Shown: positions 1 to 64,000 of the stretch, one piece after another
Position numbering within the stretch: position 1 is the first letter of the stretch
Layout of the letters: each line of letters begins with the position of its first letter
NCBI RefSeq assembly: GCF_006345805.1
Contig: NC_043017.1
Span: 8,990,001 to 9,054,000, forward strand
Direction of reading: 5' to 3'
DNA length: 64,000 nucleotides
Source: Octopus sinensis
Taxonomy: Eukaryota
Position numbers and translations under genes: made by a program
The notes under the pieces: generated by a model
Databases searched by the model: none
Told to the model about the DNA's origin: nothing
Seen by the model: the letters and a program-made list of their open reading frames with translations, nothing else

Positions 1-135
1 TATGAAATACACTCACAGAGGCTTTGATCACCCCAGGGCTATAGTAGATGACACTTGCCCAAGGTGCTATGCAGTGGGATTGAACCTGGAACCATGTGGT
101 TGAGAAGCAAGCTTCTTACCACACAGCCACCCCTG
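1..135 (-). mobile_element. tRNA-headed SINE family A (CORE-like, octopus OR-type), partial
   Basis: The reverse complement reads ggctgtgtggtaagaagcttgc...ggttcaatcccactgcatagcaccttgggcaagtgtc, the family repeated across the window. Confidence 0.75.
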
Positions 136-954
136 TGAATTTTTGGACCTTGCCTCCTTCTGTTTATTAGTGAGAGGCTAAATAGATTTTTTTGTTTTTG
201 TAATTGGTTTACAAGACCTTGATGTGAATTCATGTGTTGAAACAGATTTTCTTGTATGTCAGGAGGGTCATTATGTCAATAATAAACACATGCACTGGTT
301 ATATTTCACTTCTTGTGTTATTGTTACTCAATTTGTTAGCATTTAGCTTGTTAATCAATCAACCAAAAACACACCTGGAATAGATGAAGGTATGTCATCT
401 TTGCTGTTGTAAAAAACTAGTTTTAGTAATTACAATGTTATTTTACCAAATTCTTCATTGTCTTCAAAATTACTTGAAACAAGGGCTCTCTATATTTCAA
501 TAGAGATATTAATGGGAACAAAAAAGGCAAACATTTATTGACTTCTCAAAACGTTTGATATACTTTGTAACAAATTATAGTTGCCTAATAAAGTACCACG
601 TACCGTACACTAGTCATTAAAAAAGTGAAAGGATTGTGTTGCTGAAGTTTTAGCTCTAGCTCAGCCTTGATAAAACAGATTTATAAATAAATAGAGGCAT
701 TCCAAACATGACCATCTTGTCTTTATTTATGTCTGTGGCCACATTTCTCTTCATTTGGTTTATTTTTTAAGACTACCAAGTATGAATTGAACGCAATTGT
801 TGTTACTATTTTAAGCCAACTCCTTCTAGTGGTTGATGGTGATGTGGTGGTGGTGGTGGCCATGGTGGTATTGGTAGCTGCAGTAATGGGATGGTTGTTG
901 TTGTAGAGATGATTACATAGCAGATTGTGTCTCCTATGTTATGTGATATGGTGA

Positions 955-1227
955 GTGTGTGTGTGTAAAAGTGCATGTCTGCGTATGTGTAAAGTTGTCC
1001 AAATGTGTCTTGTGTTATGTGATACAGTATATGTGTGTGTGTGTGAGTGTGCATGTCTGTGTGTAAAATTGGACAAATTTGTTTGGTATCTTGAGCAATA
1101 TGGTGTGTGTGTGTGTGTGTGTGTGTGTTTTCGTGTATGTAAGTAAACAAAACAAAAATGATGTATACGGGTGTGGTTGTGATCCAGATGTTTGTGTACT
1201 GAAAGTGTGTGTATGTGTTTATATTAA

Positions 1228-1269
<42 letters not shown>

Positions 1270-1440
1270 GACACAAATGTGTGTGTGTTTGTGTGGGTAC
1301 GTGTGTGTCACAAATTCTTGTATATGTACTATACAAATGTGTGTTTGTTAATGTTACAGGTGTGTGTATATGTATATATTACAAGCATGTGCGTGAGTAT
1401 GTGGCACAAGAGTTTGTGTTGTACACGTCTGGTACAAATT
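955..1440. repeat. Degenerate (TG)/(TA) microsatellite field
   Basis: Runs of tgtgtg and tatata; source of the VCVC/THTH ORFs. Confidence 0.9.
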
Positions 1441-2280
1441 GTGTGCATGTGAGAGAGACTTCATGCATTCCAACTGATACAGGGTTGGGCTTCACTGAGA
1501 AGTCATCATGAACAGATTTTAGAGATAGCACACAGATGGGGAGGGAACCCAGGAGGGGGTGGGATGGAGAGAGCAGTCACAGTTTTGACCGCGATTTTTT
1601 TTTTTGTTTATTTTGGTAGAACACCTGATAACCTTTGCACTGGTGCTTTTTTCAGCTATTTTTCTTTATTACATCGTACTTTGTAATTTTTTTTTTTTTT
1701 TTGTTTTCCTTTTGAGATCTCCAGATAACCCATTGCTGAATGGGAAGAAATGTTCTGCATAGATTGACACTTGACGCTGTTTTCTGGCATCTAACGTGTG
1801 AGTGATACAGAGAGTGGAGAGAGAAGAAACCCCAAAAGAAAAAAAACAACTTCATGCAGGGAGGAAGAAGGGAGTTCTAATATTTCTGTGGGCAGAACTC
1901 TACCTTGTTGCTGCCACCCCCACCCCCGTTATCAGGGTGGGGAGCAAAAAGGGAGAGAGATGTCAGTTTGGTGTTGTAGGGATAAATAGATCAGGAGTAG
2001 TGGTGGGAGTGGGAAAATATTATTATAACAGTGAAGAATGAGGGAGGAAGTAATGGGGGAGAGTGAAGAGTGAGGGGAAAGTATTGGCTCTTTGAGTTCC
2101 TAACTTACTCTTTCTCTCTCTGCATAGGATGCTGCTGTGGTACAAGGGCAGCTCCCAGATGGTGCCAAGTTCTTGTGTACTCTCTTTCTCTCTAATAAAT
2201 AGTTTATATAATTTATTAGATTTGAAAACTACTGGCCAGGAGGTGGTAAGAACAGAAGGGAAAGAACCTTACAGATACAT

Positions 2281-2865
2281 CATCATCATCATCATCCTTT
2301 AACATCTGTTTTCCATTCTGGTATGGTTTGGACAGTTTGACAGAAGGTGGTCACCTAGAGAGTTGCTCGGGCTCCACTTTCTCTGTTTTGGCATGGATGG
2401 TTGCTACAGCTGGACACCCTTCCTCACACCGGTCACTTTATAGAGTGTACCGAGTGCTTTTACATGGCACTGGCATGAATGCTTCTACGTGGCACCAGCA
2501 TGGATGCTTGTACATGGCACCCCTACCCATGAGCCCACAAAGCTAGGACCTCTTAGTTGAGAGAGGGACGTATAGGACCTGCCTGTATGTATGGACAGCC
2601 ATACTTTTACTTAGCTTCACATGTCTTCTGAAGCACAGCAAACTGCCAGAAGTCTTGATCCCTTGTCATCTCTTCGGTGAGGCCCAAAATCTGAAGATCC
2701 TTTCTCACTGCTTTGTCCCACATTGTCCATGCGTTCCATCCACAATTAGAGATGAAAACGTCTTTATTCAGCTGTCCTCATCCATACACATCACATGTCC
2801 ATACCAGTGCAATCTTCTCTCTTGCACTCTATATCTGATGCCTCATATACCCAATTTTTCTCTTA
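2281..2865 (-). mobile_element. RTE-type LINE 3' end (decayed ORF C-terminus, 3'UTR, (ATG)n tail)
   Basis: The minus strand gives WDKAVRKDLQILGLTEEMTRDQDFWQFAVLQKT and frameshifted RRLHWYGHVMCMDEDS. It ends in the shared family tail with catcatcat. Confidence 0.75.
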
Positions 2866-3913
2866 AATCATCATCATCGCTACCATCATCATCATCGCTA
2901 CCATCATCATCGCTACCATCATCATCATCACTACCATCATCATCATCACTACCATCATCATCATCGCTACCATCATCATCGTCATCATCAATGTCTCCTT
3001 TCTATTGTCCTATGATTCCCTTGTCTGTTCTGTTAATCCACAGTGGATTATTTATAAAAGCAACCATAAATCATAGGTTGTTTCTAATTTAAACTTAATT
3101 AAGATCCGCAGCATGGTTTGACAAAGAATCTGGAACATTTTTGACTCAGTCAGCTATAAAGAGTGGAAAGTTTCTCTGCAGGTCACTGGCCATGGGCTCA
3201 TTTCTGCTTCGCCAGTTCTTACATTGCTCTCTTCTGTGACATAGAACAGGTTAGTGTTATTGTATAACTGTTCTCTCCCCGCCACCATTTCTATGTCATT
3301 GTACTTTGCTCTCTCTCTCTTTGTCTTTCTACCTTTCTCTCTCTCTCTCTCTCCTTCTTATTCTCTCTCTGTCTTGACCCTTTGTTTCCCACTTCCTTCC
3401 TTCTCTCAATTACATTGTCTCGTTTCTCTTCCGTTCTGCTCATTCCCTCCACCTACCTCCCACCCCACTCCAGACAAACTCTGGTTTTCTCTCTTCCTCT
3501 TCCTTCCCTCTCACTCTCTTAGTTCTTCTTCCACACCCCCACTTTCTGCTCTCTCTCTCTATGTACATGTGTCTGTCTGTCTGTCCGTCCCACTTCTCTC
3601 TGTCTAGTAAAGATGATATCACACTGCCAAGTCTTGACACTGAGAACTGAAATACTGTTTACTTATTAACACAAGTGTGACCTCACACTCAAAAAGAAAA
3701 AAAATAAGAAAAAACCCCAAAAGCTGGCTCATCTCCTCCCCAACCTCACTCTCTTCAACACACAAACCCCAAACGCATCAACACAAACAACACACAACCC
3801 CCCCAAACGCGTCAACACCAAAGTAACGTCAGCACAACTCACCCTACAATCAACTCAGTCATCGCAACACGCTGTATGATCAACACACCACCAGTGTTCC
3901 AACCACTAATACC

Positions 3914-4149
3914 TATTTCTTTACTACCCACAAGGGGCTAAACGCAAAGAGGACAAACAAGGACAGACAAACGGATTAAGTCGATTATATCGACCCCAGT
4001 GAGTAACTGGTACTTAATTTATCGACCCCAGAAGGATGAAAGGCAAAGTCGACCTTGGCGGATTTTGAACTCAGAACATAACGGCAGACAATATACAGTT
4101 ACGCATTTCGCCCGGCGTGCTAACGATTCTGCCAGCTCGCCGCCTTAAT
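3914..4149 (-). mobile_element. SINE family C, near full length with 12-bp TSD
   Basis: Head ggcggcgagctggcagaatcgttagcacgcc...gagttcaaaatcc and central gcctttcatcc...ggggtcgataaattaagtacc. The direct repeat accactaatacc flanks it at 3902-3913 and 4150-4161. Confidence 0.85.
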
Positions 4150-4559
4150 ACCACTAATACCATCAACATGCCATCTATACCAACAGCCATGTAGTTATGA
4201 AGCTTGCTTTGTAACCAAGCTAAGTGGTGGTCATGGGTTCAGTATCACTATGCTGCAACTGGGGCAGAAGTCTTCTATTATAGCCCCAAGCTGACCAATG
4301 CCTTGTGAACAGATTTGGTAGCTTGTACGATGGTGGCACTTGTTTACGACTGTTGCACAATGTCAAGATGGAGGACCAAACAGAAACCCATGCACGGATG
4401 CTCACACTTTTACTGTTTACTTGTTTCAGTCATTAGACTGTGGCCATGCTGGGGCATCACTGTGAAGGATTTTTAGCCAGACAAATATCGACTCCCACCC
4501 CCAGGACTTTTTGTTTGTTAAAATCTGTTACTTATTTAGAGAAATTGGGTAAAGAGTAA

Positions 4560-4888
4560 AGAACCCCTTCAGTTATGAATAACCATGGGATTGCACCCAG
4601 AAAGTTCCCTTCCAAGGTACAAGTATGTGCAGGGTTGTTTATGAAGGACCAGCGGTCGCCCATGCTTACCAGTCTCCCCTCTCCATGCCACCAATGTTAT
4701 TCAAGGGAAAGGCAAAGGGGCCAATACAGCTTGGTACCAGTGACGTCGCAACTCATTTCTACACCTCAGTGAACTGGAGCAACATGAAAATAAAGTGTCT
4801 TGCTCAAGAACACAACACACAGCCTGGTCTGGGAATCGAACTCACTACCTCGTGATTGTGAGCCTGACACTCTAACCACTGAGCCATC
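4560..4888 (-). mobile_element. SINE family B (tRNA-like head plus retroposon tail)
   Basis: The minus strand starts atggctcagtggttagagtgtcaggctcacaatcacgaggtagtgagttcgattccc (A and B boxes). Related copies lie near 17100-17310, 17700-17930, 22810-23120, 28240-28470, 38570-38790, 44890-45120 and 60890-61110. Confidence 0.75.
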
Positions 4889-6036
4889 GTTTAAGCTGCC
4901 GTGAGTCCAGAGAGTCATCTCGGGTCCATATTAGGTTGGATTTCCCTCCTAAGTAGACTAGAGACCATTTACTAATAAAAGTGTAGTTCCCTCTTCACCC
5001 TTTCCTCACACCCATCAGGGGCAGGGTTGAGGGCAGTAGCTCATATTGGAGTCAGTGGACTCTTGAGTCTGTATGGAAATAACTTCACCAAGCTCTCTGT
5101 ATGATGGGGGGGTGATGAAGAGAGATGGGTGTTAGAGTGGTAGCTGGTGGAGGTGGTGGGGCACTGTTTACACTCCCCCTCCCATCATCTATTTCCTAAT
5201 ACTTTCTCATAGCTACTGGGGTCGGGTCGGGTCGGGTCGGGGGGGGGGAGGGGTTCTGTACTATTACAGTGTGTGTTCTGCTAAGGGCTATGTGTACGTG
5301 TGAGTGTGTGTTTTGTTATGGACAGTATATGTATTTATGAGAGTCAAGATGTGTGTTTGTGTGTGTGTGTGTGTATATATATGGTGTGTGTTTTACTATG
5401 GACAGTATGTGTAAATATGAGAGGAGGCTTGTGTGCGTGTGAGAGACACATAAATATGCGAAACTGTGTCACTGTGTGTCTGAGTGTCACTGTGTCATTA
5501 TGAATATGTATGTGTCAGAGTCAGTCACTACGTGTGTATATATATGTGTATATGTATGTATAAGAGAGTTTCTCTATTACACTGTGTGTGTGTGTGTGTA
5601 TAGTACCTGTTGAAAGATGAGTTAATTCTTCAGTGTCTCTCTTCCTGTATTCGATGGAATTTGTCATATTTGGTGGACAACTGGTGGGGTGGTGTATGGA
5701 GTGAGTCTATATAGGTCTGTCACTACTACTGGTTGTGGTGGTGGTGGGTTTTTTTAAAGGTGTGAGGAGCAGGGACAGGGGGGGATGGTGGACAGGATGA
5801 CCCATCAAACTGTTACATCCTGATGGAAGTGGTTTTTATTTGTTTATTCATTGACGATGTGTGTGTATGTGTACTTGCAGTTTCTCTGTGTGTGTGTATG
5901 CATATCATGTGTGCATGTACATTTGTTTGCAGTTTCTGTGTGTTTGTTTGTGTGTGTGCATCTATATCATATGTAGTGTATACATGTGTTTGTAGTTTCT
6001 GTATGTACATCATATGCAGTGTGTGTGTATATATAT

Positions 6037-6079
<43 letters not shown>

Positions 6080-6276
6080 TGACACCATGATAGATTGTTA
6101 GCTCCTACTCGCATTTTTTCTCTCCTTGTTTTTTTTCTGTGTATCTTTCTGTCGAAGAGCGTAGGCTCAAAACGTAAAAGACTTTTTCTATTTCTATTCC
6201 TGAGTGGTATACTAATACATTTGTTTGTTTGTACTCCACCTTCCTTTGTCTTTTGTTTATTTTCGTAAACTTTCCC
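6080..6276 (+). mobile_element. Penelope-type non-autonomous element in a (TA)n tract with hammerhead-like motif, copy 1
   Basis: About 200 bp, nearly identical to 22388-22588, with (TA)n on both sides. Contains tcttt-ctgtcgaa-gagc-gtag-gctc-aaaacgta-aaaga at 6144-6181. Confidence 0.6.
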
Positions 6277-7077
6277 TTTATATATATATATATTATATAT
6301 ATATATATAATATATATATATATAATGATAGTAATAATAAATAATTTGGACAAATAAGTATAAGTTGATTAGTGTATTTAAGTGTTGAGTAGGGCACTGG
6401 CACAGTTTAGGTCAGCTGTTGTCGAAACATATGTTGTACTTAATAAAGCTCTAATACAAAATCCATCTCTCATTAATTATATATAGACATATAATGAGCT
6501 TCTTTCAGTTTCTTTCTGAGATCCATTCACAAGGCTTTGGTCACTCCAAGGTTAGAGAAGATATTTGCCCTGGGTGTGGCATGCAGTGGGACTGAACCCA
6601 GAAGCTTGTAGTCAGAAAACAATCTTCTTACCACACAGCCACAGAAAAGAAAAAATAAATACTGGATGGTCATGACTGCCATATTATTGATCATAGGTCT
6701 GCTGCATCAGTTGACCTTGGGCTAAACAACACAAAAGACACATCGATTATGTTGTCTGGAATATTATTCCAGAAAACAAGAGGTTGTATGGTCGTGAATG
6801 GCTTAGTCTTTGATATCACCAACATCCTCCTTATTTGCTGTCCTTCTTCACATGCTGGCATGGGTTGGACAGTTTGTCCAGAACAGACAAACCAGAGGGC
6901 TCTGCCGGGTCCTGTGTTTGCTTTGGCATGGCTTCTGCGGCTAGATGCCCCCCTAATCCCAACCACTTAACACAGTATACTGAGTGCTTTTTATGTGATA
7001 CCAGCACCTTGTTTTCTTTGTTAAGTGGTTGGTGAGGTCACCAAGTACCTGCAAGATAAAGCACCTACAGTGAAACC

Positions 7078-7864
7078 ACTTGGCACAGATTGACCTTCGA
7101 CTTAGCACTAAGTTTTACCGTTCTAGCTCACTTCTGTTTACAGCAGTGCCCAGAAGGAAGGTGTGTAGCGTTTGATCATCGCATTGATCATGACAAAGAA
7201 AGTTGTCATGGTGATACTTGCTGAGAGGCCAAAGCAAAGTTGCAGAAAGTGTATGGAGAGGGGTGTATCAGCTGCACACAAGTGTACGAGTAGTTCACGT
7301 TTCCAAGATGACCAGAAAAATGTTGATAGTGACCGATGATTTGGGAGACCTAGAACTAGCAGAACTTAGAAAAACATTGCAGAAGTGAGGGGAAATTGTT
7401 GAATTACCATCCGTGAGTTATCAAAGGATGTGCAGACTAGTTACGGTTCAGTTCAGTCCATTATCACTGAAGATTTGGGTATGAGGCGCATGTCTGTCAC
7501 GTTTGTGCCAAAACTGCTTTCAGCTGACCAAAAAGATATTCGGGGTTTCAGTTGCATAAGATCTTGATTGCATCGAGAACGATGAAAACTATTTGAAAAC
7601 TTTGTGTAGGCCTCTGAGCAGGTATCACTAAGCTTTTGGCAAAATTTGATGCAGATTTTCTGCTGACCTTTCTCCCTCATAGTCAATGTGATGATCAAAA
7701 CGCTACACATGTTCCTTCCAAGCACAATTGTAAACAGCGGAAGTGAGCTAGAACGTTAAAACTTAGTGCGCATGCACAACAGAGTTCAAGGTCAATCTGT
7801 GCCAAGTACGCTTTAGCTTTGTTACTATGGCAACACTCCGGATACTTATTAATCAAACCATGTA
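7078..7864. mobile_element. Mariner-derived fold-back remnant (two inverted 5' ends)
   Basis: The + strand at about 7243-7535 gives KLQKVYGEG...ITIRELSKDVQTSYGSVQSIITEDLGMRRMSVTFVPKLLSADQK. The minus strand at about 7600-7690 gives QQKICIKFCQKLSDTCSEAYTK. Arms 7078-7240 and 7605-7807 are inverted repeats. A TIR-like end with TA lies near 7864. Confidence 0.8.
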
Positions 7865-8094
7865 TAAAAGTAATTATTTGGACTTTGGGTGTATGTCTAA
7901 TAGTATGCCAATTACACTGCAGAATTCCCAATGTCGATCTAGTGACAATTATATATTTATATATAAGGGCATCCAGCCATAGAAACCATGCCAAAGCAGG
8001 CGCTGGAGCGCAAGACAATCTTTGGACTGAGTTGGTTCTGTCAACCCATCCAACCCATGCCAGCACAGAGCATGGACATTATGATGATGATGAC

Positions 8095-8145
<51 letters not shown>

Positions 8146-9467
8146 ATTCATACACATATATGTGCGCTCACATATCACTGTGATTAATCATCAAGAAATT
8201 TGTAATCAAATTTAGATACGCCAACACACACACGCACCATACATACACTAACATTCATGTTTTCCACACATATCACACACACACATACACACTTTCTGTA
8301 CTTGTATATCTCTGCCACTTCAGCAGTGATAAGCTGTCTAAATCTCTCCCATCTTAAAGCCAAGTGTTCAAAGGAGTAGAAAGAGTACTTCAGATTTAAA
8401 GGGGGCATGGTTTTTTTTTTGTCAATCAGACAGGATGTAGGGTTCTACAAGTACTCCTCCTCCTCTTCCTCTTCCACTCCCTAATCCCCCCTCACTACCT
8501 CTGTTCTTTACTGTTGCTGGCAGATGAAAAGTACAACAGGAGTGGCACCTGCAACTCCTGCAGAGGTACTTCACTGCTCTTCTTCATGGGAGAGGGGGCA
8601 ACTGAGACGAAACCTAGAAACAACAGGAACAATAACAACAACGACGGAACAGTTATGTGATTGCTTGACTCGCTAGACTTAGCAGCTAAATCTCCTTCCT
8701 CAAATTACACCCTACGTAATGTCCTTAAAAGAAAGTGGGACATTAATTAATGTAATCCTAGATGCTTTGTTCCTGAAAACAAAACCATTGATTATGATTT
8801 AGGACCACTGGATGGGGCGGTGGTGGTGGCGAGGCCCTTGGTTTAACAACAGCAGCTAGACATAACAGCTAAAAACCTCACTCAAATCTCACACCCTACT
8901 TACTGTCTTAAAGTAGGCCACATTGGATGATGTAGTCCGAGATGTCTTGTGACCAAATAAAAGAGAGAATGATCACTGCTGAAATCACTTCATTATAATC
9001 TACTGGGTCAGGGTTAACCTAGGGCTTAACAATAACTAGAAATAACAGCCAAGACGTCCCTCAAATTACACAGTCTTGAATTTAAAACAAATGAGTTGAT
9101 TGGGTAATGTAGTCTAAGATAGACTTAGATACTTGAATGAAAGACACAGTGGTTGTGGTTGTCTGATTTTTGATTACAAGTCTGCCCAATTACAACTGAC
9201 CTGGATGGACTTGTCAGCCATGAAAGGCCACACGTCAAGAGAAGAGACCACCATGATGTGTTTTATACGCATACAATTCCAACACCACCATGGGACTATT
9301 GCTGTCTTTTATGCCCCAAAGATTGATGGGTTGAAAATCCATTTTGGATGGATGCACAAGCACAGAGCTGGTGATGGTGTGATTCTTGACCAAATTTGTC
9401 CCCGGACACTGCCCATCCCCTCATTTGTGGACTGTGTCTGATGCTTTGTATTGTTGTTATAATAAGT

Positions 9468-9626
9468 GCAGATGTGGCTGTGTGGTAAGAAATTTGCTTC
9501 CCAACCACATAATTTCAGGTTCAGTCCCACTGTGTGGCACCTTGGGTAAGTGTCTTCTACAGTAGCCTTGAACAGACCAATGCCTTGTGAGTGGATTTGG
9601 TTGGTGGAAATTGTAAGAACCCTGCC

Positions 9627-9684
<58 letters not shown>

Positions 9685-9900
9685 GTGCAGCATACATACA
9701 TACGTTCGTGTATGTATATATGTGAGTCTTTGTTTGTCCCCATCACTGCTTGACAACTGGTGTTGGTTTTTTTACATCCTTGTAACTTAGCAGTTTAGCA
9801 AAAGATGATAGAAATAAGTACAATATTTAAAAATAACTACTGGGTTCAATTTGTTTGACTAAAACCCTTCAAGGCAGTGCCCCAGCATGGGCAAGTAAAA
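9468..9900 (+). mobile_element. SINE family A with microsatellite spacer and 3' module
   Basis: tggctgtgtggtaagaaatttgcttcccaacc...ggttcagtccc...gcaccttgggtaagtgtc, then (TG)(TA)n, then ccccagcatgg tail. Confidence 0.8.
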
Positions 9901-10949
9901 GACACAAATAGATGGTTTTTATCATTTGATTTCATTGTTTTGCCAATACAGGAACCAGCTCTGGTTTCTTCTGAACTCAAGTCTTGGACACTACCCCTCC
10001 CCCAACGTCTAATGCATATATTCTTGAATAAGTCACATAAGGGCCCTGATTGACGAACCTTCCTCTCACTCACCTACTCACTCCATGGGCTTGCTTCCTT
10101 CTTCACAGTTGAATGGTTCTAGCTGGAAGCAAAGGGCAAGGCATGGCGCCATCCAGCTGTAAAAACAATTCACCAATAATAAAAAAAAATACCACCATCA
10201 CCACTAGCATCACCACTAGCATCACCACTAGCATCACCACCATGCAATCACGGAAAAATAAATAAAATGGTGTTGCTTACTAGACAAATTCTGGGGTATT
10301 CTTGCTTTCAGCTGCACTGAATGACTGATTTAATTTAAAAACAAAAATCATCATCATCAGCAGCAGCTCATGTTTTCTTATTAAAATCATTAACTCACTT
10401 GTACTACTTTTTTAGCCATAACATGTGTTTAAATTCGACTGTAATTAGTTGGTGGTATCGGGTGGACCTCCTTGCTGGAAGCATACAAGTCTTATTATAT
10501 ACAGATATATTTATAAAATCATTGGATGCTTGCTTTCCTTACTCACAAACACACATTCTTTTATTGTTTTACTTGTTTTAGTCATCTGACTGTGGCCATG
10601 CTGGAGCACCGCATTAAAAGGTTTATTCTTCGTAAGCCTTAGTACTTGTTTTATCGGTCTCTTTTGCCAAACCACTAAGTTACAGGGCTGTAAACACATT
10701 TAGCATCAGTTCTCAAGTGATGATGATGGTGGAACAACACACATACACACACACACATGATGGGCTTCTTTCAGTTTCCGCCTACCATATCCACTCACAA
10801 GGTTTTGCTTGGCTTGAGGCTATAGTAAAAGACACTTGTCCAAGGTGCCATGCAGTGGGGCTGAGCCCAGAACCATGTGTTTGGGAAGCAAGCTTCTTAC
10901 TACACAGCTATGCCTATATAGATGTATAATACACATACACACACACACA

Positions 10950-11260
10950 CAAGGGTAAGTCAAAGATTATTCAGACTCTTGTTGCTCTTATTTATCAAAA
11001 CAAAAGCAGGAGTCGAACAATCTCATCTTTTTTTCGATATAGTCTCCTCGTTTTTCAATGCACTTCTTCCAGCGATCCACAAGCTTGGTTATTCCATCGG
11101 GGAAGAAGGTTTTGAATTGGTCACGTGGCCATTCATGCACTGCTTCCTGAGCTTTGTCTGTAGCAAATTGATGACCTTGTAAAGGAGGTTTGCACAGTCC
11201 AAAGACTTGAAGGGACAAGATTTAAACTGTATGGAGCATGTTCCAGCAACCTGAACCCCA
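10950..11260 (-). mobile_element. Mariner transposase C-terminal remnant with TIR
   Basis: The minus strand gives LEHAPYSLNLVP (YSPDL-like) and EAVHEWPRDQFKTFFPDGITKLVDRWKKCIEKRGDYIEKK. TIR-like aagggtaagtcaaagattatt at about 10951. Confidence 0.85.
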
Positions 11261-11653
11261 ATTTTTCAATGTGAAGGCAGTGTAGTCAACATAAAGAAAG
11301 CCGTTTGTTGTAAAACAAATGTTACCATCATGAAAACAGTGTCCTTTCTTTCCAATCTTCTGTGTAAACATACCCAGCCATGGTGAAATACATATGGTGA
11401 AACACTACCTTATTTGACATCAGGGTCCACAGGCTGGATTCAGACCTCAAATCTATCATTTGGTAGGCAACCAAATTACCAATCATTCTATAGAGAATAT
11501 CTGCTATTTATTAGTGAACGGGGATTGTTTACGCATAGTCTACACATAGAACCTACTGCTCTGAGATGCATGTAAACACACAAACTTCTATCTGTTTCTA
11601 TATATAATACAGCATCAACTTGACGTAATTGTTTCTACATGTGTGTGTGTGTG

Positions 11654-11698
<45 letters not shown>

Positions 11699-12289
11699 TT
11701 ATATATATATATATGTATATATCGTTAAGATTGGAAAACAAATTACAACCAGATTATATCATAGTATTACTGCAAGAAGAGAATTACGATAAAAATAATT
11801 TACTATCTTTGGCGGGTGTGCAGTGCTTGCTCACCTGGCGCACCCAGAACATACACCCTGCTGTTATTCCATCTTCTTAAAGTTAGGTACTATAAATTGT
11901 TTTTGCTATTAGTCATTAAGAACTAGCAGTTAATTCATAAAATGATACATATTATATATATATATATTAGTCTCAGTGTGTGTGTGTATGTATTCAAATA
12001 TGAGTTAAAAGTAGCTTGAGGCTTGAGGAATATAAACAATATCAAATACACATACACAAGGTATGTGTTTTGCTTGTTCGTGGGTAGGCTGTGCTTATAG
12101 GCTTATATTCTCTTCATTACGCTTGATGTTGAAACACCTGGAAGTCATAGACAAGGGAGATAACTTGCATTGGATCCCATTCAGGAGTGATAGACATTGA
12201 TATTTCGTCGTTTTTGTGACTTGTCAATACTGTATACCTAAAACAAGACCGATGCAAGCTGAAAGCTACATCACTGTCCATGACAATAT

Positions 12290-12575
12290 GGGTTGAGATC
12301 AGGGCTTCTTGAGGGCCTTTGTTCCTTGCCTATGAACGATGGAATGTCTTTCTGAATTCAGTGTTGCATCTGTTTGGAGCTGTGGGGTGGTGCTGAGTCC
12401 TGTTGGAGGCTCCAAGGTGTGCCTTGAAAGTGCTCTTTCGCCCAGGGAAGCAATTCAGCTTCCAGAATGTCGGTAATGTATTGCTGGGTGTTGATTCTAA
12501 CACCCAAGGGCACAAAGATGAGGGGGGACCTTCCAGTGGCTGTCACAGCTGCCCAAGCCATAACTGACTGTGCTC
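12290..12575 (-). mobile_element. Tc1/mariner-superfamily DDE transposase remnant
   Basis: The minus strand gives VMAWAAVTATGRSPLIFVPLGVRINTQQYITDILEAELLPWAKEHFQGTPWSLQQDSAPPH, then IPSFIGKEQRPSRSPDLNP after a stop. Confidence 0.85.
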
Positions 12576-12960
12576 TACTGTTTCAACCAGCTTTGAGTTT
12601 GACCCTTTCACATTCAGATTTTGCTGTCAAATGCAATGCTTATTCATTCTCAGTTTTGAATCAGTCACACATTTTCTTATGGCTTCAAGATTTTGATGAG
12701 GAGGTCATTGTTTAGTTTTGGAATGATGTTGTAGGGTAAGATGTGAGAGGCCAGATCTAGCCAGTTTGAACATAAAACAGGTGGAACATCTGGCCCTGAT
12801 GTGGTCAGTTTGGGTGTTGGGACGGGGCAGTTGTTGGCATTAAGCACTAGTAGTAAATTAGAGAGACTGCACAGGAAGAGAAAAACAATAAAACTTAGAT
12901 ATAAACTAGTACTTAGATTCAGCAAGGATTTGAACTTGTAGGGTAAGAGGATGCATTTAA

Positions 12961-13181
12961 CCCTTTAGTGTTCGCATTATTCTGCCAAAACTAATAATTT
13001 TTTATCCACATTGTTTTGAACTAATCACGCATTATCTTGTAGCTATGAAATTTTGATGAGGTAGCTGTTAATTTTTAAAACGAGATTGGGGGGTTGGTGT
13101 GAGAGACCAGATCTGACCAGTTTGAACATAGAATATGTGGAATACTTTTGGCCGGATATGGCTGGTTTGAATGCTAAAGGG
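12961..13181. mobile_element. TTAA-flanked MITE (piggyBac-type ends)
   Basis: ttaa|ccctttag...ctaaaggg|ttaa. Neighbouring copies at about 12600-12845 and 13190-13391; others near 21600, 28000, 50915 and 57361. Confidence 0.75.
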
Positions 13182-13517
13182 TTAAACCACATACATCTGG
13201 CCCAAATATTCTATTTGTTTCATGTTCAACCTGGCCAGATCCAGCCTCTCACACCTACCCTACACTGTCATTTTAAAAATACACAGTCATATCCTGGAAA
13301 TCTTAAAGTAATGCAAGATAATGCAGGGTCAGTTGGGAATAAGGTGAATAAATAAGCACAAATTTAATGGAGTAATTTGAGTGCTAAAGGGTTAAGTGTT
13401 TAATGCTGTCTGGTTCTCTACTGTTTCGACCAGCTCTGGGTTAAAAGTAACTTGGGTGTTGGGATGGTCCATCTGCTGGGGTGGTTGACATCCCCATCAG
13501 CCACCACCATCGTCACC

Positions 13518-13552
<35 letters not shown>

Positions 13553-14723
13553 CTGGTCTTTGTTTACGACATGTGCAACATGAGCTGCTTTGTCAGTAAA
13601 CGTCATTTGAAACCTGAGTCTGTAAATTGAGGATAGGGAGCTACTTTTGTATGACCCTTGTGCAGACAGGAGGAATGGAACCCCATCCCTGCTCCCCAAA
13701 ACTAAACGAAATAAAATAATTTTTTTTCTTTAAATCAGACCCCGCCCTAATAAATCCTGACCCCATCTCAACCTGTGTAAAGGAAATGAGGGGAATTGAA
13801 AACTAAAAAGAAGAAATGGAGACAGAGAGAGTAAAATGTCACCCGTTTTGCCCTTTAGCAAAGTTCATTACATAGGGTTTAAGGTGAAGGGTTTTTAGTC
13901 TGTGATGAGGGATTAAATTCATTGACTGGGTGGAAGGGTATTTGGAGGGTAGTCAAGAAATTTGTGTAAGCTGAGAAAGGTAGCTGAGAAATTTAGCTAA
14001 CCATCCCCTGGGAAAATGAGCAAAAACAAAAAAGGGCCCCCTCTCCCCTCACTGTTTGGTTGTGTCATGGTAGATTGTGTAGGTGGTATTCCTGCTCTCA
14101 GGCTCCTCTTTTGTAACCCTTAGGGGGCTTATCAGGCGGTAGGGGATGGAAGAAGGAGAATGAAAGTGGGACCCTTTTGAAAATTTTAGATTTTGTTCTC
14201 GTGTGTTTTGGAAGCGCTTGTGTTAGCCCTTAAAATAGTCTGCTGCAATTTTAAAGTGTGAGGGCCAAAATAGAATCCCCTCATTGTCTCTCGGAGCCAT
14301 GAGTTATAAAAAGAATTAGACAGTTATTAAGAAGCTCATTTTGCAACCATGTAGTTTTAGGTTCAGTCCCACCACGTGGCACCTTAGTCTAGTGTCTTCT
14401 TCTATAGTCCCCGACCTACCAATTCCTTGAGAGTGAATTTGGTAGACATTGGAAACTGTGCAGAAGCTTGTCATGTGTGTGTGTATATATATGTACGAAT
14501 GCATGTATGTGTGTTCTCCACCACCACTTGACAACTGGTGTGGGTTTACATTCTCGTTGTGGCTGTGTGGTAAGAAGCTTCCTTCTCAACCACATGGTCC
14601 AGGGTTCAGTCCCACTGCATGGCACCTTGGGCAGTTGTCTTCTGCTATAGTCTCGGACCGACCAAAGCCTTGTGAGTGGATTTGGCAGACAGAAACTGAA
14701 AGAAGCCCTTATATATATATATA

Positions 14724-15160
14724 TCATCATCATCGTCGTTGTCATTTAATGTCCGTTTTCCATGCTGGCATGGGATGGATGGTTTGACTGAGGACTGGTG
14801 AGCCAGAAGGCTGTACCAGGCTCCAATCTGATCTGGCAAAGTTTCTACAGCTGGATGCCCTTCCTAATGCGAACCACTCCGAGAGTGTAGTGGGTGCTTT
14901 TACGTGCCACCGGCACGAGGGCCAGTCAGGCAGTTGTGGCAATGACCACACACAAAAGGTGTTTTTATGTGCTACCTGCATGAGAGCCAGTCCAGCCGCA
15001 CTGGCAATGATCACACTCGAATGGTGCTTTTTACGTGTCACCAGCATGGGAGCCAATTCGTAGCCATGGCAACGATCACGCTTAGATGTTCTTTTAACGT
15101 TCCACTGGCATGAGTGCCAATCAAGCAGTACTGTCATCCGCCACGTCAGTGATATTGATT
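14724..15160 (-). mobile_element. RTE-type LINE 3'UTR and tail
   Basis: Reverse complement of the ggttggcattaggaagggcatccagctgtagaaa...ccatgctagcatggaaa...gatgatgat tail. Confidence 0.8.
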
Positions 15161-15207
15161 TGATTTCACTTGCCTCAATAGGTCTTTGCAAGCAATGAAT
15201 GAGGGGT

Positions 15208-15512
15208 AAAAAGCACCATCCGATCGTGGCCATTGCCAGCCTAGCCTGGCCCCCGTGCCGGTGGCACGTAAAAATCACCATCCGTCCGTGGCCGTTTGCC
15301 AGCCCTGTCTGGCACCTGTGCCGGTGGCACGTAAAAAGCACCCACTACACTCATGGAATGGTTGGCATTAGGAAGGGCATCCAGCCGTAGAAACACTGCC
15401 AAATCAGACTGGGCCTGGTGCAGCCTTCTTGCTTCCCAGACCCCAGTTAAACCGTCCAACCCATGCTAGCATGGAAAGCGGACGCTAAACGATGATGATG
15501 ATGATGATGATG
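15208..15512 (+). mobile_element. RTE-type LINE 3'UTR and tail
   Basis: Tandem tggcacgtaaaaa(g/t)cacc units followed by the family tail ending (gat)n. Other tails lie near 6836-7000, 16820-16980, 26860-27170, 32110-32420, 39950-40215 and 52867-53095. Confidence 0.8.
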
Positions 15513-17974
15513 ATATATGTGTGTGTGTCTTTGTGTCTATGTTTATCCCCCACCACCACTTGACAACAGGTGTTCATGTGTTTACATCCCTGTAACTTAG
15601 AAGTTCAGCAGAAGAGACTGATAGAATAAGTACCAGGATTAAAAAATAAGGGCGGTGCTGTAGTATGGTCACCATCCAAAGACTAAAGCATTTCAAGTAA
15701 ATGATAAGGGGTGAATCAGGAGTGTGTGTGTGGTAAGAAGCTTGCTTCCCAACCACATGGTTCCAGGTTCAGTCCCACTGTGTGGCACTTTGGGCAAGTG
15801 TCTTCTGCTATAGCCCCGGGCCAACCAAAGCCTTGCGAGTGGATTTGGTAGACTGAAACTGAAAGAATCCCGTCATATATATGGATGTATATGTGTCTGT
15901 GTTTGTCCCCCCCACCCCACCCTATCACTTGACAACCGATGTTGATGTGTTTACATCCCCGTAACTTATCAGTTCAGCAAAAGAGACCGTTAGAATAAGT
16001 ACTAAGGCTTACAATGAATGAATCCTGCATTCGACTTGTTTGACTAAAGGCAGTGCTCCAGTATGTCCGCAGTCAAATGACTGAAACAAGTAACAGATTA
16101 AGAAAATGAGATTTAAAAAAAAAAACCCTTGGCACACTCATCTGTTGCACAGTGCTCCCGCTATTACCACCAGTATCTTCATCATCATCACCATCATTAT
16201 CACGGAAGGGGTGGGGCTTGGAAGAGAGAGAGCGGGGAGGGAGAAGGAAAATGGGTAACAACTGGGGGTAGAAGCATAGGAAAGATATTTGGTGTAATGA
16301 ATGGTGTGGTTGTCACGGTGATAACCTGACACTTAGCAGCTTGTGCCATTTGACTTGGCCACAGGGTGTATAGAATTGCAAGAGCGGAAGTGTAATGGTG
16401 GGGGGGAGCCTGGGAAGGTGTCATCATCGTCATGGTTGCCATCCTAGTTGTGGTGGTGTGTGAGCCTAATAAGTGTATGGTGACATTTGTGTTGTGATTG
16501 ACAGGAAAATTACTCTCCATGTAATTAATTGGTGACTACCATCGTTAACTATTGTCAGAGAACTAGAGAACTGGTGCAGCAAGCAGTTTTGTTCACCAAC
16601 ACCACGACCATCGTGTGATCAGCAATGATGTCATCAAATGTTCACACAATCACAGAATGTTGTTGTTGTTTAGCTCCAGGTCAACCCTGATTGAGCAGAA
16701 CGATGAACAAAAGCATTCCTGCTGAGGCAATTCTTATTTTCTTCAGGCGATGTGCATCCATAGAAAATCTGCCTCAGTAAACTGCAAGCGTAGAAAAGTG
16801 GACATTAAAATGATGAGGGTAATAATGGAGTGGTTGGCGTTAGGAAGGGCATCCAGCTGTAGAAACACTGCCAGATCTGACTGGGCCTGATGAAGCCTTC
16901 TGGCTTCTCAGACCCCAGTTGAACCGTCCAACCCATGCTAGCATGGAAAACGGACGCTAAACGATGATGATGATGATGATTCTGAGTAGGGCCCCATGTC
17001 GAATATCGTTAACCTAAGCCAGCTGAGACTAAGACATGTGTTAAGACAGGTAGAAGTGTATTTCATTGTCTTGCAGTGTATTGTAACCATCAAGGGGCTG
17101 TTGGTGTCTTGCATCTGCGCGATTGGATGCGTGGCTGAGGGCTAATGCAAATAGTTTAGCAAGCACCTTATTCACACGTAATTCACTTTCAGCTGACTGA
17201 ACTGGATTGTTGTGAAATAAAGTGCCTTGCCCAAGGATACAATGTACAGACTGCTTCGAGAACTGAACCTACACTCTTATGATCATGTGTCGAACAGCTT
17301 TACCACTGAGCCATATTTTTTCTCTGATGTATTTTTCCATACGTTGAGCCCTTTGCTCCCTCTGGAATCTACACAATCAACTTTTCTTCACTGTTCTTGA
17401 CTCTGAGCTCTCTTTTCTGCCTCCCTCCCGTTGGATACCTGCTTCTTGCAGTTTCCTTTTCGATTTGGGTGCAACACACATCTTTCCCTGACAGAAGGCC
17501 TTATTCTCCTCAGTCTTGTTAGCTTTGAGTTACCATTGGTGCTTCTGAAAATTTGCTTTCTTTCTAGGTAGGGGTAATTGGCTCTATGTAGGGCCCATTT
17601 TTACCTCTGGAAAGAAGTGGTCCATATTTTTCTGGCCTTTATCCTTTGACCTGTCCAGCATGGGAGACCCATCTGGGCGCTTACACTTCACTGGTATAGC
17701 TCTAAGGCATGGCTCAGTGGTGAGGGTGTTGGCCTCATTTTTATAAGATTGTGGTTTCGATTCTTGAACCAGGTGACACATTGTTCTCTTGAGCAATCCA
17801 CTTCATTTCACATTACTCCAGTCCACTCAGCTAGCAAAAATGAGGAATCCTGTGATGGACTAGCATCCCATCCAGGTGGGGAATATATACACCATGAAAC
17901 TAGGTAACTGGTCCTTATGCGTAGGTATGGCTTGAGAAGGTAACTTTACCTTTTTTTTTACGTTACCTTTAAGG

Positions 17975-18228
17975 CAGTTGTTCTCAATCATTTTTTGCCT
18001 TTGAACTCCTTTGGTCCCTATTTTGCTCCACTGGGCCCTCATAACCACTCAATGTTTAAAAAGTCCTAATTGTATTTTCGTAATTAAATATTAAAAGAAA
18101 TTGTATAAAAAAACTGTTCAAATATTTTGTGTATTGTAGAATATAACCAATTAAATGCACATGAATTTTAGCAGTAAAATTTTATATTGACCCCTAAGGT
18201 CCATATGAACCTGGGTTGAGAACCAGTG
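17975..18228. mobile_element. hAT-type MITE with 8-bp TSD
   Basis: Ends cagttgttctcaatc and ggttgagaaccagtg. Flanks ctttaagg (17967-74) and ctctaagg (18229-36) match at 7 of 8 positions. Confidence 0.8.
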
Positions 18229-18829
18229 CTCTAAGGGTTGTTGAAGCATACAAGCTACCACACCATTACAAGGACTGGGCGTTGTAGTGAGTGGTGTACC
18301 TCAGACTACATTATTCAATGAATCTTTCCTTCTTTATGGATAACATGGTGTATAATTTGAGGGACATTTAGTTGTAGGTTAAGGGACCACATAGAAAGTC
18401 CTGTTTATTATTGCTAGTGGTGGTTAATTTATCACGACTGTTGTTTTTAACCATTGGTTAACTTTCACCGAGCAGACCTATGATTAAAATGTACCAGAGG
18501 CTCCCATGGGCTTCCCCTCACCCACCCACCACCCATGTTGCTCCTGTATGGGCATGAGTTTTGTGCATCTGTATATCTCTAAATGATATGTATATGTTTA
18601 CATTGGCATGTGTATGTTAGTATTGTTACCAGCGTTCACTGTGTGTGTGTGTGTGTGTGTGTGATGAAAGGTTTCTTTAACATGTATTGTGGCTGTTGTT
18701 GTTATCGTTGTATGTTTATGTGTTGTTACTATTTTGGTTATTGTAATGGTTACCGATATGTTTGTTTATGCATCTGTTTGCGTGTATACATACATACATA
18801 CATATATATATATATACATACATATATAT

Positions 18830-18880
<51 letters not shown>

Positions 18881-18910
18881 ACATACATAATATATATATA
18901 CACATACATT

Positions 18911-18942
<32 letters not shown>

Positions 18943-20407
18943 TATATATATTATATATACACACACACACCACACACATATATATATATATATATACACA
19001 CACTCAAAACTATTTCTATTTCAGTCACTGAGTTATGTCTGTCCATCCACCCACAGACCCAATTAAGGGTGGCTAGGCATGCATAGGTAGGTAGACATAG
19101 GGTGTATGCGTCTTGTTCTCCTCCAGCTTCTAAACTTTCATTCATACTGCCCACGCTGTGATTCATTCAGACACCAGATAACTGCACCAATTCACCCTCC
19201 CCCATCTAATCCCCCACCATCTTGTTGCTGCTGTCTATCTACCCTGATACATATCTAATCAGCTGCACGTATGCACACATGCATGCAAACACGCACACAC
19301 TCACCTGCTCTCTCTCTCTCATCATATTTTGATGACTTTGATTTCCTGTGTTTGTTTGTTTTCCATCATTATAAACATCCCTGTCATCAATACCACTGCC
19401 ATGATCATTATCAAAACCCTCCTCCTCCTCATCATCATCATTATCATCAATGGTATTATTGTCACCACACTGCTAACAGCACATTATCGGCTTTATCATC
19501 ATCATCATAACCATCGTTCTGGCTGTTTCCAACACCATACAGCAAGAACGAGACTGACCTGTTGGCGGTTAATTGCTGTAGATTTGGCTGCTGTGTCTAG
19601 CAGATGGAGTGACCTTGTAGAGCAGTGTTCCCCCAGTCTTTTTTCTCCCACACCCCCACTTTGATCCCTACCAAAACCATATGTATGGCTCCACCATGAA
19701 TGGGCAAGGTGCATGGCCTACTGGTTAGGATGTTGCACTCGTGATCGCTAGATTGCCGGTTAGATTCCCAGACTGAGCAGCACATTGTGTTCTTGAACAA
19801 AATGGTACTTATTTTATCGACCCCCAAAAGGATGAAAGACAAAGACGACCGTGGCAGAATTTGAACTTCGAACATAAAGATGAATGAAATGCTTCTAAGC
19901 ATTTTGCTTGGTGTACTATTGAGTCTGCCAAGTCACCACCTTAATAATAATAATAATAATAATGATGATGATGATTTCAAATTTTGGCACAAAACCCCAG
20001 CAGTATCAGGGGAGTGGGTAAGTCAATTGCATTGACCCCCCCCACTCCCCAGTGTTAAACTAGCACTTATTTTATTGATCCCCCAAAAAGATGAAAAGCA
20101 AAGTCGACCTCAGCGGAATTTGAACTCAGAACATGAAGACATTTTGCCTGGCATGCTAATGATTCTGCCAGCTCACCATCTTCCACATTGACTACTTATT
20201 GACACTCGAGCTCTGGAGTAACTTGCACCTCACCAAAACATCACTGTGCCCCTCCACTTCAGAAGCAATGGGGTTGAGGGTCTTTTGTTGGCTTGTAAGG
20301 TCTTCTCATACCTGTCTTCTATTTAAAGGGTGAATATGAATGTCACCAGGTGTATAGTGGTGTAATTAATTACACAGTTCTGCTACAATATCCGTGGTCT
20401 TTTTTAA

Positions 20408-20609
20408 CCCTTTCGTCACCAACCCACCCTCCACTTCTTTGATGACTCAAACTTCCTGCTTTTAAGTGGTCTCAATTAAAACCCACCTTCAAAATTTTAC
20501 GTCTGTTTATGTTCCAAATACCAGATTAATAATAACAATGTTGTTTTATTAAATTATCCATTGTTTTCAAAATTAGCATCATCAAAGTCGGTGTAATTCC
20601 ACAGAAGGG
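20408..20609. mobile_element. Second TTAA-flanked MITE family
   Basis: ttaa|ccctttcg...gaaggg|ttaa. Fragments with related ends lie near 39260-39440, 47520-47590, 58320-58420 and 62280-62410. Confidence 0.65.
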
Positions 20610-21304
20610 TTAACGGGTTAACGTTGAGGAAATTGGGTTTCTTGTAATGTGTTTACACAGTAAGTACCAGTATCTGTGGTCTGTTCAGGGTTAACATACA
20701 GACAACAGGATGTGTGTGTGTGTGTACTCATGTACACAAACAAACGCAGGCTTGGCTGTTTGGTTAAGAAGCTTGCTTCTCGATCATGTGGTCTTGGGTT
20801 CAAACTGACAGTGCAGCACCTACAAGTGGTTTCTACTATGGCCCCGGGCCAACCAGATCCTTGTGAGTTTTGTAGATGGAAACTGAAAGAAACTCATCAT
20901 ATATACAATATATATCTTTTACCTGTTACTTGTTTCAATGACTAGACTGTGGCCATGCTGGGGCACCTCCTTGAATTTTTTTAGTTGACTGAATTGACCC
21001 CAATACTTCTTTTATTATTTTTTTTTGTTAAGAAGTGGCACTTATTCTGTTGGTCGCTTTTGCTGAACTACTAAGTTACGGGGACACAAACACACCAACA
21101 CCGTTTGTCAAGTGATGATAGACACAAAACACAGACATACATATATATGCCCCATGGGTTTCTTTCAGTTTCCGTTTACCAAATCCACTTACAGGTCTTT
21201 GGTCAGCCCAAGGCTATAGTAGAAGACACTTGCCCTAGGTGCCATGCAGTGGGACTGAACTTGGAATCATGTGGTTGGGATTCAAATTTCTTACCACACA
21301 GCCA

Positions 21305-21590
21305 ATGCAGGTGGGACGTGAAATGCACCTTTGGAGTGATGGGCTTCATGGAGGAAATGATGAATGACCGAAACCTTTGGCATTATGTCTTGCTTGAGAA
21401 GACGACCCATCAAGCCAAATGAAATTGCAGTCATGGCAGATACTGGTGCCACACAAATGGCACCTGTGCTGGTGGCATGTAAAAGCACCCATTACACTCT
21501 TGGAGTGGTTGGCATTAGGAAGGGCATCGAGCTGTAGAAAACAGACTGGAGTCAGGTGCAGCCTTCCAGCTTGCCAGTCCTGGTCAAACT
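21305..21590 (+). mobile_element. RTE-type LINE 3' end
   Basis: Translates WDVKCTFGVMGFMEEMMNDRNLWHYVLLEKT, followed by the family 3'UTR. Confidence 0.7.
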
Positions 21591-22328
21591 GTCATCATTA
21601 ACCCTTTAGCATTCAGATTATTCTGTCAAATATAATGTTTATTTATTCACATTGTTTGGAATTAATCATGCATTATCTCATGTCTTTGAAATTTTGATGG
21701 GATCACTCATTTTTAGTGTGACATTGTAGGGTGTGCATGTGAGGCCATATCTGGCTAGTTTGAACATAAAACCCGGGATGTCATTTGAACCGGATATGGT
21801 TGGTTTACATGTTAAAGCGATAAGGAAAAGGACAGGCTTATTGTCCAGAGATAAGAGGACAGTTGTGCACATGCGTTTCTGGTTGAGCAGCTTTCACCAG
21901 GAGGACAATTGTCTGGCCTTGTCTTCAGTAGCCAAAGGACTTAGGTTTATACAAAGCAAAGTAGAACACATGGCCTAGGTAATCAGTCATATCTAAACAA
22001 AGAATGTGGATAGTGGTATATATTTGAATAATAGAGAGAAATTCAGGTTGTGTGGTATTTGACATATGTGTTTATCTGTCCATCTCCCTATCTGCAACCA
22101 CTTCGACACCTGACACGTGGCACACTATGCACCTGTTCAGACAACATTGATTTGATGGAGAGATACTGTGCTTAATGTACAGCACATACATTTGGTCACT
22201 ATAAACAAATCATTTGTGCAGGTCATTTGGCAAAACATTGCAAAACCATCTTTCTCAACTTACAAGAGACTACCACCATATATATATATATAGTCACCCT
22301 TATTATTATTATTATATACATACATATA

Positions 22329-22387
<59 letters not shown>

Positions 22388-22389
<2 letters not shown>

Positions 22390-22588
22390 TCAGGACACCA
22401 TGATAGATCGTTAGCTCCTACATGCATTTTTTTCTCCTTGTTTTTTTCTGTTTATCTTTCTATCAAAGAGCGTAGGCTCGAAACGTAAAAGACTTTTTCT
22501 ATTTCTATTCCTGAGCGCTACACTAATACATTTGTTTGTTTGTACTCTACCTGCCTTCATCTTTTGTTTATTTTCGTAAACTTTCCCC
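22388..22588 (+). mobile_element. Penelope-type non-autonomous element in a (TA)n tract with hammerhead-like motif, copy 2
   Basis: Paralogue of 6080-6276. Motif tcttt-ctatcaaa-gagc-gtag-gctc-gaaacgta-aaaga at 22455-22492. Confidence 0.6.
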
Positions 22589-22631
<43 letters not shown>

Positions 22632-23747
22632 ATAAATGATAAATAGGTTGATGAAATTTTTAACAATAAAAAAATTTTAATATCATGACAAATTGTTTTG
22701 TAACTTTAAAGCATGAAAATAATTTATATTATTTGATAGTAGATAAATTACTTACATGCCTGCATTAATGTGAAATGCAATTAACCCTTCAAAATAATGC
22801 ACTCCATTGGTTACGGCGAAGAGGGTTCTTATCGATCTGATCAAAGGAACAACCTGCTCATGAAATTAACTTGGAAGTAGCCAAGTACTTACTTGACAGA
22901 AAGACGTACCCTTAATGTAGTTGTGAGGGAGATCCTGCATGACATAGAATGTGACAAGGCTAGTCCTTTAAAACACAGGTACGACTCCTTTTTGCCAGCC
23001 GAGTGGACTGGAGCAACGAGAAAAAAAAAAAAGTGTCTTGCTTAAGGACATTCAGCACTGCCAGCTATCAAACTCCCAACCTTACAATCTTGAACCGAAT
23101 ACCCTAACCGCTTAGCCATCCATATATGTAATTACCCTGTTCTACCAGTAACTGTGATCTGTACAAGGGTTCATATGTTAACAGCAGTGTTTATAGTTAT
23201 GTAATCACATGGTGCTGTCACAATATCTGTTGTATTGTCTATTTAATGGGTTAACACTGAAATAGACGCAATTTATGGTTGTATGATTGTGGTTGACAGC
23301 AGCTGTAGGCCTATGAAAGAGCTTGCTAACAAATTTGGTTTTATTATGATGTAACGCTGAGGGTATTGCGTTGACTATTATTAAACATTAATGCATAAAT
23401 GTCTGGACCCTGTCTGCTTTATGTTTTTGATTTATAGGTAGTCTTGTTCTTTTATTCCTTTGCTTGTTCCAGTCAGTAGACTGTGGCCATGCTGGAGCAC
23501 TGCCCTGAAGAATTTTTAGTCAAACGTACTGACCCCAGTACTTATTCTGTCTGGTTCTTTTGCCAAACTGCTAAATTATGGGGGCATAAACACACCAGCC
23601 AGTTCTAGCTGGCATCTGAAACTCAGAGTTTTATCATGGCTACCGAATAATTGTTACATATTATATTTACAGATAAATTCCTCCATTTACATAATATCGA
23701 GGTCTCTTTCATTCTTTTGTTGTTTTGCCATTTCTATCAATATATAT

Positions 23748-23778
23748 GTATGTATATATATATATATTATATATATAT

Positions 23779-23843
<65 letters not shown>

Positions 23844-23939
23844 AGATATATGTGTGTGTGTGTGTGTATATATATGGTGTGTGTGTGTGTAGATATATGT
23901 GTGTGTGTGTATATGTATGTATGTGTGTGTGTGTGTATA

Positions 23940-23977
<38 letters not shown>

Positions 23978-24282
23978 TGGTGTGTGTGTGTGTATATGTA
24001 TGTGTGTGTGTGTGTATATGTATGTGTGTGTGGTGTGTGTGTGTGTATATGTGTGTGTGTTGTGTGTATGTGTGTGTTGTGTATATGTATGTATATGTGT
24101 GTGTGTGTGTGTATGTATATGTGTGTGTGTATGTATGGTGTGTGTGTGTGTGTGTATGTATGTGTGTGTGTGTGTGTATGTATGTATATGTGTGTGTGTA
24201 TGTATGTATATGGTGTGTGTGTGTGTATATGTATGTATGTATATATGTATGTATGTGTGTGTGTGTGTGTATATATATATAT
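23748..24282. repeat. Compound (TA)n/(TG)n microsatellite, about 530 bp
   Basis: Direct inspection. Confidence 0.95.
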
Positions 24283-27200
24283 GACGGACTCCTTCAGTTT
24301 CCATCTACCAAATCCACTCACAAGGCTTTGGTCAGCCCGAGGCTATAGTAGAAGACACTTGCCCAAGGTGCCATGCAGTGGGACTGAACCTGGAGCCATG
24401 TGGTTGGGAAGCAAACTTCATGAATGACTAATTTAACAAGAACATAGACTGTGGTAGGCTAATTTTTTTTATTTAAATTGCTCATGTTAAGGAATAACAG
24501 CATGATTATCTTACAAGCTGGTTTTTGTGGACACAGCAAATGTGATTATTATTGTCATTATTATGAAACAATTTTTATTATTTAGTGGCACTGAGGCAGT
24601 AAGCTGGCAGAATCGTTAGCATGCTGGACAAAATGCTGAGAGACATTTCATGTATCTGAGTTCAAATTCCCCTCACATTGACTTCACTTTTTATCCTTTT
24701 GGGGTCAATAAAATAAATACCAGTTGAGCACTGGGGTTGATGTGACTGACTACTCCCTCCCCTGAAAATTTCAGACCTTGTGCTTATACTAGAAAGAATT
24801 ATTTATTGTCATTACTTCCAGCTCTTTACGTTCTGGGTTCAAATTCTGTCAGTGTTGACTTTGCCATTCGTCCTTTTGGGGTTGGTTAAACAAAAGGCCA
24901 GTCGAGCATGACCTTATCAACTAGCCCCTCTCCAAAAAGTTTCAGGCCTTGTGTCTGTAGTAGAAAGAATTATTATCTTTGTTAAAAAAGAATAATTCTT
25001 CTTGTAGAATGTAAAAATGGGATCTCCCTCATTGAATGGTAAGGTTGAATGTAGATGTCAGAAAATGGAATCTTCCATCTGCATGTTTGAAGATATTGAA
25101 TCCTATATTTATAGCAAAAGAGATTGCTGTCTGTTTTGGTGCTGTGTTTGTTGGATTGCACTTGCTTAAAAATGTTTGCTAATGCATCCACTGCAGCTTG
25201 GTGGTAGGGGCAGTGTTGTGGTGGTGGTGTGATGGTAGTAGAAGGGCGAGGTGATTCTGGTTGGTGGTGTGATGGTGCTTAGAAGGTTAGTTTTGGATGT
25301 AGTTTGTGTGGTGGTTTTGGTGGTAGTAGTGATTGTAAGCTGTGCTGGTGGTGATAGCAATGTTGGTAGGGGAAGTGGTTGTAGTAGTGTTAGTTGTAGA
25401 ATTGGTGGTGGTGATGATAGTGGAGGTGGTTGTAGCAGTGGTAGACAGACCCTTCAGATTGGCAGTTTTCCCTGTTTCTTGCTCATGTTCCATGTGGTGG
25501 AGGTGGCAGTGGTGTACATGTGCAAGTATATTTGCGTGCGTGCGTGTGTGTGTGTGTGGTGTATTGGTTGAAGTATGTTTAGATTTGAGTGTCAAATGCA
25601 TGTTGTGTGTATTTGTGTGTGGGTATAAGACTATTTTCTATACATGTGTGTTGACATGTATGTTTGTTTATACATACCACGTTGTGTATATTTGCAAGCT
25701 GTTGATATATATATGTACACATAACTATGTTCTTTATGTATGTTTATATATATATATATATATATATGTTATCTGTGCACACTCATATATTACTGCATGT
25801 ATGTATACACCACTATGTGAATGTGTGTGTATTTATATATTTATATATATATAATCCTGTTTGTATGTACACACACACACACATATTTATAATTATTTAA
25901 ACATCAATGTGTGTGCATATGTATATATTGTCAATGTATGTTTGTTTGTTTATATCCACCTTGTTACACTACTCTGTCTTGTTGGTCTTCATACGGATAG
26001 ATCACTCTGTCGTGCATATGTAACAAGTCTTGTTTAGTTATTCCGGTAACTTCTCTTCCCCACCCACCCACCCCTCTCACAAACATCCGTAAAAATAGAT
26101 CCGCAACTGCAAAGCTGCATCGTTGCCGTCACCATCATCATCACCGAACTCAGCATTGTTTGCCCCCCCCCTCCCACCATTATCATCATCTCTGTCCATT
26201 TTTATCCTTGCTGGCATTGATTAGGCATCTCTCATAAGCATCTCAACACATGTTAGTATTTCAGCAATTGCAGCAATGGAAGAAAGCAACCAACTTTCTT
26301 GTGTGTGTGTGTGTGTGTGATGTTTTAGGCCTGGTTGTTAAAAGCTAAAGGACCTTCCTATCACCAGCCACTGAACTGGGTGGATTTTATCATGCTACCC
26401 TAGGGAATAACTATATATCAAAATAGCTTAATGTGTGTCAAGGTACCTTGTTATAATATATGTCAGGGTGCTGTACAAATATGTTAAGGTACCTTACAAA
26501 TATATGTCGGTGTAATCTATCTCAGGGTACCTTATTGACATAGTTTCTTTTTCTTAATATATATTACACTCTGTGGAGTGGTTGGCATTAGGAAGGGCAT
26601 CAGACTGGAACCTGGTGTAGCGCTCCAGCTTACCAATTTCAGCCAGACCGTCCAACCCATACCAGCATGGAAAACAGACATTTAATGATGATGATATATA
26701 TTTGTATTTAATGAATGAAAGAAATCGAAAATGGAGTTCACGAGAACCTTATATCGTAACTGTGAATGAATGACATCAGGTTAGCCTAAACAGTGAACGT
26801 GATTTAATTGGCATACTACTAACCATATACCCAAAGTCCAAATAATTACACCCGTGCCGGTGACACGTCAAAATCACCATCTGAACGTGGCAGTTGTCAG
26901 CGCCGCCTGACTGGCGTCCATGTCGATGACACGTAAAAGCACCAACCGATCGTGGTCATTTGCCAGCCTCATCTGGCCCCTGTGTCAGTTGCACGTAAAA
27001 ATCACCCACTATACTCACGGGGTGGTTGGCGTTAGGAAGGGCATCCAGCTGTAGAAACACTGCCAGATCAGACTGGAAGCCTGGTGCAGCCTCCAGGATT
27101 CCCAGATGCCAGTCGAACCATCCAACACATGCTAGCATGGAAAACGGACGTTAAATGATGATGATGATGTGTGTGTGTGTGTTTGATGGGCTTCTTTCAG

Positions 27201-29141
27201 TTTCCACCTACCAAATCCACTTACAGAGCATTAGTTGGCCTAGGGCCATAGTAGAAGACACTTGCCCAAGGTGCCACACAGTGGAACCTAACCGCAAACC
27301 ACATCGTTGGGGAAAGTAAGCTTCTTTCTGCACAGCCACGCCTGTACCGTAGTGGGTTTTTTTTAAAGTTACTCCTCTCTTTCTCTCTCTCTCTCTCTTC
27401 CCCCCCTCCCCCACTTCTTTCCTCCGTCCCCCTCCTCTTTCACTTTCACTGACTCAACCGTTTCCCTTCTCCCACCTGCAACACAACAACACATCTTCAG
27501 CTGTTACTTATTTGTTGTTAATGATATTGTTGCTGTTGTTACTGTTTGCTCATAGTTTTGAAACAAGATTCAGAACAATGCACCCATACCTGTACCTATA
27601 TAAATAGCTTTTTTGTATTAATTAGTTACCTTTAACTGAGGTGTGTTAAGTAATTTTAATATTTCTAAAGCGAGCTACGAATAAAATATAAGTACAGCGG
27701 ATTTTGTTTCTTATATTTATCTTTATCATTTCCATAACCTATTTTATATCATGTTACTGTCCGTAAGCCTGGGTGTTGCCACCTGTAATACAGAGGAGAA
27801 AAAGAACCTGATCAGCCAGTGTCAGTTTGTGCAGGCTGCTGTCGAGGTCTCGACTGTTCTCGGACACTGCACTGGCTTGGAAGGTATCCAGGACATCAAG
27901 GCAATGATGGTGGATCAAGATGGTGTGGTTGGTAGATTTTGTTGCTGTGGTCCAGGTTGGAACCTGGCCATAATAATCTTTTCTATTCGAGGCATGAGGC
28001 CTGAAATTTGTCTGGATCTGATCAGGTTGAACATAAAACATGTAGAATATTGAGGCTGGATATGGCGAGTTTAAGTGTTAAAGGGTTAATGTTTTCCTTT
28101 TTGCTTCTTCTTGTAAAAGTACGTAAGATTGTATGACTAAAACGAAAAGATGTTTGGGAATTGTAACTCTGTTGTCTTAAAGGAAGGAAACATTGGACAA
28201 TGGAATAACACCATCTTAAATATCAAGTGATCCATCCCAAGCCATAGGCTCACAGGGCTAGTTTCCTGGATTCTGTGGTGGATGTATTGCCCCACTGGAT
28301 AGAACACCACTCCGTCGGAGGGACAACTCCTTTTTGCCAGCAGATTGGACTGGAATGATGTGAAATGAAGTGTTTTGCTCAAGAACATAATGCATTGCCA
28401 GGTCCAAGAATTGAAACCACAATCTTATGCTCATGAGTGCAGCACCCTAATCACTAAGCCATGTGCCTCCACAGTCTTTAGATATACTATATCTAAATAA
28501 AAGATTGGATGGTCATGGTTGGAATATTCTTGATCAAAGGTCTGTTGGTTTAGTGTTGATCCATGGGGCTAAACACTGACTCTGTTTCTGTACAGGGGTT
28601 GATTCATTTGACTCAAATTTTTCATGCCGGTGCCCCAGCATGGCCACAGTCTTATGACTGAAACAAGTAAAGTATAAAAGGTAATGATTTAAGGGAGATT
28701 TGACTGCTACTTGTAGCACTTTGGGCAACCACCTAATAATTGCTTGTGGTTTGTTTATGGTTGTCATCTTCTTCTGCTCCAGTTGGTCAGTTCACCATGC
28801 ATGTCCCTCCCCCTCCTGTTCCTCCCTCAACTATTGAGTTACCCTTCAACCCCTCAAAGTGTAGTGGAAGAGGACTTGGGTTCTTGTTTTCTCTGTCTAC
28901 AATGACTGACTCCTTCATTTACAACTACTCTGCCCACTCCCCCTACTCGTTGGCCCTGCTTCATTGCTTTCTGTGTGGATGTGGTGTGTGTGTTTTGGTG
29001 GGGGTAAAAAGTATTTCTCTTTGTATGTGTGGATTGATTGTGTGTGTGTGTCTATGGTTATTTGGATGTGACACTAAGTGGATGTGTTTTGTGTGTGTGT
29101 TGGGCTGGGCTTTGTTTATACCTGTGTGAAGTCATGCATGC

Positions 29142-29175
<34 letters not shown>

Positions 29176-31181
29176 CCTTCCCACTCATGTTGGATTGTGT
29201 TTTGTTTACATCTGTGCATGCACGTGTGTGGGGGGTGGGGGCAGTGGTGGGGGTGGGGTGGTATCGCCTGGCAGTCACTGGGGTGACATACACTTGAATA
29301 GATTTAATTTCATGAAGAATGAATATACATTCACACATGTTCACAAGCATACACGTGCATATGTATTTTTCTAAATTTAAAATAAAATTCGCTGGTATAC
29401 AGGTATATGCACCTGCATGTGTGTAAAAGCAATTAATTGTTTAATGTTTAAACATTTGATCCTTTGAGGAGACACCCCCCACTCCAAACACCCAAGCTCT
29501 ACAGAACCTGTACCCCACATAGGCCTCTTTATTTAGTAAATAAATAAATAAAAAGGTGCAGGTGTGGTTGTGTGGTAAAAAGTTTGCTTCCCAACTACAT
29601 GGTTCTAGGTTCAGTCCCACTGCATGGCACCTTTACTATTGTCCTGGGCCAACCAAAGCATTCTGAGTTGAATTTGGTAGACAAAAGCTGAAAGAAGCCT
29701 GTTGTTGATGTGTGTGTGTGTCTTTGCGTTTGTCCCCTACCACTACTTGTTGACAACTGGTGTTGGTTTGTTTATATCCCTGTAACTTAGTGGTTTGGCA
29801 AAAAGAGACTGGGAGAAGAAGTACTGAACTTTGATAAAAAAATCAGTATGGAGGTCAATTTGTTTATCTAAACCCTTCAAGGGTTTGGGTGCCCCAGCAT
29901 GGCCACAGTCTAATGACTGAAACAAGTAAAGGATAAAAGACGAAGAATTTTTTTTTTTTGAATAGTGAATCTTGAAGCATTTAAAGCCATTGATCGCTAG
30001 TCACAATGCGCTTTGCATTGTTAAAGCCTTTGGATGACACTACCTCTCTGGCTAGGCAAGCAGGCCACCATTTCCTCCACCATCAAACTGGAGCAACACG
30101 AAATGAAATGTATTGCTCAAGAACACAACATGCCACCCGGTCTCTTGGAAACAAGTGAGGGTTGGCAACAGAAAGGGCATCCAGTTGTAGAAAATCCACC
30201 TCAATAAACTCCATCTGACCCCTACATGCACGGAAAGGTGGGCATTAAAGTGACGATGATATTCATGTTGTATGTATTTGTCTGTGTGTATGTGATTGAC
30301 TCTGTAACTTAACATCACATAGTAATTGTAGATAAATGCCGCTGCCATACAAATGATGGTGTTTTTTTGTTTTGTTTTGTTTTGCAATCTTCAGTGAAAA
30401 CATGTCTGGCTGTTGTGCTGTTTATGTGCAAAGCACTAGAAGAAATATTACCTTGTTTGGGGGTGGGGCAAGGTGGAAAGATAAGAATATTCAACAGGAA
30501 AAGTATTCAGCCATAGACAATTTGCTTTGATGAATTTCCTCTGAACCATGCTAACCTGGAAAAGTAGGGGTTAAAATGATGATTGTGGCAGCAGCTGGAT
30601 ATTTGGGCTTTTATGTACACAAACAAACACAGGCATTATCATGATGAGGTTAATTTCAATGTAATTCTAACCACCACAATGGTCAAAGGTCAAGCAACTA
30701 TTTTGTCTACCTGTGGTTGTCTATGAACACATCTCCACAACCACCACCACCACCATGGCAGCCTCACCCCTACTCTGCTCCTACACTTCAGGGTGGTTTG
30801 TTGTCAAGCTTCACTGGAGAATAATAATAAAACTTTAAGGCTCAAACTTCCATTCTTAACAGTTTTGTGGTGGGGGTGGGGTGGGGTGGGGGAGATGGGA
30901 AGCCATTCAACTTGAATTTTTTTCTATTTCCCCCTTCTATTTTTCTTCTCTTCTCCCCCTCTCTCTCCTCTTATCTCCTCTTGTTCCTCTTCCTCTCTCC
31001 TTCTATTTCTCCCTCTCCTTCTATCCCTTGCTTGCTTAGTTTAGTTTTCCTCTACCTGTTTGTTCTCTCTCTCCCTCCTTTTATTCTGAGTGTTTCTTCT
31101 TTCAGTCCTGCACTTACAGAGAGAGGAAGTTGCATGCTAATATGTACTTGTAATCTCTGCCATGCACACAGACAGGATATG

Positions 31182-31212
<31 letters not shown>

Positions 31213-32937
31213 GCACACAAATATACACATCCATACAGGCACACACACACACACACAAGCAGAGACCCATGCAGCAACATATTAGCAGTCACACGCACAC
31301 ACAGCAGAGCAGTCGTCACAAGAGGTACACTGGAACGCATAGACACAAAGAAATGCATTCACACACACACACACACAGAAATACATGCACACATACACAG
31401 TAGAATGTGAGGACATGCACACGCACACATTGTGATTACACACATGTGCATTTGATGGGGCATTGCTATAAAAGTGCATGAGGTCTTGATGAGGCTTCAT
31501 GTATTTTAAGAGTTGTGCTCCTGCATGGCCACGGTCTTTGATCTGGAACACATAAACAGCATAAAGGAATAGAGGAATACACGGACATTGATCTACATAA
31601 AGTTGTAATTACGTACGCATAGAGAGGAATACAGAGCCATTACATACAGAGGCATGGTGTGGCTGTGTGGTAAGAAGCTTGCTTCCCAACCATATTGTTC
31701 CAGGTTCAGTCTCACTGTGTGGCACCTTAGGCAGATGTCTTGTACTATAGCCTCTGGCTGACTAAAGCCTTGTGAGTGGATTTGGTTGACTGAAACTGAA
31801 AGAAGCCCGCCTTATGTGTATATGTGTATGTATATGTATATGTATGTATATATATATATATATATATTTACGTGTGTCATTGTGTCTTTGTTTGTCCCCC
31901 TCCCCACCACTGCTTGACATCTGGTGTTGGTGTATTTACATCTTTGTAACTTAGCGGTTTGGCAAAAAGGCCCAATAGAATAAGGCTTACAATGAATAAG
32001 TCCTGGGGATGATTTCTTCGACTAAAAAAAACCCTTAAAGGCAGTGCTCCAGCATGGGTGCAGTAAAAGAATAAAAGAATATATATAGAAAACATGGCGA
32101 TATATGCATACATCATCATCATTGTCATTTAATGCCCATTTTCCATGCTGGCATGGGTTGGACGATTTGACTGGAAACTGGTAAGCTGGAGAGTTGCACC
32201 ACATTCCAGTCTGATCTGGCAAGGTTTCTACAGCTGGATGCCCTTCCTCATGCCAACCACTCCAAGAGTGTGGTAGGTGCTTTGTATGTGCCACCGGCAA
32301 GAGTGCCTGTTACAAAACACTAGCATTGGCCGTGACTACAATCTAACCTGGCTTGACAGGTCTTCTCAAGCATAGCATATTGTCATTACCTCCATGAACC
32401 CCGAAGCTGGAAGGGTGCTTTCTACATGCCACTGGCATACACAAGAATGCCAGAGCATGCATATATCTGCACTTATACATACAGTTGTGGCCACACCAGT
32501 GCACAAATAGCAAAGACATATATACACGAATGCCAGTATATATATATATACATACGCACGCTCCTATGCATACAGTTGTGATCAGCCCAGCACGCTGAAG
32601 AATACAAAGACCTATATACTTAAATATGGACACACACACACACACAACTATACATATACACATGCATGCATGCACATACATAGAAGAGACTACATACACA
32701 CCCAGGAACGTCAAGGCAAACATACACATGTACATACAGTTGCAATTACAACCACACACACACACACACACATATATATACATACACACAAACACACAAT
32801 GCTCCCATCTAACTGTTCTGTTAGTTTTCTAATCAATTTGTATGTCTGCCATTTCACCACCACCTCCACCCTCTGCTCTGTCTACTGTTTATAAATGAGT
32901 TTGGATTGTGTTATGGTGGGAAACTGTAAGGTTGCTG

Positions 32938-32976
<39 letters not shown>

Positions 32977-34099
32977 GGAAGAGAGATAGAGAGCAGAATG
33001 GTAAAGGGCAAAATTAACATGCATACACACACACACACACACAATATATATATATATATACACAGAAGCATGTGAGCATATGTATGAGCTTGTGTAAAGG
33101 GTAGATTATAGTATATATATTATATGTGTGTATATATATATATGTGTGTGCGTGTGTATATGTATGTGTGTATGTATACATACACACATATGTATACACA
33201 CATATGTATGTGTGTATTTAGATGTTTATGTAAACATGTTTGTGTATTTGAATATATACATAAGTATGTGTGTGCGTGTGTATATATATATATACATATA
33301 TACACACACGCATACATGGGTGTATATTTAGATATATATAAGTATGTGTGTATTTACACACATGAACGCACACACGAACATGCGTTTTATTCTGGGAGAG
33401 TTAATCTACTGTTAGTAACAGAGCATTAGTTATTGTTGTTATTTAACCACAGGTTTGTCCTGATGAAGCAGACCTATAATCAAAAGACATTCCAGCTGTT
33501 GTGACCATCCTGTCTTTTTCTATGCTCATGGAACCCAAGACCACATTATCTATTGTGTCCCTTTCTAAGATGATGAAGCAAGAGAAATTTGGCTGCTATT
33601 TCTAGTACTTCAAATGGTTATTTGGTGGCTCCCTCATCGTTTTATCATTTTAACATCCACTTTTCTATGCTTGCATGTGTTAGGTGGAATTATTCATTGA
33701 TGCAGATTTTCTATGGCCAGATGCTCTTCCTGTCACCAAACCTCAGCTGTTTCCAAGCAGAATTATATCTTCCCTATGGTTCCGGGTTCAGTCCCGCTGC
33801 TTGGCACCTTGGGCAACTGTCTTCTACTATAGCCTCAGGCCAACCAAAGACTTCTGTGTGGATTTGGTAGATGGAATACACTCTTGGAAGGGTTGGTCCT
33901 AGGAAAGGCATCCAGCCGTAGAAAACCATGCCAAATCAGACTGGATCCTGGCGCAGCATGCCAGCCCAGTCAAACCGTCCGACCCATGCTAGCATGGGCA
34001 ATGATGGTGATGCATATAGTTTCTGTGTCACTGTTTGACAACCAGTGTGGATATGTTTACATCCCTGTAACTTAGCTCAAAAGGTCTCTGAATAAGGAT

Positions 34100-34416
34100 T
34101 GTTTAAGGATGTTGAACGAAACCACCCATGTTTCCAAAGGTGAATTATCCAAACCTCTAAGAATTCCTTTCAACACATGGCTATGATGCTCCCCCACTAC
34201 TTCTGCTCATGATCAGAGATGCACATATCATCAGCCACTAAGGGACATGATCAACTGACAAGCAAATCTGTGGTATTGAGCAGAATATTTGCTGTAGCCC
34301 ATCTTTTATACCAAGACAAAACAATGTACATGATAACACTTCCAATCAGTTAAGATCAGAAGCCATGAGAGCCACTGTCTGGTACTGCATCAGGGCATTT
34401 ATTATTATCATCATCA

Positions 34417-34465
<49 letters not shown>
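34100..34465 (+). mobile_element. Retroposon 3' end with (TTA)n tail
   Basis: The segment ends cagggcatt followed by a long tattattat tail. Family assignment rests on recall of octopus repeats only. Confidence 0.5.
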
Positions 34466-34467
<2 letters not shown>

Positions 34468-35530
34468 GGGTGGCGTGTTGGCAGAATCATTAGCACACCA
34501 TGTGAAGTGCTTAGTAGTATACGTCTACCATTACGTTTAAAGTTCGAATTCTGCTGAGGTAAACTTTGCCTTTCATCCTTTCAGGGTCAATTAAATAAGT
34601 ACCAGTTACACACTGGGGTTGATGTAATTGACAGTTCCCTCCTTCCCCCCAAAATTTCGGGCCTTGTGCCTGTAGTAGAAAGGATTATTATTATTATTAT
34701 TATTATTATTGTTTTATATATAGATATATATATATATATATATAATATATATATATATATGTAAAAGGTAGTGAGCCAGCAGAGCTGTTAGCACACTGGA
34801 CAAAGTGCTTGGTGGCATCTCTCCTGACTTTACATTCTGAATTCAAATGCCATTGGAGTTGATAAAATAAGTACCAGCTGAGCACTTGGGTCCATTTAAT
34901 CTTATTCTCTCCCTCACTTCCCACCAAGATTTCAGGCTTTGTGCCTATAATATAAAGGATTGTTATTATTGTTGTTTTAATGCCAGAATAAAAAAATGTC
35001 ATTCCAACCAAGAGTTCACTGTTTGGATGGACCCTGTCCCTAACACCTGAGGAAGGTCATACTTGATTGAACACAACTCTCTACCTGCTCCCACCACCCC
35101 ACCACCACTTAGTGACCCCCCCCCCAAGAAAGAAAGAATAGTAAAGCAAAAATGCCTGGTCTCTAATGAAAATAAATATTTAACTAGCTGTGTTTAGGGT
35201 CTGAAGAGGGTTTGTACCCTGTTTGCCAATAGAGTACTTAAGGCTTCCCTTGTGTTCCTTGTTTGTCAATAAACTACTTAGGGGTCCAGTTATGTTGCCT
35301 GTTAAGTGTTGATTATAATTAACAGCACCTGTTATAAGTGGATGGGTGTGTGGGTGACAGGCAGGCTGGGGCTGTTTGTGTATTTCAAGGGTTGCCTTTG
35401 TTCCATCTAAGTAGGTAATTTGGGGTCCCTGGTGACAAGGGAATGGGTGAGGCTCCTAATGAAATGTTGGGATTCATACACACCCTTGTTTGATTTTTCT
35501 CATGGGATTCTTTTTGCCTTAGTGTATGCC

Positions 35531-35566
<36 letters not shown>

Positions 35567-35864
35567 CGTGCACGCATATATGTGTATGTATATATTCTTT
35601 TATTTTTTTACTTATTTCAGTCATTTTGACTGCGGTCATGCTGGAGCATCACATTTAGTTCAGCAAATCAACCCCAAGATTTATTCTTTGTAAGCCTAGT
35701 ACTTATTCTATTGGACTCTTTTGCTGAACTGCCAAGTTACGGGGACGTAAACACACCATCAGTTGTCAAGCAATATTGGGGAGACAGACACTGCTATTAA
35801 GTTATACATGGCCTGGGCCTATACTGGCCGAAACGTATCAAAATTTATATATACACACACACAA

Positions 35865-36112
35865 CGGGCTTCTTTCAGTTTCCGTCTACCAAATCCACTC
35901 TCAAGACTTTGCTTGGCCTGAGTCTGTAGTAGAAGACACTTGCCCAAGATGCCACGCAGTGGAACTGTGTGGTAAGAAGCTTGCTTCCCAACAACATGGT
36001 TTCAGGTTCAATTGTACTGAGTAGTACCTTGGAAAAGTGTCTTCTGCTACAGTCTTGGGCTGAACAAAAGCCTTGTGAGTGAATTTGATTGACAGAAACT
36101 GAAAGAAGCCTT
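35865..36112. mobile_element. Two abutting SINE-A copies in opposite orientation
   Basis: 35865-35962 is a minus copy (ggcttctttcagtttccgtctaccaaatcc...). 35966-36112 is a plus copy ending gaaactgaaagaagcc. Confidence 0.8.
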
Positions 36113-36886
36113 ATATATATGTGTGTGTGTGTGTGTTTGTGTACTAGTTTAGTTAAAATGGATGTTTCACTCACATATGTACTACAAATACACACACACA
36201 CACACACACACACACATAAACATGCATGGAATCATGTAAGGGTATTGTTGTGGAATTAATCACGCACACACAGTTAAGGACACACCAAATGACAATGTTT
36301 GGCATAAACGTATACACATACAGAGGTACAAGAACTACAGAGGAACATAGAAAGTGTGTACAGAAACACACATACAGGCACGCACACATGCTTGTTAGAG
36401 ATGCACAGACACATAAACACACACACAACACCCATGCACACAGCTACATCAACATACGCACACATAAACACATACACTCACAAACTGACACGCAATCATA
36501 CAGTTACACACTAACATACGCTCACACATAGACATGCACACACAGCCACGCACAGCAGTTTTTTTATACATACACATTGTGCATTAAACATATGTATATA
36601 GATATACAAAAGCAGTTACACCAACACACACACACACACATCCACACATATACACACATAGACATGCACACACAGCCACACACAATACTTACATCAGCAA
36701 CAGCACGTGGAGCTCCCTAAAGTAGTACAACTTTCCCATGATCTTTGACACAGCTTTAAAGAGAAGCAGTCACATGTACACACACACACATGCAATGGTG
36801 TATATGTTTGACAAAACACACAAACATTGTGTGTGTATTTATGAGCTTGTGTGTGTGTGTGTGTGTACATACATACAATAGTTGGT

Positions 36887-36889
<3 letters not shown>

Positions 36890-36934
<45 letters not shown>

Positions 36935-37448
36935 GCGCATATATAGATATATATATGTGTATATATATGTGTATGTATATATATGTATGTATATATATAT
37001 GTGTATGTATATATATGTATGTATATATATATGTGTATGTATACATGTATGTATATATATATATGCATATATACATCTATGTATATATGTATATCTATCT
37101 ATATATATATGTCTATATGTATGTATATATGTATATATATATATGTCTATATGTATGTATATATGTATATCTATCTATATATATATGTCTATATGTATGT
37201 ATATATGTATGTATATATATATATGTATATATATCTATGTATGTATATATAATACTATATATGTATATTTATATATGTATATATATCTATGTATGTATAT
37301 ATAATATTATATATGTATATATATATATGTATGTATATATATCTATGTATGTATATATATGTCTATATATCTATGTATGTATATATATGTCTATATATCT
37401 ATGTATGTATATATATGTCTATATATGTATGTATATTTATATATGTAC

Positions 37449-37479
<31 letters not shown>

Positions 37480-37480
37480 T
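36890..37480. repeat. Compound (TA)/(TATG)/(TCTA) microsatellite, about 590 bp
   Basis: Direct inspection. Confidence 0.95.
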
Positions 37481-39449
37481 GAGTGTTTTCTGAAATAGAA
37501 ACAAAGGACTCAATACATGGCATAGGGTCAAATAGTTATTTATTTTTAAAAAGTTGACACTGTGATTTCAAAGTTTCATGGACGTGTGTCTGTGTGCATG
37601 TAGATAATGTCTGTGTCTGTGAGTTTACATACATACATACGTATATATACATATATATAAAACACATGCATATACACACAGACATGTGAATGATGCTGAT
37701 CTGTATAGCTAGATATATTGTTGTTTATATATAAATGTGTGTGTATGTATGTGTATATATGTGTGTGTATGTGTGTGTGTACATTACACGTATGCACATA
37801 TAAAATCACACATACGTATATATATTAATGTGTAGGAATGTGTAAAAAAAATTGTATAAGCCAAAAGCAACACCACACACAAACTCACTCATAGATGCAC
37901 ACACAACAAATGCTCACACACACACACACACACACCATCTTATGTGTCTCGTCTCATGCGTACGTAGTGCACCACCCCACTCTGTCGCAGCGCACAAATA
38001 TATATGTTTCCAGGCCAGTGTCAGATCTGAACTCACCACCACAGCCACCACCACCATCATGATTATCATCATCATCACCACCATCATCATATCGCAGTGA
38101 GAATGTCTACAGTGTAAGTAGTGCGGGAGGGGAGGCAGGTTGTAAACTACATACTACTCTGCCATCACCACCATCATCAGTATTATCAACAACATCATCA
38201 TCATCATCATTACCACAATCACCACAACACTACTGTCAGCTCAGACGACAAAGAATGCAGAGAGAGAGAGAGAGAGAGAAGGTGTTTGTATCAGGGTTGG
38301 TGGTGGTGGTGGTGGTGGTGGTTGAAGGGTGTTGGTGGAGTGGAAGCGGCATCATTTCGCATCATCAACCTCAATAGGAACAGATGGCACCATGATAGCC
38401 TGGAAATGAGTGGATCCGCTCTCTTGTCTCGTATGCGTGTGTGTATGTATGAGTCTGCATTTACATACATATTTATGTGTCCATGCATAGATATGCAAAT
38501 GCATACACAGGTGCACATGCACCTGTGCATAAGTATGCATACTCACACACACGCACTGACAATTATAAGGTTATGGTTTCAATTCATGGACCAGGCAGTG
38601 CATTATGTTCTTGAGCAGGGTACTTCATTTCATGTTGGCTGCAAGAGGATTCTAGTATAAGCTGGGGGAGTTAGCCCTACAGTGGACTGGCATCCCATCC
38701 AGGGGTCAGAGAGTTGTAATCATAGTCGCTTACATGCCATGGGGACTGGGTTAAACTCCAACCTTATGAATCCTAGGGGTCATGGCATACTTAAGAGATA
38801 TTATTTTGCCTGAAATAAAATGGGATGGTTATGGTTAGAATGCCTTTGGTCAAAGGTCTGCTCCATCAGATTCACCTAGCAGGGAGTGTGATGTTCCAAG
38901 ATGCTCAATGGGTTTTTTTTTCTTATAGTTATCTCCCTTGATGGACGCTGTTAACAGTGCATGACAGGAACTTGGGGTGGGGTCTCTGGTGTGAGTTCCC
39001 CTGTGGTCCGGCAGAACTTGAACATTGGTACGTGACATGCATTGTGGTACCCCTTCATCTTCAGACGATATTACTTGGATATTAGTCTTGTAGGTCATTG
39101 TTCATTGACTTGAATCCTCTCTTCCCAACTAAGAAGGGGCCATGCTTACCGAACAGCATTTGTGACAGGAGAGCATTAGTTGGCTTGGGTGCTATAGTAG
39201 AAGACACTTGCCCAAGATGCCATGCAGTGGGACTGAACCCGAATCCACATGGCTGCAACCCGGCTGGTCTTGTTTTCATAAGTTTTGAATTAAAATCTTC
39301 CACCAAACCTTAGTCACAATTTATCTTCCTAACACTAGCTGAATGATAACGAAGTTATTTTACTAAATTCTTCGTTTTATTTAAAGTAATTAAAAGAAAC
39401 ACAGAGCCTCTCAAAATAAATACAGTAACAAAAGAGTTAACCTCTCAGC

Positions 39450-39700
39450 CATGCTTGCTCCAATCTTCCATACATACTTTTCCCCAACCATGGCCTTCAT
39501 TCAGACCACTTCACACTTCTGATCCTGGTCAACAAACCTGTTTTGTTGAATACGCTTAATCTCTAGCACCTCTTCTACCAACCTGATATTGCTCCATTCT
39601 TTTTCCTTTCTTCCTGTTTTTCCAAAGCTTGTCTCTTAGCTGATTGGCGGAGGATCGGGTGACTGGCCAGTTCTCCGGAGCTACTGTCTTTTGTGTCATG
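39450..39700 (-). mobile_element. Probable decayed LINE AP-endonuclease fragment
   Basis: Minus frames give KLWKNRKKGKR and LVEEVLEIKRI...MKAMVGEKV, resembling RTE endonuclease segments. Frameshifted. Confidence 0.4.
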
Positions 39701-39820
39701 GAACTCCAAGTCTCTTGATCCATCCTGATTTCTGATGCTACAGAAATATCTTCCTTGCATGCCAGATCAGCTCTGTCATTATCCATATTTGCATATATAT
39801 GTGAACATGTGTGTATAAGT

Positions 39821-39860
<40 letters not shown>

Positions 39861-40267
39861 AAATGACAAGTGACTGGGTGTTGAGGTGATTTGCTGCACT
39901 TTAGAAGATACATCAAGCTAAGGGAAAATCGTGGTCTTCCATACATACAAGCATGTCCCTTGCAAGTGTTGGTGCCACTTACAATGCACTTGTGCCAGTG
40001 GTGCGTAAACGCATCCGTGCCAGTAGCACGTGGAAAGCACCCAGCACACTCTGCAAAGTGGTTGGCGCTGGGAAGGGCGTCCAGCTATAGGAAACCATGC
40101 CAGAGCAGATGGCTGGAATCTGGACAGCTCCCAACCATGCCAGCTCCTCTCAAACCATCCAACCCATACCAGCATGGAAAACGTATGTCAAACAACAATG
40201 GTGGTGGTGGTGATGATGATGATAATGATATCTATATACTCACCTAATATTTGTGTGTGCATGTGTA

Positions 40268-40323
<56 letters not shown>

Positions 40324-40698
40324 CACACTCCCCTGGTATTTATGTTGTGTGTGCGTATGTGTGTGTGATGTTCTCTTCCTTCAAGCTGTGCATGAGATTC
40401 AGTGTGTTTCTCTGTTAAAACTTGTTTAGGTAAAGAACATCCTTAATTGGGTGATTTACCTGAAGAATGTTTCTCTCTCAGATATTTTGGAGCAGTAAAT
40501 GATGTTGAGGAGTTTCTCAACTTGAAATATTCATTATCTTACTAAGAGCATCCTCCAAGTGTATACACACACACACACACACACACTTCTTCTCTCACTT
40601 GTGAAGTCGTAAGAGTGTGTATTTATGCATATATATGCATATGTGTGTGTCTGTGTGTGACACACATGCACCACACAATTGCATGACTGTGTGTACAT

Positions 40699-40731
<33 letters not shown>

Positions 40732-40846
40732 CACACACACATGCATATATATACATGTATACATGTGTGTCTATGTATATATGTGCACATATGTGTGTTT
40801 GTGTGTATATATGTGAGTGTGTATGTGTGTGTATATATATATATAC

Positions 40847-40878
<32 letters not shown>

Positions 40879-43800
40879 TATATATATACACATACACACA
40901 TAGTCATCAGCAGACACACATTCACCCAGTTGTATTCAGTTCCCAAGACTGTAAGAAATGTGAGCCGAGCCAATTCCATTGTATGAGTAATATGCAGTGG
41001 ATGGAACAACCACTGAGGCAATTGTAGTAAGGCTTATTTTGGTAATGGTAGCCCTTGTGGCGGAGTTGACGGTGGTGGTGGTGGTGGTGATGTTGGTAGT
41101 GACAGAAGAATCCATGATGGTGGCAGTGGTGGTGGTTACGTTTGTGTTGGCGCCTTGTTACTTTTTAGTCCCAAATTTTTACCCTAACGAAGCATAAGAC
41201 TGATCAAAGATTTTTCAGTCATGGAGAAGTGCCAGCACGGCTGTGGGGTTAAGGTGCCCTCTTTGCAAACATGTGGCTTTTGGGTTCAGTTCTCTGCACA
41301 GAGGCTTCTTGAGAAGATGTCTTTTTGTGTAGGCTCAGGATGGATTTGATAGATGGAAACTGTACGGAAGCACGTGTGTGGCTGTGTGGTAAGATGTTTG
41401 CTTCCCGGTCACATGGTTCTGGGTTCTGCCCATGTGTGGCACCTTGGACTGACCGAAAAGCCTTGTGAGAGGAATTAGTTGACCGAAACTGAAAGCTGCT
41501 GTATGGTTGTGTGTGTGTGTGTGACCACCACTTGACAACCAGTGTTGGTGTGTTTATGTCCCTGTAATGTAGCAGTTTGGCAAAAGAGACCGATAGAAAA
41601 AGAAAATTAATACTAGGATCGATTCATTCGACTAAAAATAAAGTCTTCAAGGTGGTGCCCCAGCATGGCCATTGTCTAATGACAGAAGCAAGTGAAAGAA
41701 AAAGTAAAAGACACACACACACACAAGTTATTTGGCTGTTATTTCTTGCTGGCTGAGGTCATCAAATTTGCCTTTCATCTTTTTGGGGTCAATAAAATAA
41801 GTACCGGTTGTAATCAACTGGACCCCTTCCCCAAAATTTCAGGCCTTGTGCCTATAGTGGAGAGGATTTCTAGCAAGTTGACCAACCTGCAGAGAGTATT
41901 TGGTTGTTGTAATTGAACAGACTTTGGCTGAAAGGCTTTCCAGTCATGACCACCCTTCTTGTTTCCATGAACACTATCCACCACTATATTTATTAACCAG
42001 TGTGATTTATCCCCTCTCCTTTTATTTTTTGAGATTATTATGTGTGTTTAAGAAACTTAGCTGTTATTTCTAGCAGGTCACTTACCCCTTTAGCAAATGT
42101 TGCTGAGTCATCTCAAGAGGGTCTCTGGATGTATGACATGGGGTTGATGGGGTCAGTTATTTGTTATGTCTATGTAGGGGTGTCAGGGCTGTTGTCCTTA
42201 CATGCTCTGGCTTTAGACTATGAGGACCCTGGTCCTCTGTGTTTTTTCTTTTTTTTTTTGTTTTCTGTTGTTTCTGCTGTTGTGTCTGCCACCCCCCACC
42301 CCCCGGCAGACTCCCTGTCCTCTTATCTGACACAAACTTCCCACCCCTCTTCTATTTGTGTCTGTCTGTTTGTCTCTATATTGCAAACTAATGTAGATTA
42401 TGTCTGTGCAGCTATTCGAACTAAGCACAATGCATCTTCACATGCATATGCCTAATGCACTTGCACACACTCACACACATACATGCATATATATACGCAC
42501 ACGCACACATACACGCACACATATATGGCAGGCTTCCTTGTAGATCATTCCATCAATTTTACTCCAAAGCTTTTGGCTGGGCCTGAAGCTACAATAGAAG
42601 GCCCTTGTCCAACGTGTGACAGACTCAGCTTGAACTTAAGACCCTGTCATAACACAGATGTGTTGGTGGTGGTGGGGGGGGGGACTCCGTTATGGTGTTC
42701 ACTTCCCAACCACATAGCCTTGGGTTCAGTCCCACTGTGTGGCACCTTGGGTAAATATATTCTATAGATCTGGGGTGACCAAAGCCTCGCTAGTGGATTT
42801 CTTAACTGGCAACTGAAAGAAGCCAGTCATGTATTTATACATGTGTGTGTGTGTGTCCCCATCCCCTTGTTAAGGATGTAAGCGAACATTATTGTTATAC
42901 AGGTGATGTTCGTTTCCAGTCTTCCAAGAAAAATATGTCTAGCTATGGGAAAATATTCCCTTGCTTGAAAACGAGCGAGGGTTGGTGACAGGAAGGGCAT
43001 CTGGTTACAGATGAAAATGTGCCACAACATTCTGCCTGACTCATGCAAGCTTGGATAAATGGAAGTGTGTGTGTGTATAAATTATATAGGTGTAGCTGTA
43101 TGGTAAGAAGCTTGCTTTCCAACCACATAGTTCTGGGTTCAGTCCCACTGCATGGTAGTTTAAGCACGTGTCTTACTATAGCTCCAGCCTGACCAAAACT
43201 GGATAGAAACTGAAAGAATCCCATTATATATATATATATATATATACATACATACACACACGTCTTTGTGTTTGTTCCTATCACCACTTTAAGATCAGTT
43301 TGTTTGTGTCCCTGTAACTTAGTGGTTCATCAAAAAAGACTAATAGAATAAGTACGAAGCTTAAAAGCAAAAAGTACGTATGGACGTTGATTTGTTTGAC
43401 TAAACTCTTCAAGGTGGTGCCCCAGCATGGCCACAATCCAATGACTGAAACACACAATAGATACAAGAAATGCTCAATCTCGTAACAACAGCAACATTAA
43501 TAATTCCGAAATGAAGTTCAGGGCCACAGATTTTGAGGTGATGGGGTGGGGAGAAATAGTTGATTATATAGACCCTGAATATTTTTCACTGGGTTCAGGA
43601 GAATGGAAAGGAAAGCCTAATTTTGGCTGGGAATTGCACTCCGATTGTAATTTTAGAGGCCTCAAGTGGCAGAGCAAACAACAACCTTTGCAACATTTCA
43701 TTTTCTCTTGTCTTACATAAGAACTGGGTGGGGTGGTGATGGGAGTGGTGGCGGTGGTGGTTGGTGCTTGGACTGAAGAGAATAACTTTGAAGAAATTTG

Positions 43801-45127
43801 GATTGTGAAAGGAAAATAATATGGTGTGTGTGTGTGTGTGCACGCACGCACGCACACACACATGCTGACGTAGACTCGTACATATACATATGCAAACATA
43901 TACAGATACACACAAATGCACACGTACATCTGTATAAACACACAAATATACACACAAATGCACATGCATAAAAACAAATGCATACACTTATAGACACATA
44001 TGCTCGTGCATATCTATACAAACACATACATTGTTATACATAAAAGCACATACATACACACACACGTGTATGTATATGTGTGTGTGTATGTATATATATA
44101 TATACACACACATACAGAAACATATACATAAATTCACATATATAAACAAGCACATATACATGTGTATATACACACACACACACACAGTATAAGTCTGTAG
44201 AATAATCTACATGTTTGTGTAAAAGAATTCTGATAGGAGGATTTGCAGTGCAGAGATAAGGGGTAGCAGAGTGAGGCAAGGCAGGGCAGGGCAAATCAAG
44301 GACGGTGGGGTGGGGGGAGAAGGAGGGCATGTTGTTGGTGCTGTGTCAGATGCAATGTAGTGGCTGGGTTAAATAAAATAATATATATATATATATATAT
44401 ATTAAAAAAACAAACAAAACAAGAACCCAAAACAACATGTCCTGAAGAAACAAACTGTGTAAGGGCCCTGACTTGGCTGGTGGGAGATTGTGTTCCCACA
44501 TCACATGATGGTGTCAGGGTTTGAGATGCAAAATCTTCCCAAGAAAGATGACAACCTCAAGCTCTCCTCCTCCTCCTTGTTGCTTTGTTCTTGTAGTCTT
44601 TCCTCCTCTCTTTCTCTTCTATTTCTTGTTCTTCATCAACTCCATATTTCTTTGTTTTTCAAGTTGCTTTTTATTTGCTTTTTGTTTTATTCTCTTTTTT
44701 CTCTTGTAACTTTTTTTTTGTTTTTTGTCCTTTTTTTTATTCTCATGCCTTATGTTTACAATACATATGTACATACATACATACATACCAACACACACAT
44801 ACACAAGTGATGGGCTTCCTCACAGTTTTTCCATTGTCCAAATACACTCACAAAGCATTAGATGGCCTGATACCATGACTGACACTCCATCGGTTATTTT
44901 GATGAGGGTTCCAGTTGATCTGCTCAATGAAACAACCTGCTTCTGAAATTCACATGCATGTGGCCGAGCACTCCACAGACACATATGCCCTTCATGTAGT
45001 TTTCTCAGGGCGATTTGGCATGACACAGAATGTGATGAAGCCAGCCCTTTGAAATGCAGGTGCAATCCATTTTTGCCAGCTGAGTGGGCTGGAGCAATGT
45101 GAAATGAAGTGTCTTGCTCAAGCCATA

Positions 45128-45531
45128 GGCGCAGGAGTGGCTGTGTGGTAAGTAGCTTGCTAACCAACCACATGGTTCCGGGTTCAGTCCCGCTGCGTGG
45201 CACCTTGGGCAAGTGTCTTCTGCTATAGCCCCGAGCCGACCAATGCCTTGTGAGTGGATTTGGTAGACGGAAACTGAAAGAAGCCTGTCGTATATATGTA
45301 TATATATATATATATATGTGTATGTGCGTGTGTGTTTGTCCAACTAGCATTGCTTGACAACTGATGCTGGTGTGTTTACATCCCCATCACTTAGCGGTTC
45401 GGCAAAAGAGACCGATAGAATAAGTACTGGGCTTACAAAGAATAAGTACTGGGGTCGAGTTGCTGGACTAAAGGTGGTGCTCCAGCATGGCCTTAGTCAA
45501 ATGACTGAAACGAGTAAAAGAGAAAGAGAGT
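45128..45531 (+). mobile_element. Young full-length SINE family A
   Basis: A box tggctgtgtgg at 45138 and B box ggttcagtccc at 45181. Highly similar to 56068-56467. Confidence 0.85.
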
Positions 45532-45898
45532 ACAATGGGCTGCTGGGTATTGAACTCACAACCTTCAGATCGCCAGGAGCCGCATACCCTGGCCACTATG
45601 CTGTGCACCTTCATAGCCTGATCCCTTGGTAGAAGAGACATCAACACAGTGGGACTGAACCTGAAACCCTGTGGTTTTGAAACAATCTTCTGAACCATTC
45701 AGCCATGGAGAGGAGTGGAGTCTGGTGGTGGTGGTGGTCATTAGAACTAGTTATTTGCTGACCCTCCCTCCTGTTGATTGTCAGTCTCCTTGCTGTTGTG
45801 GTGTCAAGTTACTATTTCCCCTTTGCTCTCTGTTTCTTTGTGTGTGTGTGTGTGTGTGTGTGTGAGTAGCTGACCATCAAGGATCAACATAGTTGCCT

Positions 45899-45929
<31 letters not shown>

Positions 45930-47276
45930 AGAGCTGAGGGTGTGTAGTGAGAGGTAATGGACTGTATATAGACAGGAAGGATTAGAGGGAGAACACCTGG
46001 TATATAATGTATGTGTGGACATTTAATCGATGGGGTAGGGAAGAGAGGATGGTGGTGGTGGGGGAACTGATGTTTGTTTTCATCAGCTGGGTGGTGGTGG
46101 TGGCGGTGGGTTTGAGATGGAGACCTTCCTGCTTAGGTCTTAAGGTTTGGTTTTGTCAAGTGACCTCTAACCTTTCTTCCTTTCAGCCTTTACCCCTTAC
46201 TTCCTCCTCCCACCACCTGGCAGGCAGCTCTTTTTATTCCCCCTCTTGCCTCCCCCCCCCGCTCCCCAGCATTCTCTTCTATGCCATCACACTGTGGAAT
46301 GTCTGATGACCATGTAGAATAACAAACATTCAGAGTTTTACACACACACACACACATACATGCACACATACACACACACACACATTCTCTCTCAATATAA
46401 TGTGTTTGTGTTCATTTAACTATAATTTGCATACATACACGTGTGTATGCATGTGTGCACGTGTGTGTGTGTATAATTCACACATATATAGTAAATGTGT
46501 ATGTGTTTGTATGAGTATATCTGTGACACACCACACGCATGCACACCACACATGCATATACATACATACCACACACGCATACATAAACACACCACACACA
46601 CACCACGCACTCTTAGATATATTGACTAATATACATAACATGTTGCCATGCTCCTACATTTATCCATACACACACACACACACACATACTTGTACACACA
46701 TGAAAATACACATACGCCACACGTGTAAATACACACATCCACTTCTGAAGCCTACAATTCCTCTATCCAGTATATAAGTTCAACAGTTGTAGTAACTGTG
46801 TGTTGTGTGAGAGGGAGAGAGCTTTTGGTCCCCCACCTTCAGTTTTCATGTGAAACTGTTGAAACAATGTATGTTTTGGTAGGGCCTTTGTGCCAATTAA
46901 AAGTACAGTTTCTACATGTAGTTCACTTCGAGAAACTTTCTCAAACATGAATATCATCATTTTGTTTTCTTCTTCATTCTTACTGTCTGAGGAACCAGTT
47001 GTATGTTAGGGGAAACTCAAGAGTACCATGTTACTAGATCACCTGAAATACATTATTACTGTGAGTGTAGGACCTCCATCTCTTGAAAAATAAAACCCTA
47101 GGGGAAAAAAACCTAAGGACAGCACTTCCTAGAACTGGGATCGGCAAACAGGAGTAAATTACCCCAAGTTGGGTAAGAATGAAATTCTTGGAGGTAATGA
47201 GGACTCATTAGACATAAATAAAATTATATATAAAAAAACATGTTCCTTGTTGCAACAGAAATTTTTCTTCTGGCAT

Positions 47277-47324
47277 GAGAAGGCAGTCAAAAAGTTGCTG
47301 CCTTTTGCAACAACCTACCTTTGT
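47277..47324 (+). mobile_element. hAT (Buster/Charlie-like) transposase C-terminal remnant
   Basis: EKAVKKLLPFATTYLC matches the hAT dimerisation-domain motif LLPFxTTYLCE. Confidence 0.7.
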
Positions 47325-48204
47325 GTACAAGATATAGTGTTGAATACACTGATGCCAAGAAAACTCTGTTTACTGATAGCTGCTATAAATGTTGGTTGGT
47401 TGGTTGGTTGATTGATGTTTCCAGTCATGCATTGTATAGAGAGAGGGGCAAGAAAATAAAAGAGAGTTAACATAAGGTGCTGAAAAAAACCCCATCTTTT
47501 TAAGCCTTTCCTTACCAGATTTCTATTGAAATACCCTGCTTTTGTTGAAAATAATGAAGAATTTAGTAAAATAACCATATCATTGTTCATGGAATGTTTG
47601 CAATATAAATCAACTTGAAGTCTTTTAAGAAAGCTTTAATTTAGACAGGCGCAGGCGTGGCTGTGTGGTAAATAGTTTGTTGCCCAACCTCATGGTTCTG
47701 GGTTCAGTCCCACTGCATTTCACCTTGGGAAAGTGTCTTCTGCTATATCCTCAGGCCGACAAAGCTTTGTGAGCAGATTCCAGATCCATGCCAAACGCAG
47801 CTTTCGAGTAAGGTGAATAGTGAACAAATAACAGAAGTACCTTGGTGTGGAACTGAACCTGGAATCATATGTTGGAAAGCAATCTTCTTACAGCTATGCC
47901 TTCGCATATCATATGATATGATAGGATAAAATCTTTATAAGAATTTATCAAGTAGTAAGCATGAAAAATCCTCATAAGGGAAAAATTATAATTATTCCCT
48001 TTAAATATATTTATTTATATGACCTTCATATATATATATATATATGTATATATATTTACACACACACACAAATTTGATGGGGGTGGGGGGCACTGTTATT
48101 GCTGCTGTCACCATCTGTAGTTGTTTTCAGCCTCAGAGGCAGAGAGAAATAGGGCTTGGTAAGAAATTGAAGAGGGGGAGGAACTTCCCATGAGGGGAGA
48201 GAAT

Positions 48205-48257
<53 letters not shown>

Positions 48258-48289
48258 CTTCAAACAGGCTCTTAACACTGGGGACACAT

Positions 48290-48325
<36 letters not shown>

Positions 48326-48471
48326 AAGCATGCTTGTATAACCACCACCACCACCATCAAACCTTTCAAGACTGACCAAACATATAAAAAGCTATTAGTG
48401 CAGGTATTAACATTAAAGAGATAACTGAACACCCCTACCAACCCTGGTACATGTGTGTGTGTGTGTGTGTG

Positions 48472-48505
<34 letters not shown>

Positions 48506-50009
48506 CTCACATTCTCCAGTTCATTACACCCGTGCCACCCACTTCCCCCATTTTCGAAGGTCTACAAACAGTAGTTTCATGATGGTGGACAGTGGGTGGT
48601 GTAAGGGGTGGGTAAGTGTTTCTCTTCTACCACCACCACCACCACTGCCATTATATGCTTTTGGGGAACACCAAGACACCTTTATTCCCTCTCCTTCCAC
48701 TGATCTTTACCTGTATCATTGGTCAGTATGAAATTATTGATCCTTTCAGGAGTGGGGTTTGTATGTGGGGGAATTGCTTTTTTTTGGCGGGGTGGAGGGT
48801 CACCCCTCCCCTGTAATCCGGAATACTCCTCTATCCTCCTGTCATCATCACCACCACCACCACCACCACTACCAATCATTTATTCCCTGCCAACAAGAGA
48901 TCTTCCAGGTGATGACTTAACTTGCTAGAAATAGCAGCCAAGTTATCCCTTAAATTCACATTCCGCTGTCTGATAAAGGATACACAAGGAATGTAGTCAC
49001 AGGTATAGTAAAAGATGAGATGGTCATAGTTAGAACTCCTTTGACCATGGGCTGGCAATAGTATCAGCTGATATTATTTTCTCTTCAGAATAGTGTAAAC
49101 AAAGTTCCTCATGCTATTTTATCAACAGTTCTTTAGGGTCTGAGTTCAAATCTTGCCGAAAGTATCATTGGAGTACAGGGGTCAATATAAATGATGTTTT
49201 TGCACCTTGTACTGATATTCGAAATAATAACGAGTACAGGTAGAAAGAAAGATGTGTGTTGGAACTCATTTTGTGACCAAATAATCTTGAGTTCAACTCC
49301 ACTGCGCAGCATATGTGTTCTAACGAAGCTCTCATTTGCTCTATGCCTTGTGAGTCAATTAACCCATGCTAGCATGGAAAGCGGTCGTTAAACAATGATG
49401 ATGAAGATGATGATAGAAACTGTGCAAAAGCCTATTAAGTTTTTCTTTTACTTGTGTCGTTCTTTTGCACTGTGGCCATACTGGAGTACTGCCCTTGAAC
49501 CAACACTAGCTCTACTTATTGAAATCTGGCAGTCTATCAGTTGCTTTTTGGTAAATTGCGTGGTTAGGAGAATGTAAACACACAAATATGGGTTGTCACA
49601 CACACACACACACACGTGTGCATGATGACCTTCCACACAGTTTCTGCCTACCAGATTCACTCACAAAATATTGGTTGGCCTGGAACTGTAATAAAAGATA
49701 AAAGACGCAGGTTCCAGGTGCTGTGCAGTGAGATTGAACCTAAAGGCATGTGGTTTTGTAGTAAAGCCCTTAACTACACTGCCATATATATATAGTTTGG
49801 AGGGATATTTTATTCGGGTGGATACTATGTTAGCTCTTAGTTGGCTTCCAGATGCCAGCTAACCACAGGGGTCAGTATCCAATGTGTGTGCCTACAATTA
49901 TTTGTTAGTCACTCTATGAATTCTTCCATTGGGTAATTCTGTGTGTCCTATCCTGGACTGTAAAGGTTCCCTGCAGTGTATATTACTATTAATAATAATA
50001 GTGAGGATG

Positions 50010-50150
50010 GAACCAGTTGGCACTGGGTGATACTTATTGTCTGATTCCCATACACTGCATTAATATTCCTCACACTTTCCGTTGTGTTGTTGCCTTTATT
50101 GAAATCATAAAGCAAAATATGCCGAATGTGCTTCTTTGTCACTTCCATTA
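50010..50150 (-). mobile_element. Mariner transposase N-terminal HTH remnant
   Basis: MEVTKKHIRHILLYDFNKGNNTTESVRNINAVYGNQTISITQCQ. Confidence 0.85.
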
Positions 50151-50539
50151 TAGCTTTGAAAAAATAACTGTTAAAATTGAACTGCACTCTTCAAAACTTG
50201 CACTAAGAATAAGGTCAAGGTAAAATTACTACCTGCTTTTATATCAAGTTGTTGCAAGTAGTTTATCCTTTCCCCTTCCGACTTTTAGTTCATGCAATTG
50301 AAAAAAACCACACTATGGGATGACCCAATATACATAAAATCTGGTTTAACCCTCTTCATTCTCTAAATGTATCCTCAAATATAACTCAGACCTCTATCTT
50401 TACATTAATCAGTATATATTTCCTCGCTTCACACTGATATCACACATTCTTCAACCATAATTCTGTTAGTCATGTTTTATATGTATGGGTAACATAAGAT
50501 TACAAATCACTAAGCACAAAAACAAAAAACAAAAGCTAA

Positions 50540-50915
50540 GAATACCTAACAAATCACCCAATCTAAATGCAATTTCAGAGACATGATTCAATGCCCTTTG
50601 AATGGAAAATGTCTGTTGAAAGAAATAGTATACAGAGCAGACATAGAACTATCTGGCAGACTGTATTGTAAAAACATGTATACCAGGCTGACTGAAAGCA
50701 TATTTATAGTTAAAGTCATGCATAACATCTATTTGTTTAGATCTAGAAATAACTACCCTGAGCAGATTTAGTATTTGCAGACTATACTGTAAAAGGTTAA
50801 CTGAAAACACCTTAAGGCTAAATTTGCACATCACATACATTTGCTTAGATCTCGAAATAACTATACAGAGCTGACCATACTGTAAAAATGTACATCAGGT
50901 TAACTGAGAACATCT
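50540..50915 (+). mobile_element. Penelope-like GIY-YIG endonuclease remnant, locally triplicated
   Basis: CPLNGKCLLKEIVYRADI...MYTRLTESIF resembles the PLE motif CPLxGxCLxxxIVYxA...YIGLTE. Confidence 0.7.
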
Positions 50916-52671
50916 TTTAGCATTCAGATTACTCTGTGAAGGTAATGCTTATTTGTTCACATTATTTTGAATTAATCATGTAGCTTTGAGATATCATTGA
51001 AGTGATTGTTTATTTTAAGAATGATGCTGTAGGGTACATGTGAAAGGCCAGATCTTTCACAGTTTGAACATAAAACGGGTAGAATATTTGGGTCAGATGT
51101 GGCTGGTTCAAATGCTAAAGCATTAAATATAAATTCATAAATCACATCCATTCATTTCGATTCAGAAATATGCTTAATATCACATCTCTTTCAAAGTATA
51201 TTTGGTTCTTTAGAAGTTAGTTGAACAAAGTAATTGCATAATAAGATGGGAGTATTGTCGTAAAGGCAGAGACATTGGTCATAGCTATTGTCAATTGTGT
51301 GTCACTAGGAAAGAAAAGAAACTGTTTCCATTCATTGGGAACTACCACCCTTTACATGTGACACATGTAGTCTACATTAATGAAACAGTGTGCTTGCGTG
51401 TTCCTGGTGCCATGTTGGATTAAGGCAAATTTTTTTCTTGTAGCTTAATTGAACGAAAATCTCACAAAAATTTGACTTGTATGACATTTGATAAGCTTTC
51501 TTCATCTTTGCTGTGTACACACTCATGCATGCACATATGTGCACACACACACACACACACACACATTAATATATTATATAGGCATGTGGTTAAGAAACCA
51601 GCCACTTGGTTTCAGATTCAATGCTGTTATATGTCCTCCTTGGGCTATGTTTGTACAGTTTAAGTAAGGGTGTTAAAGTGTTAGTGATATAAATTATACT
51701 CTATACTATGTATTGAGTACTCTCTTTTTCTTGGTTGTCATAAACTATGTGGTGTGTTTGATATATGAATGTTCTCACTCTCCTCCCCCACCCTCTCCTT
51801 TCATGACTCCCTGCCCCCACAGGGTTATGCCACCTTACCCCTTTCTGCTTCAATTACCTTCTAATGTTTTTTTATTCAATCTAAATAAGGGTAGAAAGGT
51901 AATGGGGTGACTGTCACTGTCTTTCTTTACATTGTTCTCCTCCCTCTCAGAACACCCCTCATACACAAAGCACTTTTTTTCTCTCTCTCTCTCTCTCTCT
52001 CTCCCCTCTGCCTTCTCCTCTTTCATAATGTCAATGAGAGACCTACACATGAACTGAACACCCCCTTTGTTTTTCTGGTTTACATTCCTCCTCTTCTCTC
52101 TTCTGTTCTCTCTCTCTCTCTCTCTCTCACTCTTTCTCTGTCTCGCTATTTTTCTGTCTGTCTCTCTCTCTCCCTCCATTCAACCATTAACACAATTGAA
52201 TTGAATTGGAGCTCCTTGACTGCTTTTTTTTGATGGTGACGATAGTGATGCTGATGACTACAATGATGATGATATTGGTAGTTTTGATGATGATGATGAT
52301 GCTTGTGGTAGCCGTGTGGGGTGGGGTGATTGAGGTGGTGAAGGTACAGTTGATGCTTATGGTGCTGGTGGTGGTGGTAGTATTAGTAGCTTGTTGTATG
52401 TGTTGACAACAGTTCAGGACCCCAACTTAGCTCTCTAAGGAGCCACCCCTGGAATGTCACACTGTGTGTGTGTGTGACTGTTCAGTAGTTCAAGACCTTA
52501 ACCCAGATGGTGGAATTTCTATCTGGCAGGTGTGTTTATATATATATATATGTTGATGTATGTTTGTTTGTTTGTGTGTGTGGTCCAGATCATGTGTTTG
52601 TTTGTATGTATATCTATCAAAATGCTAATTTTCTGATTGACTTAGTATTTTTTTTTTTGCGTGTGTGTGTT

Positions 52672-52721
<50 letters not shown>

Positions 52722-53874
52722 TGTATATATGTAGATGTATATATATGTGCGTAGGGGTAAAATGTAAAAGAATGGAGGAAATTGTACCAAATTTATTCTT
52801 TGGTTAGGACCATTTCAACTTGGTGTGAGTCAGATAAATCATTTGACATTTATTTGATAGGTTTATATCATCATCACCGTTAAACGTCCATTTTCCATGC
52901 TAGCATGGGTTGGGCGGCTCAACCGGGGTCTGGGAAGCCAGGAGGCTGCACCAGGATCCAGTCTGATCTGGCAGTGTTTCTACATTGGATGCCCTTCCTA
53001 ATGCCAACCACTCCGTGAGTGTAGTGGGTACTTTTTACGTGCCACCAGCACAGGAGTCAGAGGAGGTTGGCCACGATCGGTCGGTGCTTTATACGGGCCA
53101 CAAGAGGGAAAGCAATTTCCTTGACCTGTTATAGGGATCTCCAAGACTGGTGGGAAGGACAGAGGAAGGTATCATTAAATGGGAAACCTGACCCAAATGC
53201 TTGAAACGAAATGGCACCCTAGATGCCCTATGGTGGTGCTAGATGGAGGAATGGGTGATGCCAACCACCAAGGTACCAAGCTAGCCATAATGGGATTTTG
53301 TCTTAGTGAAGCAGAGGCTGAATAAATACCACAAGGCATTCAGTCCCATGTTCTTAAAGTTCTATAAATCACTTGTCTTTGATTGATAGCTTTTTTTATT
53401 TGACCCCATAATGATGGAAGACTAAGTTGACCTCTGCTGGATTTGAATTTAAGAGCGTAAAGAGTAGGCAAACGGTAATGCTTCAAATCATTTTGTCCCA
53501 AGTCCTGTTTGACTCTTTTAATACTGACATGCCTGAACAACTCCTCCCTTCATTGGTTTCATGGAGCTTCCCCAGCCCTTGTCAGATGTGATTAAGTTGT
53601 TTAAAAAAAAGGTAGGAAAGAGTATGTTAAACCTACTTTAGTTAATTATTTTCCTTTTCTTTTTTGTTCATTTTTAAGATAATATTTTTACTTTATTTTT
53701 TAAAAATATTATTTAATAGCTATTTTGTTGTGGCTTTGTAGTTTAATTAAACTTAAATAAAAATATTACATATTGAAATCTCAATAATATCAGGTTTCAG
53801 TTGAGCCTCTGAAATACTCTCTTAGTTCTAATTTTGGTTCTAAATACTGTTTTTTTTTTTTCCAATCAACGAAC

Positions 53875-54049
53875 CCCGCACTTCAACAATGTGACCCCCG
53901 AGAAGATACCTCTTCAAGGGTTCACTATATAAAACATTAGAGACAGTTTTGTAGCTGGTTCTATTTGTGAAAGTGTGGGACAGTAATGTGTGTGATGCAG
54001 GACTTGGGGCAGTAACGCTGACCTCGAGTAGTTTAGTCACAGTACATGG
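53875..54049 (+). ncRNA. Box H/ACA RNA copy 1 (putative scaRNA, U1 pseudouridine-6 guide)
   Basis: Basal stem cccgcactt (53875-83) pairs with aagtgtggg (53971-79). H box ACAGTA at 53980-85. The 3' hairpin has lower stem tgtgat/gtcaca and upper stem acttgggg/cctcgagt. ACA at 54044-46 lies 14 nt from the pocket top, and similarity to the paralogues stops about 3 nt later. Confidence 0.75.
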
Positions 54050-54294
54050 CTTTATATATTTGAGGGAGATTTGGTTGCTATTTCTAGCAATGTTTTCTTG
54101 TTGCTTTATTCATTAGGTGAAGTGTTTTCGGGATATGAAATCAAAAGTAACTCTGATTTGTCAAAATCCACTCAGAAGGCTTTGGTCTTCTATAGTAGAA
54201 GACACTTGCCCAAGGTTCCACACAATTGGACTGAACCTGGCACCATGTGGTTCGTAAGCAAGCTACTTACCACATAGCCACTCCTACGCCTATA

Positions 54295-54340
<46 letters not shown>

Positions 54341-54360
54341 TATATATATGTATATATATG

Positions 54361-54825
54361 TATGAGGCATCTGATGTAGTATGCAAGAGAGATGTCATGT
54401 GATGCAAATGGATGAGGACAGCTGCATAAAGACGAGCTGATCTCTAACTGTGGAGGGAACCTGTGGAAGACATGGGACAAGGTGGTGAAGCATGATCTTC
54501 GAATGTCCCCCCCCCCCCGGCAATGACAAGAGACCTTTGGTAATATGCTGTGCTTGAAAAGACCTGTCAAGCTATGTAAAATTGCACTCGTGGCCAACGC
54601 TGGTGTCATGTAACTGGCTTCCATACCAGTGGCATGTAAAAAGCTCCCATTACTCTCTGGGAGTGGTTGGCATTAGGAAGGGCATCCGGCCATAGAATCC
54701 ATGCTATATCAGACTGAAATTTGGTGCAGGTCCCCAGCTTACCAGTTTTCAGTCAAACCATCTAACCCATGCCAGCATGGAAAAACGGACGTCAAATGAT
54801 GATGATGATGATTATGATGATGATC
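54361..54825 (+). mobile_element. RTE-type LINE 3' end between H/ACA copies 1 and 2
   Basis: GIxCSMQER...HVMQMDEDSCIK...SLTVEGTCGR, then the 3'UTR and (gat)n tail. Confidence 0.75.
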
Positions 54826-55384
54826 ATGTGTGTTTCAAAATTTCACAAATTCAAGAAGGGCATATATCATCATCATTACAGTTGACAGAAATCTGGACCA
54901 GTGTGGGGTCATTTGGTGGAAGGTAGAAACTGTTTAATGAAGTGGAATAAATTAGCTTGTGAGAAGGAAGAGGGGAAGTGTAACATTTAGGGTAGTAATT
55001 ACTCTTTTCCTTCGTTAAAGAGAAATGAAATGCTATACAGGGAAGGGGAGTGGGTGGGCTCCTTGTTGTTGCTTCGGTACAGGTAAGTCATGCCTGAGCA
55101 AAAGCTACGACCTTCCTTCCTTATTCCAGCTGTCTCCAATCTGTCTTCTGTTCAGACATAATGTATCTAGAATTACAGTTGTATTTTTTTTTGTGTTTTC
55201 AGTGTAATCTTCCTTTCTTAAGAGAGTCAGGTGTGATTAGAGGTAGATTTAGTTATTTGTAGCAGTTTCCCCTCATTGACTTGTTGGACTAGGTGTGCTT
55301 AAGATGTTATCAAGAGTATCCATTGCATGTTAAACTGCTTTTGTAATGTTGTTCGGTAATTTATTTGCAAAAATCGAGCAGTAA

Positions 55385-55549
55385 TCCACGCCGTGTACCC
55401 TGTTAGGGTCACTTAACAGGGGGAATTAAATCTAGATTAGAACCAGTTTTGTAGCTGGTCCGATCTGTGAAAGTGTGGGACAGTAAATTGTGTGACGCGG
55501 TACTTGGGGCAGTAACTCTGATCTCGAGTAGTAGAGTCACAGTACATAC
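55385..55549 (+). ncRNA. Box H/ACA RNA copy 2 (putative scaRNA paralogue with altered pocket)
   Basis: ccacgc pairs with gtgtgg. H box ACAGTA at 55480-85. Stems tgtgac/gtcaca and tacttggg/ctcgagta. ACA at 55544-46. The core is colinear with copy 1 at an offset of exactly 1500 bp. Confidence 0.75.
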
Positions 55550-56067
55550 ACAGTTTTATCTTTTTGAGGAAGATTTGGTTGCTATTTCTAGCAGGACCTT
55601 TTCTACTATCTACTCACACACACACACACACACATGCACATGGCAGGCTTTCACACAGTTTCCATCTACCAAAATCACTAACAAGGAATTGATTGGCCCA
55701 GGGCTATAGTGGAAGATGCTTGTCTATGGTGCTGCACTGTGGTACTAAACGCAGAATCATGGATTGTAAAATGGGCTTTGTAACCCTACAGCCATGTTTC
55801 TGCCTGTATGTTTGTATCTATATTGAATAACACACATCAAAGTTTCATAGCCTGTGTTATATGGGATTTGAGTTGGGTCTCAGAAAGTATCTTATCTAAA
55901 TTAACTATTGCTTAACCATTTTCTCACACCTTCTCCGATGAGAGGACATAAGGAATATTCTGGAAACAGTTGTAAGACCTATTTATAAATGTTCCAAAAT
56001 CTTCACAGCCTTGGTTTTTTTTTATCTCATTCTGAAAAAATAAATTATATATATATATATATATATA

Positions 56068-56467
56068 GGCGCAGGAGTGGCTGTGTGGTAAGTAGCTTGC
56101 TAACCAACCACATGGTTCTGGGTTCACTCCCACTGCGTGGCATCTTGGGCAAGTGTCTTCTGCTATAGCCCCGGGCCAACCAATGCCTTGTGAGTGGATT
56201 TGGTAGACAGAAACTGAAAGAAGCCTGTCGTATATATGCATATATATATGTATGTGTTTGTGTGTCTGTGTTTATCCCCCTAGCATTGCTTGACAACCGA
56301 TGCTGGTGTGTTTATGTCCCCGTCACTTAGCGGTTCGGCAAAAGAGACCGATAGAATAAGTACTGGGCTTACAAAGAATAAGTCCCGGGGTCGACTTGCT
56401 CGACTAAAGGCGGTGCTCCAGCATGGCCGCAGTCAAATGACTGAAACAAGTAAAAGAGTAAAAGAGT
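56068..56467 (+). mobile_element. Young full-length SINE family A between H/ACA copies 2 and 3
   Basis: Starts ggcgcaggagtggctgtgtggtaagtagc and ends aagtaaaagagtaaaagagt. Inserted after (TA)n. Confidence 0.85.
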
Positions 56468-56613
56468 ATATATATGTTTTTGTTTTCATTTTTCATTGTG
56501 TTCAAGGTTTTTTTGGTGTCCTGTACCCATATATGCATGTATATATATACATATAGATGTAGGTATGTACATATATGTATGTATATATGCATATGTTTAT
56601 ATATTATTTATGT

Positions 56614-56651
<38 letters not shown>

Positions 56652-57631
56652 AGGATTGAAGTGGCATTTGAACATTCATAATAGAATGGGAAATGTAGCC
56701 AACAATCAAATGAGACTTTATTACTGCAGTGTGTGTGTGATCAGCTCTTCAAATGTGTTTCAGGGCTGATAAGTCATTTAAGATCTCTGGCTAGGAAAGA
56801 GCTATTATAGGTACAAGAAGAGGTCAATCTCTGCAAGGAGCACTCAACCCACCGCACACAGATATATATATATCACCTGTGTTTTTATATTTTTTGTAGA
56901 ATTAAACAGGACTCTAATGATATATATATATATATATCATCACATTTGTCAAAAATCTAGGCTACATTAGTTCAAATGTGCTGGGTCATTTGGTGGATGA
57001 TGGAAAGATTTAATCATGTGGAATAAATTGGTTTGTGAGGGGGGGGGGAAGAGAAGTGTAACATTTAGGGCATTAATTACTGTTTTGCCTCATTAAAGAG
57101 AAATGAAATAGTATATGGTCTTGTTATTGTTATTGTTGAGGTTAGGTAGCTATGACTGAGTAAAATTTTGATCTGCCATTGCAGCCAGCTCTTGTTCAGA
57201 CATAATGTAGTTTGAATGAGTATTTTTTAGTGTAACTTTTTAAAGTCAGTAGGAAGTGATTTGAGGAAGATTTAGCTGTTGTTTCTAGCCGGTTTTCCCA
57301 TAGACTTGTCAGACAAAGTGTTTCTAACACATCGAGTCAAAAGGATACGTTGTAAATTCATCCATTAGCATTGAGATTACTCTGTCAAATGTAATTGTTT
57401 GGCTTAACGATGCATTTATCTCAAAGCTTCAAGATTTCAGTGATGTGATTGTTGATCGACATTGTAGGGTAGGTGCGAGAGGCCAGATTTGGCTGGTTTA
57501 AAAATAAAACAAGTTGAACATTTTGGGTCGGATTTGGCCAGTTTAAATGCTAAAGGGTTAAACGAATTTTTTAATGTTTTTGTTGTTGTTGATGATGGTC
57601 TTTGAAAAAAACAAAAAAAAAACATCCGTAA

Positions 57632-57866
57632 TCCACACTGTCTCCTATTAAGTTATCTTCATAGGGGACACTGTTTCCCCTGTTAAGGTTACTCAACAGG
57701 GCTCACACTCTGTATTTTGTCAAGTTACCTTAACAGGGGAAACTAAACCTAAACTGAGGACAGTTTTGTAGCTGGTTCCTTCTGTGGAAGTGTGGGACAG
57801 TAAAGATTGTGACACAGGACTTGGGGCAACGAGTCTGCTACCGAGTAGTATAGTCACAATACATCG
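57632..57866 (+). ncRNA. Box H/ACA RNA copy 3 (putative scaRNA, best U1 pseudouridine-6 match)
   Basis: tccacact pairs with agtgtggg. H box ACAGTA at 57797-802. Stems tgtgac/gtcaca and acttgg/ccgagt. ACA at 57861-63. Pocket strands cagg (57815-18) and agtat (57847-51) are complementary to U1 AUACU-[U A]-CCUG. Confidence 0.8.
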
Positions 57867-60424
57867 CTTCCTATATTTTATACACACATGCAACGTATAC
57901 ATACTTGCATACTCTCTCTTTACTCTTTTACTCTTTTACTTGTTTCAGTCATTTGACTGCAGCCATGCTGGAGCACCGCCTTTAGTCGAGCAAATCGACC
58001 CCAGGACTTATTCTTTATAAGCCCAGCACTTATTCTTTGTAAGCCCAGCACTTATTCTATCAGTCTCTTTTGCCGAACCGCTATACGCATGAATACACTC
58101 ACACACACACACACATTGAATGTTCTGTCTCATTTTGTCTTTCTTTCCCTTTTATACATTTATCAGGCTCTACACACTTTGGCTACAAATAATTATTGTA
58201 TGTTTTGTCATTTCTGAAGATAGTGTTAGTGTATGTATACGACAGAGTGTCAACAATTTAAACTGGGTATATGTAGCATCAGATGTAGTGTGCAAGAGAG
58301 AAGACTGTGCTGGTATGGCTATTTAACCCTCTCATTACTGTGTTTCTGTTGAGATGCTCTGTGTTTCTTTCAATTACTTTAAATATAACAATGAATTTAG
58401 TAAAATAACTTAATTATTCTGCTGGTCTCTTTTGCCGACCCGCTAAGTTACTGGGACACGAACATGTCAACACCAGTTGTCAAGCATTGATGGTGACAAA
58501 GACAGGCAGAAAGGCATACACATACACACATAGATATACATACATATATATGTATGAATGTATGTTGAATCCCACTGCATGGCACCTTGGGCAACCAAAG
58601 CTTTGTGATTGGATTTGGTGGACGGAAACTGAAAGAAGCCCTTTGTGTGTGTGTGTATACATACATGCAGACACACATATATACATGTATATATACGCAC
58701 ACATGCATACAACGGGCTTATATACACACACACACACACAATGAGCTTCTTCCAGTTTCTGTCTACCAGATTCACTCACAAGACTTTAGTTGGCCAAGGC
58801 TATAGTAGAAGACACTTGCCCAAGGTGCCATGCAGTAGGACTGAACCTGGAACCATGTGGTTGGGAAGTGAGCTTCTTACCGCACAACCATGCTTGCATG
58901 TATGTCCTGTGTGCGTGTGTATGTCTGTTTATCTTGTGTTACCATTGCTTAACAACTGGTGTTACTTGGTTTATGTTCCTGTCACTTAGATATCCAGCAA
59001 AATAGACCAATCGAAGAAGCGCCAATGCTTAAAAAAACAACAACAACCCAACAAATATGTACTGGGGTCAGTTTGGTTGACTACCCTTCAAGGTGGTGCT
59101 CCAGCATGGCCGCAGTCCAACAATTGGGACAAGTGAAAATGATAGAAGGTATTAAAGCTATGTTTGTGCTACTCTGCTTGTGTCTATACTTGTAGCCCTT
59201 TGTCTGTGCCTGTTTATTCGTTTTATTAATACCCTGTATCCTTTTAGTTTGCCCCACAACACTCTCGGAACAGTAAGTCACTATGTGTGTGTGTTTGCAT
59301 ATCTGTGTGTGTGTGTGTGTCTTTGATGTGCTTCTGTGTCTGTCTCTGTGTGTAGGGAAGACATTATGCTAATAAAATGGTAATATGAAGTCTTTCAAAA
59401 AGCTAATCTTTAATGTTCAACTTGGGGGTAAATGTGATATGTCCTGCGTTCTCAAATTGAGTCTACTGCGCTCGCACACTCTCTCTTTACACACACACAT
59501 GCACACTAACACAACATATACATACACATGCTTGCACATGTGTGTGTGTGTATATATATATATATACATGTGTGTATGTGTGTGTACACATAATTTTATA
59601 CATCTATATATATGTGTGTGTTTATATATATATGACCTAGAACTCTTTTCTCTTGTTTTGTGGGGAAGAAAGGGGTGAAGAGAGAGAGAGAGAGAGAGAG
59701 TAAGAGTGAAGGGTTGTCTCATGGAGGCATGGGTGGGTGCTGTACTCTGAGAATTCATGATTAGAAGAATAGATGAAGCTTAAGGGTGTGTGTATGTGTG
59801 TGTGTGTGAGGACAGGGTGTTAGTAGGACCAGGGTATTTACTTTCTACCCTTCTCTGCATCTCTCTCCTGTTATTTCTTAGCATCTCCACCTGCTGTTGG
59901 GAGAAAGTAGTAATGGTGGTGGCAGTAGGAGGAGGAGGGAGAGATGAGAGAGAGAGAGAGAGAGAGAGCAGTAAAGGGGTGGTTTTTTCCACCTTCCACC
60001 CACCTCACTTCATCTTCTAATCTCCCACTGTTGTCTCCTGGCCATCTCCCCCTCCCCTCAGTCTAAGAATTTTAATCCCCACTTCTCTCTTCTCTTCCAC
60101 CCAACTTGTCTGAAGACTTTAGGGGTCTCCTTTCACTTCTACAGGATTGGAATTGTGTAAATGGTGATGGTGGTGGTAGTAGTGGTGGTGGTGGTGGTAG
60201 TTGTGGTGGTATGTTTTGGACTTCTTAATAGGAAGCAGCTGTGTTGTCCCCCAATCCCCCCCTCACTTTATCTTTACTCTGTTTCAGTGTATCCCTGTCC
60301 CTTCTTTCACTCACAGACTCTTTCTATCTTTCTTTCTCTCTCTCCCTCACTCCACCTCATGTCTCTATGTCCCCTCCCTTGTTGAACTTAGACTCTTTTC
60401 ATCTTCTCTTCACACTTCATCTCA

Positions 60425-60462
<38 letters not shown>

Positions 60463-61399
60463 ATTTATTCCACCACTCCTTCTGCCTCTTTGTCCCCATC
60501 TCCCTTCAGTAAGTATCACTATGTGTGTGTGTGTGTGTGTGTGTCATCTTCTCACTCACACTCCCTCTAGATTTCTCTGAGACTGTGGGAAAGTTTTCTT
60601 GTCCCTGCTAACTTGTTGACTGCCACTCCCACGTGTGGTCGGTGGGTTGGGTGGTTGCTGTGTTGTGTTCAATTTCAAGACTTCAAGACACAAAGAATAC
60701 TGTTGCAACAGAACTGATGCCTGACTCTCCCCTTCTCAGCAGCAGTGAGTTACATCACACCACATCATATCATAGAAGCTGACCCCTTCTCTATTCCTAC
60801 TTGGCAACTGTCTCTTCCATAATGGCTTTCTTCTTTGCTTCTGTGACCTTTGCTTTTCTGTTTTTTTTTTTGGTTTTTTTTTTTGTAATAGCTTACTCAG
60901 GAAGGAAGTGGGCACCTGTGACCCCCTTTTTCATGAGTTGCATCACATCAGTCCCCTCAGCTGGCAAAATTAAGTTGCACCTGTATTTCAAAGGGCCAGC
61001 CTTGTCACACTCTGTGTCATGCTGAATCTTCCTAGGAACTATGCATGTCTGTGGAGCGCTCAGCCACTTAATGTTAACTTCATGAACAAGCTGTTTAGTG
61101 TGTGTGAACACACCCACTTTATTCTAGAATTGGAGACAAAAAAGAAAGATTGTGAAAGAAGCCCGTCATATATGTATGTATGTATTTGTGTGTCTGTTTT
61201 TGTCCCCCTCCCCATTGCTTGACAATCGATGTTGGTGGGTTTACATCCCTGTAACTTAGCAGTTCAGCAAAAGAGACTGATAAAATACGTACTAGGCTTA
61301 CAAAGAATAAGTCCTGGGGTTGATTTGTTTGAGTAAAGGTGGTGCTCCAGCATGGCCGCAGTCAAACGACTGAAACAAATAAAAGAATTAGCTCCATAA

Positions 61400-61770
61400 A
61401 GAAGTGCCAATCTCTCAAAGTAGACGGAACACGTGGGAGTGGGAGACCCAGGAAGATGGGACAAAGTACTGAAGGATGACCTCAGGACACTGAACCTTTC
61501 AGGCAAGATGATAAAGGACCGAAATGCCTGGGGCCTTGCTGTAATCAAGAAGACCCTTACTCTGCAGCAGATGTGTTTAAGCCAGTCCCCTTGATGTAGA
61601 GGATTGGCCTGCAGGAGTCCTGTGCTGGTGCCATGTAGAAGGCACCTGTGCCAGTGTGACATTAGAGCACTTGTGTGGTGCTGTATAAAAACATCCAGTT
61701 CACTCTGTAAAGTGGTTGATGTCAGGAAGGGCATCCAGCTGCAGAAGCCATGCCAAGTCAGACTGGAGTC
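61400..61770 (+). mobile_element. RTE-type LINE 3' end
   Basis: WDKVLKDDLRTLNLSGKMIKDRNAWGLAVIKKT followed by the family 3'UTR. Confidence 0.75.
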
Positions 61771-61793
61771 TGGAGTTGATGTATTTGACTATA

Positions 61794-62041
61794 CCTATTT
61801 CTATTTCTTTACTACCCACAAGGGGCTAAACACAGAGGGACGAACAAGGACCGACAAACAGATTAAGTAGATTATATCGACACCAGTGCGTAACTGGTAC
61901 TTATTTAATCGACCCTGAAAGGATGAAAGGCAAAGTCAACCTCGGCGGAATTTGAACTCAGAACACAGCGGCAGACGAAATACCACAAAGTATTTCGCCC
62001 GGCATACTAACGTTTCTGCCAGCTTGCTGCCTTACAAGTAA
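61794..62041 (-). mobile_element. SINE family C with 9-bp TSD
   Basis: Paralogue of 3914-4149. ttgactata at 61785-93 and 62042-50. Confidence 0.8.
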
Positions 62042-63149
62042 TTGACTATATCCTCCTTCCAAATTGCAGGCCTTGTTCCTATAGTAGAAAGCATTATTTA
62101 TGGGGGAAAAGAAAATGAGAATTTCTTCAGCTGAAATGGATTTCTTAGTGCTGCTATAATTATTAAAGTGGAACATGTAGTAACTGGTGCTGACCCCCTT
62201 TTGGTACCAACTTGCTTGAGACTGTGCCTGGTTCTATGACCACAAACTATTTTAAAGAGATCTGAATTATAATCATCTGTCAAAATGTTTTGTTAATTTG
62301 TTCTAGACACCAGCTTAATAATGACTGAATTATTTTACTAAATTCTTGATTATTTTAAAAATCAATTTGAAACAAAGCTATCATATGTCAACAGAACTAT
62401 GGTAATAAAATGGTTATTGAAACCAATGGCTATTTTGATGATCCCCGATAAGCACTCTCAAAAAAATCTTAATGAAAGGGCATATTGATGCATTTACTGT
62501 TTGTTAATGAAGAATAGGTAACTGACCACCATATAATTAGGAATAGTTTGTCTTAGAGTACGGATCTGTAATTGGATGTCCGATGTGGAGGCCGTGAATT
62601 TGAGCTTGAGATCATACTGGTTTGATGAGCCTACTCTGCTGCCCTTGATCAAGATGTCTTGGCAAAGGGGTGCATACCCAGAAGTAGTTATGTCACATTA
62701 CAATGACCCCAGTGCTCAACTGGTATTTATTTTATCGACCCCCGAATGGATGAAAGGCAAAGTCAGTCTTGGTGGAATTTGAACTCAGAACGCAAGAACA
62801 GACAAAATACTAAGCATTTTGCCCGGCATGCTAACGACTCTGCCACCCAGATAGAATGTCATGGCCACTATTAACAATCCTGCTTTTTTTGTGTTTTTGT
62901 TTCAACTAAAATGTTCTAAAATTTAGTGATTTTCATTTTTGCGGCATTGTTGACACTGTCACTAATTGCATTATGCTAATTAAAATATTTTCATGTTTGC
63001 ACTTAGTCAAGTTAAAAACATGGAAAATAATAATAATAATAATAATAAAAAAAAAGACATTTCTCATTTTATTTATAGCTTAAATAGTTTGTGATTAAAT
63101 CAGCAGAAATATTTAATGTTTATTCATCAGTGTAGTCTTATCTTTAAAT

Positions 63150-63329
63150 TAAAGAGACGCCAGTGTGTATGTGTGTGTGTGTGATATGAATATATATGCA
63201 TGTATATAAACATATGTATCTATGTATACATTTTAAAATGTATATATTTATGTCTATATGCACACACATGTATATATGCATATTTACATATGTATGTACA
63301 TGTATATATGTGTGTATATTATACATTCA

Positions 63330-63394
<65 letters not shown>

Positions 63395-63420
63395 CACACA
63401 TACATATATACATACGACTA
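63150..63420. repeat. (TA)n/(TG)n microsatellite
   Basis: Direct inspection. Confidence 0.9.
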
Positions 63421-64000
63421 TGTATATATATTTATATATTCTGCTCCTGCTCGCCATATCAGAGGGAGCAAGAGAAATTTAATCCTTCTTTATGATTGTA
63501 GTTTATATACATACATACATACACACACGCATGTATATACATTTGGTGATTATACACTTGTCTGGGTGATTATACACTTGTGTATGTATGCTGTGTGGTG
63601 GTATGTGTGTTTATGTGTAATTTTATGGCTTGTTTGTGTATATAAAGACAGAATCACGAAGACTGTTGTCAAGTAACCAATACAAGGGAAAGCTTGTTGT
63701 AGGGGTCGTCTCTGATATTATGTAAGTAACTACCACTGTTTGTAGGGGAGAGGGATCCTCTTAGGGGCTGGTTTAACCCACCCATACACCGTCCTATTAG
63801 AGACCCATACAGTAAATGTTCACAGATGTACTTACACACACACCTGTCTTCGCTTACACACACAAATTTGTGTGCACTTACACACACATACAGACACATA
63901 TAGACACACAAGTCTGCTTTTAAAGACACACACACGTACACATAGCCTTATGCTCTTACATGGCTGAGCCTCATACATACAAACCCATCTGCTCTTACAC

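What the first reader, a model, noticed from the sequence alone, without database searches (positions are those of the whole stretch)
53875..57866. Tandem triplet of long box H/ACA RNAs hidden among repeats
Seen: three + strand paralogues of 175, 165 and 235 nt share an indel-free core of about 105 nt. The spacing from motif to H box is 36 nt and from H box to ACA is 64 nt in all three. All keep ACAGTA (ANANNA), an ACA followed by loss of similarity after about 3 nt, and two stems maintained by G-U/Watson-Crick swaps. Established: this is the hairpin-H-hairpin-ACA architecture. Inference: a locally amplified sno/scaRNA cluster, probably unannotated because it is short and buried in SINEs and LINEs.
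Basis: partly seen in the sequence, partly recalled or inferred. Interest (0 to 1): 0.85.

Follow-up and report, generated by a model that had tools for sequence, protein, structure and literature searches.

The report
Three tandem H/ACA-like RNA elements
Three related 165-235-base stretches in an octopus-type genome fold, on one strand only, like box H/ACA guide RNAs. They are probably unannotated lineage-specific snoRNA-like genes or their relics, but I could obtain no expression, target or cross-species evidence.

Summary
Three + strand paralogues (53875-54049, 55385-55549, 57632-57866) share an indel-free core of about 105 nt. All have ACAGTA 36 nt after the CAGTTTTG motif and ACA 64 nt after that. 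The + strand folds far better than the - strand. A 7-bp stem closes the 5' domain directly before ACAGUA. A 58-nt 3' hairpin has a 5+6-nt internal loop, and its upper stem ends 14 nt before ACA. Substitutions avoid the stems (5/34 paired versus 15/24 unpaired columns, p=2e-4).

A simple H/ACA rule scan of about 259 kb of octopus strand sequence found nothing as strong as copies 1 and 3.

Several points argue against a canonical snoRNA:
- The 5' domain is a branched 95-165-nt junction.
- The core shows no two-sided covariation.
- No Rfam family is reached (best is SNORA22, 20 bits against a cut-off of 80).
- No convincing rRNA target was found.
- Similarity after ACA is partly due to a genome-wide 33-nt motif.

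Genome-wide copy number, expression and orthologues could not be tested: three protein-based routes to cephalopod DNA found nothing.

Verdict: a probable lineage-specific, orphan H/ACA-like RNA cluster or its relic. This is a plausible new member of a known kind, of moderate-to-low interest.

The parts
53875..54049 (+). Copy 1 (175 nt). P1 5' strand 53875-53883; hairpin Hp-a 53896-53919; hairpin Hp-b core 53944-53957; P1 3' strand GUGUGGG 53973-53979; H box ACAGUA 53980-53985; 3' hairpin 53991-54041 (pocket 53997-54001 and 54030-54035); ACA 54044-54046.
   Evidence: Full-length fold -65.5 kcal/mol, z=-4.9, against z=-1.8 for the - strand. P1 and 3' hairpin pair probabilities are 0.97-1.0 and the H box is unpaired, but ACA is predicted to be paired in an extension of the lower stem. 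Passes the rule scan with a 3' hairpin of -22.0 kcal/mol and a 9-bp 5' stem. Weak full-length Rfam match to SNORA22, 20 bits, E=0.17.
55385..55549 (+). Copy 2 (165 nt). P1 5' strand 55385-55391; Hp-a 55398-55421; Hp-b core 55444-55457; H box 55480-55485; 3' hairpin 55491-55541; ACA 55544-55546.
   Evidence: Fold -62.4 kcal/mol, z=-4.7. Stem probabilities about 1.0 and ACA unpaired at 0.81-0.95. In my reading it fails the rule scan only because the MFE puts one extra pair inside the pocket.
57632..57866 (+). Copy 3 (235 nt; a 165-nt alternative starts at 57702). P1 5' strand 57632-57638, or 57702-57708; Hp-a triplicated at 57643-57666, 57678-57701 and 57715-57738; Hp-b core 57761-57774; H box 57797-57802; 3' hairpin 57808-57858; ACA 57861-57863.
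   Evidence: Fold -93.1 kcal/mol, z=-6.5. Passes the rule scan with -19.9 kcal/mol and an 8-bp 5' stem. Two apical pairs of the 3' hairpin are broken. Both candidate P1 5' strands pair 7/7 with GUGUGGG.
54059..54088 (+). Dispersed 33-nt motif TTTGAGGGAGATTTGGTTGCTATTTCTAGC, 13 nt downstream of ACA of copy 1. The same motif lies at 55563-55592 after copy 2, and at 57260-57289 and about 55238-55267 upstream of copies 3 and 2.
   Evidence: The 21-nt core of the motif matches 12 times in the window on both strands, against 0.01 expected. The flanks are unrelated in most pairs. Five further copies lie in 65 kb of O. vulgaris and O. bimaculoides DNA.
54906..55037 (+). Block A, a conserved island of the duplicated unit upstream of copy 2. 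Its partner 56983-57115 lies upstream of copy 3. The function is unknown.
   Evidence: 80.6% identity over 134 nt, while most of the sequence between islands aligns poorly or not at all. Each is followed by a GT: CAG|GTAAGT at 55084 and GAG|GTTAGG at 57151, read.
55149..55296 (+). Block B, a repeat unit that ends in the dispersed motif. Its partner is 57193-57321. It is related to the tandem units at about 8650-9070 on the - strand.
   Evidence: 67% identity between the two units. nhmmer hits at 9041-8851 and 8785-8667, E=9e-8 and 5e-5. Alignment A4.
57356..57625 (+). Repeat insertion with an A-rich tail that ends 6 nt before the first base of copy 3.
   Evidence: 57359-57562 matches 50911-51127 at 69%, and there are further copies near 13.1 kb, 21.6 kb and 28.0 kb. 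The A-rich run is read.

Best explanation
The three elements are paralogous copies of one structured small RNA, read from the + strand, that has the box H/ACA layout.

The layout is as follows. A 7-9-bp closing stem (P1) encloses a 5' domain made of two hairpins (Hp-a and Hp-b). The hinge carries ACAGUA, which fits the H box pattern ANANNA. A 58-nt 3' hairpin has a 5+6-nt internal loop whose upper stem ends 14 nt before ACA.

Inferred mechanism: the RNA would be cut out of a longer + strand transcript, most likely an intron, by exonucleases. Dyskerin, Nop10, Nhp2 and Gar1 bound to the hairpins and boxes would set the ends, and the 3' loop would act as a pseudouridylation pocket.

The copies arose by local tandem duplication. 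The pocket differs in all three and no rRNA target was found, so they are best described as lineage-specific orphan H/ACA-like RNAs. Copy 3 may be decaying.

Shown: the paralogy, the strand-specific fold, the box positions and distances, and the way substitutions avoid the stems. Inferred: transcription, processing, protein binding and guide function.
For: (1) Strand asymmetry. RNAalifold gives -28.6 kcal/mol for the + strand and -7.2 for the - strand. Full-length z-scores are -4.7 to -6.5 on the + strand against about -1.8 on the - strand for c1 and c2. Several stem pairs are G-U, which cannot form on the other strand.

(2) P1 pairs 7/7 in every copy. C/U and A/G swaps on its 5' strand face the invariant GUGUGGG that abuts ACAGUA. 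Pair probabilities are about 1.0.

(3) The 3' hairpin matches the published H/ACA description of 55-70-nt hairpins, H = AgAnnA, and a target U 13-15 nt from the box (PMC5207380). Here there are 58 nt between the boxes and 14 nt from the upper stem to ACA.

(4) Variable columns fall in loops. In the 3' hairpin 5 of 34 paired columns vary against 15 of 24 unpaired columns, Fisher p=2.4e-4.

(5) Hp-a keeps its helix despite divergence. 88% of cells are paired and 3 pairs changed on both sides, against a shuffle mean of 1.0, reached by 23 of 500 shuffles.

(6) My rule scan found 9 background hits in about 259 kb of octopus strand sequence. The best background 3' hairpin was -15.6 kcal/mol, against -22.0 for c1 and -19.9 for c3.

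(7) The only Rfam hit on copy 1 alone is an H/ACA family matched end to end (SNORA22).

(8) Constraint. The duplicated units are old enough that sequence between conserved islands no longer aligns, yet the first 43 nt of the core (53944-53986, Hp-b through the H box) is 91-93% identical.

(9) A repeat inserted 6 nt upstream of copy 3 would displace any upstream promoter. That fits release from a longer transcript better than an independent gene.

(10) The elements are not coding. Variable sites fall 8/8/9 or 8/9/8 on the three codon positions in every frame, and no protein homologues were found.
Against: - The 5' domain is a branched junction of 95-165 nt, not a 55-70-nt hairpin with a clear pocket.
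- In the core 17 of 22 pairs never vary and none changes on both sides, so covariation neither supports nor contradicts the fold.
- No Rfam family reaches its threshold.
- No convincing complementarity to conserved eukaryotic rRNA was found. The best match is 10/11 pairs including four G-U.
- The pocket is short (5+6 nt) and differs in all three copies.
- The ACA of copy 1 is predicted to be paired.
- Similarity continues after ACA.
- Copies 1 and 2 are followed by a genome-wide repeat motif, and copies 2 and 3 are preceded by a repeat unit. The whole could therefore be a composite repeat.
- No data on transcripts, RNA ends, protein binding or orthologues were reachable.
Confidence: 0.45

Rival explanations
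1. A low-copy composite repeat or retroposon-like module. In this reading the core, the 33-nt tail motif and Blocks A and B form one repeat family. Its RNA or DNA happens to have, or was derived from, an H/ACA-like fold, as in snoRNA retroposons, and the copies here are not functional guide RNAs.
For: Copies 1 and 2 end 13-17 nt before a motif found 13 times in the window and 5 times in 65 kb of two other Octopus genomes. Copy 1 shares only the last ~218 nt with unit 2 (53872-54089, by inspection; blastn aligns 53936-54089), which resembles a 5'-truncated copy. Block B is a repeat also present at 8.6-9.1 kb. snoRNAs that became SINE-like retroposons are documented in mammals, including about 40,000 copies in platypus (PMC2832892).
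Against: No further core copy exists in the 64 kb or in 65 kb of other octopus DNA, while true SINEs recur dozens of times. Units 2 and 3 are collinear with shared unique flanks, which indicates segmental duplication rather than separate insertions. I saw no target-site duplications or poly(A) at the copy ends. There are no pol III boxes, and the core contains a T4 run. The power is low, however: 129 kb cannot exclude a family of fewer than about 50,000 copies in a genome of roughly 2.7 Gb (size from my own knowledge).
Confidence: 0.25
2. Structured modules of another kind of + strand RNA. Examples are domains of a long non-coding RNA or of an intron, which fold and are under constraint but are not H/ACA RNPs. 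The ACAGUA and ACA would then be incidental.
For: The strand-specific fold and the avoidance of stems by substitutions argue for an RNA structure in general, not for H/ACA in particular. The most conserved block, CAGUUUUGUAGCUGGU, has no role in the H/ACA model. The 5' domain is branched. No target was found.
Against: Box identity, box position next to the stems and the 14-nt distance are all kept in three copies that have diverged 15-28% in the 3' hairpin. This combination is rare in background DNA. The only Rfam similarity is to an H/ACA family.
Confidence: 0.17
3. A neutral remnant of a segmental duplication with a chance fold and no function.
For: There are only three related sequences. 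In the core 17 of 22 pairs never vary, which is what recent common descent gives without any constraint. Block A is as conserved (80.6%) as the c2-c3 core.
Against: Conservation is strongly uneven. The Hp-b to H box segment (53944-53986) is 91-93% identical, while the rest of the duplicated units aligns at 67% or not at all. Variable sites are concentrated in loops, p=2.4e-4. Hp-a shows compensatory changes. The fold z-scores are -4.7 to -6.5.
Confidence: 0.1
4. Mutually exclusive coding exons on the - strand, or microRNA precursors.
For: One - strand frame is open through all three cores, giving ORFs of 66, 43 and 60 aa.
Against: Variable sites are spread evenly over codon positions in every frame. 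No protein homologue was found at E<=10. The - strand does not fold. The 3' hairpin has a 5x6 internal loop and Hp-a has only 10 bp, and I judge both unsuitable for Drosha/Dicer substrates.
Confidence: 0.03

Closest known systems
Canonical intron-encoded box H/ACA snoRNAs (as described in PMC5207380)
   Same: The order of elements is the same: hairpin domain, ACAGUA hinge box, 58-nt hairpin with an internal loop, then ACA. The upper stem ends 14 nt before ACA. There is no sign of an upstream promoter of its own.
   Different: The 5' element is a branched domain of 95-165 nt rather than a 55-70-nt hairpin. No target, no family match and no evidence of expression were obtained.
Human AluACA RNAs (PMC5207380)
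   Same: [quoted passage not shown] Their function is unknown and they accumulate at low levels.
   Different: AluACA RNAs derive from the right arm of Alu, a high-copy SINE, and carry CAB boxes. The elements here show no other copy in 129 kb of octopus DNA and no ugAG in any terminal loop.
snoRNA retroposons (snoRT/snoRTE) and cis-duplicated snoRNA paralogues (PMC2832892)
   Same: snoRNA families commonly expand by local (cis) duplication or by retroposition. Copies 1 and 2 carry a dispersed repeat motif just downstream.
   Different: No poly(A), target-site duplication or dispersed copies were seen here. Units 2 and 3 are collinear segmental duplicates.
Rfam SNORA22 (RF00414)
   Same: It is the only family hit on copy 1 alone. 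The match runs end to end (model positions 1-134) with ACA aligned to ACA.
   Different: The score is 20 bits against a gathering score of 80, with E=0.17, and copy 2 is not matched. This is a resemblance of architecture, not membership.

Membership tests
Box H/ACA RNA | Hairpin-hinge-hairpin-tail secondary structure | tested here: inconclusive
   The 3' hairpin (58 nt) and the closing stem P1 have pair probabilities of about 1.0 in all copies. The 5' element, however, is a three-way junction of 95-165 nt rather than one hairpin.
Box H/ACA RNA | H box ANANNA in a single-stranded hinge directly after the 5' stem | tested here: met
   ACAGUA is invariant at 53980, 55480 and 57797 and follows GUGUGGG of P1 directly. 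Its unpaired probability is 0.81-1.0 in c1 and c3, and 0.38-0.89 in c2.
Box H/ACA RNA | ACA box after the 3' hairpin, 3 nt from the mature 3' end | tested here: inconclusive
   ACA is invariant, 2 nt after the lower stem (54044, 55544, 57861). It is predicted unpaired in c2 and c3 but paired in c1. The mature 3' end cannot be known from DNA.
Box H/ACA RNA | Internal loop (pocket) whose upper stem ends 13-16 nt from the box | tested here: met
   For the 3' hairpin there is a 5+6-nt loop, with 14 nt from the upper stem to ACA in all three copies. No clear pocket exists in the 5' domain.
Box H/ACA RNA | Bipartite complementarity of the pocket to rRNA or snRNA around a uridine | tested here: inconclusive
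   I scanned 80 environmental eukaryotic rDNA contigs. The best recurrent site was the c2 pocket on the conserved 18S sequence GGUUCUAUU[U]UGUUGG, with 10/11 pairs of which four are G-U, and the c1 and c3 pockets do not match this site (by inspection). This is near chance level. Cephalopod rRNA and snRNAs were not available.
Box H/ACA RNA | Stable RNA bound by dyskerin, Nop10, Nhp2 and Gar1 | not testable with these tools
   No expression or binding data were reachable.
Box H/ACA RNA | Conservation and covariation across species | not testable with these tools
   No orthologous cephalopod DNA could be fetched. Among the three paralogues the core shows 0 two-sided changes. Hp-a shows 3.
Any curated Rfam family | Score at or above the family's gathering threshold | tested here: not met
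   There are no matches at gathering thresholds in the window. The best sub-threshold hit is SNORA22, at 20 bits against 80.
H/ACA scaRNA | CAB box (ugAG) in a terminal loop | tested here: not met
   The terminal loops read UUGU (Hp-b), AUAC/GUCA/UUAU/GUUA/UUAC (Hp-a) and GUAAC / GUAACU / ACGAGUC (3' hairpin). None contains UGAG.
SINE or snoRNA-derived retroposon | Many dispersed copies with poly(A) or a LINE-type tail and target-site duplications | tested here: inconclusive
   There are no copies outside the cluster in 64 kb plus 65 kb, and no target-site duplications or poly(A) were seen. A dispersed 33-nt motif does follow copies 1 and 2. The amount of DNA searched is too small to bound the copy number usefully.

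The most novel reading that the evidence does not exclude
The elements represent a cephalopod-specific class of H/ACA-like RNA with three unusual properties. The 5' domain is a modular, expandable junction, shown by the palindromic hairpin triplicated in copy 3. The 3' pocket diversifies between tandem copies. The RNA is coupled to a genome-wide 33-nt motif that reads like a branch point, pyrimidine tract and CAG acceptor. Together this would be a snoRNA-plus-splice-acceptor cassette that spreads and seeds new guide RNAs in a lineage known for heavy RNA-level innovation.
Probability: 0.08. Interest if true: 0.6.

Novelty: new member of a known kind. Interest (0 to 1): 0.3.

Why it matters
My literature search found little on snoRNAs in cephalopods, and curated models missed these elements entirely. 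If they are expressed, they would add a lineage-specific H/ACA family with an unusual branched 5' domain. They would also give a small, dated example of guide-pocket divergence after tandem duplication. If they prove to be repeat-derived, they would be an invertebrate counterpart to AluACA RNAs or snoRNA retroposons. In either case the finding is an annotation-level addition, not a new principle.

Tried and rejected
(1) Rfam. I ran it at gathering thresholds on the whole window, and at E<=10 on the 4.8-kb region and on copies 1 and 2 alone. Only microsatellite-driven miRNA look-alikes and one weak SNORA22 hit appeared.

(2) Finding cephalopod DNA through translated ORFs.
- An exact look-up of eight local ORFs found nothing. 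It may have been hampered by non-ATG starts.
- A search with both open frames of all three cores gave no hit at E<=10.
- A search with 3,909 aa of unique ORF pieces from 45.5-64 kb gave no hit.
- Four window ORFs are not on record.
- A positive control with SINE-derived ORFs did reach Octopus vulgaris and O. bimaculoides proteins. That yielded 65 kb of their genomes, with no core copy.

(3) An exact-pattern scan of metagenome contigs for the core found nothing.

(4) A covariance model built from the three cores found only the three copies in 129 kb.

(5) A literature search for the core sequence and for cephalopod snoRNAs found nothing relevant.

(6) The idea that the motif after ACA marks mini-exons of a host gene was weakened. 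The motif is dispersed on both strands across the genome. It still reads like a 3' splice-site module, so the idea is not excluded.

(7) The coding-exon reading was rejected.

(8) I judged a TATA-like box upstream of copy 1 (53926) and B-box-like bases in copy 2 irrelevant, because neither is conserved among the copies.


Full report
WHAT IS THERE

The window is repeat-rich eukaryotic DNA of octopus type. SINE-derived ORFs from it match hypothetical proteins of Octopus vulgaris (90% identity) and O. bimaculoides. Of the window, 45% has another copy elsewhere in the window.

Between 53.87 and 57.87 kb lie three + strand copies of one element. The repeat finder puts 53887-54047, 55387-55547 and 57704-57864 in register without gaps, at 71-75% identity. 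blastn gives 85% identity for c1-c2 and 80-81% for the other two pairs.

The core (53944-54050 and its equivalents) is free of indels and has 91% mean column identity. The spans 53875-54049, 55385-55549 and 57632-57866 are 175, 165 and 235 nt. ACAGTA starts 36 nt after the start of CAGTTTTG, and ACA starts 64 nt after the start of ACAGTA, in all three.

No other copy exists in the 64 kb by pattern search, nhmmer or covariance model.

STRUCTURE

The + strand folds and the - strand does not. RNAalifold on the core gives -28.6 against -7.2 kcal/mol. Full-length + strand folds are -65.5, -62.4 and -93.1 kcal/mol, with z = -4.9, -4.7 and -6.5 against dinucleotide shuffles. The - strands of c1 and c2 have z of about -1.8.

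All three copies adopt the same plan:
- A closing stem P1 is formed by CCCGCAC, UCCACGC or UCCACAC pairing with the invariant GUGUGGG.
- P1 encloses a palindromic hairpin, Hp-a, and a second hairpin, Hp-b. The Hp-b core CAGUU-UUGU-AGCUG is invariant.
- ACAGUA follows P1 directly.
- A 3' hairpin comes next. It has a 6-bp lower stem (UGUGAY/GUCACA), an internal loop of 5+6 nt and an 11-bp upper stem.
- Two bases and then ACA follow.

The upper stem ends 14 nt before ACA. P1 and both stems of the 3' hairpin have pair probabilities near 1.0. The exception is the upper stem of c3, at about 0.65, where the two innermost pairs I checked have probability 0.

Human H/ACA RNAs are described as two 55-70-nt hairpins with H (AgAnnA) and ACA boxes, and a target uridine 13-15 nt from the box (PMC5207380). 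The 3' half of the element fits this description. The 5' half does not: it is a branched domain of 95-165 nt.

IS THE STRUCTURE UNDER CONSTRAINT?

Within the 3' hairpin, 5 of 34 paired columns vary against 15 of 24 unpaired columns (Fisher p=2.4e-4). The same hairpin is predicted from each sequence alone, so this result does not depend only on the alignment-based fold.

P1 keeps 7/7 pairs in every copy through C/U and A/G changes on its 5' strand.

In the core, formal covariation is absent. There are 0 two-sided changes, 3 one-sided changes and 2 broken pairs, both in copy 3.

Hp-a is different. Across its five versions (one each in c1 and c2, three in c3), 88% of cells pair and three pairs changed on both sides. 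The shuffle mean is 1.0, reached by 23 of 500 shuffles. Its U-G pairs work only on the + strand.

Conservation is uneven. The Hp-b to H box segment (53944-53986) is 91-93% identical and the 3' hairpin 72-84%. Most of the surrounding duplicated sequence aligns at 67% or not at all.

Variable sites show no codon periodicity in any frame. The open - strand frame is therefore not a coding exon.

HOW RARE IS THE ARCHITECTURE?

I wrote a rule scan with these requirements:
- ANANNA, then 50-75 nt, then ACA;
- an unbranched hairpin between them, closed next to both boxes;
- an internal loop of at least 3+3 nt, with 13-16 nt from the upper stem to ACA;
- a 5' stem of at least 6 bp ending at the H box.

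It gave 7 hits in both strands of the window. Two were copies 1 and 3, with 3' hairpins of -22.0 and -19.9 kcal/mol and 5' stems of 9 and 8 bp. The best of the other five was -15.6 kcal/mol. In my reading copy 2 fails only because its MFE places one extra pair in the pocket.

In 65 kb of other octopus DNA there were 4 hits, the best at -13.6 kcal/mol. Weak look-alikes therefore occur about once per 29 kb of strand. Nothing of this strength appeared in about 259 kb.

COMPARISON WITH KNOWN FAMILIES

No Rfam family is reached. On copy 1 alone the single hit is SNORA22, matched end to end at 20 bits against a gathering score of 80 (E=0.17). Copy 2 gives nothing relevant. No terminal loop carries a CAB box.

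The pockets predict these targets:
- c1: UAAACU-U-N-CCUGC
- c2: UCUACU-U-N-ACCGC
- c3: UAUACU-U-N-CCUGU

A scan of 80 environmental eukaryotic rDNA contigs gave only one recurrent site, on a conserved 18S stretch. It pairs 10/11 with the c2 pocket but four of those pairs are G-U, which is near chance level. Octopus rRNA and snRNAs were not available, so this test is weak.

SURROUNDINGS

Copies 2 and 3 sit in collinear duplicated units, 54906-55593 and 56983-57878. The units share Block A (80.6% identity) and Block B (67% identity).

Block B ends in a 33-nt motif, and so does the sequence just after copies 1 and 2. The consensus is about ATTTRAGGGAGATTTGGCTGCTATTTCTAGC, often followed by AG. 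The motif occurs 13 times in the window on both strands, and its 21-nt core gives 12 matches against 0.01 expected. Most copies have unrelated flanks. It occurs 5 more times in 65 kb of O. vulgaris and O. bimaculoides DNA.

The motif reads like a branch point, a pyrimidine tract and a CAG acceptor. Its nature is unknown.

A repeat with an A-rich tail ends 6 nt before copy 3. This argues against an upstream promoter for that copy. It fits release from a longer transcript, or decay of the copy. SINEs flank every copy.

WHAT COULD NOT BE DONE

Three protein-search routes, an exact ORF look-up, four contig look-ups and a metagenome scan all failed to reach orthologous or paralogous DNA.

The absence of extra copies in 129 kb cannot exclude a family of tens of thousands of copies in a genome of about 2.7 Gb (size from my own knowledge).

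VERDICT

The H/ACA reading is the best single explanation (about 0.45). It rests on architecture, strand-specific folding and stem-sparing substitution, not on expression, targets or cross-species covariation.

The rivals are a repeat-derived module (0.25), another kind of structured RNA (0.17), a neutral remnant (0.10), and coding exons or miRNA precursors (0.03).

If real, the cluster is a new lineage-specific member of a known class with an unusual 5' domain. snoRNA paralogue clusters arising by cis-duplication are well known (PMC2832892). Interest is therefore moderate to low.

Noticed in passing
window 8672-8692(-), 8855-8875(-), 9035-9055(-), 19581-19601, 28697-28717, 33586-33606, 41729-41749, 42054-42074, 48924-48944(-), 54059-54088, ~55238-55267, 55563-55592, 57260-57289; L002 ~21932(+) and ~20615(-); L003 ~14780, ~14442, ~12339 (all -): A motif of about 33 nt, ATTTRAGGGAGATTTGGCTGCTATTTCTAGC(AG), is dispersed on both strands. 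It occurs about once per 5-13 kb, in the window and in O. vulgaris and O. bimaculoides DNA. Most copies have unrelated flanks on both sides. It reads like a branch point plus pyrimidine tract plus CAG acceptor. I could not tell whether it is a transposon terminus, a retroelement tail or a functional signal.
   Followed up: partly
window 8650-9070, - strand: Three tandem units of about 183 nt each end in the dispersed motif. They are related to Block B (55149-55296 and 57193-57321). Tandem Repeats Finder did not report them because the copies are only about 70% alike.
   Followed up: partly
window 54906-55037 and 56983-57115: Block A is a conserved island (80.6% identity) in the duplicated units upstream of copies 2 and 3. 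It contains GGAATAAATT and TAATTA. Further downstream come CAG|GTAAGT (55084) and GAG|GTTAGG (57151). It could be a promoter, an exon of a host transcript, or another RNA. It has no Rfam hit.
   Followed up: no
window 57640-57740: Inside copy 3, the unit of about 36 nt that carries the P1 5' strand and hairpin Hp-a is triplicated head to tail. This gives three alternative closing-stem strands and three hairpins. It accounts for copy 3 being 70 nt longer than copy 2.
   Followed up: yes
window 54286-54370 and 56522-56602: Sub-threshold Rfam hits to mir-297, mir-1277, mir-3149 and similar families fall on (TA)n/(TG)n microsatellites. They are composition artefacts.
   Followed up: yes
window 49951-50190 (-); also 7403-7564 (+), 10991-11221 (-), 12361-12582 (-): These are decayed mariner/Tc1-type transposase fragments. 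The first matches Pfam HTH_48, the Mos1 transposase HTH domain, at E=1.9e-14. The others only look like transposase pieces by eye, and Pfam did not confirm them.
   Followed up: partly
window 57356-57625, with relatives at 50911-51127, 13081-13187, 21597-21772 and 28027-28089: A short interspersed repeat with an A-rich tail has inserted 6 nt upstream of copy 3.
   Followed up: partly

What the first reader, a model, noticed from the sequence alone, without database searches (positions are those of the whole stretch)
57815..57863. 3' pocket is complementary to the U1 snRNA 5' end at U6
Seen: in copy 3 the pocket strands are cagg (57815-18) and agtat (57847-51), with 14 nt from pocket top to ACA. 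Established: metazoan U1 begins AUACUUACCUG. U5 and U6 are pseudouridylated, in human by ACA47/SCARNA16 and U109/SCARNA18. Pairing agtat with AUACU and cagg with CCUG leaves U6-A7 unpaired, the canonical guide geometry with 9 of 9 pairs. Copy 1 (cagg 53998-54001, agttt 54030-34) gives 8 pairs with one U-U mismatch. Inference: a U1 pseudouridine-6 guide acting on the 5' splice-site recognition sequence.
Basis: partly seen in the sequence, partly recalled or inferred. Interest (0 to 1): 0.8.

Follow-up and report, generated by a model that had tools for sequence, protein, structure and literature searches.

The report
Candidate U1 pseudouridine-6 guide RNA
Three tandem copies of a small RNA gene shaped like a box H/ACA pseudouridylation guide sit here, and one copy has a pocket that fits the first eleven bases of U1 spliceosomal RNA exactly; this is a plausible but untested new example of a guide type already known in humans and flies.

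Summary
In copy 3, cagg (57815-18) and agtat (57847-51) line an internal loop between two stems. ACA (57861-63) lies 14 nt below the upper stem. Together the strands form 9 Watson-Crick pairs with U1 A1-U5 and C8-G11, leaving U6-A7 free.

The element (about 57748-57866, + strand) has the hairpin, H box (ACAGUA), hairpin, ACA layout. It has two paralogues: copy 1 around 53923-54049 and copy 2 around 55423-55549. No Rfam family matches it.

In favour:
- A random pocket reaches 9 such pairs at a known snRNA pseudouridine with P about 3e-4.
- Substitutions among the copies avoid the stems (2/28 against 13/23 columns, p = 1.5e-4).
- On the branch separating copy 3 from copies 1 and 2, no guide position changed, against 7/14 other unpaired positions (p = 0.02).
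- Nine pairs exceed the experimental minimum of 8.

Against:
- Nine pairs is close to that minimum.
- Copy 1 has a mismatch, and copy 2 has lost the fit.
- The Cajal-body box is only approximate.
- I could not obtain orthologues, expression data, or this species' U1 sequence and modification state.

Verdict: probably a real H/ACA RNA family. Copy 3 is a credible U1 pseudouridine-6 guide, a new member of a known kind.

The parts
57748..57866 (+). Copy 3: the whole box H/ACA-like RNA, about 119 nt. The 5' end is uncertain and the 3' end is assumed to be ACA + 3 nt.
   Evidence: Alignment of the three copies, folds, and the covariance model built from the copies, which scores 148.6 bits here.
57748..57796 (+). 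Copy 3 5' hairpin. Lower stem 57748-51 / 57793-96 (4 bp, weak). Upper stem 57756-60 / 57777-81. Apical stem-loop 57761-74, invariant in all copies, with a possible enlarged loop containing gUAG. The 3' strand of the pocket is 57782-92.
   Evidence: Constrained fold. Column variability: apical part 0/14 variable, 3' pocket strand 2/11 variable.
57797..57802 (+). H box ACAGUA, which fits ANANNA. It is invariant in all three copies.
57806..57813 (+). Copy 3 3' hairpin, 5' strand of the lower stem. It pairs with 57853-57860.
   Evidence: In one search, helix 3 is paired in 100% of cells.
57814..57818 (+). 5' strand of the pseudouridylation pocket, a-CAGG. CAGG (57815-18) pairs with U1 C8-G11.
57819..57846 (+). 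Upper stem and 7-nt terminal loop ACGAGUC (57829-35). The loop contains cGAG, which resembles the Cajal-body box consensus ugAG.
   Evidence: for the fold. Consensus from PMC4041459.
57847..57852 (+). 3' strand of the pocket, AGUAU-a. AGUAU (57847-51) pairs with U1 A1-U5.
57853..57860 (+). 3' strand of the lower stem.
57861..57863 (+). ACA box, 14 nt below the upper stem. It is invariant in all three copies.
55423..55549 (+). Copy 2. H box 55480-85, ACA 55544-46, pocket strands CGGU 55498-501 and AGUAG 55530-34. It is no longer complementary to U1, and its 5' hairpin can close on itself.
53923..54049 (+). Copy 1. H box 53980-85, ACA 54044-46, pocket CAGG 53998-54001 and AGUUU 54030-34. It makes 8 pairs with U1 plus a U-U mismatch. 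Its similarity to copy 2 starts only at 53936, inside the 5' hairpin, and runs 45 nt past ACA, so it looks like a partial DNA-level duplicate.
54906..55088 (+). Conserved block X of the duplicated unit upstream of copy 2 (54906-55037), followed by a splice-donor-like CAG|GTAAGT at 55080-88. It may be an exon of a non-coding host gene.
56983..57146 (+). Block X of the unit upstream of copy 3 (56983-57115, 81% identical to the other), followed by GAG|GTTAGG at 57138.

Best explanation
The locus holds three tandem paralogues of a box H/ACA guide RNA on the + strand. They are probably processed from introns of a repetitive non-coding host transcript. Copy 3 (about 57748-57866) would assemble with the dyskerin/Cbf5 pseudouridine synthase complex (inferred). 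The pocket of its 3' hairpin would pair with U1 snRNA, AGUAU with A1-U5 and CAGG with C8-G11. That places U6 unpaired at the foot of the upper stem, 14 nt above the ACA box, where the synthase would convert it to pseudouridine. The inferred ancestor of the three copies carried the same pocket. Copy 1 has since acquired one mismatch and is borderline. Copy 2 has acquired three changes and has lost or changed its target. The better conserved 5' hairpin pocket probably has a separate target, possibly in 28S rRNA. Shown here: the sequence, the fold, the spacing, the complementarity, the substitution pattern and the chance estimates. Inferred: expression, protein binding, catalysis on U1 and location in the nucleus.
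For: The architecture is hairpin, ACAGUA, hairpin, ACA, with both boxes invariant in the three copies. The 3' hairpins fold better than shuffles on the + strand (z = -3.1, -2.6, -3.6). On the - strand, copies 1 and 2 do not (z = -0.03 and -0.44), which fits the conserved G-U pairs. Among the copies, 2 of 28 paired columns of the 3' hairpin vary against 13 of 23 unpaired columns (Fisher p = 1.5e-4). Both paired changes keep the pair. The pocket makes 9 of 9 Watson-Crick pairs with U1 around U6, and this is the only G-U-free match of 9 bp or more among five snRNAs and three complete eukaryotic rRNA sets. A random pocket does as well at a known snRNA pseudouridine with P = 2.6e-4. On the branch between copy 3 and copies 1+2, 0 of 9 guide positions changed against 7 of 14 other unpaired positions of the same hairpin (p = 0.019). 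Parsimony therefore gives the ancestor the perfect U1 pocket. Eight base pairs are the experimental minimum, and the pairs flanking the unpaired dinucleotide matter near that minimum (PMC6049503). Copy 3 has 9 pairs with both flanking pairs intact. U1 positions 5 and 6 are pseudouridines guided by H/ACA RNAs in human (PMC7960923). A Drosophila intronic H/ACA scaRNA, pugU1-6, modifies U1 position 6 in an oocyte nuclear extract (PMC3884663). AUACUUACCUG is the consensus U1 5' end far beyond animals (PMC3033335). The terminal loop of copy 3 contains cGAG, close to the Cajal-body box ugAG.
Against: Nine base pairs is only one above the minimum, and most natural yeast guides form more than 10. The match was found after the fact. 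The pocket differs in all three copies, with 4 of 9 guide columns varying. No Rfam H/ACA or scaRNA family matches, even at E <= 10 on 191 nt. The Cajal-body box is not the consensus, and copies 1 and 2 have none in the 3' loop. The 5' hairpin has a weak 4-bp lower stem in copy 3 and none in copy 2 when the pocket is held open. Three sequences give almost no covariation (1 pair). I obtained no orthologue, no transcript, no U1 gene of this species and no modification map.
Confidence: 0.5

Rival explanations
1. This is a genuine H/ACA snoRNA family whose selected job is rRNA modification through the 5' hairpin pocket. The 3' pocket is an orphan that drifts, and its fit to U1 in copy 3 is a coincidence.
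For: The best conserved unpaired stretch of the RNA is the 3' strand of the 5' pocket with the H box (2 variable columns in 21), not the 3' pocket. That 5' pocket can pair with the universally conserved 28S segment GAGACAGG-UU-AGUUUUAC: 5+5 bp with one G-U in copy 3, and 5+5 in copy 2. An alternative register in copy 2 places the next U (6+4 bp). That next U is the equivalent of yeast pseudouridine 2975, as checked by eight modification anchors. The 3' pockets of copies 1 and 2 have no recurrent rRNA target and no good U1 fit.
Against: The 28S fit needs an unpaired G next to the upper stem. In copy 3 it points to the U before the known pseudouridine. Over the 25 registers tried it is near chance level by my rough estimate. 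It does not explain why 0 of 9 U1-complementary positions changed on the long branch while half of the neighbouring unpaired positions did, nor the 2.6e-4 chance of the U1 fit. The two functions are also compatible, since Drosophila pugU1-6 has both a U1 and a 28S pocket.
Confidence: 0.25
2. The copies are dead or never-expressed duplicates: snoRNA-derived pseudogenes or a locally duplicated hairpin-forming repeat in a repeat-rich region. They have no guide function today.
For: The region is full of dispersed repeats and microsatellites. The copies arose by DNA-level segmental duplication of units of about 2 kb, not as separate genes. Copy 1 lacks the homologous 5' part of the 5' hairpin. No expression evidence is available. 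Rfam has no match.
Against: Substitutions avoid the stems and both boxes (p = 1.5e-4). G-U pairs make the fold strand-specific. The flanks of the duplicated unit are only about 69% identical, while the RNA and block X are about 80%.
Confidence: 0.15
3. The 3' pocket of copy 3 guides a pseudouridine in 18S rRNA, at the second U of CAUAUGCU-U-GUCUCAA near the 5' end, rather than in U1.
For: This is the only rRNA site that recurs among 120 eukaryotic rDNA loci with 9 bp or more: 6+3 bp including two G-U pairs, in 25 or more loci.
Against: A match of that quality (two or fewer G-U pairs) is expected for 14% of random pockets. Only 3 bp form on one side. From memory, the known pseudouridines in this stretch are two and four positions downstream, not at this U.
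Confidence: 0.05

Closest known systems
Drosophila scaRNA pugU1-6 (Deryusheva and Gall 2013, PMC3884663)
   Same: It is an invertebrate box H/ACA RNA whose pocket places U1 U6. It is intron-encoded and also carries a second specificity for 28S rRNA, as the 5' pocket here may. Its activity on U1 was shown in Xenopus oocyte nuclear extract.
   Different: It lies in an intron of a protein-coding gene, whereas no coding host is visible here. It is a single gene rather than three diverging tandem copies, and its Cajal-body location is demonstrated.
Human U109 / SCARNA18 (U1 pseudouridine 6) and ACA47 / SCARNA16 (U1 pseudouridine 5)
   Same: Same class (box H/ACA) and same target region, the 5' splice-site-recognition sequence of U1 (PMC7960923).
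   Different: No Rfam covariance model, which would include the vertebrate families, matches the copies at gathering score or at E <= 10. The resemblance is therefore in function, not detectable homology.
Yeast snR42, guide for 25S pseudouridine 2975
   Same: The 5' pocket of the copies can pair around the same universally conserved GGUUAG site next to the peptidyl-transferase centre.
   Different: In copy 3 the canonical register points to U2974, not U2975. Only copy 2 reaches 2975 with enough pairs (6+4), and copy 1 less well (6+2), both in a register 17 nt from the H box. The match is statistically weak, and snR42 itself was not compared.

Membership tests
Box H/ACA guide RNA | Hairpin, hinge, hairpin, tail secondary structure | tested here: met
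   The 3' hairpin is clear in all copies. The 5' hairpin is present in copies 3 and 1 but has a weak lower stem, and it is doubtful in copy 2.
Box H/ACA guide RNA | H box ANANNA in the hinge | tested here: met
   ACAGUA at 57797-802, 55480-85 and 53980-85, invariant.
Box H/ACA guide RNA | ACA box three nucleotides from the mature 3' end | not testable with these tools
   ACA is present and invariant (57861-63), and similarity between copy 3 and the others ends just after it. The mature 3' end is not mapped.
Box H/ACA guide RNA | Internal loop (pocket) whose top lies 14-16 nt from the H or ACA box | tested here: met
   14 nt for the 3' pocket and 15-16 nt for the 5' pocket.
Box H/ACA guide RNA | Association with dyskerin/Cbf5, Nop10, Nhp2 and Gar1, and accumulation as a stable RNA of about 130 nt | not testable with these tools
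   No expression or binding data were available.
U1 pseudouridine-6 guide (functional class) | At least 8 bp with U1 on both sides of an unpaired U6-A7, with both flanking pairs intact | tested here: met
   Copy 3 makes 5+4 Watson-Crick pairs, above the threshold from PMC6049503. Copy 1 makes 8 pairs with an internal mismatch and is borderline. Copy 2 does not meet the criterion.
U1 pseudouridine-6 guide (functional class) | The species' U1 begins AUACUUACCUG and carries pseudouridine at position 6 | not testable with these tools
   There is no U1 gene in the window. The consensus is very widely conserved (PMC3033335), but the species' own sequence and modification state are unknown.
U1 pseudouridine-6 guide (functional class) | Pocket conserved in orthologues | not testable with these tools
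   No related locus was found: spurious-ORF protein search, metagenome scan, prokaryote genome scan. Among the paralogues the pocket is not conserved, but it is unchanged on the copy 3 branch.
Small Cajal-body-specific RNA (scaRNA) | CAB box (consensus ugAG, G4 indispensable) in a terminal loop | tested here: inconclusive
   The 3' loop of copy 3, ACGAGUC, contains cGAG. The invariant 5' apical loop contains gUAG only if two weak pairs open. The 3' loops of copies 1 and 2 (AAC, UAACU) have none. Consensus.
Small Cajal-body-specific RNA (scaRNA) | Localisation in Cajal bodies and binding of WDR79/TCAB1 | not testable with these tools
   This needs FISH or co-immunoprecipitation.
Rfam H/ACA and scaRNA families, including those for the vertebrate U1 guides | Covariance-model match at or near the gathering score | tested here: not met
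   There is no match over the copies at gathering score, at E <= 10 over 6 kb or at E <= 10 over 191 nt.

The most novel reading that the evidence does not exclude
A lineage-specific, tandemly amplified H/ACA RNA with two specificities. One pocket would be aimed at the 28S GGUUAG site beside the peptidyl-transferase centre. The other would be aimed at the U1 5' end. The duplicated copies would be actively re-aiming the second pocket: copy 2 changed 3 of 9 guide positions and none of 14 neighbouring unpaired positions. Alternatively, the single pocket of copy 3 might place both U5 and U6 of U1 through alternative pairings, as shown for other consecutive pseudouridines in PMC8763049.
Probability: 0.15. 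Interest if true: 0.5.

Novelty: new member of a known kind. Interest (0 to 1): 0.3.

Why it matters
Pseudouridines 5 and 6 of U1 lie in the sequence that reads 5' splice sites. Their guides are known in human and were tested in Drosophila, but as far as I could find not in molluscs; no paper in the library links octopus to such guides. If the source is a cephalopod, as the repeat content suggests to me from memory, a validated guide would extend the catalogue to another phylum. It would also give a covariance-model seed for a family absent from Rfam. The three copies offer a small natural experiment on how duplicated guide pockets decay or change target. It would not change how the system is understood.

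Tried and rejected
- Rfam at gathering score, at E <= 10 over 53000-59000 and over 57690-57880 found nothing on the copies. The only hits were microsatellite-driven sub-threshold microRNA matches elsewhere. One multi-locus Rfam call failed internally.
- A protein search with an alignment of the spurious minus-strand ORFs that overlap the three copies, meant to catch the same ORFs in other assemblies, found nothing.
- Exact-pattern scans for the conserved core found nothing in metagenome contigs or in prokaryote genome contigs.
- A covariance model built from the three copies found no further copy in the window.
- Pfam on ten long ORFs found no coding domain, so no host gene or organism was identified.
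- Papers on human U109 and ACA47 (PMC1316117, PMC480876) are not held, so the known guide-U1 duplexes could not be compared base by base.
- The 5.8S site UUGCAGAA-UU-CAGU (8+4 bp, three G-U pairs, 5' pocket of copy 3) was set aside. It needs a non-canonical register, and from memory the sequence is not conserved in animals.
- Block X as a second structured RNA was set aside: the consensus fold is only -8.6 kcal/mol.
- A third block X upstream of copy 1 was not found above shuffled background.

Full report
**What is in the sequence**

Positions 57815-57818 read cagg, 57847-57851 read agtat and 57861-57863 read ACA.

The fold of 57803-57866 on the + strand (-20.6 kcal/mol, z = -3.1) has these parts:
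- a lower stem, 57806-13 with 57853-60;
- an open internal loop whose strands are a-CAGG and AGUAU-a;
- an upper stem that begins with a57819:t57846;
- a 7-nt loop, ACGAGUC.

Fourteen nucleotides separate the upper stem from ACA.

A script that applies the H/ACA pairing rule confirms 5+4 Watson-Crick pairs with U1 around U6. Under that rule the 5' side of the substrate pairs with the 3' strand of the pocket. The target U and the next base stay free, and the 3' side of the substrate pairs with the 5' strand of the pocket.

**The element as a whole**

The stretch belongs to a repeat with three copies on the + strand, at about 53923-54049, 55423-55549 and 57740-57866. There are no further copies in the window, either by pattern search or by a covariance model built from the three.

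Each copy has this layout:
- a 5' hairpin;
- an invariant ACAGUA, which fits the H box pattern ANANNA;
- a short hinge;
- the 3' hairpin described above;
- an invariant ACA.

The 3' hairpins of all three copies fold better than shuffled sequence on the + strand (z = -3.1, -2.6, -3.6). On the - strand, copies 1 and 2 do not (z = -0.03 and -0.44). That is expected from the conserved G-U pairs and fixes the transcribed strand.

The 5' hairpin is less tidy. Its lower stem is 4 bp in copy 3. Copy 1 uses a different upstream strand. Copy 2 has no lower stem when the pocket is held open.

**Setting**

The window is a repeat-rich eukaryotic sequence with no recognisable coding ORF. Its dispersed repeats look cephalopod-like to me, but that is from memory and was not tested.

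Copies 2 and 3 sit at the end of homologous units of about 0.8 kb or more, which are about 69% identical. Each unit contains a better conserved block X (54906-55037 and 56983-57115, 81% identical). In unit 2, block X is followed by CAG|GTAAGT at 55080. This pattern suggests a non-coding host gene with one guide RNA per intron, but I have no transcript evidence.

Copy 1 resembles copy 2 only from 53936, inside the 5' hairpin, to 45 nt past ACA. It is therefore a partial DNA-level duplicate.

**Evidence of constraint**

Three sequences give almost no covariation: one compensated pair. The placement of substitutions is more informative.
- In the 3' hairpin, 2 of 28 paired columns vary, and both changes keep the pair. 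In contrast, 13 of 23 unpaired columns vary (Fisher p = 1.5e-4).
- Copies 1 and 2 are sisters (86% identical) and copy 3 is the outgroup (76-78%).
- On the branch that separates copy 3 from the other two, none of the 9 U1-complementary positions changed. Seven of the 14 other unpaired positions of the same hairpin did (p = 0.019).
- At each of the four variable guide columns, copy 3 agrees with one of the other copies. Parsimony therefore gives the common ancestor the perfect U1 pocket. Copy 1 later changed one position and copy 2 changed three.
- Copy 2 changed 3 of 9 guide positions and none of the 14 others (p = 0.047). That is either loss or re-aiming of the pocket.

**Chance**

The bare motif CAGG, gap, AGTAT, gap, ACA occurs three times in the window against 2.4 expected. 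The letters alone carry no weight.

Given the hairpin, the picture differs:
- A random 5+6-nt pocket reaches 9 or more uninterrupted Watson-Crick pairs at one of 24 known snRNA pseudouridine sites with P = 2.6e-4.
- It does so at any U of one complete rRNA set plus five snRNAs with P = 0.009.
- If up to two G-U pairs are allowed, P = 0.14.

With six pockets in the family and some freedom of register, the after-the-fact probability is of the order of 0.002-0.01.

**Other possible targets of the 3' pocket**

I had no rRNA of the source species. I therefore fetched 120 eukaryotic rDNA loci from metagenomes with a conserved 18S 3'-end pattern. Three complete units were annotated with Rfam.

For the 3' pocket of copy 3, the only recurrent rRNA candidate is near the 5' end of 18S, CAUAUGCU-UG-UCUCAA. 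It forms 6+3 pairs including two G-U pairs, a quality expected for 14% of random pockets.

The 3' pockets of copies 1 and 2 have no recurrent rRNA candidate.

**The 5' pocket**

The best conserved unpaired segment of the RNA is the 3' strand of the 5' pocket together with the H box: 2 variable columns in 21.

In one register this pocket pairs with the universally conserved 28S segment ACAGG-UU-AGUUU. The fit is 5+5 bp with one G-U in copy 3, and 5+5 bp with three G-U pairs in copy 2. A neighbouring register in copy 2 places the second U (6+4 bp).

I counted from the A-loop in real sequences and checked the count against eight yeast modification sites listed in PMC8307265. By that count the second U is the equivalent of yeast pseudouridine 2975, which is guided by snR42, and the first U is 2974.

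This fit needs an unpaired G beside the upper stem. By my estimate it is near chance level over the 25 registers tried. I record it as a lead, not a finding.

A two-target RNA would have a precedent. Drosophila pugU1-6 modifies U1 position 6 and also a 28S site in test systems.

**Comparison with what is known**

- Human U1 carries pseudouridines 5 and 6, guided by ACA47 and U109 (PMC7960923).
- Drosophila pugU1-6 is an intronic H/ACA scaRNA shown to modify U1 position 6 in oocyte nuclear extract (PMC3884663).
- The minimum guide-substrate pairing is 8 bp, and the two pairs flanking the unpaired dinucleotide become essential near that minimum (PMC6049503).

Against that rule the copies fare as follows:
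- Copy 3 has 9 bp with both flanking pairs intact.
- Copy 1 has 8 pairs split by a U-U mismatch.
- Copy 2 has a mismatch at the flanking position and fewer than 8 pairs.

Only five nucleotides precede U6 in U1, so any guide for this site has a short 5-bp arm on that side. Copy 3 uses all five.

The Cajal-body box consensus is ugAG in a terminal loop (PMC4041459). Copy 3 has cGAG in its 3' loop. All copies have gUAG in the invariant 5' apical loop if two weak pairs open. The 3' loops of copies 1 and 2 have no such motif. This point stays inconclusive.

No Rfam family matches the copies. Membership of the vertebrate U1-guide families is therefore not supported, while the functional resemblance stands.

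**Verdict**

The element is very probably a real box H/ACA RNA family, at about 0.8.

Copy 3 is a credible U1 pseudouridine-6 guide, at about 0.5 for the full statement. Copy 1 is doubtful and copy 2 is not a U1 guide.

What is missing cannot be obtained with these tools: orthologues, transcripts, and the species' U1 sequence and modification map.

This is a new member of a known kind and of moderate interest.

Noticed in passing
window 54906-55037 and 56983-57115: A block about 130 nt long is conserved at 81% inside the duplicated units upstream of copies 2 and 3, against about 69% for the rest of the unit. It is followed by splice-donor-like CAG|GTAAGT at 55080 and GAG|GTTAGG at 57138. It may be an exon of a non-coding snoRNA host gene. 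Its consensus fold is weak (-8.6 kcal/mol), and no third copy lies upstream of copy 1.
   Followed up: partly
window 57748-57796 (and 55431-55479, 53925-53979): The 5' hairpin pocket of the copies can pair with the universally conserved 28S segment GAGACAGG-UU-AGUUUUAC beside the peptidyl-transferase centre. The canonical register in copy 3 points to the equivalent of yeast U2974. A neighbouring register in copy 2 (6+4 bp), and less well in copy 1, points to the known pseudouridine 2975.
   Followed up: partly
window 55398-55421; 57676-57700 and 57727-57743: Palindromic CCCTGTTA...TAACAGGG hairpins lie immediately upstream of copies 2 and 3. In copy 2 the stem is a perfect 10 bp. In copy 3 the palindrome appears split or duplicated. 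They could be remnants of a small inverted-repeat element or part of the precursor.
   Followed up: no
window 56284-56457, 61213-61386, 59090-59138, 57932-58083 (inverted): Several copies of a dispersed repeat containing GGTGCTCCAGCATGGCCGCAGTC occur here. One is inserted in inverted orientation about 60 nt downstream of copy 3, where similarity to the other units ends.
   Followed up: no
window 58609-58775: A long inverted repeat flanks a TG/TA microsatellite. It gives sub-threshold Rfam matches to mir-5014 on both strands (51.8 and 47.1 bits, against a gathering score of 101). It is most likely two inverted repeat copies and not a microRNA.
   Followed up: no
window 55498-55501 and 55530-55534: Copy 2 changed three of the nine U1-complementary positions but none of 14 other unpaired positions of the same hairpin (p = 0.047). 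No conserved rRNA or snRNA target was found for the new pocket.
   Followed up: partly
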